Assembly (NCBI GenBank): GCA_944372445.1 | Contig: CALVZE010000002.1 | Coordinates: 37,175-101,174, forward strand | Source: an uncultured Clostridia bacterium | GTDB lineage: Bacteria > Bacillota > Clostridia > Christensenellales > UBA1242 | Direction of reading: 5' to 3' | DNA length: 64,000 nucleotides | Shown here: positions 1-64,000 of the stretch, in pieces | How positions within the stretch are numbered: the first letter of the stretch is position 1 | Layout: each line of letters starts with the position of its first letter | Translations under genes and position numbers: made by a program | Notes under the pieces: generated by a model | What the model was told of the DNA's origin: nothing | Seen by the model: only the letters and a program-made list of their open reading frames with translations | Database searches by the model: none

Positions 1-1
1 T

Positions 2-340
2 GGAACTCCTCATGGGCTTGCCAACGCCATAATTTTACCTTATGTGTTAAAAAAATACGGCAAAAGCGCAGAGAGAAAACTTGCTAAACTTGCTAAAATT
101 TCTGGTGTTGCGTTAAAAGATGATAAAATAAAAATCGCTTCAAAAAAATTTATTTCTTATATTGAAGAACTTAATAAACATTTTGAAATTCCTGATAAAA
201 TAAAAGAGTTAAAGGAAGAAGATATAGATAAACTTTCTAAGCACGCAGAGCATGAGGCAAATCCTCTCTATCCTGTGCCGAGGTTGATGAGTAAAGAGGA
301 ATTAAAGGAAATTTATTTTGATTTGTTACCAAATAATTAA
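2..340 (+). CDS. iron-containing (group III) alcohol dehydrogenase, C-terminal fragment; the 5' end lies outside the window
   Basis: The frame is open from nt 2. Translation begins GTPHGLANAIILPYVLKKYG, a His-containing helix typical of Fe-ADHs. The track ORF 44..340 is only the part after an internal GTG. Confidence 0.7.
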   Translation, partial: GTPHGLANAIILPYVLKKYGKSAERKLAKLAKISGVALKDDKIKIASKKFISYIEELNKHFEIPDKIKELKEEDIDKLSKHAEHEANPLYPVPRLMSKEELKEIYFDLLPNN

Positions 341-372
341 TGGAATACAAAAATTAATTAAAAGGAAATATT

Positions 373-1737
373 ATGATTGAAGACATAGTTAAAGAACAAC
401 GAAAATTTTTTAAAACAGGTGCTACTTTATCTTATAAATTTAGATTAGATGCTTTGAAAAAACTAAAAGAAGCAATAATTAAAAATGAAAAAGAAATTAT
501 GGAAGCGCTTTCTTTGGACTTAGGAAAAAGTGCGACAGAAAGTTACATGTGTGAAATTGGTATGGTGTTAAGCGAACTTAGATATGCTATTCGTCATCTT
601 AAAAAATGGATGAAAAAAGATAAAGTCGCAACTCCTCTCGCTCAGTTTCCATCAAAAAGTTTTGTAGTTAAAGAGCCTCTTGGAGTGGTACTTGTTATGT
701 CGCCATGGAATTACCCATTTATGCTTGCCATTGACCCATTGATTGGTGCAATCAGTGCAGGAAATTGTGCAGTAGTTAAGCCTGCTAGTTACGCTAAAAA
801 CACTTCGCAAGCAATTAAGAAAGTGCTAGGTGAATGTTTTGATGATAGTTACATTTCTGTTGTTCTAGGAGGTCGCGAAGAAAATTCAGCGTTACTAGAA
901 CGGCGCTTTGACTATATCTTTTTCACAGGCAGTGTGAATGTTGGCAAATTAGTTGCTGAAAAGGCATCAAAAAATTTAACACCTGTCACTTTGGAGTTAG
1001 GTGGGAAAAGTCCGTGCGTTGTTGATAAAACTGCTAATTTAAAGATTAGTGCAAGGCGTCTTGCATTTGGAAAATTTTTGAATGTAGGTCAGACTTGTGT
1101 TGCGCCTGATTATCTTTTGATTGAAAAAAGTGTAAAAGATGAATTTTTAAAGTATTTTAAGGCTGAAATTGTTAAAATGTTCGGCTCTGAACCTTTGAAA
1201 AATGATAGCTATGGCAAGATAATCAATGAAAAACACTTTAAGCGTATATGTGGACTTATTGATAAAGATAAGGTTTGCTTTGGCGGTGAAAGTGATGAAA
1301 ACAGTTTAAAGATAGCTCCGACAATTTTAGATAATGTGACACTTGACGATGCTTGCATGAAAGAAGAAATTTTTGGGCCTATCATGCCAGTGTTGACATT
1401 TGAAAGTATTGAAGAAGCAACTTCTGTTATATCAAAATTTGAAAAGCCATTGGCTTTGTATCTCTTTTCAACAAATCAAAAAACTATCGACAAATTTCTA
1501 AACACTGTGCCTTTCGGTGGAGGTTGCATAAACGACACTATTATTCACCTTGCGACTACAAAAATGGGATTTGGCGGTGTTGGATATAGTGGATATGGTT
1601 CTTATCATGGTAAGAGAAGTTTCATGTTGTTCTCACATGAGAAAAGTATTGTTAAAAAGAGCCCTTCTATCGATTTGCCAATTCGTTATCAACCTTATTC
1701 TAAAACTAAGGACAGTCTTATTCGTAAATTTTTATAA
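373..1737 (+). CDS. NAD(P)+-dependent aldehyde dehydrogenase (class-3-like)
   Basis: 454 aa. Carries the ALDH catalytic motifs ELGGKSP (Glu) and GQTCVAPDY (Cys), plus EEIFGP. AGGAAA lies upstream of the ATG. Confidence 0.9.
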   Translation: MIEDIVKEQRKFFKTGATLSYKFRLDALKKLKEAIIKNEKEIMEALSLDLGKSATESYMCEIGMVLSELRYAIRHLKKWMKKDKVATPLAQFPSKSFVVKEPLGVVLVMSPWNYPFMLAIDPLIGAISAGNCAVVKPASYAKNTSQAIKKVLGECFDDSYISVVLGGREENSALLERRFDYIFFTGSVNVGKLVAEKASKNLTPVTLELGGKSPCVVDKTANLKISARRLAFGKFLNVGQTCVAPDYLLIEKSVKDEFLKYFKAEIVKMFGSEPLKNDSYGKIINEKHFKRICGLIDKDKVCFGGESDENSLKIAPTILDNVTLDDACMKEEIFGPIMPVLTFESIEEATSVISKFEKPLALYLFSTNQKTIDKFLNTVPFGGGCINDTIIHLATTKMGFGGVGYSGYGSYHGKRSFMLFSHEKSIVKKSPSIDLPIRYQPYSKTKDSLIRKFL

Positions 1738-1822
1738 TATATTTGCTTTCTATTATTTTCAATATTTTAACTTCTATAATCTTGAATATAATAGAAATTC
1801 AATTCTAATTTATAAAAATAAA

Positions 1823-1855
1823 AGCTATAACTTGTTGTTATAGCTTTCTTCTTTT
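1823..1855. terminator. bidirectional intrinsic terminator between the ALDH gene (+) and the Cys-rich ORF (-)
   Basis: 9-bp perfect stem agctataac/gttatagct (1823-1831 and 1837-1845) with a 5-nt loop. An A-run lies upstream and a T-run (1846-1855) downstream. Confidence 0.7.
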
Positions 1856-1862
1856 GTATATG

Positions 1863-2051
1863 TTATCGCTGAGAGTTTTGTCCTATCATATAGCCAATGA
1901 GGAACATTGTTAAATCATTATTGGGCTGACAACATGTTCGCTCTCTTACACAGTTCGGACAAGGTGGAATATATGGTTGACAAAAAGGAGGGGGACAACA
2001 CGGGCGTAAATTAACACAATCGCCCTGACAGTATTTTGTTGAATACTTCAT
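1863..2051 (-). CDS. small Cys/Pro-rich protein with a hydrophobic C-terminus, function unknown
   Basis: 62 aa with 9 Cys and 9 Pro between residues 8 and 43 (CC, CPPPFC, PPCPNC, TCC). A GGAGG Shine-Dalgarno (complement of 2058-2062) sits 6 nt before the ATG. The terminator lies immediately downstream. Confidence 0.6.
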   Translation of the reverse strand: MKYSTKYCQGDCVNLRPCCPPPFCQPYIPPCPNCVRERTCCQPNNDLTMFLIGYMIGQNSQR

Positions 2052-2194
2052 TTTGTGCCTCCATTATCATTATATATTGATTAGAAAAAAATGTTAAAAC
2101 AAAATCTTTAATTGCCATTACACAAGTTAGATTTTTAATTTTAAGATAGTATTTTTTATAAATTTCAAGCATATGATGATACAGGGAGAAGAAT

Positions 2195-2797
2195 ATGGTC
2201 GAGTTTTTTGTAGATAATTTTTCTGGTTGTGTCTTTTTGGCGGTTATACTTATGGCGCTTATTCCGACCATTGAAAGCAAAATCGCTATTCCATTTGGAC
2301 TTTCCTATGCTATTTGGGGTGAGGCAACATTATCGCCAATTGTTGCGTTCATTTGTGCATATATAGGTTCAATGCTTCCTAGTATTTTTATTATACTTAT
2401 TGTCAGAAAGATTAAAAATCGAACAAGTGGCTTCGTTTGTGACAAGTTAATAAATTATGCAGAAAGTAAATACCATAAAAAATTAGAAGCACTTTCTTCA
2501 AAATCAAAAACTTTCTATAAACTCTCTTCGCTTGCGCTTTTTGTGGCAGTGCCTTTACCTCTAACCGGGGTGTATAGCGGAAGTTTGATTGCAGGTTTAA
2601 GCAATCTAAAAATCTATCAAGCTTTTATAGCAATAGCTATTGGAGAATTCATATCTTGCCTTGCGATAACGCTACTTTGTGTTCTTTTTGAAAATTCCAC
2701 TTTGTTAATACTTCTTGCTTCGCTTATAATACTTGCAATATTTATAGTTTTTGACATTGTTTTCATGCTTGTAAAAAGACAAAAGAAGGTGAGTTAA
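2195..2797 (+). CDS. small multidrug export-like membrane protein (COG2426-type)
   Basis: 200 aa and polytopic. IESKIAIPFGL and PLPLTGVYSGSLIAG resemble the two conserved segments of that family. A GGGAGAAG SD lies upstream. Confidence 0.55.
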   Translation: MVEFFVDNFSGCVFLAVILMALIPTIESKIAIPFGLSYAIWGEATLSPIVAFICAYIGSMLPSIFIILIVRKIKNRTSGFVCDKLINYAESKYHKKLEALSSKSKTFYKLSSLALFVAVPLPLTGVYSGSLIAGLSNLKIYQAFIAIAIGEFISCLAITLLCVLFENSTLLILLASLIILAIFIVFDIVFMLVKRQKKVS

Positions 2798-2804
2798 CCT
2801 TCTT

Positions 2805-4340
2805 TTACTTTGCATATTTTTTATAAATAAGTTTAGTTGTGTAGTAATTAATAGGGAACACGATTAGTAGGGCGCAGATAGGAACGAGGAGCGAAGTAAG
2901 GTAGCTTGCCATGGTTTCAGCTGTCATGCCAAAGCAAATATTTAGGACAAACACAATAACTGACGCCAGCAAAAATACGACAAAATTTATTATTGCATTG
3001 TATTTTAAAGTTGCCTTTCGACTGACAACGCATTTGTATCTAATGAAAAGTATTATTGCATAAACGGCGAAAAGCGCAGGCACTGTGTAGTATAAAAAGT
3101 TAGAAGTAGGCATGAGATTGCCTGTGGCACTTGCTATCCAATAAATTAGTGCAGAACTTATGGCTGAAAGAACAAACAAGATTATTGAAGAGATGAATTT
3201 AAGGAAATTGGTGTTATGTTTGCGTTCCACAACGGTGCGCTTGTATTCTTTAAACTCTAAGCCATGGCTATTATAATAGTTTTTCAGCGCTTCATAGTCT
3301 GCAAAAGTATTTGTCACGCGTTCAACTTTCTGCACCTTAACTTCTTGATTTTCGGCTTTTTCAGCCTTCTTTTCCATGATTTTAGATACCATGTCATTGT
3401 AAGTTGGTTCTAACTTGCTGTCACGCATAGGCGCCGGTAAGTTTTCATCTGAAACATTGATTTCAATATTAGGCGGGGTAATACGCTTTTGATAAGGTAT
3501 ATAGTCAAGTTTCTCTGTGATGAATGTGGCGTCATCTTTGACTTCCACCACCTCTTGCTGAGGTTTGGTGAATATATCATCGTCAGTTGATTTGTTGACC
3601 ATGTTTGAATAGTTATTGTCATAGTGGCTTTGTTTTGAGGCGAGAAGTGATGCTTTCAAACTTGCCACTTTCTCTTCAAAATCATCTTCTTTTTTCTCAT
3701 AAACAACAGGCATTTCAATTTGGTTGTCTGAAAAACTTTTGCGACTGCGGTATTTTTTTAATTCGCTGGAAGAGTCGTATATTTTTTTGTTTTGAGCAAG
3801 TTGCAAAGGAGTAAGCGTTTCGTTGGCATCAAGGAACTTTCCGTCATCTTTTTCTTCCTCTTCCTTTTTAAAGGTGAAAAAATCTATTTGATTGTCAACG
3901 ACATCATTTTCTACTTCCTTATCTTCAACTTTTACAGGTTCTTTTGGTTCATCGGGTTTAGCATAATCAAATAAATTTTTCTGCTCCAAAAATAACGGTT
4001 TTTGCTCTGTTTCCTCTTCTTCCTCTTCTCTTTCATTTAAGACTTCAAAGTTAATTCCTTCAAATTCTTTTCTTAAAATTTCCAAATTTTCTTTACCTTC
4101 ATTTGTCAAGGCGTAGTAATGTCTTTTGCCACCAAATTCGCTTTCACCCCAAAAGGAGGAAGACACCAAGCCTTTCTTTTCAAGACGAGTAAGACACGAG
4201 TAAAGAGTGGGCTTTTTTAATATATAGCCTCCATGAGTTTTCTTTGTGATATATTCGATGATTTCTAGTCCGTATTTTGACCCCTCTGATAACGAATCTA
4301 AAATCAAATATTGCACTTGACCGTTGGAAGTAAAAGCCAT
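2805..4340 (-). CDS. PadR-family transcriptional regulator fused to an acidic linker and a 4-TM C-terminal domain
   Basis: The N-terminus has a PadR winged-helix signature (YGLEIIEYI..LYSCLTRLEKKGLV..YYALTNEGK). An E/D/K-rich low-complexity region follows, then about four hydrophobic helices. The start is probably the second Met (4340), which has GGAGG 5 nt upstream; the track start is 4352. Confidence 0.75.
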   Translation of the reverse strand: MAFTSNGQVQYLILDSLSEGSKYGLEIIEYITKKTHGGYILKKPTLYSCLTRLEKKGLVSSSFWGESEFGGKRHYYALTNEGKENLEILRKEFEGINFEVLNEREEEEEETEQKPLFLEQKNLFDYAKPDEPKEPVKVEDKEVENDVVDNQIDFFTFKKEEEEKDDGKFLDANETLTPLQLAQNKKIYDSSSELKKYRSRKSFSDNQIEMPVVYEKKEDDFEEKVASLKASLLASKQSHYDNNYSNMVNKSTDDDIFTKPQQEVVEVKDDATFITEKLDYIPYQKRITPPNIEINVSDENLPAPMRDSKLEPTYNDMVSKIMEKKAEKAENQEVKVQKVERVTNTFADYEALKNYYNSHGLEFKEYKRTVVERKHNTNFLKFISSIILFVLSAISSALIYWIASATGNLMPTSNFLYYTVPALFAVYAIILFIRYKCVVSRKATLKYNAIINFVVFLLASVIVFVLNICFGMTAETMASYLTSLLVPICALLIVFPINYYTTKLIYKKYAK

Positions 4341-4514
4341 AAGAACCTCCATTTATTTAAATTATATAGTTAATATAAAAATTTGTCAAACAAAAATCCA
4401 TAGTATTATGCAAAAATTTTTTATTGCATAACACCACAATATATAGTGTAGTATGACAAAAGGTGTAACAATATGTGCATTTTGATGTTATGACTATTTA
4501 TTTTTGCAATTCAT

Positions 4515-4543
4515 TTGCATTAAAAATGAAAGCATGCTAAAAT
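4515..4543 (+). promoter_or_regulatory. sigma-A-type promoter whose -10 box ends 7 nt before the ATG at 4551 (candidate leaderless transcript)
   Basis: TTGCAT (4515-4520), a 17-nt spacer, then TGcTAAAAT (extended -10, 4535-4543). No SD lies between the -10 box and the ATG. Confidence 0.45.
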
Positions 4544-4550
4544 ATAAAGC

Positions 4551-5180
4551 ATGGAAATTAAAATAGTTAAAGAATCAAGAAAAACTTTGCTTCTTAGAAT
4601 TAAATCGGAAAATATTATTTTAATTAAAGCGCCTTTGAAATGTTCCGATATGAGTATTCAAAAGTTTTTAGATTCTAAAAAAGGTTGGATTGAAAAACAT
4701 ATTGCAAAAATAAAAATGCTAGATAACTTTGCAAAAAGCTTTGATTTTGATAATTTAATTTATGAAAATGCTATACCTATTATGGAAACTAAAAATATTA
4801 GGCTCGACTATGAAAAATTGTCTAGCAATAACAAGTTGAAGTCTATTAAAAATCAATATTTATCTATGTTTTCAGTCTTGAAGGATAGGACTATCTTTTT
4901 AGCACAAAAATTCGGTTTTAACATAGACAAAATTTCGTCTTGTTCTTCTACTGTTAAGTGGGGTTCTTATAGCTCCGCGGGTGAGCTGAAACTTAATTAT
5001 AAACTAATCATTTTGCCGGCAAATCTAGTAGATTATGTAATTGTTCATGAACTTTGTCATATAAAACACATGAATCACAAACCTCAATTTTGGAAAGAAG
5101 TTGAAAGATATTATCCTGACTACAAGAAAGCACGCAAGGAGATGAAACTATATTCTTTTGTTTTAAAAACAAAGTTTTAG
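4551..5180 (+). CDS. YgjP-like (DUF45 / M48-like) zinc metallohydrolase
   Basis: 209 aa with HELCHIKHMNHKPQFW, an HExxH zinc motif in the context typical of the family. Confidence 0.75.
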   Translation: MEIKIVKESRKTLLLRIKSENIILIKAPLKCSDMSIQKFLDSKKGWIEKHIAKIKMLDNFAKSFDFDNLIYENAIPIMETKNIRLDYEKLSSNNKLKSIKNQYLSMFSVLKDRTIFLAQKFGFNIDKISSCSSTVKWGSYSSAGELKLNYKLIILPANLVDYVIVHELCHIKHMNHKPQFWKEVERYYPDYKKARKEMKLYSFVLKTKF

Positions 5181-5196
5181 ACATATTTTTGCCATT

Positions 5197-6399
5197 ATGC
5201 AAGATAATAAACATATGAAAAAGAAAAATTTTTGGATTTCATATGTTTTTTTATGGATGACTTGCCTTATGCTCATCATTATGCCTGTCATCAATATCTT
5301 CCAAATGGAAGGCGATTTTTTGACAAGCTATGAAGATATTAAATCGGCGAATTCCAATAAGCTTTTTGGCTCTTATATAACAGGACAACTCGTTGAGCAT
5401 GATCAAAAGGTAGATACAGGAAATGCAAAAAGTGGAGAGATTGTTTTTAAACTTTTTGGTTTTATTCCTATTCGAAAATTAGAGGTTGTCATGGTTGATG
5501 ATGACGACTATTATATAGGAGGCGCTCCTATCGGGCTTTCTATTTCCACCGATGGCGTTATTGTAATTAGTGATGAGGCGGGAAGCTGTTTAAAAGAGGG
5601 TGATATAATCACAGAAATTAACGGCGAAAAAATTGACGATGTAGATGATATTGAAAGAGCTTTATCTGTCGGCGATGAAGCAGAAGTGACATTTTTAAGA
5701 AAAAATAAAGAAACGCGGGCGCTTGTTAAAGTTTTAAAGGAGAAAGATTCTTTAAAGCTTGGACTTGTTGTCAAAGACAATATAACAGGTGTTGGCACGC
5801 TGACTTTTGTAAATAAAGATACCGGCGAATATGGAGCGCTCGGTCACGCGGTTGTTGATGAAGCGGGAGGAAATGTCGTTCCTGTTAAGGGCGGCAAGGT
5901 TTATAGTTGCAATTTGATAGGTATAAACAAAGGACAGAAAAATAATCCCGGGCAACTTCGTTGTCTATTCTTGCAAAATGGGAAAAACAAGGGCGATATA
6001 GTTAGTAATGGTAAATTTGGAATAAATGGAACGATGAAAAATGTCGACGGTTTGGTGGATGAAAATCTAACAGCAAAATTAGGCGGAAGATTGTCGGTTA
6101 CGCCTGGCAAAGCTACAATAGTTTCTGATATTAGCGGAATTAAAGAAGAATACGAAATTGAAATTATAAAGGCTAACTATCAAAAGAAAGCTAACGATAA
6201 AAGCTTGGTGTTTAGAGTGAAAGATAAAAGGCTTCTAAGTTTGACAGGAGGTATTGTTCAAGGAATGAGCGGTTCGCCTATTATGCAAAACGGAAAGATT
6301 GTCGGCGCGGTTACTCATGTGTTTTTGTCTGACCCGACAAAGGGTTACGGGGTGTATGTGGATTGGATGAAAACTGGGACAGACACCAACTGCGCTTAA
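5197..6399 (+). CDS. spoIVB: stage IV sporulation protein B (S55 signalling serine peptidase with a PDZ domain)
   Basis: 400 aa with an N-terminal TM segment. A PDZ-like segment (GDIITEINGEKIDD) is present, and the S55 region contains GALGH and GMSGSPI. An alternative start is the ATG at 5215. Confidence 0.85.
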   Translation: MQDNKHMKKKNFWISYVFLWMTCLMLIIMPVINIFQMEGDFLTSYEDIKSANSNKLFGSYITGQLVEHDQKVDTGNAKSGEIVFKLFGFIPIRKLEVVMVDDDDYYIGGAPIGLSISTDGVIVISDEAGSCLKEGDIITEINGEKIDDVDDIERALSVGDEAEVTFLRKNKETRALVKVLKEKDSLKLGLVVKDNITGVGTLTFVNKDTGEYGALGHAVVDEAGGNVVPVKGGKVYSCNLIGINKGQKNNPGQLRCLFLQNGKNKGDIVSNGKFGINGTMKNVDGLVDENLTAKLGGRLSVTPGKATIVSDISGIKEEYEIEIIKANYQKKANDKSLVFRVKDKRLLSLTGGIVQGMSGSPIMQNGKIVGAVTHVFLSDPTKGYGVYVDWMKTGTDTNCA

Positions 6400-6621
6400 C
6401 GCCGACACGGGAAGAAATATCTTCCCTAACGGCTACTTCGTTGGTTTCTCTTCCCAGTCCTCTTCCATGTAAGTGATTTTCAATTTGTGCTTCGCCGAGC
6501 TAAGCTCTACACTTCGCAAAATTGAAAATTGATTTAAGAATGCGTAAGCAAAGAGGTGACGCTGTCGCTACTTAAAGTGGTTTTGATTAGAGAATAGTGG
6601 CAATGCCACAACTGCGCTTAA
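6387..6621. repeat. 13-nt exact direct repeat (caactgcgcttaa) bracketing a 209-bp hairpin-rich non-coding block (6400-6608); repeat starts are 222 bp apart
   Basis: Copy 1 (6387-6399) is the last codons plus the stop of spoIVB. Copy 2 is at 6609-6621. The block between them contains hairpins, for example gggaaga-aata-tcttccc at 6409-6426. Confidence 0.5.
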
Positions 6622-6904
6622 TTTCGACTTTTGTCTTTCGCCAAAAGTCTTACCATTCGCTTGTTTTCGCCGACGGGGTTCCCCGAAAGTGCTTGTCACT
6701 TTTGGGGTAAATTCAGCGACCAAACGCAGGTATTACCTGTCATCCTGAGCCACGAACGAAGTGAGTGTGTCGAAGGATCTAAGAAAATATGGTTTGACAA
6801 ACGAGATATTACGACCGATGTTCACATTTTAAATATCATAGCTAATTCAAAGTATCGAAGAGAAAACATTTTACTTTTTTTTGTCATTTTGTTATAATTA
6901 AAAT

Positions 6905-7945
6905 ATGAAAACACTTTCATATTTTGAAAAACGCGATTTAAATAATATGGAAAAGATTGGCTCATATTTAAGCGACTTGCCTGAATATTGCTATGATTTT
7001 TTCACAGGTATGGAACTTTCGACTTCATCACTCACTCGCTTAAACTATGCTATGGATTTGGCTATTTTTTATGACTATTTATCTCGTTATATTTTCAATA
7101 AGAAAAAAGAGGAGATAACACTTCTCGACTTAGATAAACTTGAAGCAAAAGATATTGAAAGTTATCTATCTTATTTAAGTTACTATGTTGTTGATGATAA
7201 GGTTTATCGTAACACTGAAAACGGCAAAGCAAGAAAACTTGCCAGCGTTCGTAGTTTTTTTAAATATTTATTTAACCATGATTTAATATCGAAAAATGTT
7301 GTCAGCAAAGTTCCAACGCCAAAACTTCACACAAAGGGTATTGTAAGGCTAGAAAATGATGAGGTGGAGAGATTGCTTGATGCTGTTCAAGCTCCAACAA
7401 CATTTACCGAAAGGCAGAAAAACTACAATAAAAACACAAAAATTCGCGACAATGCCATGGTAACACTGTTTTTAGGCACAGGCATAAGAGTAAGCGAGCT
7501 TGTAGGGCTTAATGTTGAGGATTTTGATTTTTCACAAAATGCCTTCAAAGTGACAAGAAAAGGTGGCAATCAGACTATTCTTTACTATCCAAATGAGGTT
7601 AAATATGCGCTAGAAGAGTGGCTGACTATAAGAGAAACACTGCCTATTGATAAAGAGGAAAAAGCACTCTTTCTATCTCTCCAAAACAAGCGTATTTGCA
7701 CACGGGCGGTAGAAAATATCGTTAAAAAATTTGCTTATGAAAGCTCCCCACTCAAAAAGATAACTCCACATAAGCTTCGCTCTACCTTTGGCACAAACCT
7801 GTATAGAGAAACTAACGATATTTATATTGTTGCTGATGTTTTAGGGCATAAAGATGTCAACACAACAAAGAAGCATTATGCGGCAATCAGTGACGATTTA
7901 AGACGAAATGTCGCAAAGAAAGTTAAGATAGGGTATGATGAATAA
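6905..7945 (+). CDS. tyrosine-type site-specific recombinase (XerC/XerD/integrase family)
   Basis: 346 aa. The C-terminal catalytic region has HKLRSTFGTNLY and LGHKDVNTTKKHY (His/Arg/Tyr motifs). The N-terminal part is SAM-like. Confidence 0.85.
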   Translation: MKTLSYFEKRDLNNMEKIGSYLSDLPEYCYDFFTGMELSTSSLTRLNYAMDLAIFYDYLSRYIFNKKKEEITLLDLDKLEAKDIESYLSYLSYYVVDDKVYRNTENGKARKLASVRSFFKYLFNHDLISKNVVSKVPTPKLHTKGIVRLENDEVERLLDAVQAPTTFTERQKNYNKNTKIRDNAMVTLFLGTGIRVSELVGLNVEDFDFSQNAFKVTRKGGNQTILYYPNEVKYALEEWLTIRETLPIDKEEKALFLSLQNKRICTRAVENIVKKFAYESSPLKKITPHKLRSTFGTNLYRETNDIYIVADVLGHKDVNTTKKHYAAISDDLRRNVAKKVKIGYDE

Positions 7946-8207
7946 AAACACAAATAATACAAATTGTTGTGACAAAGCCACCATTGTAACAGTTTTTGCC
8001 TATGTTATGCTATCGCAAGAGAGTGAAGTGCTTGCTGTCTATTTTTTAAGTTGAAATAAAAAACTTGAAGTCGCAATAAGCACGAAGCCCTACTTCAGTT
8101 TAAGCTTATTCTATCAAAAATCTCAAAAAATGACAAGATTTTCTTAATTTTTTTGTCTTTTTCTTTATATATTTGTTTTTTTATTGTTTATTTGATAAAA
8201 TAACATT

Positions 8208-8768
8208 ATGGGATTTGAAATTAAGATAATTGAATTTTTACAGGCAGGAAGAACGCCATTCTTTGACGCTTCGTTTCAAGTGATTTCATTGATTGGAAGC
8301 TATGTGGGAGCAGTTGCACTTGTTTTATTCTTTTTGTTTTTTAAAAGAAAATACGCGTTTTTCTTTCTTTTAACTTATGGCTTTGCCTACCTTACGCAAT
8401 CAATCATGAAAAACGCCATAATGAGAGAGCGACCTTTCAATGTCAGTGACACAATTGTGGACATCGGCGACACGGTTACAAGTTTCAGTATGCCTAGCGG
8501 ACATGTTGTATGTGCTACGCTTATTGCAATTTTCTTAGGTGCCTATCTCTTTTCAATCTATAAGAAAAAAGGTTCGCGTGCGCTTATCACTCTTACGCTT
8601 GTTGTCTATGTAGGGTTAGTTATGCTGTCGCGGATGTATCTTGGAAAACACTTTTTGACGGATGTTTTAGCGGGTGCAGGCGTAGCTGTCATCTTTGGAG
8701 TGTTAGGACTTCTTCTTATGTATTTCTACGACAAAAAGAAAAAGATTAAAAAGTCAGACACGCAATAG
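8208..8768 (+). CDS. PAP2-family membrane phosphatase (undecaprenyl-diphosphatase-like)
   Basis: All three PAP2 motifs are present: KNAIMRERPF, PSGH and SRMYLGKHFLTD. Polytopic membrane protein. Confidence 0.8.
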   Translation: MGFEIKIIEFLQAGRTPFFDASFQVISLIGSYVGAVALVLFFLFFKRKYAFFFLLTYGFAYLTQSIMKNAIMRERPFNVSDTIVDIGDTVTSFSMPSGHVVCATLIAIFLGAYLFSIYKKKGSRALITLTLVVYVGLVMLSRMYLGKHFLTDVLAGAGVAVIFGVLGLLLMYFYDKKKKIKKSDTQ

Positions 8769-8829
8769 AAAATTGTTGCATTTATTTTGTTTTAGTTGTG
8801 ATATAATAGGTTAGATTTAAGGGAAAATT

Positions 8830-9276
8830 ATGAAAATTCAAATGGATGTTTTTAATGTTAGGCAACTTGATTATTTTGCGAGAGCTTTTAGCAAGCTTGT
8901 TAAGCCTCCAATGGTAATTCTTCTTGTTGGAGATTTGGGAAGTGGAAAGACTACTTTTGTTAAAAGTCTAGCAAAGTATTTAGGTAGCGATGCCGAAGTG
9001 ACAAGTCCAACTTTCACACTGTTAAATGAATATGACGGAAAGTTTCCTATCTATCATTTTGATATGTATAGGCTTTCTTCTATGGAAGAAGCGGTGGCTG
9101 TCGGCTTTGAGGAATATTTTGATAAGTCTAAACTTGATGGCGTTTCTATTGTGGAATGGCCCGAAAATGTTGAAGGACTTATTAATGATGTCGATTTTGT
9201 GATAAAGATTGATAAACTTGATGATAATTCAAGAAAAATTACTTTGACGGAGGGGAAAGATGTTACTTGCAATTAA
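8830..9276 (+). CDS. tsaE: tRNA t6A37 biosynthesis ATPase TsaE
   Basis: 148 aa with the P-loop GDLGSGKTTF and the SPTFTL motif. It is followed by tsaB with a 17-nt overlap. Confidence 0.85.
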   Translation: MKIQMDVFNVRQLDYFARAFSKLVKPPMVILLVGDLGSGKTTFVKSLAKYLGSDAEVTSPTFTLLNEYDGKFPIYHFDMYRLSSMEEAVAVGFEEYFDKSKLDGVSIVEWPENVEGLINDVDFVIKIDKLDDNSRKITLTEGKDVTCN

Positions 9277-9895
9277 TACGGCGTTTATGGATGCAAACAT
9301 CGGCTTGGTTCTTGACAATGGCAAGATATTATGTCGCACGATAGACGCTAAGAGTAAGCACTCAGAAAACGTTTTAAAAACTATTGATGAAATGTGTGAA
9401 GAAGGAAATGTTCTTTTTCGTGATATAGACAAAGTGGCGATTGTTGTCGGGCCAGGCTCGTTTACAGGCATAAGGATAGGTGTGGCTATTATAAAGGCGC
9501 TTGGTTCGGTCAATACGAATTTAAAAGTTTATCCTATAACTTCCTTAGAACTTATGGCATATATTTATTTACAAAATCATAAAGAAAAGATAACTTGTGT
9601 GCTTAATGCTCTTTCTAACCTCTATTTTGTGGCAAGTTTTGATGAAAATGGTAACAAAATAAAGAAAGAAAATATGGTTGAAAAGCTAGACCATGATGAC
9701 AAGCTTGTTGTTTTAAAAGGCGATTTGGTGCTTGATGACGCCGATAGCGTGGAAATGGATACCTCTTCACTTATAAATTTTGCAAAAGAAATTTTAAAAG
9801 AGAAAGATAGTATCTCGGCAGAAAAACTTGAACCGCTCTATCTTAGACCATCGCAAGCAGAGGCAAACTTGAAAACTAATAAAAAATATGATTAA
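9260..9895 (+). CDS. tsaB: tRNA t6A37 biosynthesis protein TsaB
   Basis: 211 aa with the GPGSFTGIRIG motif. It is coupled to tsaE. Confidence 0.8.
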   Translation: MLLAINTAFMDANIGLVLDNGKILCRTIDAKSKHSENVLKTIDEMCEEGNVLFRDIDKVAIVVGPGSFTGIRIGVAIIKALGSVNTNLKVYPITSLELMAYIYLQNHKEKITCVLNALSNLYFVASFDENGNKIKKENMVEKLDHDDKLVVLKGDLVLDDADSVEMDTSSLINFAKEILKEKDSISAEKLEPLYLRPSQAEANLKTNKKYD

Positions 9896-9952
9896 TTTAG
9901 TTGACATTGTCAATTTTTATATGTAGAATAAGTAGCGATATTAGGAGGTAGT

Positions 9953-10474
9953 ATGAAAAAACCTGTTTACATTAGATGTCCAAGATGTGAACTTAACTAT
10001 ATTGAGAAAAAGGAAAAACTTTGCAGTGTATGTAAGGCGGAGCTTTCTGCTAAGAAAGATGAATACACAAGCGACTTAGACCTTGAACTTTGTCCTATCT
10101 GCAAGACGAACTATATTTCGCCTGATGAAATTATGTGTTCGACTTGTCTAAAAGAACATCAGACTGAGGATGGCGAACTTAATTCTGATTGGGAAGACTA
10201 TCTCAATCGTGATGAAGACGAAATTGTCGATGAGGATGAAGAAACGGGCGATATGGCTTCTGTTACAGAACTTGGCGATAACGATATGCTCGATGATGAA
10301 ATCGACACTGATATCGGCTTTGATGAAACGCTGGATGACGATATTGATATTGATGAAGAGTTCGACGATGAAGAGGAAGAGGAGGACGACGAAGATTTTG
10401 ATGACGACCTCGACGACGATGATGACGATGACGAAGAAGATGATGATTTAGATGACGAAGATGACGATTTTTAA
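9953..10474 (+). CDS. zinc-ribbon protein with an extreme poly-Asp/Glu C-terminal tail
   Basis: Four CxxC pairs are present (CPRC, CSVC, CPIC, CSTC). About 80 residues that are almost entirely D/E follow. AGGAGG SD upstream and a terminator downstream. Confidence 0.6.
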   Translation: MKKPVYIRCPRCELNYIEKKEKLCSVCKAELSAKKDEYTSDLDLELCPICKTNYISPDEIMCSTCLKEHQTEDGELNSDWEDYLNRDEDEIVDEDEETGDMASVTELGDNDMLDDEIDTDIGFDETLDDDIDIDEEFDDEEEEEDDEDFDDDLDDDDDDDEEDDDLDDEDDDF

Positions 10475-10491
10475 TGTTGGCTAAAAATAGA

Positions 10492-10517
10492 AGCTGTGCG
10501 AGTTTGCACAGCTTTTT
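10492..10517. terminator. bidirectional intrinsic terminator (zinc-ribbon gene on + / comEB on -)
   Basis: 8-bp stem agctgtgc/gcacagct (10492-10499 and 10506-10513), followed by a T-run; aaaaata (10483-10489) lies a few nt upstream. Confidence 0.7.
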
Positions 10518-10543
10518 GTATTATGTAATATTTTAAATCATAA

Positions 10544-10993
10544 TTATTCATTCTCGTTATACTTTGTAAGTTTTACACCTGCTTCTTCACAGATTTTTTG
10601 CGAGAATTCATCAGGGTAGCCTTCTTTATAGATTACTTCCTTTATTCCAGAATTTATAATCATTTTTGCGCATACGACACACGGCTGGTGTGTGCAGTAT
10701 AACACGCAACCTTTAAGGCTGATGCCTTCTTTTGCAGCTTGAATTATGGCATTTTGTTCTGCGTGAGCAGCGTAGCAGAGTTCTGCGTGTGTGCCACTTG
10801 GAATATTCATTTCATTTCGCATACATGAGCCACGCTCAATACATGTTTTAACGCCAGCGGGTGCTCCGTTATAGCCGGTTGTCATAATGCGCTTGTCTTT
10901 GACGATAACTGCACCAACTTGACGCCTTAAACAACTTGACCATGTGGCGATATGCTCAGTTAAAAGCATAAATCTCTTTTTCCATTTATCCAT
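10544..10993 (-). CDS. comEB: dCMP deaminase (ComEB-type cytidine/deoxycytidylate deaminase)
   Basis: 149 aa with the zinc motifs HAEQNAI and PCVVCAKMI. Confidence 0.85.
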   Translation of the reverse strand: MDKWKKRFMLLTEHIATWSSCLRRQVGAVIVKDKRIMTTGYNGAPAGVKTCIERGSCMRNEMNIPSGTHAELCYAAHAEQNAIIQAAKEGISLKGCVLYCTHQPCVVCAKMIINSGIKEVIYKEGYPDEFSQKICEEAGVKLTKYNENE

Positions 10994-11269
10994 ATTTTTC
11001 TCCTAATCGTTTTATATATATTTTAGAACCAAGAAGAATAAATGTCAAATCTATCTAGAAAAATAAAGAAGATTTGTAATGTTTGTAAAATTACATTAAG
11101 AGTTTAATAAATTTTATATAAAGAATTTTAGTATATTTATGATTAATATTTGCTTTTTTATTATTATTAGGTTATAATAAAATTAATTAAAATCGTTTTA
11201 AAGTTTATGATTGCTTTTTACATAATAAATCATATCTAATATAAACGCATATTAAGTGGAGGAGGACAC

Positions 11270-12229
11270 ATGAACATTATTGAAGTTGATAATTTAACGC
11301 AAGATTATGGACATGGTAGAGGCGTGTTTGATGTGTCTTTTGCTATTCGCGAAGGGGAAGTTTTCGGCTTTTTGGGACCAAATGGCGCTGGTAAATCTAC
11401 AACCATTCGACACATCATGGGCTTTTCTCGACCTCAAAAGGGCGAAACGCGTGTTTTTAATCTTGAAAGCTTCCATAATTATTATAAAATCTTGTCTAAT
11501 GTGGGTTATTTGCCAGGCGAAATTGCACTGCCTGAGGGATTGACAGGCTGGGAGTTCATCAAGATGATGGGCGACCTAAGAAGGACAAAAGATAAGGAGA
11601 GATTGATATATCTACTTAAAAAATTTGACCTCAATCCTGCTGTCAGCACAAAGTCTATGAGCTTGGGCGAAAAGCGTAAGCTTGCCATTGTGACGGCGTT
11701 CATGGATGACCCTGAGGTGCTTGTTCTAGACGAGCCGACAAGCGGACTTGACCCTGTGATGCAACAAGTTTTTGTTGACTTTATTAAAGAGGAGAAAAAA
11801 CGAGGAAAAACGATATTGCTTTCTTCTCACATGTTTAACGAAGTTGAAGCGACTTGTGACAGAATTGCGATTATTAAAGACGGGCGAATTGTCACAATTT
11901 TCAATGCTAACTTCATTAAGCATAACGAAAACAAGTTATATGATATTAAATTTAATAATATAAAAGATTTAGAAAATTTCACAAAAGCCTTTCCAAAAGC
12001 TAAATTTAAGGAAGATTTGGTGGTTAAATTTGGCGTAAAAGATGTCTTTAAAGATAAACTTTCTGTTCATGTTGCTGTTAATGACAAGATGATAAATGAG
12101 TTTATTGACGAGATTGTGAAGTATAAGATTAAATCTTTCACCGAACTAAAATTGACCCTTGAAGAGTATTTTATGACTTTCTATAAAGAAGATAAAAATT
12201 ATGGAGGTATGCTGAAATGGAAGAAGTGA
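11270..12229 (+). CDS. ABC transporter ATP-binding protein
   Basis: Walker A GPNGAGKST, signature LSLGEKRKL, Walker B LVLDEPTSGLD. GGAGGAGG SD. Confidence 0.9.
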   Translation: MNIIEVDNLTQDYGHGRGVFDVSFAIREGEVFGFLGPNGAGKSTTIRHIMGFSRPQKGETRVFNLESFHNYYKILSNVGYLPGEIALPEGLTGWEFIKMMGDLRRTKDKERLIYLLKKFDLNPAVSTKSMSLGEKRKLAIVTAFMDDPEVLVLDEPTSGLDPVMQQVFVDFIKEEKKRGKTILLSSHMFNEVEATCDRIAIIKDGRIVTIFNANFIKHNENKLYDIKFNNIKDLENFTKAFPKAKFKEDLVVKFGVKDVFKDKLSVHVAVNDKMINEFIDEIVKYKIKSFTELKLTLEEYFMTFYKEDKNYGGMLKWKK

Positions 12230-13134
12230 TAAAAGCAGAGCACCTCACAAAGGACTACGGCGGTGGCAGAGGAATTTTTGATTTAAGTTTCTTTATCACA
12301 AAAGGCGAGGTTTTTGGTTTTGTTGGCACAAATGGCAGTGGGAAAACGACAACCATTCGACATATTATGGGCTTTATCAAGCCAAAAAGCGGTAAGGTGA
12401 CAGTTTTAGGGTTAGACGCATGGAAGGATTCTTGTAAAATTAAAGAAAATGTGGCTTACATTCCAGGCGAGATAGCTTTTCCAGATTTAACCACAGGCAT
12501 AGAATTTCTGAAAGCACAGGCAGAGCTTCTTGGCTTAAAAAGTATGGAAAGAGCTGACGAACTCATTAAAAGATTACAACTTGACCCGTCAGCAGGTTTA
12601 AAGCGAATGAGCAAAGGCATGAAGCAAAAAACGGCGATTGTTGCGGCACTTATGGCAGATAAAGATATTTTAATTTTAGATGAGCCTACAACAGGGCTCG
12701 ACCCACTGATGCGTGAAACTTTCCTTGAATTAATTTTGGAAGAGAAAAAGAGAGGCAAAACGATTTTGATGAGTAGCCAGATGTTTGATGAACTTGAAAT
12801 GACTTGCGATAGAGTGGCGCTCATACATGACGGAAAAATTATCGATATTACCGATGTGAATGCCTTAAAAAATTCGACAACAAAATCCTATAAGATTGAA
12901 TTTTTAAATAAGGAAGACTATTTAAAATTCAAAAAGCTTAAATATAAAATAATTCGCGACCAAGAAAAATATTTTCAAGTTACGGTTCAGATTGATGACA
13001 GCGATATAAATAAACTTTTTAAAACACTTTCTAATTACAAATTAAAGTTTATTGCAGAAGTAAAATATAACCTTGAAAAGCATTTTACAAATATTCTTGA
13101 AAAAGAAGTAAAAGGAGGAAAAAATGCATTTTAG
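12217..13134 (+). CDS. ABC transporter ATP-binding protein (second ATPase of the same system)
   Basis: Walker A GTNGSGKTT, Walker B ILILDEPTTGLD. It overlaps the upstream gene by 13 nt. Confidence 0.9.
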   Translation: MEEVIKAEHLTKDYGGGRGIFDLSFFITKGEVFGFVGTNGSGKTTTIRHIMGFIKPKSGKVTVLGLDAWKDSCKIKENVAYIPGEIAFPDLTTGIEFLKAQAELLGLKSMERADELIKRLQLDPSAGLKRMSKGMKQKTAIVAALMADKDILILDEPTTGLDPLMRETFLELILEEKKRGKTILMSSQMFDELEMTCDRVALIHDGKIIDITDVNALKNSTTKSYKIEFLNKEDYLKFKKLKYKIIRDQEKYFQVTVQIDDSDINKLFKTLSNYKLKFIAEVKYNLEKHFTNILEKEVKGGKNAF

Positions 13135-14824
13135 TAAAGCACTCTTTAAACAATCGATGAAAGCAAACTGGGTTAAGTGGGTTTGCGTAACGGTTGCCAC
13201 TTGCGTTATGCTTGCTATTGTCATTATTGTGCTTGGAAGTTTGGCAATCAACGACATTCGTGATTCTCTTAAAGATGTGTTCACGCAGGCTGACCAAGAG
13301 AGTTATCTCAAAGAAAATTCGGTGGATAGTTATGAGGCTTATAATCTATCAATTAAATTTGTAGATGGATTAGAAAGCGAAGGGCTTGAAGGTTACATGG
13401 GGCTTGCTTGGGGAATGATTACTTCAAGTTATCAGCAGAAAATTAACGAATATACCACAGCAAACGGGCAAGCACCAACAGGCGAGGCACTTGTTTCGAT
13501 AAAAGAAGAAACGGTTGATGAATTAGTGGCTACTATTAAAAGTTTAGGAGATTATCTTCCAGCAGAATTTCAAGAGATGTCAGACGAAGAATTAGGTCAA
13601 TTTATCTATATCATATTAATGGCTTATGATGATAATCCTGATTTGTCTGCTACAAGTCCAGATTTTGTAGAAACTGCGAAGGCGTCAATAAAAGACAACT
13701 TTGTTGAATATGCAGGTATTACCGCTTATAATCTTTATATTTCACAAGGTGAAGAGGCGAGCGTAGCTGAGGGTTACGCAATGCAGGCAGTAGAACTTGC
13801 AAATACTGCAATTACTTCATATGAACAAAAGTCTCAGGAAGAGGGTTTTGTCTATGATGAAGAGGTGTTTAAAGAAGAGGCTAACGAATATGTTATCAAT
13901 ATGATTTATACACAAACATATAATCAATTCATCACAAGCGAAACTCCAACAGAAGAGGAAATCTCAAACGCTGAGCAATATGCGGTTGCTGCAAAGGTGC
14001 TTGCAAATACCGCAATAAGCACTTACGAGCTTTGGATTGACGAATATTCTGATGTGGAAAAATATCCTGACATGACACAGACCGAGATTAAGGAAAAGGC
14101 AAGAGACGAAGCGGTGGAAAGCATAACCGACCAAATACCTGAAAAGGTGGCTGAGGCGCTTGAAGAACTTGGAAATATGGATATCTACGGACTAATCATC
14201 GGCTCCATCTTCTACCGAATTGCCGGGCTACTTCTTCCTATGGTGTTTGTTATTATGGTGGCAAATGGACTACTTGCTGGTCAAGTGGATTCTGGTTCAA
14301 TGGCGTATGTGCTTTCTACACCGACAAAGAGAAGAACGGTGGCTTGCACACAAATGGCTTATCTTATGATTTCGCTACTTGCCATGTTCCTAATGGTGAC
14401 AATCACAAGCGTCATTTCTATTTGGGTTGTGGGCGGAAACAACTTTGCTATAAACTTTGCAGAGATTTGTTTCTTTAATTTAGGTGCATTTTTGACGATG
14501 TTTGCTTTTGCTGGCTATTGCTTCATGTGTTCAGCAATTTTCAATAGGTCGAAGTATTCAATGTCAATCGGCGGAGGACTTTCAATTTTCATGCTTGTAT
14601 GCACAATTTTAGGACTGTTCGGCTCTAATGTTGTTCCTTCCGCAATGAGAATTGACGCCATGAATGTGTTTAACTTCCTCTCTATAATATCACTGTTTGA
14701 TACTGTTTCCATATTAAACGGCACGATTGCCTTCGCATGGAAGTTTGCTATTCTTGCGGGCATTGCCATTGTGACATTTATTATCGGCGTATTTAGATTT
14801 GAGAAGAAAGATTTGCCGTTATAA
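13124..14824 (+). CDS. ABC-2-type permease with a large extracytoplasmic domain
   Basis: 566 aa. One N-terminal TM helix, about 330 aa of soluble acidic domain, then about 5 TM helices. It is coupled to the two ATPase genes. Confidence 0.6.
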   Translation: MHFSKALFKQSMKANWVKWVCVTVATCVMLAIVIIVLGSLAINDIRDSLKDVFTQADQESYLKENSVDSYEAYNLSIKFVDGLESEGLEGYMGLAWGMITSSYQQKINEYTTANGQAPTGEALVSIKEETVDELVATIKSLGDYLPAEFQEMSDEELGQFIYIILMAYDDNPDLSATSPDFVETAKASIKDNFVEYAGITAYNLYISQGEEASVAEGYAMQAVELANTAITSYEQKSQEEGFVYDEEVFKEEANEYVINMIYTQTYNQFITSETPTEEEISNAEQYAVAAKVLANTAISTYELWIDEYSDVEKYPDMTQTEIKEKARDEAVESITDQIPEKVAEALEELGNMDIYGLIIGSIFYRIAGLLLPMVFVIMVANGLLAGQVDSGSMAYVLSTPTKRRTVACTQMAYLMISLLAMFLMVTITSVISIWVVGGNNFAINFAEICFFNLGAFLTMFAFAGYCFMCSAIFNRSKYSMSIGGGLSIFMLVCTILGLFGSNVVPSAMRIDAMNVFNFLSIISLFDTVSILNGTIAFAWKFAILAGIAIVTFIIGVFRFEKKDLPL

Positions 14825-14983
14825 AAATCTAGGACAGACATCACACGGACACAATCTTTTGGCTTCATTCAGGATGATGGTTATAGAGGCTTAGTGTGAC
14901 AAATATAGACCATTCTTGTATGTTAAGCCGTGAGCGTCAGTGTGAAGTGGTTGTGATATTTAAAGATAATATAGCTGATAGAC

Positions 14984-15024
14984 AAAATATAGTGTAGTAT
15001 TCAATGCATACTACACTATATTTT
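14984..15024. terminator. bidirectional terminator; 17-bp perfect palindrome of the ATATAGTGTAGTAT family
   Basis: aaaatatagtgtagtat (14984-15000), a 7-nt loop, then atactacactatatttt (15008-15024). It lies between convergent genes. Confidence 0.8.
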
Positions 15025-15103
15025 TCATAATTTTTATATTTTATAATTTTTCCTACTTTCGCAATATCATAATTATTAATAATATTTTCTTAAAATTTAC
15101 TTA

Positions 15104-15835
15104 CTAAATTTCAGGAATAAAGTTCTCAAATATTATATTGTCGCAATATTTAATTGTTTTTAAGTATTCTTCTTTACTTCTCACAGTCCACGCGAGCAGT
15201 GGCAAGCGTTTATACTTTCTGACGAAGCGATTTGGGAGGGTGGAAGCGTCATAAGAGATAAAATTTGGCTCACTGACATTTTTGTTAAAGGACATTCTTT
15301 TAAGCAAGAATTTCTTTATATATGCAAGTTTTTCGCCTTTGAAATATCCAGATAACTGACCACGAAGTATCTGAGGCGCATGATGTTTGAAATACTTTAA
15401 TGAAAAAGGATTGAAAGATTGAACAGCGTATTCGCCTTTATAATCTTTTAATAAATCAATGACTTTTTGTTCTAATTTGCCGACCTTAAATTGATTTTTA
15501 ATTTCAATTAAAAGAGGTGTTCTGCCATTCACTAACTTTAAAACTTCCTCAAAGGTTGGAATATGCTCTTTACTGCCAGCAAGGTTTAAAACTTTCAAAT
15601 CTTCCTTATTTAGAAATTTAAGGTAACCATCATTTCCCGTCATACGCGACAGTGACTCGTCATGAAAAACAACAACAGTGTCATCTGCAAGAAGTTGCAC
15701 ATCTAGTTCTATTGCGTAACCATTCTCCACCGCTTTTTCAAAGGCGCTCAATGAATTTTCTGGGCTTGTCTTATCATGAAGTCCGCGATGTGCGATAGGT
15801 GTTTCCACGAGCCACGATTTAAAAATATCTTCCAT
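15104..15835 (-). CDS. glycerophosphodiester phosphodiesterase family protein
   Basis: GDPD motifs are present: IAHRGLH..ENS, IELDV, VFHDE. The ATG at 15835 has a GGAG SD 5 nt upstream. The track start at 15895 is a TTG with no SD. Confidence 0.8.
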   Translation of the reverse strand: MEDIFKSWLVETPIAHRGLHDKTSPENSLSAFEKAVENGYAIELDVQLLADDTVVVFHDESLSRMTGNDGYLKFLNKEDLKVLNLAGSKEHIPTFEEVLKLVNGRTPLLIEIKNQFKVGKLEQKVIDLLKDYKGEYAVQSFNPFSLKYFKHHAPQILRGQLSGYFKGEKLAYIKKFLLKRMSFNKNVSEPNFISYDASTLPNRFVRKYKRLPLLAWTVRSKEEYLKTIKYCDNIIFENFIPEI

Positions 15836-15906
15836 ATCTTCTCCATTCTTATGTTTAATATATTTTATTTTAATAAAGTTGTTATTATTTGTCAAATATT
15901 TTTACT

Positions 15907-18900
15907 TTATTCGCTCTTTTTTGTAAAGGCATTTAAGGTGTTAAGTCTTTCAATAGCATCCATTTTGCTCTCTTCAAGCATTTTTTCTGCCTCATCTTTT
16001 TTTAGTTCCTTGATTGCCGAGTAGCGCGTTTCACTATTTAAGAAGTCCTCATATTTCATAAAATCGCTTTTGCTGTCGATGTGAACAACGCCTTCATTTG
16101 GATTGTATCTCACAAGTGACCAATAGCCAGCTTCCACAGCTTTCTTCATCTCTTGCATGGTGGTTGACATGTCAAAACCATGATTTACGCAAGGAGAGTA
16201 GGCGACTATTATGCTTGGTCCATTGTAAGCTTCCGCTTCTTTAAATGCTTTGATGCACTGGTTCATATCAGCACCAAGACTGACGCTTGCTACATAGCAA
16301 TTTTTAGAGGCAATAGCAAGAGCCACCAAATCTTTTTTCTTTGTTTTCTTGCCTGCACTTGCAAATTTAACCATGGCTCCACGCGGAGTTGACTTACTTG
16401 CTTGTCCGCCTGTGTTGGAGTAAACCTCGGTGTCTAAAACTAAGATGTTGACATTTTCGTTGCCATTTATTACATGGTCAAGCCCACCATAGCCAATATC
16501 GTATGCCCAGCCGTCACCACCGATTATCCAAACGCTTTGGTCAGGGTTAGTGTAGTTAGAGCCGAGTTTCATGCCTAGTCCAAATTCCGCATTATCTTCA
16601 AACAGACTGTTTGCCCATGCTGGACCTCTGCCGTTTTCGTCTTTGAAATATGGACAGGACGGAAAAGAGCCTCCATAAATACTTGAACAGCCTGTTGCGT
16701 TGGCGATTAACATTTTTTCGCCGAATAGCATTGTTGCAAGTTTGATATAAGGCGTTTCACCACACCCACCGCACGCACCAGAAAAGCCAAAGTAACAGTC
16801 CTTAAATTGCAAGCCTTTCGGCATATCTGTTGAAAACGGAGTGTCTTTTTCTGTTTTTAAGGTTTTGCAAAAAGCATAGTTTTTCTTTTCTTCTTCTAGA
16901 ATTTCGTTTGCTTCATGCATAACAAGAGCCTTGTTTTTGCTTGGACAAACATTGGCACAAACTCCGCATCCTGTGCAATCCTCAGGTGATACTTGCACGC
17001 GATATAAATAGCCGTTCATGCCAAAAGCTTTACTAAATTCCACTTCTTCCATTGTTTCAGCTTTAACAAGCACAACTTTTATAGCGTTGTGTGGGCAGGA
17101 AAGAATACATTGACCGCACTGAATGCAGTTGGCTGGAAGGTATTTTGGGAGGTGGCTGGCAAATCCGCGTTTTTCAAAATCGGCTGTGCCTTGTGGCACT
17201 ATTCCTCTTTTGTCAAACTTAGAAACAGGGATGTCATCGCCTTGCAGGCGTTCAATTTTTTTCATTATCTCTTGATAAAATTTGTCGTTAATATTTTTGG
17301 TGTTCATGTCACTGCCTGACGGCGTGAGAGATTTGACATTTACTTCTTCAATATTTTCGACGGTTTTTGCCATGGCTTTTAAGTTTTTATTTACCACGCT
17401 TTTTCCTTTCTTGCCATAGGTTAATTCGACGTATTTTTGTATTTCTTTATAGGCAATGTCAAAGTTAATGATGCCCGAAACTTTAAAGAGTGCTGTTTGC
17501 ATTATTATATTGATTTTATTGCCAAGACCAGCGTATTCAGCTATTTTTTGAGCGTTAAGACAATATGCCTTTGCGTCCTTTTCCTTTAAAATGCGCTTAT
17601 AGTAACTAGGCAACACTTTGTCTATCTCGTCGGCGCTAAAAATAGTGTTGAAAAGCACAATTCCACCTTTTTTCAAGCCTTCAAGGCAATCGTAGCGGTG
17701 AACGAAGGAAAAGTTGTTGATGGATATAACATCGCACTCGTGAACAAGGTAGGTGCTTTTTATCGGAGTGTCGCTTACGCGAATATGTGATTTTGTTAAA
17801 CTGCCAGATTTTTTGCTGTCATATTCAAAATAGCCTTGGACAAACTTATCAAGCTCTTCTCCTAATATTTTGATGGTGCTTTTGCTGGCTGAAACTGTGC
17901 CGTCTGAACCAAGTCCATAGAATTTCATCTGAAAATTTTTTGTTTTTGGCGTGTAGATGGTTTTTGGTAAAGACGAAGCGTTTACATCGTCTTCAATACC
18001 AACTGTGAAGTTGTCTTTTTTCGCTTCAAAATTTTTAACGATAGACGCTACCATGTTTGGCGTAAAGTCCTTTCCACCAAGTCCATATCGTCCACCTAGC
18101 ACTTTCACACCACTTCCCGCAAGGGCGCTAGTTATATCAAGAAATAGCGGGTCGCGTGCGCCAAACTCTCGCGTTCTATCAAGCGTTATAATAGTTTTTA
18201 TGGTTTTAGGAAGAATATTTTTGAATTCTTGATAGTCAAAAGGGCGATAAAGGTGGATTTTTATAAGAGCAGTATCGTTAAATGCTTTATCAGAAAGCAC
18301 TTCTTCAATACATTCACAAGAAGAACCCATGCTAACAATGAGATTTTCTGCGTTTTTACTGCCAACATATTCAAAAGGAGCGTATTTTCGACCAACAACC
18401 TTATAGAAATCTTTTAAAATCCCTTTTAAAATTTCGGTTACATTATCATAACTAGGGCTTGATGCTTCTCTATTTTGGAAAAAGACATCAGGGTTTTGAG
18501 AAGAGCCTTTTTGATATGGAGAAGAGGAGTTCATAGCACTTTTCTTAAAGGCTTCTATTTCCTTTATAGGTAACAGCGTTTTTATCTTTTCATCATCGAT
18601 TATGTCAATTTTTTGTATCTCATGTGAAGTTCTAAATCCGTCAAAAAAATGAACGACAGGGAGGGATGTTTTAAGCGCTAAAATATGTGCGATTAATGCA
18701 AAGTCATGGGCTTCTTGCACAGAATTTGAGCATAACAAAATTGCACCTGTTTGCCTTATCGCCATAACATCGCTGTGGTCACCAAAAATAGAGAGCGCGT
18801 GTGTCGCAACTGTGCGTGCGGCGATATGAAAAACACCGGGCAAATGTTCACCAGCAATTTTATACAGGTTAGGTATCATAAGCAAGAGTCCTTGACTTGA

Positions 18901-19146
18901 AGTGAAGGTGGTGGAAAGCGCACCTGTTGACAAACTTCCATGCATAGCACCACTAGCTCCGCCTTCTGATTGCATTTCAACAAGAGTTGGAACTTTATTA
19001 AAAATATTTTTCTTTCCTTTACTTAATTCTCCGTCACAATATTCTGCCATAGGAGAGGAAGGAGTGATAGGGTAGATAGGAATTACCTCAGAAAGTTTAT
19101 ACGCAATCATGCCGACTGCGGTGTTTCCGTCAATAGTTTTTTTCAT
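15907..19146 (-). CDS. nifJ: pyruvate:ferredoxin (flavodoxin) oxidoreductase
   Basis: 1079 aa. The N-terminus reads DGNTAVGMIAYKLSEVIPIYPITPSSPMAE. Two 4Fe-4S motifs (CIQCGQCILSCP, CTGCGVCANVCP) and the TPP site GGDGWAYDIGYGGLDH are present. Confidence 0.92.
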   Translation of the reverse strand: MKKTIDGNTAVGMIAYKLSEVIPIYPITPSSPMAEYCDGELSKGKKNIFNKVPTLVEMQSEGGASGAMHGSLSTGALSTTFTSSQGLLLMIPNLYKIAGEHLPGVFHIAARTVATHALSIFGDHSDVMAIRQTGAILLCSNSVQEAHDFALIAHILALKTSLPVVHFFDGFRTSHEIQKIDIIDDEKIKTLLPIKEIEAFKKSAMNSSSPYQKGSSQNPDVFFQNREASSPSYDNVTEILKGILKDFYKVVGRKYAPFEYVGSKNAENLIVSMGSSCECIEEVLSDKAFNDTALIKIHLYRPFDYQEFKNILPKTIKTIITLDRTREFGARDPLFLDITSALAGSGVKVLGGRYGLGGKDFTPNMVASIVKNFEAKKDNFTVGIEDDVNASSLPKTIYTPKTKNFQMKFYGLGSDGTVSASKSTIKILGEELDKFVQGYFEYDSKKSGSLTKSHIRVSDTPIKSTYLVHECDVISINNFSFVHRYDCLEGLKKGGIVLFNTIFSADEIDKVLPSYYKRILKEKDAKAYCLNAQKIAEYAGLGNKINIIMQTALFKVSGIINFDIAYKEIQKYVELTYGKKGKSVVNKNLKAMAKTVENIEEVNVKSLTPSGSDMNTKNINDKFYQEIMKKIERLQGDDIPVSKFDKRGIVPQGTADFEKRGFASHLPKYLPANCIQCGQCILSCPHNAIKVVLVKAETMEEVEFSKAFGMNGYLYRVQVSPEDCTGCGVCANVCPSKNKALVMHEANEILEEEKKNYAFCKTLKTEKDTPFSTDMPKGLQFKDCYFGFSGACGGCGETPYIKLATMLFGEKMLIANATGCSSIYGGSFPSCPYFKDENGRGPAWANSLFEDNAEFGLGMKLGSNYTNPDQSVWIIGGDGWAYDIGYGGLDHVINGNENVNILVLDTEVYSNTGGQASKSTPRGAMVKFASAGKKTKKKDLVALAIASKNCYVASVSLGADMNQCIKAFKEAEAYNGPSIIVAYSPCVNHGFDMSTTMQEMKKAVEAGYWSLVRYNPNEGVVHIDSKSDFMKYEDFLNSETRYSAIKELKKDEAEKMLEESKMDAIERLNTLNAFTKKSE

Positions 19147-19281
19147 ATAATCTCCTTTTGAATAATTTTAAAATTTTAAGATTTTTTTGTCAAACAAATA
19201 AAGTAATTAAGTTAAAATAAATTAGTATTAATATAATTTTGAGGTTATCTAATACGAGTGGCGAATTTTGCATAAAAAATA

Positions 19282-19310
19282 TTTACAATTTTAAATTTTT
19301 TAGCTATAAT
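19282..19310 (+). promoter_or_regulatory. sigma-A-type promoter ending 6 nt before the truA ATG (candidate leaderless transcript)
   Basis: TTTACA (19282-19287), a 17-nt spacer, then TATAAT (19305-19310). The ATG is at 19317 and has no SD. Confidence 0.45.
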
Positions 19311-19316
19311 AACGCT

Positions 19317-20060
19317 ATGAAAAGAAAAATTTTGATGATTGTGGAATACAACGGTGCCGATTTTTATGGTTGGCAAAAACAAAACGGAAAACGCACTGTG
19401 CAAGGTGAGCTTGAAGAGAAAATATTTATGCTTACAAAAGAAAAGTGTGTTGTCGAGGGAAGTGGGCGGACAGATAAAGGTGTCCATGCTTTAAATCAAG
19501 TTGCTGTGGTTACTTTATCTTCACCAATTCCGCTTAACAATTTCAAAATAGCGCTTAACAAACTCCTTAGTGATGATGTGGTTGTTAAAAAAGTAAAACT
19601 TGCAAATTCCGATTTTCATCCACGCTTTGACGCCAAAAGAAAAACCTATGAATATGTTGTTGACACTTCAAAGACTAGGCGGGCGACTTTCTATAATCTG
19701 ATAACATACTATCCATATAAAGTTGATTTAGAGCGTATGAGAAGGGCGACTTCACTTTTTATAGGCAAACATAACTTCAAGGCGTTTTGTTCAGCACACA
19801 CCAATGTTTCAAGTTACGAACGAGAAATCTATGAGTTTAAAATTATAAACCGAGGAAATAAAATCAAATTTGTAATTACAGGGAATGGCTTTTTGTATAA
19901 TATGGTTCGTATAATTGTTGGCACACTTTTAGAAATAGAAAAAATCGGGGAAGAAAATATTGTCAAAGCTTTCATGACAGGAGAAAGGAGTTTGACCGGA
20001 AAAACCATGCCACCCAATGGATTATATTTAAAAAAAGTTGAATATTTTGATAAAAAGTGA
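19317..20060 (+). CDS. truA: tRNA pseudouridine(38-40) synthase TruA
   Basis: MKRKILMIVEYNGADFYGWQKQ is the conserved TruA N-terminus, and GSGRTDKGVHA holds the catalytic Asp. The longer track ORF from 19239 adds a non-conserved extension. Confidence 0.88.
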   Translation: MKRKILMIVEYNGADFYGWQKQNGKRTVQGELEEKIFMLTKEKCVVEGSGRTDKGVHALNQVAVVTLSSPIPLNNFKIALNKLLSDDVVVKKVKLANSDFHPRFDAKRKTYEYVVDTSKTRRATFYNLITYYPYKVDLERMRRATSLFIGKHNFKAFCSAHTNVSSYEREIYEFKIINRGNKIKFVITGNGFLYNMVRIIVGTLLEIEKIGEENIVKAFMTGERSLTGKTMPPNGLYLKKVEYFDKK

Positions 20061-20128
20061 AAAAAGCCTATTGCAAAATGCATTAATGTATGATAAAATA
20101 TGAGTAGAATAATAAAAGCGAGGGGATT

Positions 20129-20542
20129 ATGATTTTAAGATATTCATTAAATGGCGAATACAATGATAAGTCTGGTAATGTTGGCAAGTTTTATGTTACT
20201 GATGAGATTACAGGAAAGAGTGTGGCTGTCAACATGAAAAGCATGGACGAAAAAGTTTTATTGGACGATTATGATGTTGAAGATTGTGCTAATCTTATAA
20301 AAATTTGTCCAGAAATTTATACTGCTTTACCTAATAAAGTTGTTAAAAGCGAGTCAAATATTAAAAGGCTTTATAAAGAAGCAAGCCAAAGCATACTTGA
20401 TTACTTGACCGGAAAAAATGCAGGATTGCACGAAATTATGAGAGCAGAAAATCATGCAGAAAGCATAAGATTAAAAAAAGAATATTATCTAAAACGAATT
20501 GGAGTTTTAGAGGATGACGATGAAGTTGTAAGATTGATATGA
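20129..20542 (+). CDS. hypothetical protein
   Basis: 137-aa ORF with a GAGGGG SD and a terminator downstream. I recognise no motif. Confidence 0.5.
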   Translation: MILRYSLNGEYNDKSGNVGKFYVTDEITGKSVAVNMKSMDEKVLLDDYDVEDCANLIKICPEIYTALPNKVVKSESNIKRLYKEASQSILDYLTGKNAGLHEIMRAENHAESIRLKKEYYLKRIGVLEDDDEVVRLI

Positions 20543-20562
20543 TGTTGAAATTATTAAACAAG

Positions 20563-20602
20563 ATATAGTGGTGTTATGCTTGCATACTACACTATATTTT
20601 TT
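20563..20602. terminator. intrinsic terminator, imperfect copy of the ATATAGTGTAGTAT palindrome
   Basis: atatagtggtgttatgc (20563-20579) pairs with gcatactacactatat (20582-20597), followed by a T-run. The right arm matches the one at 15008-15023. Confidence 0.7.
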
Positions 20603-20733
20603 ATTTTGCTTTATAATTGTATGATAAAGAAACGCCGTTTTAAAATGTAAAAATATAATAACTATGATGTTTTTTTGATTTATAAGTAAATTTTAAAACT
20701 TCTAAAACTATGAGTGGTTGTTGGCGTAAAAAG

Positions 20734-21327
20734 TTAAATAACATTTTGAATTTTATTCTTATATCTTAGTGCATATTCAATATTTTTTTGATGAGTTTTG
20801 TCTATGTGATTATTGCCATGAGTTTTAGAGTTTTTGAAATGTAGGCAGAGGTGTCCGTTTAATCCATTTTCTCCTTTACTTTCGCCATGCGGGAAGCCTG
20901 ATAAACTTGCACATAGATAAACATTGTCTAAATATTCGATGTATACAGGGCGTCTATTCCACGAGAGTTTGTTGTCATAAATTTCATATAGTAGCATGGT
21001 GTTGTTATTGTCGATAGTTTCTATGTCGGCGTGATTAATTCCTCCAATGCGTTCTATCATTATGCTGATACCACTTTTGATATCAATAAGGCGATATGGC
21101 TTAAAACATTCTAATATGGCATTTGCGATTTCCCAGTCAACGGCAAGGACTTTGATTTCGTTATCTTGTGTAACTACAATTTCACTTTCTTTTAGGTTGG
21201 AAATTTCCGCCATGTTTTTATCAGAGATATTAGTGTAAGAAGAAAATATAGGGTATGGAAAAAGACAGGCAAAAGTGCTTGCTGAAAGAGCAAATATAAG
21301 TAGATAAATTAAAAGTCGTTTGTGCAT
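20734..21327 (-). CDS. hypothetical secreted protein
   Basis: ORF with a signal-peptide-like start MHKRLLIYLLIFALSASTFA. The C-terminus is His-rich. The track start at 21345 is a TTG. Confidence 0.5.
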   Translation of the reverse strand: MHKRLLIYLLIFALSASTFACLFPYPIFSSYTNISDKNMAEISNLKESEIVVTQDNEIKVLAVDWEIANAILECFKPYRLIDIKSGISIMIERIGGINHADIETIDNNNTMLLYEIYDNKLSWNRRPVYIEYLDNVYLCASLSGFPHGESKGENGLNGHLCLHFKNSKTHGNNHIDKTHQKNIEYALRYKNKIQNVI

Positions 21328-21535
21328 AAGTTTAGTTTGTTGCAATTTTATTTTTTAATACCAAACAAAAAAAGTAGAAAAATTATGCTTTTTTTGCAAA
21401 AAAAGTGTATTTTGATGTAAATTTTATTGTTTTTTACTATCGCGTAGCTCCTTCATAAACCAAACTTTTTCTCTTAGATAATTTTATAGTAAATTATACA
21501 AGTCTATTTTTTCATATTTTAACATAAAATTTCTT

Positions 21536-22558
21536 ATGAAAAAGGTTTGGACAACTGTCTTTTTGCTGTTTGGGACTATTGTTGGCTCTGGATTTTCTAG
21601 TGGCAAGGAAATTCTTGTTTTTTTTAGCCGATTTGGTGAGCTTTCCTATTTATATATAGTAATAGCTTGCGTTTTATTCTTCCTTCTTTTTTATCTTTTC
21701 CTCTCAAAAGGAAAATTTGTTATAGAAAAGCTAGAAAAATTAAAAATTGTAAATATGATTTTGATATTTATTTCTATCGTATTTACCGCTTCCATGTTTG
21801 CAGGTCTTAAAAGTTTGTTTATGTTTTCAAATTCCGCCTTATATATAATTCTCTGCGCTATACTTCTATCATTTACCATTTTTATTACTCTAAGAGGCAT
21901 GAAAGCTCTTGAAAAAGTGACGCTTATTCTGATGCCTATATGTGTTTTTATATTTTTGTCTGTTCTTGTTTATATATGTTTTCAAAATCCTGAATTTGCC
22001 ATTCAAACCAAAAGTCCATTTGGCTACTTTTATTGTCCTTTGTATGTGGCGTTAAATTTTTCAACCAGCACTTTTATTGTCAGTAAAGCGGGGAGGGATT
22101 TAAATAAAAAACAGACATTTTTGGTAAGTCTGTTTTCCGCTTTGCTTCTTTTAGCTTTTCTTTTGTTTGCCAATTTTGCTTTGCGCACGCATAGCCTTAG
22201 CCATTTTGCAGATATGCCATTTTTGTTCCTTTGCAAAGACAATCTGTTTTTCTTCGTTCTTTGTTATTCTGTCATTTTGATAGGTTGTGTTACAACGCTT
22301 TTTTCTCTTTGCCTAACAATAAAAGCTTCTGTTGATGGAATGTTTAAAGGCGAAGCGCTAGGAATTATTGTTGCCATCTTTTTACCTTTTCTTATCAGCG
22401 AGCTAGGTTTTTCTGAGATTGTTTCATATTTATATCCACTTGCCTCGGTGCTAGGCGTCTCAGAACTTCTATTTTTTATATATTCGTTCAAGCAGGCTGA
22501 CAAGAGAGTATATGACAAATGCGAGAATGCAAAGCACGAAGGTCGCACTCATCACTAG
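21536..22558 (+). CDS. YkvI-family membrane protein (putative transporter)
   Basis: 340 aa with about 10 TM helices. The N-terminal TIVGSGFSSGKEILVFF resembles the YkvI signature. Confidence 0.6.
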   Translation: MKKVWTTVFLLFGTIVGSGFSSGKEILVFFSRFGELSYLYIVIACVLFFLLFYLFLSKGKFVIEKLEKLKIVNMILIFISIVFTASMFAGLKSLFMFSNSALYIILCAILLSFTIFITLRGMKALEKVTLILMPICVFIFLSVLVYICFQNPEFAIQTKSPFGYFYCPLYVALNFSTSTFIVSKAGRDLNKKQTFLVSLFSALLLLAFLLFANFALRTHSLSHFADMPFLFLCKDNLFFFVLCYSVILIGCVTTLFSLCLTIKASVDGMFKGEALGIIVAIFLPFLISELGFSEIVSYLYPLASVLGVSELLFFIYSFKQADKRVYDKCENAKHEGRTHH

Positions 22559-23278
22559 GTCTATTTTGAATATCTGTCCGCCATAGACTATTAGGTAACC
22601 TAGCCCTGCTTTACTTGTGAGATATTCTCCCATTATGCTTCCAACAAAACTCATGCCAACATTGATTTTTAATACTGATATAAAGTCTTTCATAGATGAC
22701 GGCAAGACAAGTTTCCATAAAATTTGGAATTTATTTGCATTCATACTTTTAAGTAGTAAAATTTTTCCTTCATCACAATTCACAAAGGCGGACAACATGG
22801 TCATGGTGGTGATGACAATGCAGATTAAAACGCACATTAAAATTATGGCATTTGTTCCAGCACCTACCCAAAGTATGATGACGGGTCCGAGTGCTATCTT
22901 TGGAAGTGAGTTTAAAACTACGATGTATGGTTCAAAAATTTTTCTGACCTTTTCATTCCACCATAAAAGCACTGCAATTAGATACCCTAACACTGTGGCG
23001 ATAAAAAAGCCGATTAGCGTTTCGTAGAGTGTTACCCATGTGTGATGCCAAAGAGTTCCTGAGGCTATCATGTCACCAAGCTGAGCAATTATTCTTGATG
23101 GGCTGGAAACGAAAAAAGGGTCTAAAACATTCGTGTAAGTTAACAATTCCCAAAGTCCTAAGAAGGCGACTAAAACAAAAATGCGAAAAAAGATGACAAT
23201 GAACTTATCTTGTCGTAATTTTTTCACATATTTTTTGTGTGAAAGTGAAAAATTAACTATTTTCGCTTTTTTCTTCAT
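22469..23278 (-). CDS. ABC transporter permease (NitT/TauT, SsuC-like family)
   Basis: 269 aa with 6 TM helices and a binding-protein-dependent permease fold. It is coupled to the ATPase gene by a 26-nt overlap. Confidence 0.8.
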   Translation of the reverse strand: MKKKAKIVNFSLSHKKYVKKLRQDKFIVIFFRIFVLVAFLGLWELLTYTNVLDPFFVSSPSRIIAQLGDMIASGTLWHHTWVTLYETLIGFFIATVLGYLIAVLLWWNEKVRKIFEPYIVVLNSLPKIALGPVIILWVGAGTNAIILMCVLICIVITTMTMLSAFVNCDEGKILLLKSMNANKFQILWKLVLPSSMKDFISVLKINVGMSFVGSIMGEYLTSKAGLGYLIVYGGQIFKIDLVMSATFVLCILAFVIYSLVSLLERIYKK

Positions 23279-24026
23279 TTGTTAGTTCTCTCCATATCTT
23301 TTCAAAACAGCCACTAAAAGATGAATCCTCTCTCTTTCTTAAAGGTGTTTCGCCTTTGAGATTTAATCTTATCTCGTCTTTTACGCGAGCAGGTCTTGAA
23401 GTAAGCACTATTATTTTGTCGCTCATAGAGATTGCTTCTGAAATATCATGGGTGACAAGTATAGCCGTCTTTTTTTCACTTTTTATTATCTCATAGACAT
23501 CGTCGCATAAGGTTAGGCGAGTTTGGTAGTCAAGAGCAGAGAAAGGTTCATCTAAAAGTAGTAGTTTCGGCTCTAAAACAAGCGTGCGAATGAGGGCAAC
23601 GCGTTGCCTCATGCCTCCACTAAGAGAGCGTGGCTTTTTGTTCTTAAAGTTGTAGAGGTTATATTTTTTTAACAATTCTTCGGCAAGTGCTAATTTTTCG
23701 TCAAGTTTACCTTTTTGTAGTTCAAGTCCTAGGGTGATGTTTTTCCATACTGAGCGCCATTCAAAGAGCATATCGCGCTGAAACATATACCCTATTTTTT
23801 TTCTGTCTATCTTATTCGACCCATCCAAGATAACTTCGCCAGAGCTTGGTTTTAAAAGTCCTGCGATTAGGGAAAGTATTGTGGTTTTGCCACAACCGCT
23901 AGGACCAACAATAGAAACAAACTCTTTTTCCAAAACATTAAAGCTAATGTTGTCAAGGGCGAATATTTCATCATCTTTTGTTTGGTAAAAATATTTGACA
24001 TTGTCGAATTTTAATATTTCGTTCAT
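23253..24026 (-). CDS. ABC transporter ATP-binding protein (SsuB/TauB-like)
   Basis: Walker A GPSGCGKTT, signature LSGGMRQRVALIR, Walker B LLLDEPFSALD. Confidence 0.9.
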   Translation of the reverse strand: MNEILKFDNVKYFYQTKDDEIFALDNISFNVLEKEFVSIVGPSGCGKTTILSLIAGLLKPSSGEVILDGSNKIDRKKIGYMFQRDMLFEWRSVWKNITLGLELQKGKLDEKLALAEELLKKYNLYNFKNKKPRSLSGGMRQRVALIRTLVLEPKLLLLDEPFSALDYQTRLTLCDDVYEIIKSEKKTAILVTHDISEAISMSDKIIVLTSRPARVKDEIRLNLKGETPLRKREDSSFSGCFEKIWRELTNEEKSENS

Positions 24027-24090
24027 CTTTGTCCTCTACAAATACATTTTATTATTTGCCTGTTTTTTTGTGAATAAATGACATAAAAAC

Positions 24091-24119
24091 TTGAAATGCC
24101 ATATTTTCAAAACTAAAAT
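24091..24119 (+). promoter_or_regulatory. sigma-A-type promoter of the phage-like module
   Basis: TTGAAA (24091-24096), a 17-nt spacer, then TAAAAT (24114-24119). Confidence 0.45.
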
Positions 24120-24130
24120 TTAGGTGAAAG

Positions 24131-24427
24131 TTGCTAAAAGGAGGTTATGTGGAGGATTTAAAGAAAGCTCTTTTAAAGAAAGCTCTTGGCTTTTCTAGTG
24201 ATGAAATTGTAGAAGAATATTCGCTTGATGAAAGCGGAAATTCTGTTCTTAACAAACGCAAAGTAACAACAAAATATAATCCACCCGATATAAGCGCCAT
24301 GAAAATTTTGCTAGAAAAAGAGGATTTGACTGATGATAAACTTTCACACATGACACTTGCCGAATTAAAAAAAGAAAAAAGGCGACTTTTAAAACAATTA
24401 AAGGAGGAAGAGAAAAGTGAAAGTTGA
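24131..24427 (+). CDS. small phage protein, terminase-small-subunit-like C-terminal region
   Basis: The segment KRKVTTKYNPPDISAMKILLEKED resembles a conserved segment of Firmicute phage small terminases (from memory). No N-terminal HTH is present. The likely start is the GTG at 24149, after AAAGGAGG. Confidence 0.35.
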   Translation: MLKGGYVEDLKKALLKKALGFSSDEIVEEYSLDESGNSVLNKRKVTTKYNPPDISAMKILLEKEDLTDDKLSHMTLAELKKEKRRLLKQLKEEEKSES

Positions 24428-24644
24428 AAAATGTCGTCATACGGTGAAGTGTGACGCAGACGGTTGCAGAAATTTGGCTGACTACTATATCACCACGCGC
24501 GGATTTATTAAAAATGAATTTGCTTTTTGTGAAGAGTGCTTAAAAGAATTATACGCGGAATTAGCTAAACTTTTTGTGCCTAAGGCGATTGAGTCGCACT
24601 TTAAGCAGGGTGTGGTGGTTAAAAGGAGAAAAAATGAAAAATGA
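24417..24644 (+). CDS. small Cys-containing phage protein (putative zinc-binding)
   Basis: 75 aa with a GTG start 9 nt after GGAGG. The Cys pattern is C..C-x5-C ... CEEC. Confidence 0.45.
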   Translation: MKVEKCRHTVKCDADGCRNLADYYITTRGFIKNEFAFCEECLKELYAELAKLFVPKAIESHFKQGVVVKRRKNEK

Positions 24645-26469
24645 TATTGTAAAAGAAGTTTTAGAAGATTTCCAAAATCGTGTCTTAGAGCGTAAAAGTT
24701 ATGAAACACAATGGAAGCTTAACATGAACTTCTATATGGGAAATCAATTTTGTAGTATCGGTTTTGGGGGACTTGTTGAAGACGGTGACAGACAGTATTT
24801 TTGGCAGGAACGGGAAGTTTTTAACCATATAGCACCGAAAATTGATATAAGACTTGCTAAGCTTTCTGCCATTAAACCAAAGCTATATGTTGTGCCTGCT
24901 TCAAGCGATGAGAGAGATGCCTATACTGCAAAACTCTCAAAGAAGATTTTGGATTCTGTTTCGGCAAAATACAGCTTGTCTCAAAAAATCAATCAAGCCA
25001 CTAAATGGAGTGAAATTTGCGGAACGAGTTTCTATAAAATCTTTTGGAACAGCAATCTCGGACAGGTGGTTGCGATAGAAGATAGTGGAAGGAAGATAAA
25101 GGCGGGAGATGTTGACATAGCAGTATGCTCTCCATTTGAAATTTACCCTGATTTTACCACTTGTGAGAATTTAGAGGACTGCCAAAGCATTATTCATGCC
25201 AAAGCCTATTCAGTGGAAGAGATAAAACAGATGTATGATGTTGATATTAAAGGAAAAGACATCAATGTTTTCTCACTTGATAGTTCTTTTTCGACAGGCG
25301 GACTTGGTTACAACGGCATAGGAACAAAAATAAATGAAAGCACAAAAAGAAATGCTGGGCTTGTCATAGAAAAATACATTCGTCCAAGTGAGGAATATCC
25401 GAATGGCAGGCTTATAATCATTGCGGGAGAAAAACTTGTTTTTGACGGCGAACTCCCATATGTCAATGGTATTGATGGCAAACGCGACTTTCCTTTCATC
25501 AAGCAAGTGTGTTGTGATGAGGTCGGTTCTTTCTGGGGTAAAAGCTTAATTGAAAGAATGATACCAATTCAGCGTGCCTATAATGCTGTTAAAAATCGAA
25601 AGCATGAATTTTTGAATAGATTGACACTTGGTGTGCTTGCTGTTGAAGACGGAAGTGTCGATATTGAAAACTTGGAAGAGGAAGGCTTGGCGCCAGGAAA
25701 GATTTTGGTTTATAGGCAAGGTGCGAATATTCCTAAATATCTAGACAATGAACATTTGCCGACCGATTTTGAAAAGGAAGAGGAAAAATTGCTTGAAGAA
25801 TTTACCGCAATAAGTGGAACTTCTGAAATGGGCGACATGACAACAATCTCTGCGTCTATGAGTGGTGTGGCACTTGAACTACTTTTAGATGAAAATCAAA
25901 CCCGTCTTTCTTTCACCACCGACAGCATAAAAAGTGCTATCAAACAGATAGGTAAGCACTTGCTTCGTCTTTATAAGCAGTTTGCCAACATTCCTAGACT
26001 TGTGAAAATTGTTGGAGAAAATGGTATGCCTGAAATCTTCTATTTTAAATCAAGTGATATTTCAAGCGATGATGTTCAGTTTGAAACAGAGACAGAGGGC
26101 GCAGATACTTTAACGCAAAGACGAAACATGATTTACACACTACTCGACAAAGGACTTTTGACCGATGAGGACGGAAAGTTAAGCCAGAGCTTAAAATCAA
26201 AAATTTTAGAAATGATAGGTTTTGGAAATTGGGAAAATTCTCAGGATTTAGACAGTTTGCATATTAGGCGTGCTGACAATGAAAATCTTGCAATGCTTGA
26301 TAAAGAAGAAATTAAAGTTAAGCCTATCGACGACCATAATTTACATATAAACGAACATATTGCATATATGCTTTCAGGTGAGTATGAGAAAAATGCTACC
26401 GAGGAGGTTGAAAACATTTTTCTTAAACATATAGAAGAACACAAAAAATTTTTGAAGGAAGGTGAATGA
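24634..26469 (+). CDS. phage portal protein
   Basis: 612 aa from the ATG at 24634 (AGGAGA SD). The N-terminal RKSYETQWKLNMNFYMGNQF and the size fit portal proteins. The gene sits directly before the scaffold and capsid genes. Confidence 0.65.
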   Translation: MKNDIVKEVLEDFQNRVLERKSYETQWKLNMNFYMGNQFCSIGFGGLVEDGDRQYFWQEREVFNHIAPKIDIRLAKLSAIKPKLYVVPASSDERDAYTAKLSKKILDSVSAKYSLSQKINQATKWSEICGTSFYKIFWNSNLGQVVAIEDSGRKIKAGDVDIAVCSPFEIYPDFTTCENLEDCQSIIHAKAYSVEEIKQMYDVDIKGKDINVFSLDSSFSTGGLGYNGIGTKINESTKRNAGLVIEKYIRPSEEYPNGRLIIIAGEKLVFDGELPYVNGIDGKRDFPFIKQVCCDEVGSFWGKSLIERMIPIQRAYNAVKNRKHEFLNRLTLGVLAVEDGSVDIENLEEEGLAPGKILVYRQGANIPKYLDNEHLPTDFEKEEEKLLEEFTAISGTSEMGDMTTISASMSGVALELLLDENQTRLSFTTDSIKSAIKQIGKHLLRLYKQFANIPRLVKIVGENGMPEIFYFKSSDISSDDVQFETETEGADTLTQRRNMIYTLLDKGLLTDEDGKLSQSLKSKILEMIGFGNWENSQDLDSLHIRRADNENLAMLDKEEIKVKPIDDHNLHINEHIAYMLSGEYEKNATEEVENIFLKHIEEHKKFLKEGE

Positions 26470-26470
26470 T

Positions 26471-27130
26471 ATGGATGAAGAAAAATATTGGGAACAACCA
26501 GAAGATTTAACTTTGGATAGTGTTGAGGTGTCGGAAGATAAAACTGAAACTCAAAATGTGCCAAAAGAATTAGAAGGCTCCCCAAGTCAAGTTGAAGAGC
26601 AGAAGAGCGAAGCGGAAAACGGCGAAGCAGTAGGTAAATTTAAAGATGCAAATGCGCTACTTGAAGCATACAACAACTTGGAAAAAGAATTCACAAAAAA
26701 ATGCCAAAGACTATCCGCGTTAGAGAAAGATAAGGTAGAGGAAGATGAAGCGCTTAATAAGCAAGTAGATGAAAAACTTTCTTTATTCCTTTCCACTAAT
26801 GGCGAGGCTACCACATATAAGGAAGAACTTATTGAAAGGGTGAAAAATGATGATAGTCTAAAAAAGATGGACGATCCCTTCGGCTATGTTTGGGCGGAAA
26901 TGGTATTTGATAAAATTAAGAACCAAAAAGCCGATGTGACTGTCAAAAACTACATTTTAGGTAATGATGACCTTAAAAATGCAGTTATCGAAAATTATAT
27001 AAATCAATTAGCGGAAAATAAGTCGCCAGTCATCATATCTTCAAAAGGGAATAGAGTGGCAACAGTTGCCACTCAAAGTCCCTCTACATTAAATGAGGCT
27101 AAGAAATATCTTTTAGACTTACTTTCCTAA
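26471..27130 (+). CDS. phage scaffolding-like protein
   Basis: About 220 aa, acidic and predicted helical. It sits between the portal and major capsid genes. Confidence 0.5.
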   Translation: MDEEKYWEQPEDLTLDSVEVSEDKTETQNVPKELEGSPSQVEEQKSEAENGEAVGKFKDANALLEAYNNLEKEFTKKCQRLSALEKDKVEEDEALNKQVDEKLSLFLSTNGEATTYKEELIERVKNDDSLKKMDDPFGYVWAEMVFDKIKNQKADVTVKNYILGNDDLKNAVIENYINQLAENKSPVIISSKGNRVATVATQSPSTLNEAKKYLLDLLS

Positions 27131-27142
27131 AAGGAGAAAAAA

Positions 27143-28366
27143 ATGGTAACTTTACAAAGCGCAGAGAACGCGCTTAAAAATGTCTATTTAGGTGTTATAA
27201 CTAACCAGTTAAATGTTGCAGCTAATCCACTTCTTTCTATGATTAAGCATTCAACTAACAACATTTACGGAAAAGAAATTAGAAAAGCAGCACCGGTAGG
27301 TATCAATGGTGGTATCTGTGCAGGAGATGAGGACGGAAAACTTCCAGAAGCATACTCTACACAATATGTTCAATTTATTGCAGAACTTAAAAACCTCTAT
27401 GGTAAATTAGAGATAAGTGATAAAGCACTAAGAGCAACATCTAATAACATCACAAGTTTTGTCAATCTTTTAAATGACGAAATGGAAAGATTGATTGAAG
27501 CAAGCAATTTTAACCTTGGAAGAATGTTATATGGAAAAGGAAACGGTGAGCTTGCGTATGTTGAAACATACAATGAAACCGATGGCTATGTTCAATTAAA
27601 TACTGTGAATAATGTGGTTGAAGGTATGGCTGTAAAAATTTCATCAGTGTCAACCGGCAATGTTCTTGATTCAACTCCTTACTACATTATTACATATGTC
27701 GATAGAAAAAACGAAAGGATTTACACTGATGTTCAAAATTATCAAGCTAATAGCGTTGGTGCTGGCTCAAAAGTGTATGTGCAAAAATCTAAGAACAAAG
27801 AGATAACCGGTATAGATGGCATATTCTCTAATAGCACACTTTACGGACTTAGCAAAGCAGAACATAAGTGGTTAAATCCATATAGCACACCTAACGGAAC
27901 CACTGAATATCTTTCTGACAACTTAATTCAAACTGTTATTGACGAGCTTGAAGAAGTAGCAAATTCAAAAATAAATCTTATTTCTACCACAAAAAGCGTT
28001 AAGAGATTGTATCAAGAATATCTTGCGGCTTACAGAAGAAATATTGATATCACTGAACTTGCTGGCGGTTACAAGACAATGACATATAACGGTATTCCGG
28101 TGATTGGAGAAAAATTTGTTCCTGAAAACACGATGTATCTTCTTAATACTAATGACTTTACAATGTATGAAATGTGCGATTGGAAGTGGCTTGAAGATGA
28201 AAGTGGAAGAATTTTGAAGCAAAATCCTGGCTATCCAACATATTCGGCTACGCTTGTTAAATATGCGGAACTTCTATGCGAAAGACCAAACGGACAAGCT
28301 AGAATTAGCAACATTGCCAAAACTCTCACTCCACCAGAAGATAGTACATCTGGCTCTGACTCTTAA
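27143..28366 (+). CDS. phage major capsid protein
   Basis: 407 aa in the capsid position after the scaffold gene, with an AAGGAGAAA SD. The call rests on gene order, size and overall resemblance. Confidence 0.6.
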   Translation: MVTLQSAENALKNVYLGVITNQLNVAANPLLSMIKHSTNNIYGKEIRKAAPVGINGGICAGDEDGKLPEAYSTQYVQFIAELKNLYGKLEISDKALRATSNNITSFVNLLNDEMERLIEASNFNLGRMLYGKGNGELAYVETYNETDGYVQLNTVNNVVEGMAVKISSVSTGNVLDSTPYYIITYVDRKNERIYTDVQNYQANSVGAGSKVYVQKSKNKEITGIDGIFSNSTLYGLSKAEHKWLNPYSTPNGTTEYLSDNLIQTVIDELEEVANSKINLISTTKSVKRLYQEYLAAYRRNIDITELAGGYKTMTYNGIPVIGEKFVPENTMYLLNTNDFTMYEMCDWKWLEDESGRILKQNPGYPTYSATLVKYAELLCERPNGQARISNIAKTLTPPEDSTSGSDS

Positions 28367-28378
28367 AAGGATTAAAAT

Positions 28379-28699
28379 ATGAAAAAATCATTTGAAATTT
28401 ACAGCGACTGTTTAGATATTGTCAAAAGACTTAAAGAGATTGATAAAGATTACTTTGTTGTGTTTAACATAGAAAGAAAAACTTTTGAACTACATAACAG
28501 GGCGCAAGAAAGAGATACTTTTTGTTTGACCTTACCTTTTAACACGCTTGATGAGCGAGCTATCTTTTTGACAAAGAAGACACTTTCTAAAAAGCGTGAT
28601 GAATTATTCAAAGAAATGGAAGAGGAAAACGCTAAAAACCTAAAATCTAAATGTCGCCAAATTTTGAATGATGCGGAGGCAAGGTTATATGAAAGTTAA
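28379..28699 (+). CDS. phage hypothetical protein
   Basis: 106-aa ORF within the coupled module. Confidence 0.45.
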   Translation: MKKSFEIYSDCLDIVKRLKEIDKDYFVVFNIERKTFELHNRAQERDTFCLTLPFNTLDERAIFLTKKTLSKKRDELFKEMEEENAKNLKSKCRQILNDAEARLYES

Positions 28700-29246
28700 A
28701 GATTTAGTTATTTATACCTCGCTTTTTATAGGCGAAAAAGAACTCGCTTCAAAATTAGAGGAAAATACCTCATTAACTCAAAGGGAGCAGGAGCGAGTTG
28801 ACACAATGGTCAGATGTTATAATCTTGTCAATCAAGAGATAGCATCTGACTATCTCCCTTTTTTATATACTGAAAAGATTGATGTTAACAATTCTGTTTT
28901 GAATTTCTCTGACCTATCTAAGACAATAATTAATATTTATGAAGTTAAAGGAAATTTAAATATAAATATTAGATATAAGAGATACCCTGAGTATTTGCAA
29001 ATTTTTGGACATGCGAAAAAAATCACTTATTCATATCTTCCCGAAGACCTTGAATTAAATGATAATGTTGAATTTTTTAATGGTTTGTCATCTAGAATTT
29101 ATGCGTATGGTATGGCTAGTGAATATCTCTTGTGTGACGGACTGAGTGAGGATGCTGAAATTTGGGAGGAGCGTTTTAAAGAAAGTTTATTTGTGCTTTC
29201 GCGTAAGCGCAGTGAAATTCGCTTGCCAAAGAGGAGATGGCTTTGA
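28689..29246 (+). CDS. phage hypothetical protein (possible head-completion or adaptor protein)
   Basis: The ORF overlaps the upstream stop (ATGAAAGTTAA). Position is the only evidence. Confidence 0.4.
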   Translation: MKVKDLVIYTSLFIGEKELASKLEENTSLTQREQERVDTMVRCYNLVNQEIASDYLPFLYTEKIDVNNSVLNFSDLSKTIINIYEVKGNLNINIRYKRYPEYLQIFGHAKKITYSYLPEDLELNDNVEFFNGLSSRIYAYGMASEYLLCDGLSEDAEIWEERFKESLFVLSRKRSEIRLPKRRWL

Positions 29247-30742
29247 TTTTTTATAAGAATTTAAAAAAACATAAGAAAACAGAGGAGAAAAACATCACTT
29301 TTTCAGTTTTTGGCGAAGGATTGATTTCTAATGAAGACGATTTAATTTCTAAGCCAAATGAATGTAAAACTTTTTATAATTTTTCTCCGCTTGATGGTGC
29401 GTTAAAAACAGGGCTAGGCTTTAAAGAGTTAGAAGTTCCAGCAAGCGAGAATGATTTAAACACTGTTCATCCATTTAATTACAGTTTAAAAGACATCACT
29501 GAGATAAGAACGATTGATTTTTTTAGATATCTTGATATAGAGGATGACCGATATTATTATCATCTTATTATAATGGACCAAGAGGACCAACTTTGGACAC
29601 TGCTTTTAATTGATGTAGCTAATGGAGAGCCTTTGTCGAAATCTGCGTTATACTTTACCGATTTAATCTCAACTTGCACTTATCGTATAGGCGACTTTGA
29701 TTGTTTGTTGTATTTTACAAAAACGGGTATGATTTTTGCTAGTGCCTATCAAACAGAAAAGTTTGAGGAAGTTCCTGCACTACTCTCTTGCGTGGTGCAT
29801 TATGGAAAAGCGTTTGGTATCACAAACAAAAACAGAAATGAACTTATCTATCAATCCAATCTTGACATAAGAGAGTGGACGGGCGATGATGGTAGTGTAA
29901 TTGAATTTTTAGACTCCATGGGTGCTTTTACAAAACTTGTTGTTTTCAATGATTATATTTACCTATTTAGAGAAAATGGCATAACAAAGATTTCAGCATA
30001 TTCTTCTAAAGATGAATTTTCTTTTACTCATCTCTATCTATCCTCCTCCAAAATTTACGAAAAGTCTGTTTGTGTTTGCGGAGAGGTGATATACTTTGTG
30101 ACGCGTGATGGGTTATTTTCTTTCAACGGAACATCTGTAAGCAAAATTTGTGAAGAATATGACCACTTTTTTAAAAATTTAGATAATGCAAATTGTTCGT
30201 CGTGCTGTATGGATGGAAAGTATTATCTTGCAACCAAATGCAATTTTAATGACAATGCTAGTGTTGGCTGTGAAAGTTCGACGCATGTAAACAATGTGCT
30301 GTTTGAGGTTGATATAGAAACTAAAAAAGTGGATGTATTACGCGGTGTAGATATAAAAAAGATTATTGCTATTGACACACCGTATTACAGTAAAGTTGTG
30401 GCGTGCTTTAATGGAAGCAACATCGGAAAACTAGGTGAGCTTGTGCATAATGGAAAAATCTTCACATCTATCAATAACAAAAGTTGGAGTTCGTTTGTTA
30501 CAGATTTAGGATATAAAGGTAAAAACAAAAAGATAAAAGAAATAATTTTAAATACGAGCTATCCTTGCGAAGTTGAGATTATTTCTGATATTGAAACAAA
30601 AACATATTCTTTTGATGGTAGTGAAAAGGAACAACGCGCATTAGCTTCTGTAATTGGTAAAAATTTTCAATTTATCTTCAAAACAGATGAAGAAAACAGC
30701 CATATCTCAAAACCGATGATTGTGTTTGACGTAATATCGTGA
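29237..30742 (+). CDS. phage hypothetical protein, 501 aa
   Basis: AGAGGAG SD. It overlaps the previous gene by 10 nt. I recognise no motif. Confidence 0.45.
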   Translation: MALIFYKNLKKHKKTEEKNITFSVFGEGLISNEDDLISKPNECKTFYNFSPLDGALKTGLGFKELEVPASENDLNTVHPFNYSLKDITEIRTIDFFRYLDIEDDRYYYHLIIMDQEDQLWTLLLIDVANGEPLSKSALYFTDLISTCTYRIGDFDCLLYFTKTGMIFASAYQTEKFEEVPALLSCVVHYGKAFGITNKNRNELIYQSNLDIREWTGDDGSVIEFLDSMGAFTKLVVFNDYIYLFRENGITKISAYSSKDEFSFTHLYLSSSKIYEKSVCVCGEVIYFVTRDGLFSFNGTSVSKICEEYDHFFKNLDNANCSSCCMDGKYYLATKCNFNDNASVGCESSTHVNNVLFEVDIETKKVDVLRGVDIKKIIAIDTPYYSKVVACFNGSNIGKLGELVHNGKIFTSINNKSWSSFVTDLGYKGKNKKIKEIILNTSYPCEVEIISDIETKTYSFDGSEKEQRALASVIGKNFQFIFKTDEENSHISKPMIVFDVIS

Positions 30743-30854
30743 AATTGATTTATCAAAAATATCTTAATTTTTATAAAAACAAACTTTTTTACTTAAAAGG
30801 GGAAGATGCTATGATTGATAAAATTTTAAGTTTAAAAGAAAGATATGGTGACTT

Positions 30855-31091
30855 ATGGAATTGTGGAAAGAGATAATAAGCATTGTTGTGAGCAATGGTG
30901 TGTTCGCTGTGCTATTTGTTTGGTTGTTTCTTTATCAGCTGAAAGACTCTTCAAAGCGGGAACAGAAATATCAAGAAACCATTGAAAAATTAACCACAAG
31001 TTTGAATGTGCTTGAAGAAGTAAAGGAAGAGGTGAGTGATATTAAGCATTACTTAAAGCGTGAGGAGGATGAAGATGAAGAAGCTGTTTGA
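30855..31091 (+). CDS. BhlA/UviB-family holin-like protein
   Basis: 78 aa with a single N-terminal TM helix (VFAVLFVWLFLY) followed by KDSSKREQKYQETIEKL, as in the BhlA family. Confidence 0.6.
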   Translation: MELWKEIISIVVSNGVFAVLFVWLFLYQLKDSSKREQKYQETIEKLTTSLNVLEEVKEEVSDIKHYLKREEDEDEEAV

Positions 31092-31380
31092 AAGAATGAA
31101 GTCGTATAGCTTTTGGGTGTCGTTCTCTGGTGCGCTAATAATTTTTATTAACTGTCTAGGACGAATATTTAATTTCCAAATTGAAAACGAAATTGTTGAA
31201 GATGTAATAATGTCTATCGCAGGACTTTTAGTTGTGTTGGGATTTGTTACAAAAGAGACAAAAGATAACAAAGATAATCTTGAAGACATTGAAGAAGAAA
31301 GTTCGGAAGGCGTGGTAAGTGAAGATGAGCAAAAAGACAAAGAGGACGAAAAGAAAAATCAAGATAAAGATAATCTCTAA
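31075..31380 (+). CDS. putative holin (two TM helices, acidic tail)
   Basis: MKKLFERMKSYSFWVSFSGALIIF...IAGLLVVLGFV. A GAGGAGG SD (31062-31068) lies 6 nt before the ATG at 31075. Confidence 0.5.
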   Translation: MKKLFERMKSYSFWVSFSGALIIFINCLGRIFNFQIENEIVEDVIMSIAGLLVVLGFVTKETKDNKDNLEDIEEESSEGVVSEDEQKDKEDEKKNQDKDNL

Positions 31381-31439
31381 GATGATAACAAACTTAATTA
31401 GAAAAAATAGGCTTGTTTAAATTGTAATATTTAAAACTA

Positions 31440-31458
31440 ATAATGTATAAATATACAT
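31440..31458. promoter_or_regulatory. 19-nt conserved box containing the inverted repeat ATGTATA-aa-TATACAT (copy 1)
   Basis: ataatgtataaatatacat. It is identical to the copy at 31646-31664. Confidence 0.4.
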
Positions 31459-31475
31459 TTTAAAAATCCAAAAAG

Positions 31476-31509
31476 AGGTAATTGAAGCAAAATATCAATT
31501 ACCTTTTTT
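31476..31509 (+). terminator. intrinsic terminator closing the phage-like module
   Basis: 10-bp stem aggtaattga/tcaattacct (31476-31485 and 31495-31504), then TTTTT. Confidence 0.7.
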
Positions 31510-31645
31510 ATTTTATACAAACAACAAAAATTAAAAAAATGATGTTATTTAAAAAAAATAATTCAAAAATGAAGTCACAATAATTAATTTTTTATTTACA
31601 CATAAATTTTTATAAGTCAGGGTGTCTGTGTTATTTTTTAAAGTG

Positions 31646-31664
31646 ATAATGTATAAATATACAT
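31646..31664. promoter_or_regulatory. 19-nt conserved box containing the inverted repeat ATGTATA-aa-TATACAT (copy 2)
   Basis: Exact repeat of 31440-31458, located 206 bp downstream in the same A+T-rich intergenic region. Confidence 0.4.
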
Positions 31665-31823
31665 AAATTTAAGTATTTATTTACATATCAAGACGATTGA
31701 AAAATGCAGAATTTTATAGAAAAAGAATAAACAAAAATTAAGTTTTATTATTATATAGTTAATAATGTTTGCAAATATTTTTAAAGTTATGATAAACTAT
31801 AAAATAAGATAAGTGAGGAATTG

Positions 31824-32117
31824 ATGAAAAAAATTATTTACACAATTTTATCTATATGTGCAATTATTTATATCGGTTTTTTGGTGGTGAATGTTATAAT
31901 TACAAAAACTACATGGGCGCCTGATATGGGCAACTTTCAAGGTGTTTTTGATTTTATAGTGAATTTTGGCGGAGTTGCTATCATCTTCACTTTTGCGCTT
32001 GTGAATTTTGCTGGCAGTCCTTTAAAGGTGGTGTTTTTCATTCTTCTTATTATAGCCATAATTGTTTATATCATTGTTTTGGCTTGCCCAGATTTTATAT
32101 ATAATCTTTTTAGTTGA
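31824..32117 (+). CDS. small membrane protein (3 TM helices)
   Basis: 97 aa and hydrophobic. A GAGG SD lies 5 nt before the ATG. Confidence 0.5.
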   Translation: MKKIIYTILSICAIIYIGFLVVNVIITKTTWAPDMGNFQGVFDFIVNFGGVAIIFTFALVNFAGSPLKVVFFILLIIAIIVYIIVLACPDFIYNLFS

Positions 32118-32139
32118 TTTTTGTTATGGAGTTTTAAAT

Positions 32140-34623
32140 ATGGAAAAGTTTTTGATAGTTGACGGAAACAGCTTGGCAAATCGAGCATATTATGCGATGC
32201 CATATCTTTCTAATATTAAGGCTGAGCCGTCGGGAGCGGTGTTCGGTTTTGCAAATATTTTAATTAAGCTTATTGTTGAACAAAAGCCAGATTATATCGC
32301 GGTTGCTTTTGACCATGCAAGAATTACATTTCGTAATCAAATTTATGAAGCGTATAAGGGGACGAGAAAGGAAACTCCTCCTGATTTAATCAAGCAATTT
32401 CCTGTGATAAAAAACATGTTAAATCTCATGAATATAAAAGTTCTTGAATATGAAGGAATAGAGGCTGACGATATAATAGGCACGCTTTCCAATCTGTCTT
32501 GTAAAGAAAACATCCTCTTGTCGGGAGATAGAGATTTATTGCAACTCGTAAACAAAAACACTGTTGTGTGGCTGACTAAAAAAGGGGTCACAGAAATTGA
32601 TGTGATGGATGAAAAGGCGATTAAGAATAAATATGGTTTTGAGCCTAAGGGCATTATTGACTTAAAAGCTCTTATGGGCGATGCGTCAGATAACATTCCT
32701 GGTGTTAGCGGTGTGGGAGAAAAAACGGCGCTAACCTTATTGAATAAATATGGCACTCTTGATGATGTTTATCAGCATATAGATGAGATAACAGGCAAGC
32801 TAAAAGATAAACTTGAAAACGACAAAGAAAATGCTTATCTATCTAAAACTCTTGCAACTATCAAAACAGATTGTGACATCAAAGTTGACTTTGAAGATTA
32901 TAGGTATTCTTTTCCTTTCAGCGAAAAGGTTAGAGAGTTTTTTGAGTATTGGAACTTCAATTCGTTTTTAAAGCGTGATGATATTTTTAACGAGCAGAAA
33001 AAGGAAATTCTTCAAGAAACTTTAATAGACGATTTAAAAGTGATAGATGGTCTTGTTGCGGAAATTGATGACGAGTTTGCCTATGATTTAGAAAACTTAA
33101 AATTTGCCTCAAAAAAGAATGCATATTTCTTAAAAAAAGATTTAGATTTATTCTCTATAAATATTGATGAAGGGGATGTGTTAAAAAAGTTAAAAGATGT
33201 TTTTGAAAATGAAAATATTTTAAAAATCACAAAAAATGCGAAAAAAGATATAAAAATTTTAAAAAAATACGGTATTTTTCTTAAAAATTTCTTTGATTTG
33301 GAAATTGCACGCTATGTTTGTTTTTCTTCGTTTGTTAAAGATGAGAAGCAAAATATTGATGAATATTTCAAATTAAAAGAGGATTTTAAAAAAGAGATTG
33401 AAAAGAAAAATGTGGATTATATTTATTACAAAATCGAAATTCCTCTTGTCGAAGTTTTGGCTAGCATGGAAGAAGAAGGTTTCAAAGTTGATGAAGTGGC
33501 ACTTGATGAAATCGATAACAAGATTAGCGAAGAAATCAGCGAAATTGAAGATAGGATTTTTAGCGAGGCTGGTGAAAAATTTAACATCAATTCTCCTAAG
33601 CAAGTTGCTGGAATTTTGTTTGATAAACTTAAAATTGTGCCATACAACAATAAGAAACGCTCAACAAATTTTGCCATCCTTGACGAATTGCGATTTGAGC
33701 ATGAAATAGTCAACGATATTATTCGTTACAGAAAATTATATAAACTTAAAAGCACTTACATAAATGTATATAAGGAATTGATTAAGACGAGAGGCAATAT
33801 CATTCATACTATCTTTAATCAAACACTTACAAACACAGGCAGACTTTCTAGTTCTGAACCAAACATGCAAAACATTCCAACGCGTGATGAAGAAGGAAGA
33901 AATCTTAGGAAAATTTTTGTGTCAAAGTTTGACGATGGAATAATAGTATCTGCCGATTACAACCAAATTGAGTTGAGACTGCTTGCAAACATGGCGGATG
34001 AAAAATCTATGATTGAGGCGTATCAGCATGGCGTAGATATTCACACAAAAACTGCTAGTGAAATTTTTAATGTGCCTGTTGATAGAGTTACAAGCGCTAT
34101 GCGTAGGGACGCAAAAGCCGTGAATTTTGGTATCATATATGGAATTAGTGATTTCGGGTTGTCTCAAAATATAAAAACCTCGCGAAATAAGGCGAAAGAA
34201 TATATTGCGTCTTACTTTGAGCGCTATCCTAGCATCCAAAACTTTATGAATGACAACATTGAGTTTGCAAAAGAACATGGTTATGCAAAGACCGACTTTG
34301 GTCGCATCAGAATGATACCAGAACTTAAATCTTCTAATTATATGGTAAGAAAATTCGGCGAGCGTGTTGCTATGAATATGCCTTTGCAAGGCACGGCGTC
34401 AGATATTATTAAGCTTGCCATGATTGCAACTTTTAGAGAACTTAAAAATTTTGAAAGCCATATCATTTTGCAAGTCCACGATGAACTTGTTATTGATGTC
34501 AAAAAAGAGGAATTGTCTAAGGTTGTTAAAATAGTAAAGGATTGCATGGAAAATGTTAAGGCTTACAAAGTTCCTCTCATTGTGAATGTGGGTGAGGGCA
34601 AAACGCTTTATGATTGCAAATAA
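32140..34623 (+). CDS. polA: DNA polymerase I
   Basis: The 5'-nuclease N-terminus reads LIVDGNSLANRAYYA. Polymerase motifs ADYNQIELRLLA (A), RRDAKAVNFGIIYG (B) and QVHDEL (C) are present. The start is at 32140 with a GGAG SD; the track ORF begins upstream at 32062. Confidence 0.93.
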   Translation: MEKFLIVDGNSLANRAYYAMPYLSNIKAEPSGAVFGFANILIKLIVEQKPDYIAVAFDHARITFRNQIYEAYKGTRKETPPDLIKQFPVIKNMLNLMNIKVLEYEGIEADDIIGTLSNLSCKENILLSGDRDLLQLVNKNTVVWLTKKGVTEIDVMDEKAIKNKYGFEPKGIIDLKALMGDASDNIPGVSGVGEKTALTLLNKYGTLDDVYQHIDEITGKLKDKLENDKENAYLSKTLATIKTDCDIKVDFEDYRYSFPFSEKVREFFEYWNFNSFLKRDDIFNEQKKEILQETLIDDLKVIDGLVAEIDDEFAYDLENLKFASKKNAYFLKKDLDLFSINIDEGDVLKKLKDVFENENILKITKNAKKDIKILKKYGIFLKNFFDLEIARYVCFSSFVKDEKQNIDEYFKLKEDFKKEIEKKNVDYIYYKIEIPLVEVLASMEEEGFKVDEVALDEIDNKISEEISEIEDRIFSEAGEKFNINSPKQVAGILFDKLKIVPYNNKKRSTNFAILDELRFEHEIVNDIIRYRKLYKLKSTYINVYKELIKTRGNIIHTIFNQTLTNTGRLSSSEPNMQNIPTRDEEGRNLRKIFVSKFDDGIIVSADYNQIELRLLANMADEKSMIEAYQHGVDIHTKTASEIFNVPVDRVTSAMRRDAKAVNFGIIYGISDFGLSQNIKTSRNKAKEYIASYFERYPSIQNFMNDNIEFAKEHGYAKTDFGRIRMIPELKSSNYMVRKFGERVAMNMPLQGTASDIIKLAMIATFRELKNFESHIILQVHDELVIDVKKEELSKVVKIVKDCMENVKAYKVPLIVNVGEGKTLYDCK

Positions 34624-34700
34624 ATTGTTGTTAATTTTAATTTATTTCTAAAATCGTTTGACTATTGCTTCATTTTATTTTAAAATGATAGTGGTGAAGT

Positions 34701-35120
34701 ATGCAATATGATAGATATATGGGGCTTGACTATGGCAATTCAAGAATAGGTATCGCTTTTTCAGACCTTTCGGGAACGATAGCAACTGCGGATAGTATCT
34801 ATAAGTGTAAAGGGGTGGAAGAGGATATCGCTTTTTTGGTAAACCTTGCGAAAAACAAGGAAGTTAGACATATTGTTATTGGCTTGCCTCTTAATGCTGA
34901 CGGCACCGAAAGTGAAATGTCAAAACGCGTTCAAGATTTTGGGCAAAAGCTTTTTGATAGGTCACAGATTGAAGTTTTTTATCAAGATGAGCGTTACACA
35001 TCGTTTGAAGCAGAGGAATATTTAAAAGAAGCTCGTATTCCTTGGGAAAAACGCAAAACTCTTTTAGATAAGGTGGCTGCTCAAATAATTTTACAGAATT
35101 ATCTTGATGAAAGAAAATAA
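34701..35120 (+). CDS. ruvX: Holliday junction resolvase-like nuclease RuvX (YqgF)
   Basis: 139 aa with the GLDYGNSRIGIA motif. Confidence 0.85.
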   Translation: MQYDRYMGLDYGNSRIGIAFSDLSGTIATADSIYKCKGVEEDIAFLVNLAKNKEVRHIVIGLPLNADGTESEMSKRVQDFGQKLFDRSQIEVFYQDERYTSFEAEEYLKEARIPWEKRKTLLDKVAAQIILQNYLDERK

Positions 35121-35131
35121 AAGGAGAGGGT

Positions 35132-35515
35132 ATGGATAAGAAAAAAATGCAAAAAGTGGAAGAGATTTCTAATGAGGTTGAACAAGAGTTAAGTGATTTT
35201 GATATTTTGGATGTCATTCTTGACGAAAATAATACCGATGCACTCATCTTGCAAAATGAACAAGGCAGACAAATTCGCTTTGAGCAGGTCGCTGTTATTC
35301 CATATAACGAAAAAATTTATGTTATTTTAAAACCTATTGATAAGATAGAAGGCGTAGAGGATGACCAAGCTATTGTCTTTTTGGCTGACGAAACAAAGCG
35401 TCCTACCGTTTTAATTCCAGAAAATGATGAGAAAACGGCGGTTAAGGTGTTTGACGAATACTATAACCTAGTTGAAGAAGCCAACAAAAACGCAAAGAAA
35501 AAGGGTAAGAAGTAA
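35132..35515 (+). CDS. DUF1292 domain protein
   Basis: 127 aa. The pattern IRFEQVAVIPYNEKIYVILKPID...AIVF fits DUF1292. The position after ruvX is conserved in Firmicutes. Confidence 0.7.
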   Translation: MDKKKMQKVEEISNEVEQELSDFDILDVILDENNTDALILQNEQGRQIRFEQVAVIPYNEKIYVILKPIDKIEGVEDDQAIVFLADETKRPTVLIPENDEKTAVKVFDEYYNLVEEANKNAKKKGKK

Positions 35516-36081
35516 TTATTCTTTAACTAAATAGATTATTTTCAGTGTTTATGCTCTGATTGCTTTTTTGTTGAAAATTTTTATTGTATAATTTTTTTCC
35601 GATTGTGCAATATATTTATTGACACAAGTTCTTCAAAATGATAAAATAATTTTGATAAAGACTTGTGCTTTATCCAGCGTGCATTTTGTAAATGAAGTGT
35701 TTGCCTTTTGCCATAATGGATAAAAGTCGGAATTATATTTTGCCGTAAAATAAACACTCCTATTAATGCACCAAATTAAAAGGAGAAGAAGTTTTGTATA
35801 ATTCTTCTCTTTTTTATTTTTCTTACAATGCTTTAGCAATTGTTTGGCTTGTTTATTAAGTAATATGAAATAAGAGTGAAAAGAGAAAAAAGAAAAAAAA
35901 TAAGAGAACAAAAAAATAATTCGAAATTTAATCACACTCTTACACCGTCCTACTCGCAAAAGAGTAGCGACCAACTCGCCAACGAAGTGCGAGTTGCGTT
36001 TGGTCGCTAAAAGAAAAAACAAGCGAAAAGGCGATGCTTTTCGAACTTGTTCGAAAACGAGCAAAAGTGCAGTTTTTTCTT

Positions 36082-36150
36082 TGGTGCGGGCGGTGGTGGT
36101 CGCTCCGCGGTTAGTTAGGCTTTGCTGGCAGTTCCGCTATCACGCCGGGG
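36082..36150 (-). pseudogene. decayed tRNA-like remnant (copy 1)
   Basis: It shares tggtgcgggcggtgg.ggtcg with the 3' end of the tRNA at 36622. The D-arm-like segment ggcgtgatagcggaactgcc is retained, but there is no TTCGA T-loop and no acceptor pairing. Confidence 0.45.
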
Positions 36151-36451
36151 AGAGCGAATGTAAATATATAATCTTTCCACAACTCTTCGTTTTTATTTTT
36201 TATTTCTTATTTCAAAAATAATTCGAACTGTAATATGAAATAAGAGTGAAAAGAGAAAAAAGAAAAAAAATAAGAGAACAAAAAAATAATTCGAAATTTA
36301 ATCACACTCTTACACCGTCCTACTCGCAAAAGAGTAGCGACCAACTCGCCAACGAAGTGCGAGTTGCGTTTGGTCGCTAAAAGAAAAAACAAGCGAAAAG
36401 GCGATGCTTTTCGAACTTGTTCGAAAACGAGCAAAAGTGCAGTTTTTTCTT

Positions 36452-36520
36452 TGGTGCGGGCGGTGGGGGTCGCTCCGCGGTTAGTTAGGCTTCGCTGGCA
36501 GTTCCGCTATCACGCCGGGG
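36452..36520 (-). pseudogene. decayed tRNA-like remnant (copy 2)
   Basis: The 21 nt tggtgcgggcggtgggggtcg are identical to the 3' end of the tRNA-Leu 170 bp away. The rest is diverged, as in copy 1. Confidence 0.45.
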
Positions 36521-36583
36521 CGGGCGAACGCAAACACGGTTGCCTTCGCTTTTCCGCCCGTTCGACCCGCTTACAAACTTAAA

Positions 36584-36615
36584 CAAAAAAAAGAAAGCTT
36601 CCTTTTCAACTTTCT
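36584..36615 (-). terminator. intrinsic terminator of the tRNA-Leu gene
   Basis: On the minus strand: AGAAAG, a 12-nt loop, CTTTCT, then T8. On the plus strand the hairpin is 36592-36615 and the A-run 36584-36591. Confidence 0.6.
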
Positions 36616-36621
36616 TCGCTT

Positions 36622-36703
36622 TGGTGCGGGCGGTGGGGGTCGAACCCACACTCTTTCGAACATGCCCCTTAAACATGCGCGTCTGCCATTCCGCCACGCC
36701 CGC
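36622..36703 (-). tRNA. tRNA-Leu (class II, long variable arm); the anticodon reads AAG in a hand fold; CCA is encoded
   Basis: The reverse complement is GCGGGCG-TG-GCG-GAATGGCAGA-CGC-G-CATGT-TTAAGGG-GCATG-TTCGAAAGAGT-GTGGG-TTCGACC-CCCAC-CGCCCGC-A-CCA. It has a 7-bp acceptor stem, U8, a GG D-loop, a TTCGA T-loop and discriminator A73. Confidence 0.8.
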
Positions 36704-36866
36704 ATAACACACTTGCTTTCTTATTATATTAATTACAATCTAAAATGTCAACAATTTTTGCCAAATTTATAAAATTTTCTTTAAATTATCTTGGTTCCTT
36801 AATGATGTTTTGTTGTAAGACTGGCAGTTTCTCATTTAAACAATTTAGGTTAACTTTTCAAATTAT

Positions 36867-36895
36867 TTGATTTTTTTCATATTAAATGTTATACT
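36867..36895 (+). promoter_or_regulatory. sigma-A-type promoter ending 6 nt before the ATG at 36902 (candidate leaderless transcript)
   Basis: TTGATT (36867-36872), a 17-nt spacer, then TGtTATACT (36887-36895). No SD. Confidence 0.45.
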
Positions 36896-36901
36896 ATCTA
36901 T

Positions 36902-39900
36902 ATGAGTAAAAATTTGTCTATCTTCAAATTGATATGTTATAGTTTAGCGGGAATTTTAGTTCTTTTTTGCGCCAATCTATTTAATTTTGCCAACGCGAAA
37001 AGTGAATATGACGGCGGAACTTTTGAAGAGTTCTATGCCGAAGTTATGGAGCTTTATTCAGAGTATGGTGATATAAATGAGGGTGAAAGTAAATCGATAA
37101 GTAAGGATGCTGTTGTTGAAGAAAATGGCGAAATTTATGTTGCGTCATCTCTATTGTCGAATAATGACGAGGTATCTATATTATCGGTCGAAGACGATTT
37201 AGTTTGTGTATCTAATTCTGACTATATTGTTGAAGAAAAAGAAGATAATTATGTTGTAAGCGAACCTTCTTATACCAATCGTATTATTGTATATTATGAA
37301 GGTGACTTGCCGACTTATAAAACTGACGCCTACGCTGAGGGACTAGGGTGGCATATTTATCAATATTCTTCACCTGATGCCACCATAGAGGCGTATGAAT
37401 ATTACAAAAATCTTTCCTATATCGATTTTGTTGATTATGACAGCGTGATAGCCGGCGATACGCAATCTAATAAGGTTACGGAAAATTCTTCCAAGGATTT
37501 TTTGTCTTGGGGTGCTTACTACACAGGTGTTGATGAATATCTTTCGTATTTATCATATATCTATGATGAAAGTGAGTTGGAGAGAGTTTATGTGCCTATA
37601 TTAGACAGCGGTATTAACACTTCTCACGACCTTTTTAAAGGGCGATATTCTAGTGTATATGGCAAAAACTTTACTAAAACAAATGCTAGCGGTTCGGTGG
37701 TTATGGATGATAATTTTGATGATGATGAAGGACATGGTTCTCACACTGCCGGAATTATTGCTGACCAAACGCTTGATAATGTTGTGCTAGTTCCTTGCAA
37801 AGTGCTTAAATCAAACGGCAAAGGCTCTGTGACTATGATTGTAACGGCTATTGAATATATCATAAGTTTGAAAGAAAGTAAAAACTTGAATATTCGCGTG
37901 ATGAACATGAGTTTAGGCGTAGAGAGCGAGGACGGCTCTCCTGTTCACAGTTCTTCTTTAGAAGCGATTATGGAAAAAGCACATGAGGCGGGTATTATGT
38001 CAGTTGTTTCGGCTGGAAATAGCCATAACAACACCTCGTCAAACGCACCTGCTAATATGACAGACGAAGTCATAGTTGTTTCTGCCCTTGACGAAAATTT
38101 ATATGTCGAGAATGGTTTAAGCATTGCAAGCTATTCTAATTATGGTTCTACTGTTGATATAAGCGCGCCAGGCACGCATATTTACAGTTCTTATTATCCA
38201 AATGACTATATGTATCTAGATGGAACATCTATGGCAGCTCCGCATGTTACGGCGGCGATAGCAAACTTGCTTTCTAATCCGTCTATCTCTTCCATGACAA
38301 ACGATGAGATAGAGAATTTACTCTATGAGAATGCTATTGACTTGGGCGATGAAGGCAAAGACATCTATTACGGTTATGGCTGTGTGAATATTGCAGATAT
38401 TGGCGTGGAAACTATTGGAGAAGTAACATTCAGCGTAAAAGAAAGCATGCCTACTGAGCCTATTAGTTTAAAACTAAACTATATTGGTTCTGACACTTAC
38501 AAAATTTACTATACGCTTGATGAAACAAGTCCGTCGCTTGATGATTATGTATATGAAACTCCGATTGAGATAAGTTCGACAACAAAAGTCACTGCGGTTG
38601 CGTTCTTGTTTAATAATGATGGCGATCTTGTTGCTAAGAGCAAAGTTAGTTCCATGACATATTATTTCAACAACGAAGATTTAGAAAGTAGTTATGTGGT
38701 CAGCGGAAATTATTTGTCTGGCACATTGAGTGAATACAACGGCATTTTGACGACATTGAAGGTTCCGTCAAAAATAAAGGGCGTTGCTATCACCAGCATC
38801 AGCGAGGGTGCTTTTGCTAATTCCAAAGTGGAAAATTTAACATTTGCCTCTCAAACCTTATTGATAGACAACCACGCTTTTTATGGACTTAGTTCTTTGA
38901 AAAGTGTGGCTGGTGAGGGTATAGTATCAGTGGGCGACTATGCGTTTGCTAACTGCTTTAATCTTACAAGCATAACATTAAATAACGCCTTCAATATAGG
39001 TGATAACGCGCTTAAAGGATGCACAAAACTGACAGATTTAGATTTGAGTAGTGCTAAGAATATTGGCGAAGGTGCGCTTGATGATTTGTCTTTAAACACT
39101 TTAAAACTTGGAGCAAACTTGCAAAGTTTAGGCACTTCCTATTACCATGCGAAAAGTATCTATGCATATTCTATAACGGGATTTGATGAAATTCTAAAAA
39201 ATTATACGGATGAATATATCTCTCTTGATATGCGATTTTTGAATTCCTATCCGTCAAGGCTCGTCTTTAAAAGTTCGGGTTCTGCCACTTTGACTTTGAC
39301 CTATTTTGCCAACAATATTAAAAATATTGACTATCGCTTTGCAAACACTAACAATTTTGCGAATATTTTTGGGCAAACAATAGAAGCGGAAGTTTCAACT
39401 AAAAGTTTGGGCAATGATATTTATGAAACAACCTTCACTTTTGATAATTTACTAGCGGGCAGTTACAGTTTTCAATTCTATATCTATGACAATTTTAATT
39501 ATGTGCTTTCATCAAATGTTATCAACGTGATTGTGCTTGTTGGAAGTGAAGAGGAATACAGTTTGTCTTTTGAAGAAGGCGAATTTGAAATCTTTATTGA
39601 CAATGTGAAAGTCGAAAATGGTTATACATTTTACAGTGATTTAAGTTATGATATTCAAATTGTGCCAACTGCGAGTTACTATATTTCAGAAGTGCTAGTG
39701 AATAATGAAAGTGTTGCTCTTGACAAAGACAATTCGTTTACAATAGACAATGTTACAGAAGATATACTTTTAACCGCCACTGTTTTAGAAATTGAAGAGT
39801 TTGACATTGCTTTCAATATTGCGGAAGGGGTGAATGTAATAGGAGAAAGTGGTAAGATTGAAGGGAATGCCACGGCAAAACGCAATAATACTTTTACATT

Positions 39901-40381
39901 TTCTGTATATTCCGAAGATGCATATAATATAACCTATGTGGAAATTGACGGAGTAAGGCAAGAAATAAAACGAAGTTACACTCTTGAAGGTGTCTTAGAC
40001 GACCATAAGATAGAAATAGGCGCGCAAATAAAAACATATTTAGTGACAATAAATTACGGAATTGGTGGCGTTGTGTCTGGACAAAATGCCGAAAGAGTAA
40101 ATTATGGCGATGATAAGACTATAAGTGTAGAGGCAGAAGATGGGTATAGCGTTAAGTCTGTGTATGTAAATGGCGAAGAAGTTGAAATTGTCGATGGCGC
40201 TATAACTTTAAATAACATAACAAGCGATATGACTGTTATAATACAATTTGAAAAAGAGGACACAGGTGTCTTTGAGGGCGTAAATTTGGTAATTTTTATC
40301 TTATTTTGTGCCACTCTTGGAATTATGCTTATAAGTATCTGTGTTTTAGTGTTGAAAAAAACTAATAAAAAGAAAATTTAG
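36902..40381 (+). CDS. secreted S8 (subtilisin-like) serine peptidase fused to BspA-type leucine-rich repeats, with a C-terminal TM anchor
   Basis: Signal peptide present. The catalytic triad motifs are LDSGINTSH, HGSHTAGII and GTSMAAPHVTAA. The middle has LRR units (ITSISEGAFANS..., VSVGDYAFANCFNLTSITL). The C-terminus has a hydrophobic helix followed by KKTNKKKI. Confidence 0.85.
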   Translation: MSKNLSIFKLICYSLAGILVLFCANLFNFANAKSEYDGGTFEEFYAEVMELYSEYGDINEGESKSISKDAVVEENGEIYVASSLLSNNDEVSILSVEDDLVCVSNSDYIVEEKEDNYVVSEPSYTNRIIVYYEGDLPTYKTDAYAEGLGWHIYQYSSPDATIEAYEYYKNLSYIDFVDYDSVIAGDTQSNKVTENSSKDFLSWGAYYTGVDEYLSYLSYIYDESELERVYVPILDSGINTSHDLFKGRYSSVYGKNFTKTNASGSVVMDDNFDDDEGHGSHTAGIIADQTLDNVVLVPCKVLKSNGKGSVTMIVTAIEYIISLKESKNLNIRVMNMSLGVESEDGSPVHSSSLEAIMEKAHEAGIMSVVSAGNSHNNTSSNAPANMTDEVIVVSALDENLYVENGLSIASYSNYGSTVDISAPGTHIYSSYYPNDYMYLDGTSMAAPHVTAAIANLLSNPSISSMTNDEIENLLYENAIDLGDEGKDIYYGYGCVNIADIGVETIGEVTFSVKESMPTEPISLKLNYIGSDTYKIYYTLDETSPSLDDYVYETPIEISSTTKVTAVAFLFNNDGDLVAKSKVSSMTYYFNNEDLESSYVVSGNYLSGTLSEYNGILTTLKVPSKIKGVAITSISEGAFANSKVENLTFASQTLLIDNHAFYGLSSLKSVAGEGIVSVGDYAFANCFNLTSITLNNAFNIGDNALKGCTKLTDLDLSSAKNIGEGALDDLSLNTLKLGANLQSLGTSYYHAKSIYAYSITGFDEILKNYTDEYISLDMRFLNSYPSRLVFKSSGSATLTLTYFANNIKNIDYRFANTNNFANIFGQTIEAEVSTKSLGNDIYETTFTFDNLLAGSYSFQFYIYDNFNYVLSSNVINVIVLVGSEEEYSLSFEEGEFEIFIDNVKVENGYTFYSDLSYDIQIVPTASYYISEVLVNNESVALDKDNSFTIDNVTEDILLTATVLEIEEFDIAFNIAEGVNVIGESGKIEGNATAKRNNTFTFSVYSEDAYNITYVEIDGVRQEIKRSYTLEGVLDDHKIEIGAQIKTYLVTINYGIGGVVSGQNAERVNYGDDKTISVEAEDGYSVKSVYVNGEEVEIVDGAITLNNITSDMTVIIQFEKEDTGVFEGVNLVIFILFCATLGIMLISICVLVLKKTNKKKI

Positions 40382-40438
40382 CGAAAAATAGTTTTATTTT
40401 TACTAATATGTATGATATAATAAATTTAGGAGGGGAAA

Positions 40439-41014
40439 ATGAGCACAGGTCTTATTGTTTTGCTTGCTGTTCTTGGTATCATAGTTCTTATCGGTATCAT
40501 CTTAGCCATTTGGATTTGGGTTCAATATAATGCATTCATTCGTTTAAGAAATAATGTGGACGAGTCATACTCAACTATGGATGTCTATATGAAAAAAAGA
40601 TATGACTTAATACCAAATCTTGTTGAAACGGTAAAGGGGTATGCTAAACATGAAGAAGCAACGCTAGAAGGTGTTATGCAGGCTCGCTATTCTTGTATGA
40701 ATGCATCGACAACTGCTGAGCGCGCTAAAAGCGAAAATATGCTTTCAGACACACTTAAATCATTGTTTGCAGTGACTGAGAACTATCCACAACTTCAAGC
40801 TAATCAAAACTTTTTGGACTTACAACAGACTCTTAAAACTTTGGAAGAAGAGATTTCAGTTTCTAGAAAGTATTATAATGGTTGTGTAAAAACTTATAAT
40901 ATTAAGCGTGAATCTTTTCCGACAAATATGATTGCTAAGTGGTTCAAGTTTGAAAAGAAAGAACTTTTTGAAATTGCAGAAGCTGAGAAAGTTGCTCCAA
41001 AAGTTCAATTCTAA
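40439..41014 (+). CDS. lemA: LemA family protein
   Basis: 191 aa with an N-terminal TM helix. YNAFIRLRNNVDESYSTMDVYMKKRYDLIPNLVETVKGYAKHE is the LemA core. Confidence 0.85.
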   Translation: MSTGLIVLLAVLGIIVLIGIILAIWIWVQYNAFIRLRNNVDESYSTMDVYMKKRYDLIPNLVETVKGYAKHEEATLEGVMQARYSCMNASTTAERAKSENMLSDTLKSLFAVTENYPQLQANQNFLDLQQTLKTLEEEISVSRKYYNGCVKTYNIKRESFPTNMIAKWFKFEKKELFEIAEAEKVAPKVQF

Positions 41015-41017
41015 GAA

Positions 41018-41048
41018 AAATCTCTATCAAAAAAGATAGAGATTTTTT
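41018..41048 (+). terminator. intrinsic terminator after lemA
   Basis: 11-bp stem aaatctctatc/gatagagattt with a 6-nt A loop, followed by a T-run. Confidence 0.75.
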
Positions 41049-41135
41049 ATGTTGTTTTTTCTAAATTTTTAGCAAATTTTTGATATTTTTTAAGTTTTAG
41101 ATTGTATTTTTCAATATTTTTCGTTTTTAAATTTT

Positions 41136-42548
41136 CTATTGAGCTTTCACGCGCTCTTCATTATCCTCAATTTCTTCAACTTTTAAAACTGAAACGCTTT
41201 TTATTTTTGTTTCATTAGTTGTTTCATTTTTACCGTCAGCCGAGTTTGAATCGTCAATTGTGTTTTCTATTTCCTTTTTACCGTTTTCGATATTTTCTTT
41301 AGTGTCATCCATTTTTTTATTTATATCATTCATGAGGTTTATTACTTCTTTTTTATCTTTCTCTATTTCTTTATTTTGGCAACCTTCACACTTTTCATCT
41401 TCATGGTTGTTTTTAGGAGTTTGAGGCATATCTATTTCGTTTGGATTTATTGTGTTATTAAGTTTGTCCTTTTTATCATATCTAAGGGAATTTTCTACTC
41501 CTTCTTTTAGTCTTTCTTCATTTATTAGTTTTTCTTCATCTTCATCCATTTCTATATTTACAGGTTCTAATAATCTATTATAATTGTTGGCGTTATAGAG
41601 ATTGTATGGATTAATTCCTTGATTAAACCTGTTCATGCCATAGTAGCCATTTCCATAAAAATAATTACCGTTAGCTAAACCATATCTCCCGTAGCCATAA
41701 GGGCGATAGGTGTCAATATTCCTTTTAAACGGCGCGTAGGTGTCAGTGTTTCTTATTGTGGTGTCAACGGGTTGTTCTTCTAGGCTATCTTCCGCTCTAT
41801 AAGTGTCTATATTCCTTTTTAATTTCCACTTCTTTTTATCGCTCTGGGTGTTTTCGTTAGTTTTGTCAGTTTCCACCTCAGTTTTTTCATTGTTTTCTAA
41901 ACTCGAATTTAAGTCGTTTTCAAGTTCGTTTTTCATGTTGTAATAATCATAATCCTCTATTCCCAATATTTCTTCCATGTCTTGTAATGTGTTTAAAATG
42001 TTGATATAGTAGGAGCAACGCGTGTTAGAGTTGCAGGTTATTTTGTTGAGTTTGGCGTTTACGCGTTCAATATTTCGTGAGGCGCTCTTTTTCATAGTGT
42101 TGTAGTTGCGATAGGTGGCGTTAAACTCGTTACTTGACCTTGCAACATTGTCGTTATAGTTCGAGAGATTGGCGGTTAAATCTTTTAACGCATTCAACTC
42201 TCCTTTTTTCAGCTTCAAATCTTCTTTTTGAAGATGTTTTTTTATTATGGCTGTCTTTCTTTGAATTTCATTTTTATAGAAGTTCTCAGTTTCAAGAGTG
42301 GCTTGTGCGCGCATAATATTGTTTTTGAATTGCTCGCATCTTTGTTCGTTGTCTATGCTGTCTAACTTTTCATTGTCAATTTCAACATCACTTGCGTTAA
42401 CACTTCTTACTGTGGCAATAGAGTTGTTTGTTTTGTCTAATTGGCTAGACAAATTAGTTTTTGTCATTGTGCTTGTGGAACTAGAACATCCCGCCATGGT
42501 AACACAAAGTAGTAAAGAAAGTGTCCCTAAAATTATTTTATTTTTCAT
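41136..42548 (-). CDS. lipoprotein with RN(I/T)DTY repeats and a Gly/Tyr/Asn-rich segment
   Basis: The start at 42548 follows a GGAGG SD. The lipobox reads LLLCVTMAGCSS. RNIDTYR occurs twice and RNTDTYAP once. A YGYGRYGLANGNYFYGNGYYGMN segment is present. Confidence 0.65.
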   Translation of the reverse strand: MKNKIILGTLSLLLCVTMAGCSSSTSTMTKTNLSSQLDKTNNSIATVRSVNASDVEIDNEKLDSIDNEQRCEQFKNNIMRAQATLETENFYKNEIQRKTAIIKKHLQKEDLKLKKGELNALKDLTANLSNYNDNVARSSNEFNATYRNYNTMKKSASRNIERVNAKLNKITCNSNTRCSYYINILNTLQDMEEILGIEDYDYYNMKNELENDLNSSLENNEKTEVETDKTNENTQSDKKKWKLKRNIDTYRAEDSLEEQPVDTTIRNTDTYAPFKRNIDTYRPYGYGRYGLANGNYFYGNGYYGMNRFNQGINPYNLYNANNYNRLLEPVNIEMDEDEEKLINEERLKEGVENSLRYDKKDKLNNTINPNEIDMPQTPKNNHEDEKCEGCQNKEIEKDKKEVINLMNDINKKMDDTKENIENGKKEIENTIDDSNSADGKNETTNETKIKSVSVLKVEEIEDNEERVKAQ

Positions 42549-42648
42549 AATCCCTCCAAATTTAACCTTAGTTTGTGTGAATATTAGGAGTTTATACTTT
42601 TTTTGTTTAAGTTTTTTATGGTTGGACAAAATTTATTATGAGGTTAAT

Positions 42649-43107
42649 ATGGACATAAAAGAACGAAATAAGGCTTATAACAAGTATGTAAATGCAAAGA
42701 TACCTAAGACTAGACCTTGGCCGACCCTTTTTAATTCCTTTTGGGTGGGTGGGCTTATATGCTTAATAGGTCAGGGTATAAATGATTTAATCTTGTATCT
42801 CTTTCCGAATGTTTCAGAAAGTTCTGCTTGGGCTTATACGCTTATTGTTTTAATTTTCCTTGCGTCACTTCTCACAGGCATAGGCGTTTATGATAAAATC
42901 GGCAGATTTGCAGGCGGAGGAACGATTGTGCCTATTACAGGATTTTCTAATTCGATTACAAGTCCTTCTGTGGAATTTAAAAGCGAGGGCATTATCTACG
43001 GAATTTGCGTCAAGATGTTCACAATTGCCGGACCAGTTATAGTTTTCGGCGTGCTATCTAGTGCGCTTGTAGGGCTTATTTACTACATTATTTATCTGTT
43101 TGTGTAA
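42649..43107 (+). CDS. spoVAC: stage V sporulation protein AC
   Basis: 152 aa from the ATG at 42649 (GAGG SD). PKTRPWPTLFNSFWVGGLICLIGQG and ...GGGTIVPITGFSNS are typical of SpoVAC. The track ORF from 42298 is a spurious N-terminal extension. Confidence 0.85.
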   Translation: MDIKERNKAYNKYVNAKIPKTRPWPTLFNSFWVGGLICLIGQGINDLILYLFPNVSESSAWAYTLIVLIFLASLLTGIGVYDKIGRFAGGGTIVPITGFSNSITSPSVEFKSEGIIYGICVKMFTIAGPVIVFGVLSSALVGLIYYIIYLFV

Positions 43108-43168
43108 TTCTTCTAAAATATTAAGTCATTTAAGGTTTGGTTTACAAGATTAACAAAATGAGGTGAGT

Positions 43169-43804
43169 ATGAAAAATGATACCATAAGATTTAAGCGTCA
43201 GCCAAAGATAATAGGCTCGTATTCCATTGTGGGACCGAAAGAAGGGCAAGGGAATTTTAAAGACTATTTTGATTACATTATGAAAAACGACCTGTTTGGC
43301 GAAAAAACTTTTGAAAAGGCAGAGCGCAAAATGATTGAAACGGCAATTACTGGTGCAATTCAGAAATCTAAACTAGGCATGAAAGATATAAATTTGCTTG
43401 TTGCTGGTGATCTATTAAATCAGATTATTTCTTCGTCATACGCGGCACGAGCTTTTAATTTTCCTTATTTAGGTGTGTATGGCGCTTGTTCCACAATGGC
43501 AGAAAGTATCGCAGTGGCATCTACGCTTGTCGATGGAGGATATTTTGAAAATGTTGTTTGTTGCACCGCTTCGCATTTTTCAACGGCAGAAAGGCAATAT
43601 CGCTTCCCGCTCGAACTTGGCAATCAGCGTCCTCCTGTCTCGCAATGGACGGTGACGGGCGCCGGCAGTTGCGTGCTTTCGCAAAAGGGCAAGGGTCCGC
43701 GCGTGACAATGGCAACATTCGGCAAGGTTATTGATTGGGGTGTGGTGGACGTCAATAATATGGGCGCCGCAATGGCACCTAAAATGGCTATAATAGGACC
43801 ATAA
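43169..43804 (+). pseudogene. spoVAD: stage V sporulation protein AD, truncated after about 204 conserved residues (full length is about 335 aa)
   Basis: It is conserved through LLNQIISSSYAAR, GACSTMAES and NMGAAMAP. The text then changes to KMAIIGP-stop at 43781-43804. No spoVAE follows. Confidence 0.7.
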
Positions 43805-43947
43805 CGGAGTGATACCGCCGTGAATATCTAATACAAAAAATCTATAATAGAAGGAGGTTTTATTGGTATCAAAAAAATTCAAAAAGTGGTTGAAATATGC
43901 CACTTTTTTGAAATTGATATGTTATAATGAAAGAGAGGTAAATTGTT

Positions 43948-44340
43948 ATGGCAAACATTAAAGTATTTGAAGATAAGAAAATTAGAACAGAGTGGGATGC
44001 TGAAAAAGAAGATTGGTGGTTTTCAGTCCACGACGTGGTGCAAGTGCTAAGCGATTGTAAAGATGTTAGAGACTATATCAAAAAAATGAGAAAGAGAGAT
44101 GAACAGTTGAATTTGAACTGGGGGACAATTTGTCCCCTTCACAATAAATCAACTTGCGGAACTTATTACAAAGACAATCTTGCAACAAGAAAAACCAGAA
44201 ACATTTGCAAAAAGTAAAGATGTTGCTAGGCGTGGTGGTAAAACAGACAAAATGTTAAAGACGAATTTGAAAAGATAATCTGCACAAGGTGGCGTCAAGT
44301 GTGAATGTAGCAAAAAAAATACTTGATACCAATCCAAAAG
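43948..44340 (+). pseudogene. Bro-N / DinD-like phage-associated gene, internally deleted and frameshifted
   Basis: The N-terminal IKVFEDKKIRTEWDAEKEDWWFSVHDVVQVL resembles the Bro-N/DinD family. The ORF stops at 44217, and the +1 frame continues QQEKPETFAKSKDVARRGGK..., which resembles the family C-terminus (from memory). Confidence 0.5.
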
Positions 44341-44423
44341 ATGATTGACAAAAGAACGGATAATATGATAAAAGAAAGGGTTAAATTTTGTATTATTGTT
44401 ATGTTCATTAACTTTATTGTTTA

Positions 44424-44452
44424 TTGACTTTTATTAAATAAATTGTTATAAT
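44424..44452 (+). promoter_or_regulatory. sigma-A-type promoter of the BspA-like gene
   Basis: TTGACT (44424-44429), a 17-nt spacer, then TATAAT (44447-44452). A GGGAGAAA SD precedes the ATG at 44471. Confidence 0.55.
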
Positions 44453-44470
44453 AAAATACAGGGAGAAAAT

Positions 44471-47400
44471 ATGGAAATAAAGAAATTTTTGATATATCCG
44501 TTAATTATTATTCTTATGGTGGTTGCTCCTATATTTTTGTTGACAGCTTGCGGTTCAACAAAATATATAGTAAAATTTGATTCGTGTGGAGGAAGTTATG
44601 TCGAAAACATCACAGTTGAAGAAGGAGAATTGATCGATGAACCAACCCCACCAACAAAAGATGGGTATGAATTTGGTGGATGGTATATAGATCAAGATTT
44701 TAATTATGAATTTAGATTTGCCGTTGATACCATAAATAAAGATACAACTCTCTATGCAAAATGGGATGAGCCAATAACTTATTATACGATAACATTCGAC
44801 ACTTGTGGCGGAACTGAAGTTGAAAGCCAAGTTATTGAAGCCGGAGCATTTTTGCAATACCTTAAAGCAACTCATAAAGAAGGTTATCATTTTGAAGGTT
44901 GGTATTATGATCAAATCTATACTAGACCTTTTTCAATATCAACTCCAATAAACTCTAGTTTTATCCTTTATGCTAAGTGGGAACTAGAAAGGGAAAATTA
45001 CTTAGTAAAATTTGATTCGTGTGGAGGAAGTTATGTCGAAAACATCACAGTTGAAGAAGGAGAATTGGTCGATGAACCAACTTCGCCAACAAAAGAAGGA
45101 TATGTTTTCATAGGTTGGTATCTTGATCAATGGTATAATAATATATTTAAATTTGATACCTACAAAGTTACAAATGATATTACACTTTATGCTAAATGGG
45201 AAAAACAAATTTCGTATTTCACAATCACTTTTGATTCTTGCGGTGGTAGTGTTGTTAATAACCAAATAATAGAAGAAGGTGGAAAAGTTTCTATTCCAAA
45301 TAATCCAATAAGAGAAGGATTTGAATTTGATGGTTGGTATACAAGCCAAGATTACAACGAACAGTTTAATTTTGAAACAATAATAAATACAAATATAACT
45401 TTATATGCAAAATGGTTGGATAAAAGTTTAACATATACTGTAACTTTCAACTCTATGGGAGGTAGCGAAGTTGCAAACCAAACTGTTTCAAATGGATCTT
45501 TATTACAAAGGCCACAAGATCCTGTGAAGGAAGATTTGTCATTTGATGGCTGGTTCAAAGATGAGAATTTTAGTGAAAGATTTGATTTTGAAACGGAAAA
45601 AATTACAAATAATATTACGCTTTATGCTAAATGGCTCGCACCCGATGAAATCTTTTCATTTAGCTTAACAAGTGATTATAGTTTTTATATTTTGACAAAA
45701 TATACAGGAACAGCAACAAGTGTTGTAATTCCTAGACTTTATAATGGACTACGCGTTAATGCAATAGGTGCTAATGCTTTTAAAGACAATGAATATATTG
45801 AATATATTGAAATTCCAAATACAGTAGAGATTATAAGGCAGTCAGCATTTGCTAATTGTACAAATCTTTCGTTAATCATAATTCCTGGAAATGTTAAAAA
45901 TGTGGAGCAAGATGCATTTAATGGATGCGTAAATTTAAAAAATGTTATTGTGCAATCAGGTGTAGAAAATCTTGGAGATCGAGTTTTTCAAGATTGTATA
46001 TCTTTGAATAATGTAAATTTAGAAAATGGTATTTTAAGCATCGGAGCAATGGCTTTTGATAATTGTTTGTCATTACAAACAATCACTTTGCCTAATACTG
46101 TTACATCCGTTGGACCAATGGCATTCAGACATGCAGAGGCAATGAAATCGGCTGTTTTATCAACAGGAATGACTGATATTTCCAATGCAATGTTTCAGTA
46201 TTGTATTAGCCTTAAAAGTATTGATATCTTAACAAATATCAAAAATATAGGAAACTCTGCATTTAGTTATTGCTACAAATTAGAAGATGTAAAATTCCTT
46301 GGCAAAATTTCAACAATGGGCAATTCTGCATTTTATGATTGCCGAAATATTGAAAATATTTATTGGGCATCAGAAAGCTCAGGAGATTATGGTGAAAATA
46401 ACTATATTTTTTACAATGGAGGAGTTGATTCAACAGGAATAGAATTGACAATATCTGCAAGTGCAAACATTCCTGTGGGACTTTTTAAGCCATATCAAAA
46501 TTCAAACATTCCTAAAATAACTAAAATTATCTTTGAAAATGGCACAGTTTCTATTACATCAAATGAATTTAAAGATATGCCTTATTTGCAAAATATTGTG
46601 GTTCCAGACACTGTAACAACAATAACGTCAGGAACATTTGATAATACACCATGGTGGAATGTCCAACCAGACGGACTTGTATATATTAATAATGTACTTT
46701 ATGCATATAAGGGGTATGCCCCAGTAGATGGAAATATTGTCATGAGAGACGATATAGTGTCAATCGCAAATGCTGTATTATCTGGTGTGAGTGGTATAAG
46801 AAGTTTGACATTACCATTTGTTGGGCAAACAGCGAATCCTGAAGGAGAGAACGGAAAGTTTGCATATCTCTTTGGTACAACAGAAAATATACCAGTTTCA
46901 TTAACAATTATTATAACAAATGTTACTCGAATCGCAGATGAAGCATTTGCAAATTGTAAAAATTTAACATCAATTAAACTACCAGATAGTGTGACAAGCA
47001 TTGGGGATTCAGCTTTTAGTGGTTGCACTGGTTTGACTTCAATTATAATTCCAGATAGTGTCACAAGTATTGGAAGATTAGCTTTTAGCGGATGTTCGTC
47101 TCTTGAAAGTATCACATTGCCATTTGTTGGAAGTTCAAGAGATGCTACAGGAGATGATGGAAAATTCATTTATGTTTTTGGAATGGCGTCAGCTTCATTA
47201 TCTACTGTTATTATCACAAATGCCACTCAACTTGTAGATGAAGCATTTGCAAATTGTAAAAATTTAACATCAGTAACAATTTCGAACAGTGTTACAAGTA
47301 TTGGGGATTCAGCTTTTAGCGGATGTTCGTCTCTTGAAAGTATAACATTACCATTTGTTGGAAGTTCAAGAGATGCTACAGGTGAGAATGGATTGTTTGG

Positions 47401-49192
47401 TTATATATTTGGTACGTCTAGTTACTCAGGTGGAACTTCGACAAAACAATATTACGATTCTTCTTCATATAGAACATACTATATTCCAACACATTTAAAA
47501 GTAGTAGCCATTACTGATACAATGCAAGTTTCATATGGTGCATTTTATAATTGTTATAATTTGACTTCAATTGTTATTCCAGATAGTATGACATGTATTG
47601 GCGCGCGTGCATTCGGAGAATGTTCTGGTTTGAATGAAATAAAAGTTAATATAAATAATCAAATTTACACAAGTAAAGATGAAAACGGAAATGAAATTAA
47701 TGGTATAATTGAAAAAGGAACTAAGACATTAATAGTTGGTTGCAAAAATACTATAATTCCAGACATTGTGACAAATATTGGGAATTATGCATTTTATGGT
47801 TGCACTAGTTTGACTTCTATTGAAATTCCGGACAATGTGACAAGTATTGGAAATTATGCATTTTATAATTGCACTGGTTTGACGTCTATCACCATCCCGA
47901 ATAGTGTAGTAAGTATTGGAAGTTCTGCATTTGGTAGTTGTTCATCTCTTGAAAATATTACTTTACCTTTTATTGGAGAATCAAAAACAGCTACCAATGC
48001 TAGTGCATTATTTGGATATATTTTTGATAGATATAGTTACATAGGTGGAACTGAAACGAAACAATATTATGGTTCTTCTTCATATGCGACATACTATATA
48101 CCAACAAGTTTAAAAACGGTTGTCATTACTGACGCAACACAATTTTCTTATGGGGCATTTTGTAATTGTTCAAATTTGACATCTATTACCATTCCAGACA
48201 GTGTAACCAGTATTGGAGAAAGAGTCTTTTATAATTGTTCAAATTTGACATCTATTACCATTCCAGACAGTGTAACCAGCATTGAAGAAAGCGTATTTTA
48301 TAATTGCACGGGTCTAATAACAGTAAATATGGCTAATGAGGTAGAAAGTATTGGGACTTCTGCATTCTACAACTGCACTAACTTAACTGAAATAATAATA
48401 CCGGATAGTGTAATAAAAATAGGGACTTCTGCATTCTACAACTGTATTAACTTAACTGAAATAATAATACCAGACTCTGTAATAAGAATTTGCAGTGATG
48501 CATTTAGAGATTGTTCGAATTTAACAACATTAACTATAGGCAAAGGAGTAAAATATCTTGAAAATTTTGCATTTTACAATACTACGGCATTAACGACTAT
48601 CAATTTTAATGCAATAAATTGTTCTTTAGTGGGATCTCTTTATTCAACGAGTTATACATTCTATAATTCTGGTAATTTAGGTTCAGGTATAACTATTTAT
48701 TTTGGAGATAATGTAGAAAGTATTCCAGTAGATTTGTTTTATGATTCTGGTTACGGTCCATCTACACCAAATATTACCAAAGTAATAATAAATAGTAGTA
48801 AAGCTAGCATTGGAGAAAGAGCATTTTTTAATTGCGTAAAATTAACAACATTAATTATCAATGAAGGAGTAACTAGTGTCGGTGAGAGAGCATTTTATAA
48901 TTGTTCTAATTTGACTTCAATTGTTATTCCAGATAGTATTACAGAAATTGGTGATGCTGCATTTGAAGATTGTACTAAGTTGCTTTCAGTTGTTATTAAT
49001 CAGTATATTTTTGAAAATATATCATCTACTTCAAGTTCTTGTGGAAATATTCTTAATTATGTTGATAGTGTTTATGTGCCAGCGAAAATTATTGATGATC
49101 TAAAATTAACAAATGAATACTTAGATGATCAAACTAAATTTACTAGAAGTGAAAATGCTATAGATAGCTATTATATTTATACTAAAAAATAG
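44471..49192 (+). CDS. giant surface lipoprotein: Listeria-Bacteroides (Flg_new-type) repeats followed by BspA-type leucine-rich repeats
   Basis: 1573 aa with the lipobox LLTACGS. About six units follow of the form F(D/N)SxGGS(x)V...(F/L)xGW(Y/F)...TLYAKW. Dozens of 23-aa LRRs then follow (IPDSVTSIGDSAFSGCSSLTSIT). Confidence 0.85.
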   Translation: MEIKKFLIYPLIIILMVVAPIFLLTACGSTKYIVKFDSCGGSYVENITVEEGELIDEPTPPTKDGYEFGGWYIDQDFNYEFRFAVDTINKDTTLYAKWDEPITYYTITFDTCGGTEVESQVIEAGAFLQYLKATHKEGYHFEGWYYDQIYTRPFSISTPINSSFILYAKWELERENYLVKFDSCGGSYVENITVEEGELVDEPTSPTKEGYVFIGWYLDQWYNNIFKFDTYKVTNDITLYAKWEKQISYFTITFDSCGGSVVNNQIIEEGGKVSIPNNPIREGFEFDGWYTSQDYNEQFNFETIINTNITLYAKWLDKSLTYTVTFNSMGGSEVANQTVSNGSLLQRPQDPVKEDLSFDGWFKDENFSERFDFETEKITNNITLYAKWLAPDEIFSFSLTSDYSFYILTKYTGTATSVVIPRLYNGLRVNAIGANAFKDNEYIEYIEIPNTVEIIRQSAFANCTNLSLIIIPGNVKNVEQDAFNGCVNLKNVIVQSGVENLGDRVFQDCISLNNVNLENGILSIGAMAFDNCLSLQTITLPNTVTSVGPMAFRHAEAMKSAVLSTGMTDISNAMFQYCISLKSIDILTNIKNIGNSAFSYCYKLEDVKFLGKISTMGNSAFYDCRNIENIYWASESSGDYGENNYIFYNGGVDSTGIELTISASANIPVGLFKPYQNSNIPKITKIIFENGTVSITSNEFKDMPYLQNIVVPDTVTTITSGTFDNTPWWNVQPDGLVYINNVLYAYKGYAPVDGNIVMRDDIVSIANAVLSGVSGIRSLTLPFVGQTANPEGENGKFAYLFGTTENIPVSLTIIITNVTRIADEAFANCKNLTSIKLPDSVTSIGDSAFSGCTGLTSIIIPDSVTSIGRLAFSGCSSLESITLPFVGSSRDATGDDGKFIYVFGMASASLSTVIITNATQLVDEAFANCKNLTSVTISNSVTSIGDSAFSGCSSLESITLPFVGSSRDATGENGLFGYIFGTSSYSGGTSTKQYYDSSSYRTYYIPTHLKVVAITDTMQVSYGAFYNCYNLTSIVIPDSMTCIGARAFGECSGLNEIKVNINNQIYTSKDENGNEINGIIEKGTKTLIVGCKNTIIPDIVTNIGNYAFYGCTSLTSIEIPDNVTSIGNYAFYNCTGLTSITIPNSVVSIGSSAFGSCSSLENITLPFIGESKTATNASALFGYIFDRYSYIGGTETKQYYGSSSYATYYIPTSLKTVVITDATQFSYGAFCNCSNLTSITIPDSVTSIGERVFYNCSNLTSITIPDSVTSIEESVFYNCTGLITVNMANEVESIGTSAFYNCTNLTEIIIPDSVIKIGTSAFYNCINLTEIIIPDSVIRICSDAFRDCSNLTTLTIGKGVKYLENFAFYNTTALTTINFNAINCSLVGSLYSTSYTFYNSGNLGSGITIYFGDNVESIPVDLFYDSGYGPSTPNITKVIINSSKASIGERAFFNCVKLTTLIINEGVTSVGERAFYNCSNLTSIVIPDSITEIGDAAFEDCTKLLSVVINQYIFENISSTSSSCGNILNYVDSVYVPAKIIDDLKLTNEYLDDQTKFTRSENAIDSYYIYTKK
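44568..45081 (+). repeat. intragenic near-identical DNA repeat pair, offset 435 bp
   Basis: 44568-44646 and 45003-45081 are 79 nt each with a single mismatch. Confidence 0.85.
46936..47382 (+). repeat. intragenic near-identical DNA repeats inside the LRR region
   Basis: 46936-46972 equals 47236-47272 (37 nt). 47081-47151 is nearly identical to 47312-47382 (about 71 nt, 2 mismatches). Confidence 0.8.
48163..48490 (+). repeat. 69-bp (23-codon) tandem LRR units with long exact DNA identity
   Basis: 48163-48210 equals 48232-48279 (48 nt, exact). The unit at 48353 repeats at 48422 with few mismatches. Confidence 0.85.
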
Positions 49193-49202
49193 GAGAAGTA
49201 TA

Positions 49203-49484
49203 ATGGAAAAGATATTTAAAATAGAATCAAATGAACAATTATTAAGAGAAGCCATAGAAATTTTAAGTGAAGAAATTCCGAGTGATTTACTTGATAAGCA
49301 TAATCTTATGTTGAAAATTCGAGAGATTCAAAATAAAATATTTAATTATAAAGAAGAAACTTTTAAAAATGTTGATGAATATCTTAAACATAATAGTAGC
49401 TTGAAAGTTCAAATAATTTTAAACCAAGATTTAGAGAATGTTATTGAAAAATTATTTGTAAAAAGCCAATCTATATTCAAATAA
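49203..49484 (+). CDS. hypothetical small protein co-transcribed with the BspA-like gene
   Basis: 93 aa with an AGGAGAAG SD. The start is 11 nt after the upstream stop, and a terminator follows. Confidence 0.5.
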   Translation: MEKIFKIESNEQLLREAIEILSEEIPSDLLDKHNLMLKIREIQNKIFNYKEETFKNVDEYLKHNSSLKVQIILNQDLENVIEKLFVKSQSIFK

Positions 49485-49506
49485 AAACTTAAATGGTAAT
49501 TTATTG

Positions 49507-49537
49507 GGCATGTATTAAACACAGTACATGCCTTTTT
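49507..49537 (+). terminator. intrinsic terminator
   Basis: 8-bp stem ggcatgta/tacatgcc (49507-49514 and 49525-49532), then TTTTT. Confidence 0.7.
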
Positions 49538-49658
49538 GTATCAAAAATCTTTAAACTAAATATAAACTGTTATATAAATAAAATAAGTAACTAGAGATGT
49601 CAAATCAATGGGGCTTATCAATCATTAAATTTTAGATATTATATTTATAACGATTAAT

Positions 49659-49687
49659 TTGCAAATTTACTAAAAATTATTTATAAT
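49659..49687 (+). promoter_or_regulatory. sigma-A-type promoter of the 1041-aa gene
   Basis: TTGCAA (49659-49664), a 17-nt spacer, then TATAAT (49682-49687). Confidence 0.55.
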
Positions 49688-49706
49688 ATAAAAAAGGTAG
49701 CATAAT

Positions 49707-52700
49707 ATGGGACAATTTTTGGAAGATCAAAAGAAAATAGAGAATTCATTTAAGTGCACAAATGATTATATTATTGATACTAAAAAATTATTGGAAATTA
49801 TTATGCAAGCTTTTTATGATAGAAATTCAAGCAAGCTTCCTATGATAGATATAGAAAATTTTATTATCAAAACTTTAAAATTGCAGCGTTTTGATAATTA
49901 TAAAGGACTACGTAAACTTTTAGGTAATGATAGATTAACAAGTTTAGAAGATATAAAAAGGAAGTATGGAGATGTTGTAGAAATTAAAGATATAAAGCCG
50001 CAAAACGAAAAATATATTAGGCCATACAAAGATAAAAATAATGATATTGAATATTATTATATGACAAAAAGTAAAAGGATACCTCTGAAAAATGTTGTTG
50101 ATGATGTATATAACTATTTCACTAGGAAAAATGCAAAAGTAATATCATTAAGTGATATTTATGATTATTTGAGAAGGAAATATAACGTTGGATCTTTTAA
50201 TAGAAAAAATTTAACAGATCTTTTAGGATCTAATGTTAATATTCCATTAAGCAAAGTTGAAGCATTATATATAAATTACAATAGGATCAATCAAGAAGGT
50301 TTAGATTTTGGTATTCTTACATATCTATTTGTTAATAACAAAAAATTGATACAAAAAGTTTTAAATAGTTTAGGTAAAGATTTCTTAATATTAATATTAA
50401 AATATGGGTTAAGGTCAATAATAAATATTACAAACTCGTTAAATTTATATTTTGATAATGAAAAAGATGTTTTGGAATTGGCTGACAATAAAAAGGATAA
50501 GGTTTTAGATAAACAAAATTCTGAAATGCTAATAAGATTTTTAAATCTGTTTAAAGATGAAGAATGGCAAAATATTCTAGCAAATGATAATCAAATCAAT
50601 GAGTATATAGAAATGTTTGTTGAAGATGAAAAACTTATTCTCGAAAAAGAAAATTTTAGAAAGACAATTAAATCATATTATAATCTAATAAACGAAAATA
50701 ATTTAGATGCAAACACAAAATATCTATTTCCATTTAAAATTGCTTCAATATTTCAGGAAGCTAAAATATACAAAGTAAAAGATTTAGTCCATATCAACAA
50801 GGACATTAGTATAAAGTTATTTGAATACAAGAAACAATTTATAGAAATTGTAAAACGATTACAAATTGATTTGCAAAAATATTTAAATGAGCAATTTAGT
50901 TATATATTGCAAATGGTTAATAAAAATTATCAACCTGCAACATTGTGGCGAAGTTATGTTTCAATTCTTGATGATCGTTCGAAAGGTAAAACGCTTCAAG
51001 AGGCTGGCGATAATGCTGGTGTGACAAGAGAAAGAGTTAGGCAACTTGAACGTAAGTATGCAACTATGTTCAATGGCTTTTATAATGCACCTAATGGCAA
51101 TCTCAATAATCTTATCAGAGCATTTGTCTCTAATTCTTTATTTTTAACTGACACCGATATAATTAGAATCTTTCCGTTTAATCCACGATTATTTAAATAT
51201 TTTCTTTTAAATACTGAAATAGAAGGGCTTATGTATATTGAAGAAATTGGTAAGTTTTACTTTGTTGATGATTATGATTGGTATAAGGAATTATTAATTT
51301 ATATAGATGAACTTCCATCACAATTCAATATTAACGAGCTTGATTCTATAATATCTCAATGTTTGAATAATTTGTTAAAGAATGATATAAAACTTGATTA
51401 TGATGATTGTAGTAAAATACTTTTACAGAATTATAAATTAATTGGATCTATATATTCAAAAACTATATTAAGTTTGGCTGATAAATTTGCAAATTTAATA
51501 AAGAAGTATTATCCAAATCCTGTTAATATATATGATAGTAAATTTTTATCGGAATTTAGATCTTTGTATTATAAAACTTATGGTGATGATAAAATTAAGA
51601 CAGATCACGCCATTACTTCTGTTATAGCAAGAATAGGTATGCTTGTGGGTAGGGGCCTATATGTTTTGAATGATAAAATGTTTATGAGTGAAGAACTTGC
51701 CTATAAAATCTATAACTATATTATAGATAGTGGTAGACAAATTTTTTTAACTAATAACCTTTATGAAATTTTTAAAGAAGAATTGCAAGCGGAAGGAATT
51801 GATAATAAGTATTTTATGCAGGGGGCTTTAAAACAAAGATTAGGAGATAAGTTATTCTTCCGTAGAGATTATGTAAGCACTACCAATGAAGTGACATCAG
51901 TTTATGGAGAAATGGTTAAGTTTGTAAAAGACGCGAAAAGAATAGTAAGTTATGATGAAATTCAAGAAGAGTTTAAAGGGACTCCGTGGAATGTTTTAAT
52001 CTTCGCACTAAGTCAAGACGACATATTAAATTATAGATCAAAATATGTGCATAAGGATACATTACAAATAGATGAAAATGATATTAACTACCTAAAAAAT
52101 GTGATAGATAATCTTGTTAATGATGGAAGAATACATCATATAAATGATCTATATACTTTCATAAAATTAACAAATAAAAAACTTTTAGATAAATTATTTG
52201 TAGATAGTCACTTTGCATTATTTAGTGTTATACAAAGTCTATTTGAAAGTGATTATGAAATGAAGAGACCATTTATAGCAAAGAAAGGAACAGTAATTGA
52301 AAATCAAATAGATCGTATTAACGAATTTGTTAGAAGCAATGAAATTGTTTCGATTGATTCTATTTTGGATTTTGTTTCTGACAATAGGCTGCATTTATAT
52401 AGTATAAGTGAATATGTTGATTCTCTTGAAGATTATGTTTTTAAAGATGACAAAAGTATAATTGAGTTAGAGAAAAGTGGTATCAATAAATATAATGTTG
52501 AAGTTGTAGAGAAAATGATATTAAAAGCAATGAAAGATGAAGAATTTTTATTTGCCGACAAACTGCCATTTTATAATCTATTTCCAAAAGGAGTAGATTG
52601 GACTCCGTGGCTTGTGTATAGTGCATTAAACAAGTTTGGTGTTTATTTAAAGGCAATACCATCTGATACGATGTTTAAACGCAAAGATGTTATTTTTGCT

Positions 52701-52832
52701 AGACCACTTATCATAAAAAGAGAAGTAAAGGCGACAAACATCAATGAGTTTGTGCAGTATTTAAGAGATAAAAAACAAATGAATGATACAGAATTTTATA
52801 AGTATTTAAGAACGAAAGGGCTAACGGAATAG
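49707..52832 (+). CDS. large (1041 aa) protein with a central sigma-70 region-4-like helix-turn-helix; otherwise unknown
   Basis: GKTLQEAGDNAGVTRERVRQLERKYATMF (nt 50985-51056) matches the region 4.2 pattern (xTLxEIGxxxGVTRERVRQIExKA). I found no NTPase or nuclease motif. The sequence is very K/N/I-rich. Confidence 0.55.
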   Translation: MGQFLEDQKKIENSFKCTNDYIIDTKKLLEIIMQAFYDRNSSKLPMIDIENFIIKTLKLQRFDNYKGLRKLLGNDRLTSLEDIKRKYGDVVEIKDIKPQNEKYIRPYKDKNNDIEYYYMTKSKRIPLKNVVDDVYNYFTRKNAKVISLSDIYDYLRRKYNVGSFNRKNLTDLLGSNVNIPLSKVEALYINYNRINQEGLDFGILTYLFVNNKKLIQKVLNSLGKDFLILILKYGLRSIINITNSLNLYFDNEKDVLELADNKKDKVLDKQNSEMLIRFLNLFKDEEWQNILANDNQINEYIEMFVEDEKLILEKENFRKTIKSYYNLINENNLDANTKYLFPFKIASIFQEAKIYKVKDLVHINKDISIKLFEYKKQFIEIVKRLQIDLQKYLNEQFSYILQMVNKNYQPATLWRSYVSILDDRSKGKTLQEAGDNAGVTRERVRQLERKYATMFNGFYNAPNGNLNNLIRAFVSNSLFLTDTDIIRIFPFNPRLFKYFLLNTEIEGLMYIEEIGKFYFVDDYDWYKELLIYIDELPSQFNINELDSIISQCLNNLLKNDIKLDYDDCSKILLQNYKLIGSIYSKTILSLADKFANLIKKYYPNPVNIYDSKFLSEFRSLYYKTYGDDKIKTDHAITSVIARIGMLVGRGLYVLNDKMFMSEELAYKIYNYIIDSGRQIFLTNNLYEIFKEELQAEGIDNKYFMQGALKQRLGDKLFFRRDYVSTTNEVTSVYGEMVKFVKDAKRIVSYDEIQEEFKGTPWNVLIFALSQDDILNYRSKYVHKDTLQIDENDINYLKNVIDNLVNDGRIHHINDLYTFIKLTNKKLLDKLFVDSHFALFSVIQSLFESDYEMKRPFIAKKGTVIENQIDRINEFVRSNEIVSIDSILDFVSDNRLHLYSISEYVDSLEDYVFKDDKSIIELEKSGINKYNVEVVEKMILKAMKDEEFLFADKLPFYNLFPKGVDWTPWLVYSALNKFGVYLKAIPSDTMFKRKDVIFARPLIIKREVKATNINEFVQYLRDKKQMNDTEFYKYLRTKGLTE

Positions 52833-52894
52833 TTGGCTCTTTTTAGTAAATATGAAAAATATACTAAATATTTTATAAATATTTGAAAAATCTA

Positions 52895-52923
52895 TTGACT
52901 TTTAGCGATAATATTGCTAAAAT
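52895..52923 (+). promoter_or_regulatory. near-consensus sigma-A promoter of the ten-gene operon
   Basis: TTGACT (52895-52900), a 17-nt spacer, then TAAAAT (52918-52923). An AAGGAG SD precedes the ATG at 52952. Confidence 0.6.
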
Positions 52924-52951
52924 ATAACTATCAAAGTCGAAGGAGAATAAT

Positions 52952-53173
52952 ATGTCTAAACAAAAACGCGAAAATTTTGTTAGACTAGCAGAAACTAGAA
53001 CTAATAAAATTTTGGATATGATAAGGTTGTTAGGTAATTTATCCAACACATCGAACTATTCTTATACAAAGGAAGATGTTAACAAAATTTTTTCAACATT
53101 AGAGAAAGAGTTGGAAAATACTAAAAAGAAGTTTGATACAATTGGATCAGATGATAAATTTACATTGTTATAG
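52952..53173 (+). CDS. small helical protein, first gene of the operon (possible regulator)
   Basis: 73 aa with an AAGGAG SD. The next gene starts 8 nt after its stop. Confidence 0.55.
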   Translation: MSKQKRENFVRLAETRTNKILDMIRLLGNLSNTSNYSYTKEDVNKIFSTLEKELENTKKKFDTIGSDDKFTLL

Positions 53174-53181
53174 GAGGAAAA

Positions 53182-55086
53182 ATGGAAGCTAAATGGTCAT
53201 TCCCGTCAAGTAATGGTGGTGAAAAACGAGGATTAAACGATTCTGGAATAGAAACTTTTAATGATAATCCAATAAAATCATTGGCAAGAGAGATTTGTCA
53301 AAATTCTCTTGACGCAGTAATTTCTGGGCAAAGGGCAATTGTTGAGTTCAATACTTTTACATTGGATAAAACTGATTTTCCAGATGTGTATGGTTTTACC
53401 GAAATTTTGGGGAAATGCTTAGATTATAGCAAAAATAATGTTAATCATAAAACCCCATTGTTTTTTGAAACTGCTCTAAATAGAATAAACAAAGATAAAA
53501 TTAAAATGTTGAGAATAAGTGATTTCAATACAACTGGCTTAAAGGGGAACGACTGGGACAATCTTGTAAATAGCTCTGGTTCTTCGGAAAAAGAAGAAGG
53601 TAAAGGCGGATCTTTTGGTATTGGTAAAAATGCACCATTTGCTTGTTCAGAGTTTAGAACGGTTTTTTATAGCACATTAGATCTTGATGGAAATCAAAAA
53701 AGTAAAGGTGTTTCAAAACTTATATCATACAAACTAGATGATAATGCTGATGGTTCAGAAAATGTTTCTCAGGGCACTGGATACTATGGAGTAGTGACTC
53801 CTTACAATATAAATCATTTAGAAAATATGTTAAATCTTGATAAAAGTTTTTCACGAGCTTCATCTGGAACGGATATTTTTGTTTCTGCTTTAAAAATTAT
53901 TAGTGAGGAAGAATTTAAGTCTAATATTATTGCAGAAGTTTTAGATGGATATTTAATAGCAATTTGGAATGGTAAATTAGAGATAAAAGTTAATGGTTAT
54001 ATTATTAATAAAGAAACACTTTCAAATGTTATTCAAGAATACAAAAAATCATTAAATGACCATACTGTTATGTGTTTTGAACTTTTAATTGATAACACAA
54101 CTATTTGGCAGAAAATACCTGTTTACATATCAAATACATTACCACTTGGAGATATTAATTTTGGGTTTAAACTTAGATATGATGGAAGTAATAAAGTCTC
54201 TATGATTAGAAGTTCGGGGATGAAAATTCTAGACAAAGGGGGATTGTGTCCGTCTCTAAGATTTGTGGGAATGGCAATAGTTGAAGGTGACGCCTTAAAT
54301 ACATTTTTAAGGGGATTAGAAAATCCATCTCACAATAAATGGGAACCACAAAGGAGTTCTGATCCATCTGCTGCAAGAAATCTTCTTAAAGATATGTATA
54401 ATAGTTTAACCGATAAATTGAATGAAGAGGCTTCTAATGCATTTGACGATCAAATAGATATTGAAGGGGCTGGTGACTATTTGCCAGACGAAATTGAAGA
54501 TGAAAATAACAAGAATGTAGATAATGTAAAGAAAGAAGAATCTTTAAATAAAATAATTGATGTTGAGGTTAAAGTCATACAAAAACCAAGAAGTATTGCT
54601 CATCTTGAAACTGATGAGGTCGGAGATGATATAGAAACAACAATAGAAGCTGAGGGAGAACCGACAGAAGGAACGAATTATGATGGATTTGAACATCAAG
54701 GAAGTAAACCACACGGAACGGGGGAAAGAGATTTTGATGATGTAGGTATGCTTGATAGTGATGAATTTAGAGGAGAAGAATTAATTACTGTTAAAGCAAA
54801 AGATATAAGAATTTTCTGCATTAACAAGAAAGAACAATTATATCGATTGATTTTTACACCTACGATAAATTCAAGTAAAGGATATATTGCTATTACGAAA
54901 TTAGCAGAACAGAATGAAAAAATGCCAGCTGAAATTATTTATGTTAAAAACCCTGATTTAGAATTCACAAAAAACAAAATAGGTTATTTTGAATTTAAAG
55001 ATGACCAACCTTGTAAAGTCGATATTAAAATAGCAGGGGAAGAATATTCAACAATGGAGGTAAAATTGTATGCATATAAAGGCTAA
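53182..55086 (+). CDS. GHKL-superfamily (MORC/paraMORC/Hsp90-like Bergerat fold) ATPase
   Basis: The N-box is EICQNSLDA (53290-53316). A DxGxG-like segment DFNTTGL is at 53521-53541, and the G-rich lid GGSFGIGKNA is at 53605-53634. There is no DHp/HisKA region, so it is not a sensor kinase. About 400 aa of unknown C-terminal region follow. Confidence 0.7.
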   Translation: MEAKWSFPSSNGGEKRGLNDSGIETFNDNPIKSLAREICQNSLDAVISGQRAIVEFNTFTLDKTDFPDVYGFTEILGKCLDYSKNNVNHKTPLFFETALNRINKDKIKMLRISDFNTTGLKGNDWDNLVNSSGSSEKEEGKGGSFGIGKNAPFACSEFRTVFYSTLDLDGNQKSKGVSKLISYKLDDNADGSENVSQGTGYYGVVTPYNINHLENMLNLDKSFSRASSGTDIFVSALKIISEEEFKSNIIAEVLDGYLIAIWNGKLEIKVNGYIINKETLSNVIQEYKKSLNDHTVMCFELLIDNTTIWQKIPVYISNTLPLGDINFGFKLRYDGSNKVSMIRSSGMKILDKGGLCPSLRFVGMAIVEGDALNTFLRGLENPSHNKWEPQRSSDPSAARNLLKDMYNSLTDKLNEEASNAFDDQIDIEGAGDYLPDEIEDENNKNVDNVKKEESLNKIIDVEVKVIQKPRSIAHLETDEVGDDIETTIEAEGEPTEGTNYDGFEHQGSKPHGTGERDFDDVGMLDSDEFRGEELITVKAKDIRIFCINKKEQLYRLIFTPTINSSKGYIAITKLAEQNEKMPAEIIYVKNPDLEFTKNKIGYFEFKDDQPCKVDIKIAGEEYSTMEVKLYAYKG

Positions 55087-55948
55087 GCTTTATCCATATC
55101 CTGTGCTGGCTGACTTTAACGATGATTATGTTGGTAGCAAGTTTAATGTTGAAATTTCTGTTCAATTATATCCAAATGAATTAGTTGTATTGTTTAGACC
55201 AACACTTGCAAATGTGCAAATTCAACAGCTAATCAATGATAACAAAGCAAAAATAATGGTGCATATTGAATGTCCATTAACAAGTTTTAGAAAACTTATA
55301 GATATTCCTAATGAAGGCATTGAATATAAAATACCAGCTGATTCTATTGAAGGCCCTATGTCATTTTGCCCTTTTATTATAGCAACAAGTGAAATAAATA
55401 ATTATACAAATGATGATTTAAACAAAGATTATGAAGGAGCAACTTTTGATTTTGAAAAAGGTAATATACTTGCAATTGGAAAGGAAGTTCAGACAAGAGT
55501 AGAGAAAGAGAATGATGACCTAGCAAGTGTGCCATCAATTTTTGCTGTGACAGAGATAAAAGATGAAAATAAAAATGAAATTGTTATTGACAATACTGGA
55601 AATAAAATAAATATACAATTACCTAGTAAGACATTTCAGGAATTTAAAATAGCAATGTCAAATCCAAGTTCAATGGCAGTTATTCACGCAATGACTATAA
55701 TTCCAGCGTTGATGAAATGTTTTTCAGATATGAAGTCAAAGCCAGAAGAGTTTTATTTATACGAAGATAAACGATGGTTTAGAGCTTTAAAGAAAGCTTT
55801 GAAAAAAATAAATTTTGATTTAAACGAAGAAACTATTTTATCACTTGACTCATTTGATATTGCTGAAAAACTTATGGATAGCACAACGAATAGGGCAATC
55901 TTAGAAATAAATGAAATTGCGTTTAAAGGAGATGTCAATGATGACTAA
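55070..55948 (+). CDS. hypothetical protein, partner 1 of the GHKL ATPase
   Basis: 292 aa. A GGAGG SD lies 9 nt upstream and sits inside the GHKL gene. The start overlaps the GHKL stop by 17 nt. Confidence 0.55.
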   Translation: MHIKAKLYPYPVLADFNDDYVGSKFNVEISVQLYPNELVVLFRPTLANVQIQQLINDNKAKIMVHIECPLTSFRKLIDIPNEGIEYKIPADSIEGPMSFCPFIIATSEINNYTNDDLNKDYEGATFDFEKGNILAIGKEVQTRVEKENDDLASVPSIFAVTEIKDENKNEIVIDNTGNKINIQLPSKTFQEFKIAMSNPSSMAVIHAMTIIPALMKCFSDMKSKPEEFYLYEDKRWFRALKKALKKINFDLNEETILSLDSFDIAEKLMDSTTNRAILEINEIAFKGDVNDD

Positions 55949-56702
55949 TTTGGAAATCCTATCAGAAGATAAAATTTTAACTTTAAAGAATAACAAAGAT
56001 CAAGTACTTGATTGTATGTTGTCTAGCAGTGATAATTCTTGGTTAAAAGATTTTTTCCGTGAAGAAAATCCTTTTTCAAAATCGAAATTAATGGTGAAAG
56101 ACTTTGATTTAAAGATAGCTAATGATGAAAATTTATCTACATTTGATTTAGATAATGCTATAACATTGCACGAGAATTTACATTTGACAGATAGTCAGGC
56201 TTGTGATGAAAGATTATGGATAAGTCTATGTTTGGGTAAATTCTATGATTATATGCAAAGTCGATGGAACGTCAAAACAAGATCAAATCTAAGTGAACAC
56301 TGGCTATTTCCACACGGACAAAAAAGAGGATTGTATTTTAATGGAATTTCAAGATTATATTGGTTTGCTCATATTACTTATGATGAAACTCTTGATGATC
56401 CTTATGAAATAACTAAATTTTGTTTTAAGGATATTAATATCGTTTTGCAAATGATATATAGAGGATATTCAAATTCTAAAAATGTAAGATTGGCTTTATT
56501 AAAAGCTATAAAAGTCTTTGTAGAAGATGGTGGCACTTATAATAGGAAAATATTACACGAGATTTTAAAATACGTATCTTTTTTAGGGGGAGCATATATT
56601 TTAGATTCTTTTACCGAAAAAGAATTATTTGATAAGTGTTATTTGAAATTAATTGATTTGTATATCGAAGAATATCCAGATCAAAAGATTTTTAAATTGT
56701 GA
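55938..56702 (+). CDS. hypothetical protein, partner 2
   Basis: About 254 aa. An AAGGAG SD is at 55926-55931, and ATGATGACTAA overlaps the previous stop. I recognise no motif. Confidence 0.55.
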   Translation: MMTNLEILSEDKILTLKNNKDQVLDCMLSSSDNSWLKDFFREENPFSKSKLMVKDFDLKIANDENLSTFDLDNAITLHENLHLTDSQACDERLWISLCLGKFYDYMQSRWNVKTRSNLSEHWLFPHGQKRGLYFNGISRLYWFAHITYDETLDDPYEITKFCFKDINIVLQMIYRGYSNSKNVRLALLKAIKVFVEDGGTYNRKILHEILKYVSFLGGAYILDSFTEKELFDKCYLKLIDLYIEEYPDQKIFKL

Positions 56703-56703
56703 G

Positions 56704-56838
56704 ATGGCTATGGGAAGAAGAAAAAATATACCGTTATGGTTTGTGCCAATACATTTTGGTTATAGTTTTATTAAAGATATATTATCGTGGAAGGTCCCGG
56801 GGAATGGGAAACGACGCAGAAGAAGAAGGAAATACTGA
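56704..56838 (+). CDS. 44-aa micro-ORF with an Arg6 C-terminal tail
   Basis: The peptide is MAMGRRKNIPLWFVPIHFGYSFIKDILSWKVPGNGKRRRRRRKY. It starts 2 nt after the upstream stop. Its TGA overlaps the SNF2 ATG as TGATG. Confidence 0.4.
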   Translation: MAMGRRKNIPLWFVPIHFGYSFIKDILSWKVPGNGKRRRRRRKY

Positions 56839-59441
56839 TGATAATTAGTAATAACTTGCAGGCACATTACATTGCTAAAAAGATAAATAAGCAATATGAG
56901 ATAGGGAAGAAAGAAAACTTAATACCGGTTTATCTAAATAACGGTATTGAGATTTTTTCTCATCAAATTTATGCCGCTTGTTATGCTTTATCAAATCCTT
57001 TTGTGAAAGGCTTTATTTTGGCAGATGAGGCAGGGCTTGGAAAAACTATGGAAGCACTTTTAATTGTTTCTCAGTATGCAAGAAGAGAAAAACGAGTGCT
57101 GATTATTGTTCCATCGCCAACAGTTAATGACTGGCTTTTAGATATAATTAGAAAGTTTGAAATAAGGTGCTACATTTTAGAAAATATTGAAAGACCTATA
57201 AATGAAATGTATAGGACTAGTTTAGATAAATTTGAATACGGAGTAGTATTAACGACGTATGATTATGTCTTGTCTAATAGTGAGAAGTTTAATGAATATA
57301 ATTGGAATTTATGTGTTTTAGATGAAGCGCATAGATTTAGAAGTTATAAAATTAAAGAAAACAAAACGGCGGAAACAATTTTATCTATAATTCCAAATGC
57401 AAAGAAAATTTTGCTTACTGCTACGCCAATACAAAAGAATGAAGATGATATTTTTGGACTTATAAATTTCATTGATGACAGCATATTTACCGACTATGAC
57501 GAATTTCACAAAAAGTATTTTAGAAAGCCTGAAAACTATCCAGAGTTAAGAGATATTATTGCGCCATATACATTTAGAACATTGCGTAGTCAAGTGCGTT
57601 TGGAAACAAAACTTACAGAGCGCGAGATTTTAACTCAAATATATAAAATGACGGAAGATGAAGAAAAACTTTACAAGATGATTGAGAGTTATATCTCAAA
57701 ATCGTCGCGCTTTGCTTTTCCAGAAATGGACCCTTATGAATTATCTTTAATGCTTTATGGGACACTGTCATCTTCGGCGTATGCTTTAAGTAAAACATTG
57801 TCGGGCATTTATGCAAGATTAAACAAAAGACCAACACAAGAAAATCAAAAAGAGATTGAAGAAATTCGTGATATGCTTGATGTGGCAAGTAAGATTAAGA
57901 TAAACAATAAAGATAAAATGCTTCTTGCCGCACTAGAAAAAACTTTTTCGTCTTTTCACAAAAAGGGGTTGCCTAAAAAGTGTGTTATTTTTACAGGCAA
58001 CACACAGTCACAAGAACATATCCATAAACTTTTAATGGAATATACTGACTATTTAATTTGTTCTTTTAATGGCACAACCGATGATGAACCTATTAAGAAG
58101 TTTTTAAAAAGTGAAAATCCTAGTGTGTTGATTTCTACCGACAAAGGCAATGAAAGTTTGAATTGGCAAAACGCTTGCTTTATTATTAACTATGACTTTC
58201 CACAAGTTTTGCTTGATATGGAGCAAAGAATTTCTCGTTGCCATAGGATAGGGCAGGCAAGTGATGTTTTTGTCATCAATTTTATATGCCCGGACAACTT
58301 TTCAGATGTGAGAATGTATGAACTTTTTTATAAGCGTGTCAATATTTCAAACAGCATTGTTGGTGCAAGTGACAAAATTATCTCTGGTGCGATTGATGGG
58401 AATATAGAGCAAAACATTGTAGATATTTTGTCAGGTGTGAGAAAGAAAAAAGAAGTGCAAATGGATTTTGCTGATTTGGGCGAGCAATTTAAGCAAGAAC
58501 TTGAAGAAATAAGAAACGACGCTAACACAATGCTTTTTAACACATTCAACAAGAATTTGATTGAACGCACAAAAAATATGGCAGAGATTATTCGAAAGCA
58601 GGTTAGCGACTTAAAATCGACTATAAGTGACCTTGCTCATTACTATTTTAAAGATAAGTTTATCACGGACACAGAGTTTGAAGTTAAAACAAAATGGCAC
58701 GACAAAAATGTTTATGCCAAGCCATTCGTTTACACTTTGACAAACAATAAAGATTATTATCAATTTACATTAAATAGCGAACCTTGTAAAGATATGATTT
58801 TCAATCTCACTAGTTTTATAGACTTGAAACCAACGCATTATATAATGGAATCAAGCGAGAACAAGGGATTGAAAGGGTATATTGCTCACTTTAACATACA
58901 AATTTCAATGCAGTTTAATTTGTTTGATGAAAGTTTGCTTTTGGGAATTGACGAAAATGGCAATTTGTTAGATAGTGAAACTTGTGAACAAATTTTAATG
59001 ATGAAAGGAACTCCACAAAATGAAGAGCAATTAGATGAACAAGTTGTGAATAAATTAAACGAACTTGCTGATGAAAAGATACCTGAAATCATCGAAAGTT
59101 TGAAGATAAAATATAGCGAAGATTTAAAGCTTCCAATTTCACATCTTAATATGATTGCAAACGACAAGAAAGTAAAACTTGAAAAAGAAATCAAAGCCTT
59201 ACAAAAAGAAATTGATAATTTAAAAGATAATTCTTATGGTGATAATTTTGGTGATAAATTTGCTAAAAATCAACAGATAAATGAACTCACAGAGAAACTT
59301 TTTGAGTTAAAAGACAATGAATTTCTTGAAAAATCTAAAATAAATCGTGAATTAAAGGCAAAAAGTGAAGAATTATCTAAAAATTTGGAAGTAAAGATAC
59401 ACAAATCAAATGATTTTATGATATACTTTGAAATGAGGTAG
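56838..59441 (+). CDS. SNF2-family (SF2) helicase/translocase
   Basis: Motif I is LADEAGLGKT (57024-57047) and motif II is DEAH (57321-57332). Motif III is LLLTATPIQKN and motif VI is RISRCHRIGQ (58236-58256). A coiled-coil-like C-terminus follows. Confidence 0.85.
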   Translation: MIISNNLQAHYIAKKINKQYEIGKKENLIPVYLNNGIEIFSHQIYAACYALSNPFVKGFILADEAGLGKTMEALLIVSQYARREKRVLIIVPSPTVNDWLLDIIRKFEIRCYILENIERPINEMYRTSLDKFEYGVVLTTYDYVLSNSEKFNEYNWNLCVLDEAHRFRSYKIKENKTAETILSIIPNAKKILLTATPIQKNEDDIFGLINFIDDSIFTDYDEFHKKYFRKPENYPELRDIIAPYTFRTLRSQVRLETKLTEREILTQIYKMTEDEEKLYKMIESYISKSSRFAFPEMDPYELSLMLYGTLSSSAYALSKTLSGIYARLNKRPTQENQKEIEEIRDMLDVASKIKINNKDKMLLAALEKTFSSFHKKGLPKKCVIFTGNTQSQEHIHKLLMEYTDYLICSFNGTTDDEPIKKFLKSENPSVLISTDKGNESLNWQNACFIINYDFPQVLLDMEQRISRCHRIGQASDVFVINFICPDNFSDVRMYELFYKRVNISNSIVGASDKIISGAIDGNIEQNIVDILSGVRKKKEVQMDFADLGEQFKQELEEIRNDANTMLFNTFNKNLIERTKNMAEIIRKQVSDLKSTISDLAHYYFKDKFITDTEFEVKTKWHDKNVYAKPFVYTLTNNKDYYQFTLNSEPCKDMIFNLTSFIDLKPTHYIMESSENKGLKGYIAHFNIQISMQFNLFDESLLLGIDENGNLLDSETCEQILMMKGTPQNEEQLDEQVVNKLNELADEKIPEIIESLKIKYSEDLKLPISHLNMIANDKKVKLEKEIKALQKEIDNLKDNSYGDNFGDKFAKNQQINELTEKLFELKDNEFLEKSKINRELKAKSEELSKNLEVKIHKSNDFMIYFEMR

Positions 59442-59443
59442 AG

Positions 59444-60580
59444 ATGTTTAGAGCTTGGGAAACCTTTGATGAAAAACTTGATAAATTTTTAAAGAAAAAG
59501 TTAGATTATGAAAATAGTGATTTTCATAGTGATTTTTTGCTTGAAAAATTGCAGAAAGAAATTGAGGAACATTTATTTTTGGAGAAAAGAATAAATGAAG
59601 TGTTTAAATTATTACAAAGTCAGTTTAAGTTTAGTGAAGAAATATTGAAAAGTATAATTCTTCCAGATTCAAGTTTATTCAAATTATCAAATAAAGATAT
59701 TATTTTGAGATTTAAATACTATATTGAGTTATTTGGCAATAAAGACCTTTTGTGTAAGGTTATTAAGGGATTGAGTTGCTTTTATGGAAACGATAAGTTA
59801 TTTAGTTGGAAAGATATGTATCAAGCAAAAAGGCAAATGGATTGGATAAAAGAATTTTTTAATTTAGATGAATATAGCACAAGAATTTTTATTATTAATA
59901 ATACATATTTTTTTGCAAAAGAACCTAAAAAGTTAGAGCAAAAAATAGAAGATTATGCGAAAATTCTTGGAGTAGATGTTGAAGTCATAAAAGATATTTG
60001 CTTATTTACACCGAGCGGGTTTTACAGTAGCACTACTGAAAGACTAGAAGAAAAAGTAAATAGGTTTTCAGAAATATTTCAAATAGATTTGAATACAACA
60101 AAAAAACTATTTGTCAAATATCCATTTTTAATAAATAATCCAATTACAATATACACAAAATGTTTTAATTTATTAAAACATTTATCAGCAAATGCTTCAT
60201 CTTTAATAGTTGAGAATCCATTTATTATTGATTTGCTTAATTACGATGAAAAAACTTATTGTGGAAATTTTGACAGATTTGATGATTTTATTGACAATAT
60301 TAAATTTATTAAACAAAATATAGGTGAAATAATTCGAGCCTATTCTTGGATACATAATGATAAATTATTTTCATTTTGTATAGTAAAAAAAAGTGATAAC
60401 AAAATAGAATGTGTTGTTTTTGGCCTTAAATGTGGAGATGTATTAAATACAAATATAGATAAATTTTATTTGCATAATGAATGGATAATTCCTAGCTATT
60501 TACTTATGAATTGTAAAGAAAATTATGTGGAGAATATGCTTGAAGAAATATTAGAAGATATTTCTAAAAAAGTTGAGTAA
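59444..60580 (+). CDS. helical-repeat protein (mTERF-like periodicity), function unknown
   Basis: 378 aa with about six units of 35-37 aa. Examples are SEEILKSIILPDSSLFKLSNKDIILRFKYYIELFG and VDVEVIKDICLFTPSGF...RLEEKVNRFSEIFQ. It starts 3 nt after the SNF2 stop. Confidence 0.45.
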   Translation: MFRAWETFDEKLDKFLKKKLDYENSDFHSDFLLEKLQKEIEEHLFLEKRINEVFKLLQSQFKFSEEILKSIILPDSSLFKLSNKDIILRFKYYIELFGNKDLLCKVIKGLSCFYGNDKLFSWKDMYQAKRQMDWIKEFFNLDEYSTRIFIINNTYFFAKEPKKLEQKIEDYAKILGVDVEVIKDICLFTPSGFYSSTTERLEEKVNRFSEIFQIDLNTTKKLFVKYPFLINNPITIYTKCFNLLKHLSANASSLIVENPFIIDLLNYDEKTYCGNFDRFDDFIDNIKFIKQNIGEIIRAYSWIHNDKLFSFCIVKKSDNKIECVVFGLKCGDVLNTNIDKFYLHNEWIIPSYLLMNCKENYVENMLEEILEDISKKVE

Positions 60581-60599
60581 AAATCAAGGGAGTAATAAA

Positions 60600-62588
60600 A
60601 TGAATAAATTAGACGGACAAAGTATGGATTTGGTTAAGGAAAATGTGGAAAAACTTAAAGAGTTGTTTCCTAGCATTGTGAAGGAAGATAAGATTGATTT
60701 TGATGAGTTGGAGTTGCTTTTAGGCGAAAATATAAACCGCAACAATGAGCAATATTCTTTTACTTGGAATGGTAAGACGGAAGCAACTAAACTTGCTCAA
60801 AAGCGTTCCACAGGCACTCTGCGTCCTTGCAAAGAAGAAAGTAAAGATTGGGATAACACTCAGAACCTTTATATCGAAGGGGATAACTTGGAAGTGTTAA
60901 GACTTTTGCAGGCGTCTTATAATGGTAGAATTAAAATGATATACATAGATCCGCCATACAACACTGGTCACGATTTTGTGTATAAAGATAACTTTGAAGA
61001 TAATATCAAAAATTATAAAGAGCAAACAGGACAAGCACAAAAATCAAATGCAGATACAGATGGTCGTTATCACACAAATTGGCTTAATATGATGTATCCA
61101 CGCCTTAAACTTGCAAGAAATTTGCTTACTGATGATGGTGTAATATTTATTTCAATAGATGATAACGAACAGGCAAATTTGAAGAAAATTTGTGATGAAG
61201 TTTTTGGCGAAAATAATTTTATAGGAATTATGCCAAGAATTACTAAAAAATCTGGGAAGCAACATAGTGACACAATTGCCAAAAATAATGATTACCTTAT
61301 AATCTATTCTAAAAATCTTTACGAAATAAGTTTTAATGGATTAGAGTCAACAGGGGAAGGTTTTGATAATGTTGATGAGTATGTAAATGAGAGAGGAAAA
61401 TATAAGTTAAATCAAACATTAGACTATGATTCGCTCTGGTATAATCCAACGATGGATTTTGAGATTAAGGTTGGAAATAATATTTATTATGCAGGTGGAA
61501 GTAAAGAAAAACACGATGAAAGACATAATGGCAACCATAATGCAAAAGATTGGGTTTGGAGATGGAGTAAAGCAAAATTTGATTTTGGTTATCAAAATGG
61601 GTTTGTTGTAATTAAAGAAGGCAAAGATAGACCTAGAATATATACAAAAACTTATCAAAATGCAAAAATAGATAAGGACGCTAGTGGAAGATATTACATA
61701 AATTATGTTTCAAGAGATAACACAATTAGTTCACTAGAATTTGTTAACAATATATATTCAAATGATAATGCAAAAAAAGATTTGGCAGAAGTAATAGATC
61801 CAAATTATTTTGACTTTCCAAAACCTATAAGTCTAATAAAAAAATTAATTCAATTAATATGCAACAAACAAGATATAGTATTGGATTTCTTTTCTGGATC
61901 AGCAACAACTGCACAAGCAGTTATGGAATACAATCTTGAACACAAAACTAACATCAAGTATCTTTGCGTTCAATTACCTGAAAAAATTGAAGAAAATTCA
62001 AAGGCATACTCTGATGGACTTAAAAATATTTGTGATATAGCATTAACCAGAATAAAAAATGCAGGAGAAGCGCTTGAACATAAATTTATAGAGAATAATA
62101 AGATACTAAATCATACTAAGGAAACAAAAAATCCATTACACAGTTTTTTAAAAGAGTGGGATAAATTGATTTCGTTCGATACAGGTTTTAAAGTATTTAA
62201 ATTAGATAGTTCAAATCTTAAAAAGTGGGATAATACACCAACGAGAGATGTTGATACTCTTAAAGCTAGAATTCAAACAAGTATGGATTATCTTAAAGAT
62301 GATAGAAATGAATTTGATTTAGTTTATGAAGTTATGCTTAAATATGGAATTGACTTATCATATCCTGTAAAAAAGACAGAAAATGAAAAGGCATACATTG
62401 TTGAAGCACCAGAATACAAACTTTTAGTTTGCACAATGCCAAATATATCACTTGACGATGTTGAAAGTTTTGCAAATGAAAATGTTGGAACATATCTCTT
62501 TGCTGACCGTTGCTTTGGCTCTGACAGTTTACTTATCAATACCGAAGAAATCCTAAAATCTCGCAACAAAGAAATGAGGTTGTTTTAA
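60600..62588 (+). CDS. mod: type III R-M Mod-like N6-adenine/N4-cytosine DNA methyltransferase (beta class)
   Basis: The DPPY catalytic motif (IYIDPPYNTG, 60948-60959) comes before the AdoMet motif DFFSGSATT. A variable middle region acts as the target-recognition domain. AAGGGAG SD. Confidence 0.85.
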   Translation: MNKLDGQSMDLVKENVEKLKELFPSIVKEDKIDFDELELLLGENINRNNEQYSFTWNGKTEATKLAQKRSTGTLRPCKEESKDWDNTQNLYIEGDNLEVLRLLQASYNGRIKMIYIDPPYNTGHDFVYKDNFEDNIKNYKEQTGQAQKSNADTDGRYHTNWLNMMYPRLKLARNLLTDDGVIFISIDDNEQANLKKICDEVFGENNFIGIMPRITKKSGKQHSDTIAKNNDYLIIYSKNLYEISFNGLESTGEGFDNVDEYVNERGKYKLNQTLDYDSLWYNPTMDFEIKVGNNIYYAGGSKEKHDERHNGNHNAKDWVWRWSKAKFDFGYQNGFVVIKEGKDRPRIYTKTYQNAKIDKDASGRYYINYVSRDNTISSLEFVNNIYSNDNAKKDLAEVIDPNYFDFPKPISLIKKLIQLICNKQDIVLDFFSGSATTAQAVMEYNLEHKTNIKYLCVQLPEKIEENSKAYSDGLKNICDIALTRIKNAGEALEHKFIENNKILNHTKETKNPLHSFLKEWDKLISFDTGFKVFKLDSSNLKKWDNTPTRDVDTLKARIQTSMDYLKDDRNEFDLVYEVMLKYGIDLSYPVKKTENEKAYIVEAPEYKLLVCTMPNISLDDVESFANENVGTYLFADRCFGSDSLLINTEEILKSRNKEMRLF

Positions 62589-63413
62589 ATGCAAAATAAT
62601 AATATATTGGGAATTTCAAAAAGACATTTTACTGTTTATATAATTACTTTTTTAATTTCTATTGGTTTAATTTTTTGTGTATTTGTTCCAGATGAAAATT
62701 GGTCAATGATATGTGTATCAATAGGCACAGGTGGTGTTACGTCGGCCCTTGTAGGTTATTTTATAGATTTAGTTAACAGGCAACAAACACTTGATATAAG
62801 AAGTAAAAGTTTAGCAGAATTTGTTATACAATATAAACAATATATTCAACAATTCATGTTTGATGTTTTCTTCATATTAGTTTTTCATTATAATGAACTA
62901 GAAAAAACTAAATGTTATTCAATTTCATTAAACAATTTTAAAGAAAAGTTTCCACTTAAATTTGAAAAATTTGAATTTGAAGCATTTGAATTTGTTAGAG
63001 ATAAAAACTCCATTAAAACGAACGAAGAAAAGCATTATAAATATTTATGTTCAAAGAATGTTTTGCAAAATACTAGATTTAGAATATTGAATATAGCTGC
63101 TTGCATTGAAAAAATAATAGCACAGGATTTATACAATTTAACAGATTACTTTGATCAAGATGAAATAAAGTTGATGACTACAATTTATATGTATATAAAT
63201 AATACAGGATTTAATAATTTTGAAGACTATTTTTATGTTTTTAATTTATTAACTGATAAATCATTAACTAAAATAATAGGATTATATCCAATTGATAATA
63301 TAAAATATTATTATGAATATGAAAAGGTAAATGAGATTAAACAGAACAATATACAATGGTCTATATTTAATTCAAATTTAAACGATAAAAATAAGTCAAT
63401 TGAAGAATTATAA
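62589..63413 (+). CDS. two-TM membrane protein inserted between mod and res, function unknown
   Basis: 274 aa. The ATG directly abuts the mod TAA (TAAATG). TM helices are FTVYIITFLISIGLIFCVF and ICVSIGTGGVTSALVGYFI. A soluble domain of about 200 aa follows. Confidence 0.55.
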   Translation: MQNNNILGISKRHFTVYIITFLISIGLIFCVFVPDENWSMICVSIGTGGVTSALVGYFIDLVNRQQTLDIRSKSLAEFVIQYKQYIQQFMFDVFFILVFHYNELEKTKCYSISLNNFKEKFPLKFEKFEFEAFEFVRDKNSIKTNEEKHYKYLCSKNVLQNTRFRILNIAACIEKIIAQDLYNLTDYFDQDEIKLMTTIYMYINNTGFNNFEDYFYVFNLLTDKSLTKIIGLYPIDNIKYYYEYEKVNEIKQNNIQWSIFNSNLNDKNKSIEEL

Positions 63414-63427
63414 GGATAAATACAAAA

Positions 63428-64000
63428 ATGAAACTTAAATTTAAAAAACAAGAATTTCAAGAAAAAGCGGTGATGTCCGTTGTGGACTTGTTTAGGGGAG
63501 CAAAAAATGTGCCTTCAACTTTTTCGTTACAAAAAGTCGATTTGGTGGATATGAGTAAAGATGAGCTTCTTGGGTATGGCAATAATTTAGATTTGCCTAT
63601 GGAAGAAATTGAGAAAAATATGCACGAAATCCAAGACAGAAATCTTTTACCACTGACGGAGTTGAAAGAGCTTCGTTTTAATATTGAAATGGAAACAGGA
63701 ACTGGTAAAACTTTTGTTTACACGAAAACTATTTTGGAATTACATAAACAATATGGCTTTAAGAAGTTTGTAGTTATTGTTCCAAGTGTGGCAATTAGAG
63801 AAGGTGCATATAAATCAATGCAAACTACTCGTGATTATTTCAAACGCGAATATGAAGGTGTGACACTTAAACCTTTTATCTACAATTCAGCAAAACTATA
63901 TGAAATAAAAGACTTTGCGCTTTCTACAAATTTGGAAGTTATGATTATCAATATTGACGCTTTTAAAAAGAGTGAAAATTTGTTTAATCAACCACCAAAA
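63428..64000 (+). CDS. res: type III restriction enzyme Res subunit (helicase-nuclease), N-terminal 191 codons; continues past the window
   Basis: My own translation reads MKLKFKKQEFQEKAVMSVVDLFRG...RFNIEMETGTGKTFVYTKTILELHKQYGFKKFVVIVPSVAIREG. Motif I is at 63689-63712. The frame is open to the window end and is absent from the ORF track. Confidence 0.85.
   Translation, partial: MKLKFKKQEFQEKAVMSVVDLFRGAKNVPSTFSLQKVDLVDMSKDELLGYGNNLDLPMEEIEKNMHEIQDRNLLPLTELKELRFNIEMETGTGKTFVYTKTILELHKQYGFKKFVVIVPSVAIREGAYKSMQTTRDYFKREYEGVTLKPFIYNSAKLYEIKDFALSTNLEVMIINIDAFKKSENLFNQPPK

Follow-up and report, generated by a model that had tools for sequence, protein, structure and literature searches.

Why does spoVAD end abruptly at the edge of an island of foreign DNA in this genome, and can the gene be made whole again? 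The locus lies in a window of 64,000 nucleotides, i.e., the whole stretch of DNA that was analysed. The spoVA operon is sigma-G dependent, belongs to the forespore, and acts in the forespore membrane. The original prediction hesitated between a skin-like intervening element and plain inactivation of the gene, with the caveat that the operon is expressed in the forespore. Our analysis reveals a site-specific mobile element that reversibly interrupts this forespore-expressed sporulation gene, and rules out a random pseudogene.

A spoVAD gene broken at one codon

The open reading frame at 43169-43804 on the forward strand matches the Pfam SpoVAD family (PF07451) over profile positions 3-204 of 329 (E 8e-90) and NCBIfam TIGR02845 over positions 2-203 of 327. 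The score of the latter match (278 bits) is under the cut-off of 411.8 bits, as expected for a truncated protein. The match thus falls short of the roughly 330 residues of a full-length family member (PF07451/TIGR02845), and the frame is a genuine 5' gene fragment, an incomplete member of the family. After ...NNMGAAMAP the protein reads KMAIIGP and stops, which bears out the predicted truncation near residue 204. With either possible start, an exact-sequence look-up returned no identical database record for it. A tblastn search of the whole window found no SpoVAD C terminus, SpoVAEB, YunB, or serine recombinase, so that spoVAE is indeed missing after spoVAD. Upstream, spoVAC is full length and above its family cut-off, hence intact as had been claimed. 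The same claim made for spoIVB stood for the length of the protein (profile positions 8-396 of 402) but not for its score, which is slightly below the cut-off (Table 1).

An intact allele (P0001, 333 aa) is 97% identical in protein to the window SpoVAD over the part they have in common. It is encoded on a contig with an empty site, L007, in the gene order spoVAC-spoVAD-spoVAEB-yunB, and this contig, syntenic with the window in the spoVAC region, is 94.9% identical in DNA to positions 40876-43781. The alignment ends exactly at 43781, and the window DNA past this point is unrelated to L007, in agreement with the sharp junction that had been described. The identical junction was recovered in independent assemblies of several runs, and also in other genomes. 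The runs that contain the sequence, as contigs, are gut metagenomes, among them runs X1-X4. The same samples, and also closely related genomes, contain the empty intact site, and the carrier and empty forms have a common 6.1-kb upstream contig with zero variants. In run X1 the depths are 6.2 for attR, 7.05 for attL, and 4 for the empty site, with 11.5-12.7 for the shared upstream contigs.

The reciprocal junction was found in the same chicken-gut samples. In runs X1-X3, some contigs resemble the 3' end of the recombinase gene of a related element (L013), with about 90% identity. The match ends in ...TCACC, past which the contigs continue with TAGTTGTGCTGAAACTATGCTTGCAC, the missing spoVAD sequence. 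These contigs, which join 547 nt of the 3' end of the recombinase gene of the window's element to attR, are at the same depth as the window junction. The chromosomal sides of attL and attR sum exactly to the empty site (L007; runs X1, X2, and X4), and the two junctions can be resolved into an intact attB, as in conservative and precise recombination. The attR of the window's element would read ...TCACC, then TAGTTGTGCTGAAACT..., followed by spoVAEB and yunB. Ahead of attR, the predicted gene order is conjugation genes, primase, C5 methyltransferase, DUF6870, and two serine recombinases.

The element and its cargo

The window holds the left part of the integrated element (Table 1). The decayed Bro-N gene, the surface-protein gene, and the defence genes that the original prediction placed downstream of the junction were all confirmed by profile or tblastn matches. 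Relative to the intact 278-aa Bro-N of the related element L008 (tblastn), residues 1-64 map to 43948-44139; the match to residues 204-251 is in a different frame and covers 44132-44275. The surface protein has a lipoprotein-like signal, Listeria-Bacteroides repeats, and BspA-type LRRs. The gene for the 1041-aa protein lies within a stretch of 22-28% G+C in the G+C profile.

The continuation of the element could be followed on other contigs. One of them, L002, is 100% identical to positions 55734-64000 and extends 9.4 kb further, up to a LexA-like (S24) repressor; it includes the full gene of the 979-aa type III restriction enzyme (L002:7695-10634). Downstream of the repressor, variants that share 97% identity with L002 encode a MobL relaxase as well as a coupling protein. 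These proteins have 396 aa and 720 aa (the latter of VirD4/TraG type) in L172-L174, of which L173 is 97% identical to L002. Hence, the relaxase and coupling protein typical of an integrative conjugative element (ICE) were found in L172-L174, variants from outside the window's own genome. Together, L002 and L173 lengthen the element by about 20 kb and stop short of the right arm. The element stretches read, from the left end to the coupling protein and in the right arm, contain no type IV secretion channel genes. We rejected the possibility that the LexA-like gene is the host lexA marking the right border of the island, because every variant has the genes of the relaxase and the coupling protein after it. 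Between samples the island has a mosaic structure. With a right arm drawn from relatives and from 547 nt of contig about 90% identical to L013, the sequence points to an ICE of at least about 50 kb.

Table 1. Features of the window, with their positions and the matches or observations behind them
Feature	Position	Strand	Evidence
spoIVB, full length	5197-6399		profile 8-396/402, 289.7 bits, slightly below 305-bit cut-off
spoVAC, intact, first spoVA operon gene, chromosomal side	42649..43107	+	TIGR02838 165.3 bits (cut-off 164); PF03862
spoVAD 5' part, codons 1-204, chromosomal	43169..43781	+	PF07451; DNA match to L007 allele
CACCTA core common to attL, attR, and attB	43776..43781	+	attB L007, attL window, attR L012 and X1-X3
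Element-derived ORF tail (KMAIIGP and stop), also predicted attL recombinase-binding arm	43782..43804	+	
Left 20.2 kb of integrated element, continuing past window end	43782..64000	+	no homology to empty site
Bro-N gene remnant, frameshift and internal deletion of residues 65-203	43948..44275	+	tblastn; weak PF02498
1573-aa surface protein, element cargo	44471..49192	+	PF13306 LRR_5, 10 stretches, E 1e-193; PF09479, 5 stretches
1041-aa protein, one sigma-70 region-4 helix-turn-helix	49707..52832	+	PF04545, 24.3 bits
Candidate defence system PDC-M33, genes A-C	53182..56702	+	PADLOC; PF19866
PDC-M33A	53182-55086	+	PADLOC E 8e-181
PDC-M33B	55070-55948	+	PADLOC E 5e-91
PDC-M33C, DUF6339	55911-56702	+	PADLOC E 5e-64
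SNF2-family helicase, DrmD/BrxH-like	56787..59441	+	PF00176, PF00271; PADLOC DrmD E 2e-100
Type III-like N6/N4 DNA methyltransferase	60573..62588	+	PF01555; PADLOC MTase_III E 1e-182
Start of 979-aa type III restriction enzyme gene (ResIII and RE_endonuc)	63428..64000	+	cut by window end

Recombinases, att sites, and spread among Clostridia

In the relatives L013, L011, L012, and L177-L180, a gene for a large serine recombinase lies beside the att site. Its product has Resolvase, Recombinase, Zn-ribbon, and DUF4368 domains, of which the first three are those that characterise large serine recombinases. The nearest solved structures are the catalytic domain of TnpX and the recombinase of a C. 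difficile conjugative transposon. Members of the element family have two recombinases in tandem, 43% identical to each other, and a right arm that encodes a primase. The recombinase genes have their own upstream region, strongly conserved, with an extended -10 (TGTTATAAT) and a long inverted repeat; nothing upstream of them could be assigned to a sporulation-type promoter of sigma F, G, E, or K.

The junctions indicate where the exchange takes place. Across 20 distinct right junctions the break is at the Pro204 codon (L124 was left unresolved by the alignment), and most right ends have ...CC followed by a variable base, whereas two (L108 and L124) have ...TCC. We infer that the crossover dinucleotide is probably the CC at 43778-43779, in the Pro204 codon CCT (43778-43780). 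An outer inverted repeat, GGACCATAA, at 43796-43804 has its partner, TTATGGTCC, at the right end of the element. The reconstructed attP consists of TTATGGTCC, 34 bp, and GGACCATAA, i.e., perfect 9-bp inverted repeats with CC at the midpoint. It thus combines inverted-repeat arms with a central dinucleotide in common with attB, and attB, attL, and attR share CACC(TA). As reconstructed, this is the inverted-repeat architecture of a serine-integrase site. The repeats co-vary among members of the family: in L105 the repeat is retained through a compensatory change, ATGGTGT being paired with ACACCAT. There was no attP (circular) junction at either element end among the contigs of runs X1-X4, and the exact attP junction pattern had zero matches in IMG/VR. 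This absence is weak evidence, since assembled contigs omit rare forms. IMG/VR also contained no close relatives of the recombinases, only distant ones with 34-36% identity. We dropped a prophage reading of the element because of the missing attP pattern and the distance of these recombinases.

The interruption recurs in many genomes. On CAYNTF010000003.1, the 5' and 3' parts of spoVAD are separated by 28.2 kb. The element there shares the conserved left end, encodes a Bro-N protein, and has two tandem serine recombinases that directly abut the spoVAD 3' part; the genes after this part are spoVAEB, yunB, and a CBS gene. At least 25 loci of diverse Clostridia have a related recombinase next to a spoVAD fragment whose break is at residues 202-204. 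All nine recombinase relatives with at least 50% identity and enough flanking sequence adjoin a spoVAD 3' fragment, and so do 15 more distant ones. Database matches tell the same story from the side of the protein: 56 of the best 120 C-terminal matches begin exactly at the junction, and 12 of the best 120 N-terminal matches stop at it with element-derived tails. Zero frameshifts or stops were found in the spoVAD fragments of any locus examined. Short SpoVAD proteins might have been normal for the lineage, a condition under which the original prediction would have failed. Many do end here, yet these result from further insertions by elements of this family. A natural short isoform was rejected because the short forms have element-derived tails and the partner fragments lie beside recombinases.

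What the original prediction had expected to accompany an intervening element is therefore present. The missing 3' third of spoVAD and spoVAEB exist outside the window, in same-sample contigs and in relatives; a large serine recombinase lies directly beside the spoVAD 3' part; the short direct repeat sought around 43775-43785 is CACCTA, at 43776-43781, in both junctions; and relatives without the island have the intact site.

Elements and hosts have different histories. Recombinases 99.3-99.6% identical are found in hosts whose SpoVAD 3' parts are only 69-76% identical, and the left ends of the window's element and of L008 are about 96% identical, although the host spoVAD DNA of L008 is far more diverged (81% identity in protein). 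Near-identical element parts beside divergent host spoVAD are evidence of the horizontal transfer that defines an ICE, and by this comparison of sequences the element moves between genera. Long vertical inheritance, which would be the basis for a test of selection on the split halves, was rejected because element and host divergence are decoupled in both directions. Split alleles are very frequent and free of lesions, which could also reflect selection to keep the gene reconstitutable.

Mechanism, alternatives, and known systems

We think it likely that the window contains the attL of an ICE of at least about 50 kb, which was inserted in spoVAD by a large serine recombinase and remains excisable under an ordinary ICE regime. 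A recombinase of the TnpX/TndX type would put the element into spoVAD by conservative exchange, with the crossover on the CC of GCA CCT, whose second codon is the invariant Pro204. The half-site of attB that lies upstream of this point codes for NNMGAAMAP, an invariant motif, and this would make it a nearly universal landing site in spore-forming Clostridia. The insertion cuts SpoVAD after residue 204 and leaves the last third of its gene, together with spoVAEB, tens of kilobases from the operon promoter; in the integrated state the operon of the dipicolinic acid (DPA) channel should be non-functional. Excision by the same recombinase would restore the exact intact spoVAD, for which the empty sites on an otherwise identical background provide indirect support. 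The most likely control is that of an ordinary ICE, with occasional or DNA-damage-triggered excision via the LexA-like S24 repressor, after which conjugative transfer would take place. The choice of spoVAD is probably explained by its invariant site and by the gene being silent and dispensable in vegetative gut growth.

Excision programmed by sporulation is less likely than this regime. A developmentally controlled element would leave the chromosome either in the forespore or in the sporangium before it divides, rebuilding spoVAD for dipicolinic acid uptake, and its circle would then either be kept in the spore and reintegrated at germination, or be lost from some spores. The fact that many lineages have a dedicated sporulation gene split at exactly the same codon, the undamaged gene halves in every locus examined, and the joint presence of occupied and empty sites in single gut samples with an identical background would all suit such a program; the primase of the right arm could support the upkeep of the excised circle, and the recombinase genes have a highly conserved upstream region of their own. 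We nevertheless consider it unlikely, since in a sigma-G forespore operon excision would be required in the germ line, and published intervening elements are almost entirely in mother-cell genes (PMC6957869, PMC4191935). The element spreads horizontally as an ICE, without vertical fixation, and carries a LexA-like repressor, and for these two reasons we do not favour a skin-like developmental excision. Besides, no sporulation-type promoter was recognised upstream of the recombinases, and the attP circle is absent from the contigs of four runs and from IMG/VR. The forespore caveat of the original prediction holds, because excision in the mother cell could not rescue a forespore operon. Sporulation-coupled excision, with a primase-bearing circle in the dormant spore, would make this the first intervening element of a forespore sporulation gene, a prospect to which we give a low probability.

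The insertion could instead be effectively permanent, the split spoVAD being a young pseudogene in a lineage that is losing heat-resistant sporulation. The spoVA mutants of C. perfringens and C. difficile make spores that are viable but DPA-poor, so the cost of losing spoVA may be low. The Bro-N gene at the left end of the element is already decayed, and some relatives, e.g., L105, which is small and has glmS- and glmM-like genes, look fixed. Yet permanence seems quite improbable when the intact empty site occurs on the same background and in the same samples, when relatives have both recombinase genes at full length and both att sites intact, and when both attL and the attR junction with its 547-nt recombinase 3' end were recovered for the window species. 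There is no lesion in either gene half, spoVAC is intact, and spoIVB is full length and only marginally below its family cut-off. Plain decay to a pseudogene, which the original prediction held to be equally plausible, is wrong because the insertion is precise and reversible, with an empty intact site on the same background. It is also very unlikely that the junction is an assembly chimera of spoVAD and an unrelated island. The source contig is metagenome-assembled and the island is mosaic among samples, but independently assembled runs have the identical junction with depths that add up, another genome and other runs have the same left-end sequence after the same codon, and the reciprocal junction exists.

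The splitting of sporulation genes by mobile DNA is a classic example of programmed rearrangement, known almost entirely from mother-cell genes, whose excision events do no harm to the germ line. The spoVAD family adds widespread, horizontally moving conjugative elements with serine recombinases dedicated to one invariant codon of a forespore gene that the DPA channel requires. If the insertion does no more than disable the operon, a considerable part of the gut Clostridia would have a reversible and transferable block on fully heat-resistant spores, with a bearing on host-to-host transmission and on the loss of sporulation that has been reported for gut Firmicutes. If excision is linked to sporulation, this would be a new logic of developmental DNA rearrangement, and gut Clostridia would have a heritable switch that ties spore quality to carriage of the ICE. 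The recombinase and its attB of about 50 bp are also a candidate broad-host integration system for Clostridia that are hard to engineer.

A full-text search of the literature gave no report of an insertion in spoVAD. We compared the element with skin (SpoIVCA) in sigK, SPbeta (SprA/SprB) in spsM, phi3T in kamA, vfbin in spoVFB, vrin in spoVR, and gin in gerE. In these systems a sporulation gene is split by mobile or formerly mobile DNA and precise excision restores the frame; skin and SPbeta use a large serine recombinase, and the att sites of these systems have a short common core between inverted repeats (PMC4191935, PMC5499854, PMC5595907, PMC6957869). Like skin and SPbeta, the spoVAD element lies within a gene specific to sporulation and brings its own unit for site-specific recombination, and to this extent the skin-like reading was right. 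It was not right about the nature of the element, which is conjugative and moves between genera, whereas skin-type elements are prophages, their remnants, or a tiny non-phage element. Nor does it apply to the target: skin-type elements interrupt mother-cell genes and leave the chromosome in the terminal mother cell, with no loss of the element from the germ line, whereas spoVAD is, by established knowledge, a forespore gene. Developmental timing and a directionality factor are documented for skin-type elements, and neither is for the spoVAD element.

Tn5397 (TndX) and Tn4451 (TnpX) have the same type of recombinase and are likewise clostridial and conjugative or mobilisable. TndX and TnpX each catalyse integration as well as excision and need no separate directionality factor. 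The role of TndX in integration and excision is stated in PMC4430133. Tn5397 has few preferred sites or requires only a GA dinucleotide (PMC4430133), whereas the spoVAD family uses a single codon of one gene; the spoVAD element is also much larger than these transposons and has two tandem recombinases and defence cargo. It also recalls SCCmec (CcrA/CcrB), which likewise has two tandem large serine recombinases at the end of a cargo-rich island, a single conserved site in the 3' part of a conserved gene, and a primase or helicase-type replication gene nearby. SCC differs in that its target, orfX/rlmH, stays active, in being without conjugation genes, and in belonging to another host group. Finally, the Tn1546-like spoVA2mob of Bacillus subtilis (cited in PMC6907783) is mobile and likewise alters spoVA-dependent spore properties; that article mentions spoVA genes only as apparent cargo of gut islands. 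The spoVA2mob element adds a spoVA operon and raises heat resistance, whereas the spoVAD element, itself without spoVA genes, interrupts the resident operon.

Truncation of spoVAD and the empty site

The open reading frame at the edge of the island is a true spoVAD fragment. As originally predicted, it runs through NNMGAAMAP and then reads KMAIIGP before the stop, and besides its Pfam match (see table) it covers positions 2-203 of 327 in NCBIfam TIGR02845, scoring 278 bits for a cut-off of 411.8 bits. A six-frame search of the whole window found no SpoVAD C terminus, SpoVAEB, YunB or serine recombinase. Two other sporulation genes had been described as intact: spoVAC is indeed complete, and spoIVB is full length, with a score just below the family cut-off. 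On the chromosomal side, spoIVB is followed after 500 bp by a XerC/XerD/XerS-like tyrosine recombinase gene (6905-7945). Other assemblies have it at the same position, so it probably belongs to the host and has no connection with the island.

The content past the junction is also as described: a decayed Bro-N gene (frameshifted and missing residues 65-203 of an intact 278-aa relative), a 1573-aa surface protein with LRR/Listeria-Bacteroides repeats, and defence-type genes, namely a candidate PDC-M33ABC, a DrmD-like SNF2 helicase, a type III methyltransferase and the start of a type III restriction enzyme. Over window 49000-53000, the G+C content falls to 22-28%; this region has a 93-aa ORF and a 1041-aa protein with a single sigma-70 region-4 motif, for which neither a family match nor a defence-system match was found. 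BspA-type LRR_5 proteins occur in three settings: the chromosome, the left-arm cargo of the element and its conserved right arm.

Features and attachment sites (a slash marks the junction)
Feature	Location	Strand	Remarks
spoIVB	window 5197-6399		
BspA-type LRR_5, chromosomal	window 36902-40381		S8 peptidase-LRR protein just upstream of the spoVA operon
spoVAC	window 42649-43107		directly upstream of spoVAD
spoVAD fragment	window 43169-43804	+	PF07451 profile positions 3-204 of 329, E 8e-90
BspA-type LRR_5, element left-arm cargo	window 44471-49192		
BspA-type LRR_5, element right arm	L013:2468-3364		conserved
attB	L007		...GCCATGGCACCTA/GTTGTGCTGAAACT
attL	window		...GCAATGGCACCTA/AAATGGCTATAATAGGACCATAACGG
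attR	window's species		...TTGACAAT.TCACC/TAGTTGTGCTG
attR	L012 host		...TTATGGTCCATACTTGACAATCTCACC/GTCTGCAATGG

The closest full-length homologue of the fragment, P0001 (333 aa), is 97% identical over the shared part. Its source is a 7.4-kb contig with an empty site (L007) and the gene order spoVAC-spoVAD-spoVAEB-yunB-CBS. Window 40876-43781 aligns with this contig at 94.9% identity; the alignment stops at 43781, after ...ATGGCACCTA, and none of the L007 sequence beyond this point is in the window. A database search with the 5' fragment gave, among its 120 best hits, 12 proteins that likewise end at Pro204 and are 75-94% identical to the window fragment over the aligned columns; their tails (KMAIIGP, AIDIIGP or AIAIIGLCGMILPRISNTKI) are related. 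One of them, P0021, is encoded on a 168-kb MAG contig (CAYNTF010000003.1, GCA_964400145.1). Its SpoVAD is only 81% identical to that of the window, yet the 60 bases past the junction, which are followed by an intact Bro-N gene, are almost identical. An element end that is conserved while the adjoining host gene has diverged is a hallmark of mobile elements.

Right end and attachment sites

The missing 3' third of spoVAD, the gene expected after it and a recombinase had been proposed as things to look for beyond the window, and were found at the far end in related loci. In CAYNTF010000003.1, 28.2 kb separate the spoVAD 5' part from the downstream 3' part (P0143, 131 aa), which comes immediately after two tandem large serine recombinases (566 and 527 aa, with Resolvase, Recombinase, Zn-ribbon and DUF4368 domains) and ahead of spoVAEB, yunB and the CBS gene, as in the empty site. 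Loci L177-L180 have the order primase, C5 methyltransferase, DUF6870, recombinase 1, recombinase 2, spoVAD 3', spoVAEB, yunB, CBS and ileS; the lookup of protein P0144 covered 24 contigs with this spoVAD 3' fragment. In locus L012, a 550-aa recombinase lies directly ahead of a spoVAD 3' fragment, and it has homologues at 98% in L013, where the contig ends 148 bp past the gene, and at 94% in L092, where the spoVAD 3' fragment follows. The reciprocal junction of the window's own species was seen in three chicken gut metagenomes containing the window's junction (X1, X2 and X3). Their contigs share ~90% identity with the L013 recombinase gene at its 3' end; the match breaks off at ...TCACC, and they then read TAGTTGTGCTGAAACTATGCTTGCAC, exactly the sequence of the intact allele after CACC.

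The tandem recombinases are 43% identical to each other, and among solved structures the attR-proximal one is closest to the TnpX catalytic domain and to a C. difficile conjugative-transposon recombinase. Upstream of the first recombinase gene, a 100-bp region (L013:8194-8296; homologous in L011, L014 and L097) is nearly invariant among elements that are only 74-80% identical elsewhere. Within it, an extended -10 (TGTTATAAT) is enclosed by a long inverted repeat (GAGATGATGTG...CATATCATCTC), possibly an operator or a leader hairpin.

A short direct repeat had been anticipated near 43775-43785, and CACCTA (43776-43781) is present in both junctions. It is the core common to the att sites of the window's species; across hosts, only CACC is shared. 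When the right end of the element is joined to its left end, the reconstructed attP has 34 bp flanked by perfect inverted repeats of 9 bp, TTATGGTCC and GGACCATAA; the 34 bp are centred on the CC of the Pro204 codon. In a distant relative (L105) the repeats are ATGGTGT and ACACCAT, a compensatory change. Judging from its sequence, this architecture is that of a large-serine-recombinase attP with a 2-bp crossover, and the crossover dinucleotide would be CC, at 43778-43779. The attB half on the upstream side codes for NNMGAAMAP, invariant in the SpoVAD alignment, which explains how one recombinase family can work in hosts with SpoVAD proteins only 42-87% identical to the reference. The truncated SpoVAD ends at a TAA within the attL inverted repeat GGACCATAA (43796-43804); hence the tails of different family members end in ...IIGP-stop.

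Other left-end joins were also observed. In runs X23 and X24, non-spoVAD DNA (...TTTAAATTGTAGAGGTGT) precedes the left end, with the 13 bases GCAATGGCACCTA still kept (window 43769-44000), and in X3 another contig links unrelated DNA (...TTATTGCTGG) to base 43783. Neither fits the predicted attP; insertion at secondary sites or rearrangement of copies are possible explanations.

Element type, spread and natural populations

The first 20.2 kb of the element lie within the window. A contig (L002) from sample ERZ28614529, which has the window's exact SpoIVB on a second scaffold, is 100% identical to window 55734-64000 and extends 9.4 kb more, with genes for a type III restriction enzyme, a DUF559 helicase and then a LexA-like S24 repressor; a relaxase-bearing variant (L173) is 97% identical to it. 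In every variant, the genes after the repressor encode an HTH protein, an ECF-type sigma factor, a MobL relaxase, a VirD4/TraG-type coupling protein and a 1488-aa protein, and the idea that the LexA-like gene is the host's own lexA was rejected on this ground. The right arm, read in relatives, encodes DUF3846, an LRR protein, DUF1281_C, a Toprim primase, a C5 methyltransferase, DUF6870 and the two recombinases. No close relative was found in IMG/VR. The relaxase and coupling protein of the variants, the tandem recombinases and this result point to an integrative conjugative element (ICE) of at least ~50 kb (sum of the pieces read), and a prophage was discarded. The element has the examined features of a serine-recombinase element and of an ICE, except that no mating-pore genes were seen in the pieces read.

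Its middle is mosaic (window 52628-64000 compared with L001-L006 and L172-L174), with defence cassettes that vary among copies otherwise 95-100% identical. The SNF2 helicase, the methyltransferase ends, a 274-aa gene and the type III restriction enzyme are conserved and flank the swapped cassettes, among which are AbiTii, genes of 378 and 421 aa, a Bro-N gene, a heavy-metal ATPase accompanied by an ArsR-type regulator, and a block with a DUF559 helicase.

All nine recombinase relatives with at least 50% identity and enough flank, drawn from genome and metagenome collections, adjoin a spoVAD 3' fragment starting at residue 201-202. Another 15 (36-43% identity) adjoin a spoVAD fragment broken at residue 202-204, three of them with the recombinase at the opposite end, next to the 5' half. 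Searching with the C-terminal third, 56 among the 120 best database hits start exactly at the junction. Among the labels of the hosts are Clostridia, Lachnospiraceae, Christensenellales, Oscillospiraceae, Borkfalkiaceae and Flavonifractor MAGs. Recombinases 99.3-99.6% identical are found across hosts with SpoVAD 3' parts only 69-76% identical and, conversely, SpoVAD 3' parts 95-97% identical accompany recombinases only 58-76% identical. This recurrent adjacency and the decoupling of element and host identities argue that the site has been struck repeatedly and independently, and that the elements are not old vertical passengers.

Some loci have other arrangements. In L016, L020 and L111 the recombinase gene is beside the spoVAD 5' half and transcribed towards it. 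In a Christensenella MAG (MGBC141815, L105:4234-12472), an 8.25-kb element with a single recombinase lies between the spoVAD halves; it carries glmM-, glmS- and capD-like genes, and cannot be lost if these are the host's only copies. In a Borkfalkiaceae MAG (L118), the 3' half is ~14 kb from the 5' half on the opposite strand, which suggests an inversion.

Occupied and empty sites were found together in metagenomes. In X1, the depth is 7.05 at attL and 6.2 at attR, 4 for the empty-site form and 11.5-12.7 for the shared upstream contigs, including one of 6.1 kb without any variant. The depths of the occupied junction and of the empty-site form are ~6 and ~7 in X2, and ~2.4 and 12 in X4. Hence, carriers and non-carriers coexist on what looks like a single strain background, which fits recent gain or loss in situ. 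The attP junction was not seen in the assembled contigs of these runs, a form of the data that drops rare variants.

Alternative readings and known systems

The insertion is precise and site-specific, by a serine-recombinase element. Both junctions and the empty site are present, the ICE genes are there, and the element has spread horizontally. The split spoVA operon of an occupied site would be non-functional, with the second half of SpoVAD missing and spoVAEB parted from the promoter. Excision would restore the operon, probably under ordinary ICE control via the LexA-like repressor. The original prediction hesitated between a pseudogene and a skin-like element. Developmental excision is unlikely, even though both spoVAD halves are intact everywhere and the primase of the element might maintain a circle: since spoVA acts in the forespore, excision would be required in the germ line, and no sporulation-type promoter was found upstream of the recombinases, only the conserved region with its extended -10 and inverted repeat. 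That spoVAD is permanently inactivated is likewise unlikely, given the reciprocal junction, with its recombinase-flanked 3' part, and the coexisting empty sites. An assembly chimera is scarcely credible when the reciprocal junction occurs in the same samples and the occupied and empty forms have the depths observed.

A full-text literature search found no report of an element inserted in spoVAD. We class the element as belonging to a family of conjugative elements that are specialised on a single codon of a sporulation gene of the forespore. Almost all intervening elements lie in mother-cell genes, which has been attributed to the germ-line constraint (PMC6957869; PMC4191935). A mother-cell target is a defining feature of the classical elements that the spoVAD element lacks; developmental timing is the second, and the comparison here is on the target gene alone. 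In its mechanism, the element is like Tn5397 and Tn4451, with their TndX- and TnpX-type recombinases, and in rebuilding a sporulation gene precisely it would resemble skin and SPbeta.

Follow-up and report, generated by a model that had tools for sequence, protein, structure and literature searches.

The locus at the 3' end of the window (the whole stretch of 64,000 nucleotides analysed, from an uncultured Clostridia bacterium) serves defence, and is most probably made up of two independently mobile defence modules lying head to tail, with transcription probably reading through both from a single conserved promoter (Table 1). The single ten-gene composite system put forward in the original prediction was not borne out, since each half occurs alone and homology breaks between the halves at position 56826.

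Table 1. Features of the two-module locus, in window coordinates
Feature	Position	Strand	Basis
Module 1 (g0, g1, A, B, C)	49707-56702	+	
g0, 1041-aa protein, σ70-region-4 HTH at about aa 424-450	49707..52832	+	Pfam Sigma70_r4, E 2e-5
g0 intrinsic terminator	52814-52843	+	12-bp stem, then U-run
Promoter region, including AT-rich AAATATTT repeats 5' of promoter	52866-52923	+	TRF repeat 52866-52891
Promoter TTGACT-17-(TG)TAAAAT	52895-52923	+	Promoter scan; TG-extended −10
g1, 73-aa small conserved protein, first of cassette	52952..53173	+	tblastn: present in most loci
A, paraMORC-type GHKL ATPase	53182..55086	+	PADLOC PDC-M33A, E 8e-181
B, 292-aa partner of A	55070..55948	+	PADLOC PDC-M33B, E 5e-91
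C, DUF6339 protein, 253-263 aa	55938..56702	+	PADLOC PDC-M33C, E 5e-64; Pfam DUF6339, E 4e-46
Inter-module spacer, 135 nt	56703..56837	+	Boundary at ~56826
Module 2 (SNF2-[X]-Mod-[Y]-Res)	56838 to beyond 64000	+	
SNF2-family helicase, 867 aa, heads module 2	56838..59441	+	Pfam SNF2-rel_dom 5e-42, Helicase_C
X slot, 378-aa helical protein, embedded guest	59444..60580	+	Sub-threshold mTERF match only
Type III Mod methyltransferase	60600..62588	+	PADLOC MTase_III 1e-182; Pfam N6_N4_Mtase 1e-34; DPPY, FxGxG
Y slot, 274-aa protein, embedded guest	62589..63413	+	N-terminal membrane segment: hydrophobic residues 13-31
Type III Res, N-terminal 191 codons	63428..64000	+	PADLOC REase_III 5e-57 (window fragment)

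The co-directional ORFs were all verified on the window sequence, as was every gene junction that had been claimed: on the A/B side an 8-nt gap (53173/53182), a 17-nt overlap (55070/55086) and ATGATGACTAA at 55938-55948, and in the SNF2-to-Res half gaps of 2 nt (59441/59444), 19 nt (60580/60600) and 14 nt (63413/63428), together with TAAATG at 62586-62591. Strand and junctions of the ten proposed genes stood, with the exception of a 44-aa Arg-tailed peptide as one of the ten. This ORF (56704-56838) was rejected as a gene, its Arg tail arising where the purine-rich Shine-Dalgarno sequence of SNF2 is read as codons; it was left uncalled by gene callers in identical or near-identical contigs (L025 and L027), and in two relatives the gap between C and SNF2 (about 14 nt in L001, and 52-79 nt in L002, varying with the SNF2 start chosen) is too short to leave room for it. 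Judged from these comparisons, it is very probably no gene. The spacer showed no unusual RNA fold (z 0.18). The A+T-rich setting described earlier was seen again, with a GC content of 0.25-0.30 from 48 kb on, against 0.29-0.41 (mostly 0.32-0.38) upstream.

The promoter scan agreed with the near-consensus promoter previously placed at 52895, and its −35 TTGAC did not vary at the corresponding intergenic site of eight related loci, although their proteins share only 43-75% identity, which takes the promoter beyond chance. The repeats 5' of it are a possible operator or UP element. By taking 52895 as the left edge of the operon, the original prediction had left out g0, a conserved member of the cassette. 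The g0 terminator is a strong one: its RNA fold had a ΔG of −15.4 kcal/mol (z −5.64), and none of 200 shuffled sequences was as stable. Within the operon no convincing internal terminator was found, as had been claimed; the scan gave three matches in all (3.0±1.9 expected), and the only two in the operon were weak and lay within the Res coding region. Both modules are on the same strand, and only 135 nt and no terminator separate them, so that they may be co-transcribed and may cooperate.

The claimed GHKL ATPase was upheld by motifs and predicted fold. A is a 634-aa protein with a GHKL domain, a transducer, a disordered linker (residues 422-483) and a C-terminal β-sandwich, and its AF2 model (pLDDT 78.5) was matched by Foldseek to TRAP1 (9e-9), MORC2 (4e-8) and MORC3 (7e-8), and further to GyrB, ParE, Topo VI-B and SMCHD1. 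Conserved motifs were E37xxxN41xxD44A, D114xNTTG, G143SFGIGK and E380xxxH384, the paraMORC2 ExxxH motif being 100% conserved. None of 14 members of the A family had a Pfam match, and PDC-M33A was the only PADLOC model matched. The overlap between A and B is conserved in relatives. B, whose family comprises 3291 clusters at 50% identity, is predicted to form a β-sandwich at its N-terminus and to be helical in its C-terminal domain (AF2 pLDDT 85.4), with generic FN3/Ig matches only in Foldseek and with conserved residues H65, E67, C68, R74 and S156. In C the conserved residues were N73, D90-E91-R92, W94, R109, W142, D149 and D223, and profile search found no PDB relative. At least five genes had been said to lack a nameable motif; this needs correction, as the 634-, 292- and 263-aa products are PDC-M33A, PDC-M33B and PDC-M33C, and the 263-aa product also carries DUF6339. 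No nuclease or other effector could be recognised among the five cassette proteins (A, B, C, g0 and g1).

Two further genes were assigned to the cassette. The g0 HTH matched sigma region 4 in a profile search against the PDB (E 1e-8), and homologues of g0 lie immediately 5' of g1 in eight loci (L001-L003, L005, L007, L008, L011 and L016), or immediately 3' of C in distant relatives; by this conserved placement, g0 counts as a fifth gene conserved in the PDC-M33-type cassette. Likewise g1, which has no match in Pfam, PADLOC or NCBIfam, was detected by HMM search in 45 of 68 non-redundant loci, with 21 positions at least 90% conserved (53 sequences), and by its recurrence belongs to the cassette.

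In module 2, PADLOC and Pfam matches upheld the proposed identities of SNF2, Mod and Res. Type III restriction-modification (R-M) systems of the EcoP15I and EcoP1I type consist of a Mod that methylates and a Res that cuts unmodified DNA. Mod here belongs to the β-class N6/N4 methyltransferases, and its variable target-recognition region (about 61226-62175) is swapped between strains with flanks 92-98% identical; no phase-variable repeat was found in mod. Full-length Res, an SF2 ATPase with RE_endonuc, is seen in contig L025 (100% identical), where it has 979 aa (Pfam ResIII and RE_endonuc; REase_III 7.9e-288 over residues 1-973). Unlike in the classical systems, a guest gene parts mod from res, and SNF2 and a second guest slot always precede them.

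This gene order is kept at 28-65% identity in L108-L113, and the two slots vary in content. The 378-aa protein in X had no PADLOC match; elsewhere, in sister strains and relatives, X holds a 158-aa lipoprotein-like ORF, AbiTii, PDC-S54, or proteins of 212, 253 or 117 aa, or is empty, and it is in near-identical strains that AbiTii or PDC-S54 occupies it. The 274-aa protein in Y had no family match in Pfam, PADLOC or NCBIfam, and Y in relatives holds unrelated proteins of 113-265 aa or is empty. The X and Y proteins showed no relation to one another. From this comparison of loci, X and Y are hypervariable guest slots, and the 378- and 274-aa genes are interchangeable guests with no fixed place in the module.

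DISARM class 1 consists of a DrmD SNF2 protein with DrmMI, DrmA, DrmB and DrmC. The N-terminal lobe of SNF2 is DrmD_b-like (E 2e-100, residues 42-347) and the gene adjoins an adenine-type methylase; however, it scores 330 bits, well under the NCBIfam cut-off of 950, and DrmA, DrmB (DUF1998) and DrmC (PLD) were not found in the window by PADLOC, Pfam or NCBIfam. The claimed absence of DISARM, BREX and Dnd hallmarks was confirmed, none being matched in the PADLOC search. Hma systems, which carry embedded genes in a general 'embedding' architecture (Payne et al. 2021, 2024), have in common with module 2 the helicase-[guests]-methylase-[guests]-ATPase layout and same-strand guests, including known defence genes (AbiTii and PDC-S54 in relatives of module 2), but SNF2 fits HmaA only weakly (E 1e-28 versus 2e-100 for DrmD), and Mod and Res best fit type III models rather than HmaB and HmaC.

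A DNA methyltransferase adjoins the module 1 cassette in 26 of 30 non-redundant, well-flanked loci (22 C5, 3 Mod and 1 N6_Mtase), in at least three positions and orientations, and no conserved restriction enzyme was found beside it. Intact cassettes lacking a linked methyltransferase (L004, L005, L007, L009, L011, L013, L030 and L064) weaken a strict restriction-modification logic for this module. On an L. salivarius plasmid the order is HsdS-HsdM-80aa-A-B-C, a lactococcal plasmid has AbiGI/GII and an AlwI restriction enzyme beside the cassette, and other loci have AbiEii, a reverse transcriptase and Fic nearby. Many relatives lie on small mobilisable or integrative elements or on conjugative plasmids, near serine recombinases, Mob_Pre or MobL relaxases, AAA_25 and HTH_17; together with the want of a recognisable nuclease and the transcription-type DNA-binding domains (σ4 and α-CTD) on g0 proteins, this would suit a g1-A-B-C(-g0) cassette that serves a mobile element (chromatin-like silencing, maintenance or exclusion) rather than immunity, its orphan methyltransferase shielding the element from host restriction. 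Such a role is highly improbable: the cassette owes its selection by PADLOC to being embedded in loci of BREX, DISARM or type I R-M systems, AbiG, AbiE, reverse transcriptase and R-M genes are found around it, viral contigs hardly ever carry it (7 loci in 2.9 million), and mobile elements typically carry defence genes as cargo.

The independence of the two modules was apparent from their distribution. Among 16 genome loci, B and C were present in all 16 and A wherever the contig extended to it; g1 was detected in 11, Mod/Res in 4 and SNF2 in only 2. In 80 metagenome loci g1-A-B-C(-g0) was kept, and SNF2 was absent save in the closest relative; dozens of loci have the GHKL cassette and none of SNF2, Mod and Res. 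Conversely, sister strain L024 (88% DNA identity), whose homology to the window begins at the boundary, has SNF2-158aa-Mod-274aa-Res adjoining RNase_T and YpsA, with PDC-M33 absent, and SNF2-X-Mod-Y-Res lacking PDC-M33 recurs at SNF2 identities of 65%, 30% and 28%.

Close packing of the genes on a single strand, downstream of a single conserved promoter and uninterrupted by a terminator, would also fit a composite machine or pathway in which the paraMORC cassette and SNF2/Res are two arms reading the mark of a single Mod. The frequency of cassette-linked methyltransferases, with Mod the only one here, points the same way, as does the prediction that MORC/paraMORC ATPases work with SF2 helicases and methylases, made in the part of Iyer et al. 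(2008, PMC2292703) on these operons. Moreover, within the clade a single Mod/Res family adjoins the cassette in three ways (following SNF2 in L001, L002 and L028, immediately 3' of C in L006, and 5' of g0 in L003), which looks like more than chance proximity within an island. A composite is nevertheless rather unlikely: each half is found alone even at strain level (L024), a 2.65-kb insertion splits B in L026 with the R-M module intact, and Mod already has its cognate Res. The Mod/Res identity ranking across loci also departs from that of A/B/C, identity to the window being 74%, 58% and 57% for A in L001, L002 and L003, and 71%, 80% and 92%, respectively, for the Res N-terminus.

The GHKL cassette is already catalogued, as PDC-M33, a three-gene PADLOC candidate (cassette CAS_00129; Payne et al. 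2024 preprint, 10.1101/2024.01.29.577857), which is one of 145 such candidates and was defined by its embedding in known R-M, BREX or DISARM loci. A, B and C match the three models over their whole length and in unchanged order, and R-M embedding is seen here too. The original prediction was right that part of the locus is functionally uncharacterised, the cassette included. To the PDC-M33 definition, which gives no fold or function, are added g1, g0, the GHKL-transducer fold of A and the methyltransferase linkage (26/30).

That paraMORC ATPases are linked to restriction-modification genes had been predicted by Iyer, Abhiman and Aravind (2008, PMC2292703). As set out in the part of that paper on paraMORC2/MORC operons, these share with module 1 a GHKL plus S5/transducer ATPase, ExxxH past the transducer, a Gram-positive distribution, and C5 or adenine methylases, Vsr, SNF2 helicases and type III Res-like helicases as neighbours; that part does not mention the partners B, C, g0 and g1 (PMC2292703). 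In the core here, by contrast, no associated nuclease was found, and A is likened to paraMORC2 by motif, fold and neighbours. Mza is reportedly a GHKL-containing defence protein. The anti-phage Shedu type I-D/paraMORC3 protein VcSduA has an N-terminal GHKL ATPase with motifs I-IV (PMC12137116). This feature of both is common to A, but DUF4263 and PD-(D/E)xK domains are both lacking from A, which ends in a β-sandwich.

Under the two-module explanation, module 1 would comprise g1, A, the partner B translationally coupled to A, and C, with g0 just upstream and separately transcribed. A would dimerise upon ATP, like other GHKL clamps, and A, B and C would act upon DNA bound by g0. The effector step may be a BREX- or MORC-like block or compaction, or B or C may hold a novel active site. 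The linked methyltransferase (C5 in most relatives) would mark self DNA, which would hence be spared; the type III Mod is the sole candidate for this here. Module 2 would work as an ordinary type III R-M pair, in which Mod methylates its site and Res (ATPase and PD-(D/E)xK nuclease) cuts DNA left unmodified, with SNF2 as a dedicated translocase always encoded 5' of the pair, and the slots among SNF2, Mod and Res holding guest defence genes. Since the cassette nearly always lies beside a methyltransferase, and the same type III Mod family recurs in the clade, the Mod mark may be used by both modules.

The ten-gene defence system proposed at 52895-64000 is likely to represent two independently mobile defence modules lying head to tail, probably read through from one conserved promoter. 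Module (i) is a five-gene paraMORC/PDC-M33 cassette (g0, g1, A, B and C) that reaches upstream of the proposed interval, while module (ii) is a SNF2-associated type III restriction-modification (R-M) system with two embedded guest slots (X and Y); the two are probably co-transcribed in the window. The novelty is that of a new arrangement, or variant, of catalogued, uncharacterised parts.

Features of the two modules in the window, with coordinates and principal database matches
Feature	Product	Coordinates	Strand	Principal matches
g0	1041 aa	49707-52832	+	
AT-rich direct repeats		52866-52891		
Promoter TTGACT-17-TAAAAT		52895-52923	+	
g1	73 aa	52952-53173	+	
A	634 aa	53182-55086	+	PADLOC PDC-M33A, full length, E 8e-181
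B	292 aa	55070-55948	+	PADLOC PDC-M33B, full length, E 5e-91
C	263 aa	55938-56702	+	PADLOC PDC-M33C, full length, E 5e-64; Pfam DUF6339
SNF2		56838-59441	+	
X slot	378 aa		+	
Mod		60600-62588	+	MTase_III, 1e-182 over residues 10-666; PF01555, 1e-34
Y slot	274 aa		+	
Res	191 codons in window	from 63428	+	REase_III, 5e-57

Much of the anatomy in the original prediction held: the ORF map showed closely spaced genes, all running in one direction, from 52952 up to the end of the window, all of the listed gene junctions were found in place (sequence check), no credible internal terminator was detected in a terminator scan of the gene run, and the island was A+T-rich, with GC down to 0.25-0.30 from 48 kb onward. 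The promoter was likewise present, with a TG-extended −10 (promoter scan). Promoter-like matches were common in this A+T-rich region (117 observed vs 100±10 expected), but this one was conserved: eight loci with proteins 43-75% identical all had the −35 TTGAC, without change, in the corresponding intergenic region. The AT-rich direct repeats (AAATATTT; AAATATTTGAA-like) lie directly upstream of the invariant −35 and were conserved across the aligned regions of loci L001-L016 from other genomes; they may constitute an operator or UP element, with g1 or the σ4-HTH of g0 as possible binders. One promoter and tight packing on the same strand do not prove one system. The left boundary of the unit had been misplaced, as g0, outside the proposed interval, is conserved as part of the first cassette; in the window its gene is closed off by a strong terminator (ΔG −15.4 kcal/mol, z −5.6), and it is therefore transcribed separately. 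The 44-aa 'Arg-tailed peptide' (56704-56838), counted as one of the ten genes, is very probably no gene, having been left uncalled by gene callers on identical and 99.7%-identical contigs; its RRRRRRKY tail is what translation makes of the SNF2 gene's ribosome-binding region, which is purine-rich (GAAGAAGAAGGAAA), and the gap between C and SNF2 in both L001 and L002 is too short to contain the ORF. The RNA fold of this spacer was not unusual, and an Rfam search of the window found no RNA elements. Ahead of the low-GC island, a tRNA-Leu(AAG) gene was located on the minus strand (36622-36703), together with very large surface proteins within 36902-49192 (a 1159-aa S8 protease-like and a 1573-aa BspA-type LRR protein).

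Protein A went unrecognised as a GHKL protein in Pfam, NCBIfam and PDB sequence-profile searches, and zero matches (E ≤ 5) were obtained with Pfam GHKL models against 14 members of its family. In an alignment of 85 sequences, Bergerat motifs were located at E37xxxN41xxD44A, D114xNTTG and G143SFGIGK, with E37, N41, D44, A45, D114, G119, G143, G146, G148 and T160 being 98-100% conserved, and an ExxxH motif (E380xxxH384; ENPSHNKW) was 100% conserved. An AlphaFold2 model (pLDDT 78.5, confident over residues 1-420) matched TRAP1/Hsp90 (9e-9), MORC2 (4e-8) and MORC3 (7e-8, TM 0.49) in Foldseek, as well as Topo VI-B, GyrB, ParE and SMCHD1; the GHKL matches had a probability of 1.0 over 435-490 columns, across which the transducer region aligned with the MORC3 and GyrB 43K structures. 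The C-terminal β-sandwich gave only Ig-like matches. The original GHKL call was thus supported by motifs and fold, which point to A being a predicted ATPase made up of a GHKL domain and a transducer, then a disordered linker and, at the C-terminus, the β-sandwich. By motif and fold only, A carries the combination that defines paraMORC2 in the passages of Iyer et al. 2008 (PMC2292703) dealing with this family, namely a GHKL plus S5 module with ExxxH C-terminal in the S5 domain; ExxxH is described there as the hallmark of the paraMORC2 family, which is mostly Gram-positive. MORC proper, defined by an HATPase_c_3-type model, is resembled by A at the fold level only, given the lack of Pfam GHKL matches in the 14 members.

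Databases differed on these products: the 634-, 292- and 263-aa proteins are PADLOC PDC-M33A, B and C, and an NCBIfam search of g1, A, B, C, X and Y gave no match. PDB profile searches with A, B and C returned nothing meaningful, C being without a PDB relative. The model of B (pLDDT 85.4) comprised a β-sandwich and a helical domain, and since Foldseek matched solely generic FN3/Ig β-sandwiches, no enzyme was assigned; a PD-(D/E)xK reading of its 'FDxEKG' motif was ruled out, as K and E are unconserved in distant members. The B family is large (3291 clusters at 50% identity). In three loci (L009 10860-12404, L010 3661-5223 and L012 756-2144) C carries a fused C-terminal extension of ~260 aa, in which a low-complexity linker leads to a terminal domain that is conserved; neither g0 nor g1 is present at these loci, and UvrD or SF1 helicases lie on their flanks. 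The σ70-region-4 HTH of g0 is genuine (1e-8 vs PDB, profile search). Homologues of g0 in L008 (4704-5300) and L016 carry an extra N-terminal DUF3427 and an RNA-polymerase α-CTD-like HhH domain, and those in L017 and L023 have α-CTD matches too; it is unusual for a single protein to combine σ4-like with α-CTD-like modules.

In PADLOC terms, A, B and C are a PDC-M33 system, being adjacent, in model order and matched over their full lengths. PDC-M33 belongs to a set of 145 untested phage defence candidates, identified through guilt-by-embedding within loci of BREX, DISARM and type I R-M, and is catalogued as cassette CAS_00129, which comprises three families and has 98 RefSeq instances (10.1101/2024.01.29.577857). 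A literature search for the names 'PDC-M33' and 'DUF6339' found no paper containing either, and one for GHKL/MORC in an anti-phage context found mainly eukaryotic MORC papers. Genomes were scanned with a narrow alignment of B, a broader one being too diverse, and 16 genome loci were compared by tblastn and ORF clustering. B and C were present in all 16, A wherever the contig extended to it, g1 was detected in 11, and g0 lay directly upstream in 9-10, while only two contained SNF2 and four contained type III Mod/Res (in three different arrangements). Distant relatives (A 33-40% identical) had the order (HTH_17)-(Vsr)-C5 methylase-g1-A-B-C-g0, in which the position of g0 downstream of C confirms its membership in the cassette, and 80 metagenome loci annotated with our own HMMs had the same core. 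The cassette was nearly absent from viruses, with only seven weak loci among 2.9 million viral contigs. A divergent Hsp70-like ATPase flanks the cassette in L013 (1494-7064), accompanied by a β-CASP/metallo-β-lactamase nuclease and a coiled-coil protein, and in L098 (334-4839), accompanied by a 982-aa unknown protein and with a DUF499 protein downstream; both neighbourhoods may be other candidate defence systems.

Linkage to methyltransferases was counted after collapsing loci to 61 A-clusters at 90% identity and retaining the loci flanked on each side by 2.5 kb or more (n=30). A methyltransferase adjoined the cassette in 26 of these (~87%), being C5 in 22, type III Mod in three and an N6_Mtase/S fusion in one, and lay upstream in the same orientation, downstream beyond g0, or directly behind C in convergent orientation. 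Neighbours beyond it were variable (relaxases, recombinases, HTH controllers), and no conserved restriction enzyme was found there in the flanks examined. Several intact cassettes had no linked methyltransferase, which argues against a strict R-M logic. A Ligilactobacillus salivarius megaplasmid carries HsdS-HsdM-80aa-A-B-C, and on a conjugative Lactococcus lactis plasmid A-B-C lies between an AlwI restriction enzyme and AbiGI/GII.

The SNF2, Mod and Res identities proposed for module (ii) were confirmed by PADLOC and Pfam. Translated Mod contains IDPPY and FSGS motifs, and the full-length Res (979 aa) of L025, a gut metagenome contig 100% identical to window positions 55734-64000, matched REase_III end to end (7.9e-288) and Pfam ResIII and RE_endonuc. 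The pair is therefore a type III R-M system, with an MTase_III/DPPY Mod and a Res combining an SF2 ATPase with a C-terminal endonuclease domain. Downstream of Res, the island runs on in L025 (10645-17576) with five more genes, whose products are an FtsK-gamma-like winged-helix protein (84 aa), a protein of 1106 aa that joins DUF559 to a DEAD helicase (DpdF/PsyrT models, E 2e-72), a coiled-coil protein (183 aa), a WG-repeat protein (587 aa) and a LexA-like S24 peptidase. Together they may make up a further defence module. Near-identical strains were 88-98% identical outside two blocks that had been replaced, one being the gene that separates SNF2 from Mod and the other the target-recognition region of Mod. 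The latter (61226-62175) was replaced in L024, L026 and L027 (70% identity or none) between flanks 92-98% identical, which implies that recombination switches Mod specificity allelically; a repeat search found no phase-variable tract in mod. Across strains and relatives the X slot held the 378-aa gene (window), a 158-aa gene, AbiTii, PDC-S54 (421 aa), a 212-aa coiled-coil gene, or nothing. The order SNF2-[X]-Mod-[Y]-Res was kept at 65%, 30% and 28% SNF2 identity, with no PDC-M33 genes nearby, and X and Y were unrelated in each of these distant loci. X and Y were ruled out as conserved components, since no relationship links the proteins that fill a given slot at different loci. In L026, B is interrupted by a 2.65-kb insertion (572-3222) with an HTH_5 regulator and an HMA/P-type ATPase, the R-M half being intact; window bases 55431-55437 are present on both sides, which suggests a putative 7-bp target-site duplication.

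Flagging this region as a real defence locus was right; reading it as a single system was over-interpreted, the cassette having been found without the R-M half in most of the 16 genome loci, and the R-M half without the cassette in L024 and in the distant SNF2 loci. In L024, a gut metagenome contig, SNF2-158aa-Mod-274aa-Res lies beside RNase_T and YpsA with the GHKL cassette absent, and homology to the window starts at 56826, 12 nt ahead of the SNF2 start codon. Stand-alone SNF2-X-Mod-Y-Res islands of related Clostridia (L108/L109, L024) have a YpsA-family gene on one side and a gene for a LexA-like S24 peptidase on the other, and these recurrent flanks suggest a conserved chromosomal hotspot. 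Identities to the window ranked L001, L002 and L003 incongruently for A (74%, 58% and 57%, respectively) and the Res N-terminus (71%, 80% and 92%, respectively). That Mod is the sole methyltransferase at the window locus, and that, within the clade, Mod/Res genes of one and the same family adjoin the cassette in three different arrangements, would fit one composite system, but each module exists and moves without the other, and the composite is quite unlikely. Membership of DISARM, BREX, Hma or Shedu/paraMORC3 was in each case ruled out on a defining feature. The hallmarks of DISARM and BREX, originally judged absent, were not found by PADLOC or NCBIfam: DrmB (DUF1998) and DrmC (PLD) had no match, DrmA was matched weakly and secondarily by the SNF2 helicase core only (E 1.9e-17), and SNF2 scored 330 bits against the DrmD_b cut-off of 950, while none of the ten proteins matched PglZ, BrxC/PglY or PglX models and BrxHI was resembled only by the C-terminal half of SNF2 (E 1e-45). 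For Hma, the HmaA match was weak (E 1e-28), and no Hma model appeared among the listed matches of Mod (best 25 of 33) or of full-length Res, where type III models were best. Shedu type I-D/paraMORC3 differs in that A has no DUF4263 match and ends in a β-sandwich.

In type III systems, Mod marks its site, and Res cleaves DNA lacking the mark once sites have communicated in an ATP-dependent manner. Module (ii) would work by this established mechanism, with the SNF2 translocase ever-present. For module (i), the best-supported reading is that it would act as a methylation-gated, ATP-driven DNA-clamp system, which follows the logic proposed for paraMORCs by Iyer et al. 2008 (PMC2292703), whose relevant passages predicted paraMORCs in restriction systems; topological entrapment of DNA by MORC-1, as summarised in PMC8277788, is consistent with such a clamp. 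A tentative and rather doubtful extension is that g1-A-B-C-g0 might form the restriction arm of a new methylation-gated immunity without a recognisable nuclease, analogous to BREX, in which a MORC-like ATP-driven clamp would accept any methyltransferase class (C5, type III Mod or type I-like HsdM/S) and here would share the Mod mark with the Res/SNF2 arm. If so, two mechanistically different restriction arms would operate under one methylase in the window. Speculatively, g0 could be a decoy sensor for phage factors targeting RNA polymerase, given its σ70-region-4-like and α-CTD-like modules.

In animals and plants, MORC-type GHKL ATPases act to silence transposons; to our knowledge, their bacterial relatives have never been characterised. 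PDC-M33 is now better defined, as five genes with a GHKL fold and methyltransferase linkage, and a conserved SNF2-[X]-Mod-[Y]-Res scaffold is recognised as a second result. With its two hot-swappable slots, this scaffold is another one in which new systems can be sought through 'guilt-by-embedding', and the proteins of 378 and 274 aa are candidates of this kind. Being compact, widespread, mostly methyltransferase-linked and without a recognisable nuclease, the cassette provides a tractable entry point into bacterial MORC biology, and it is carried on plasmids of cultivable hosts (L. lactis and L. salivarius) in which phage assays and methylome work are routine.
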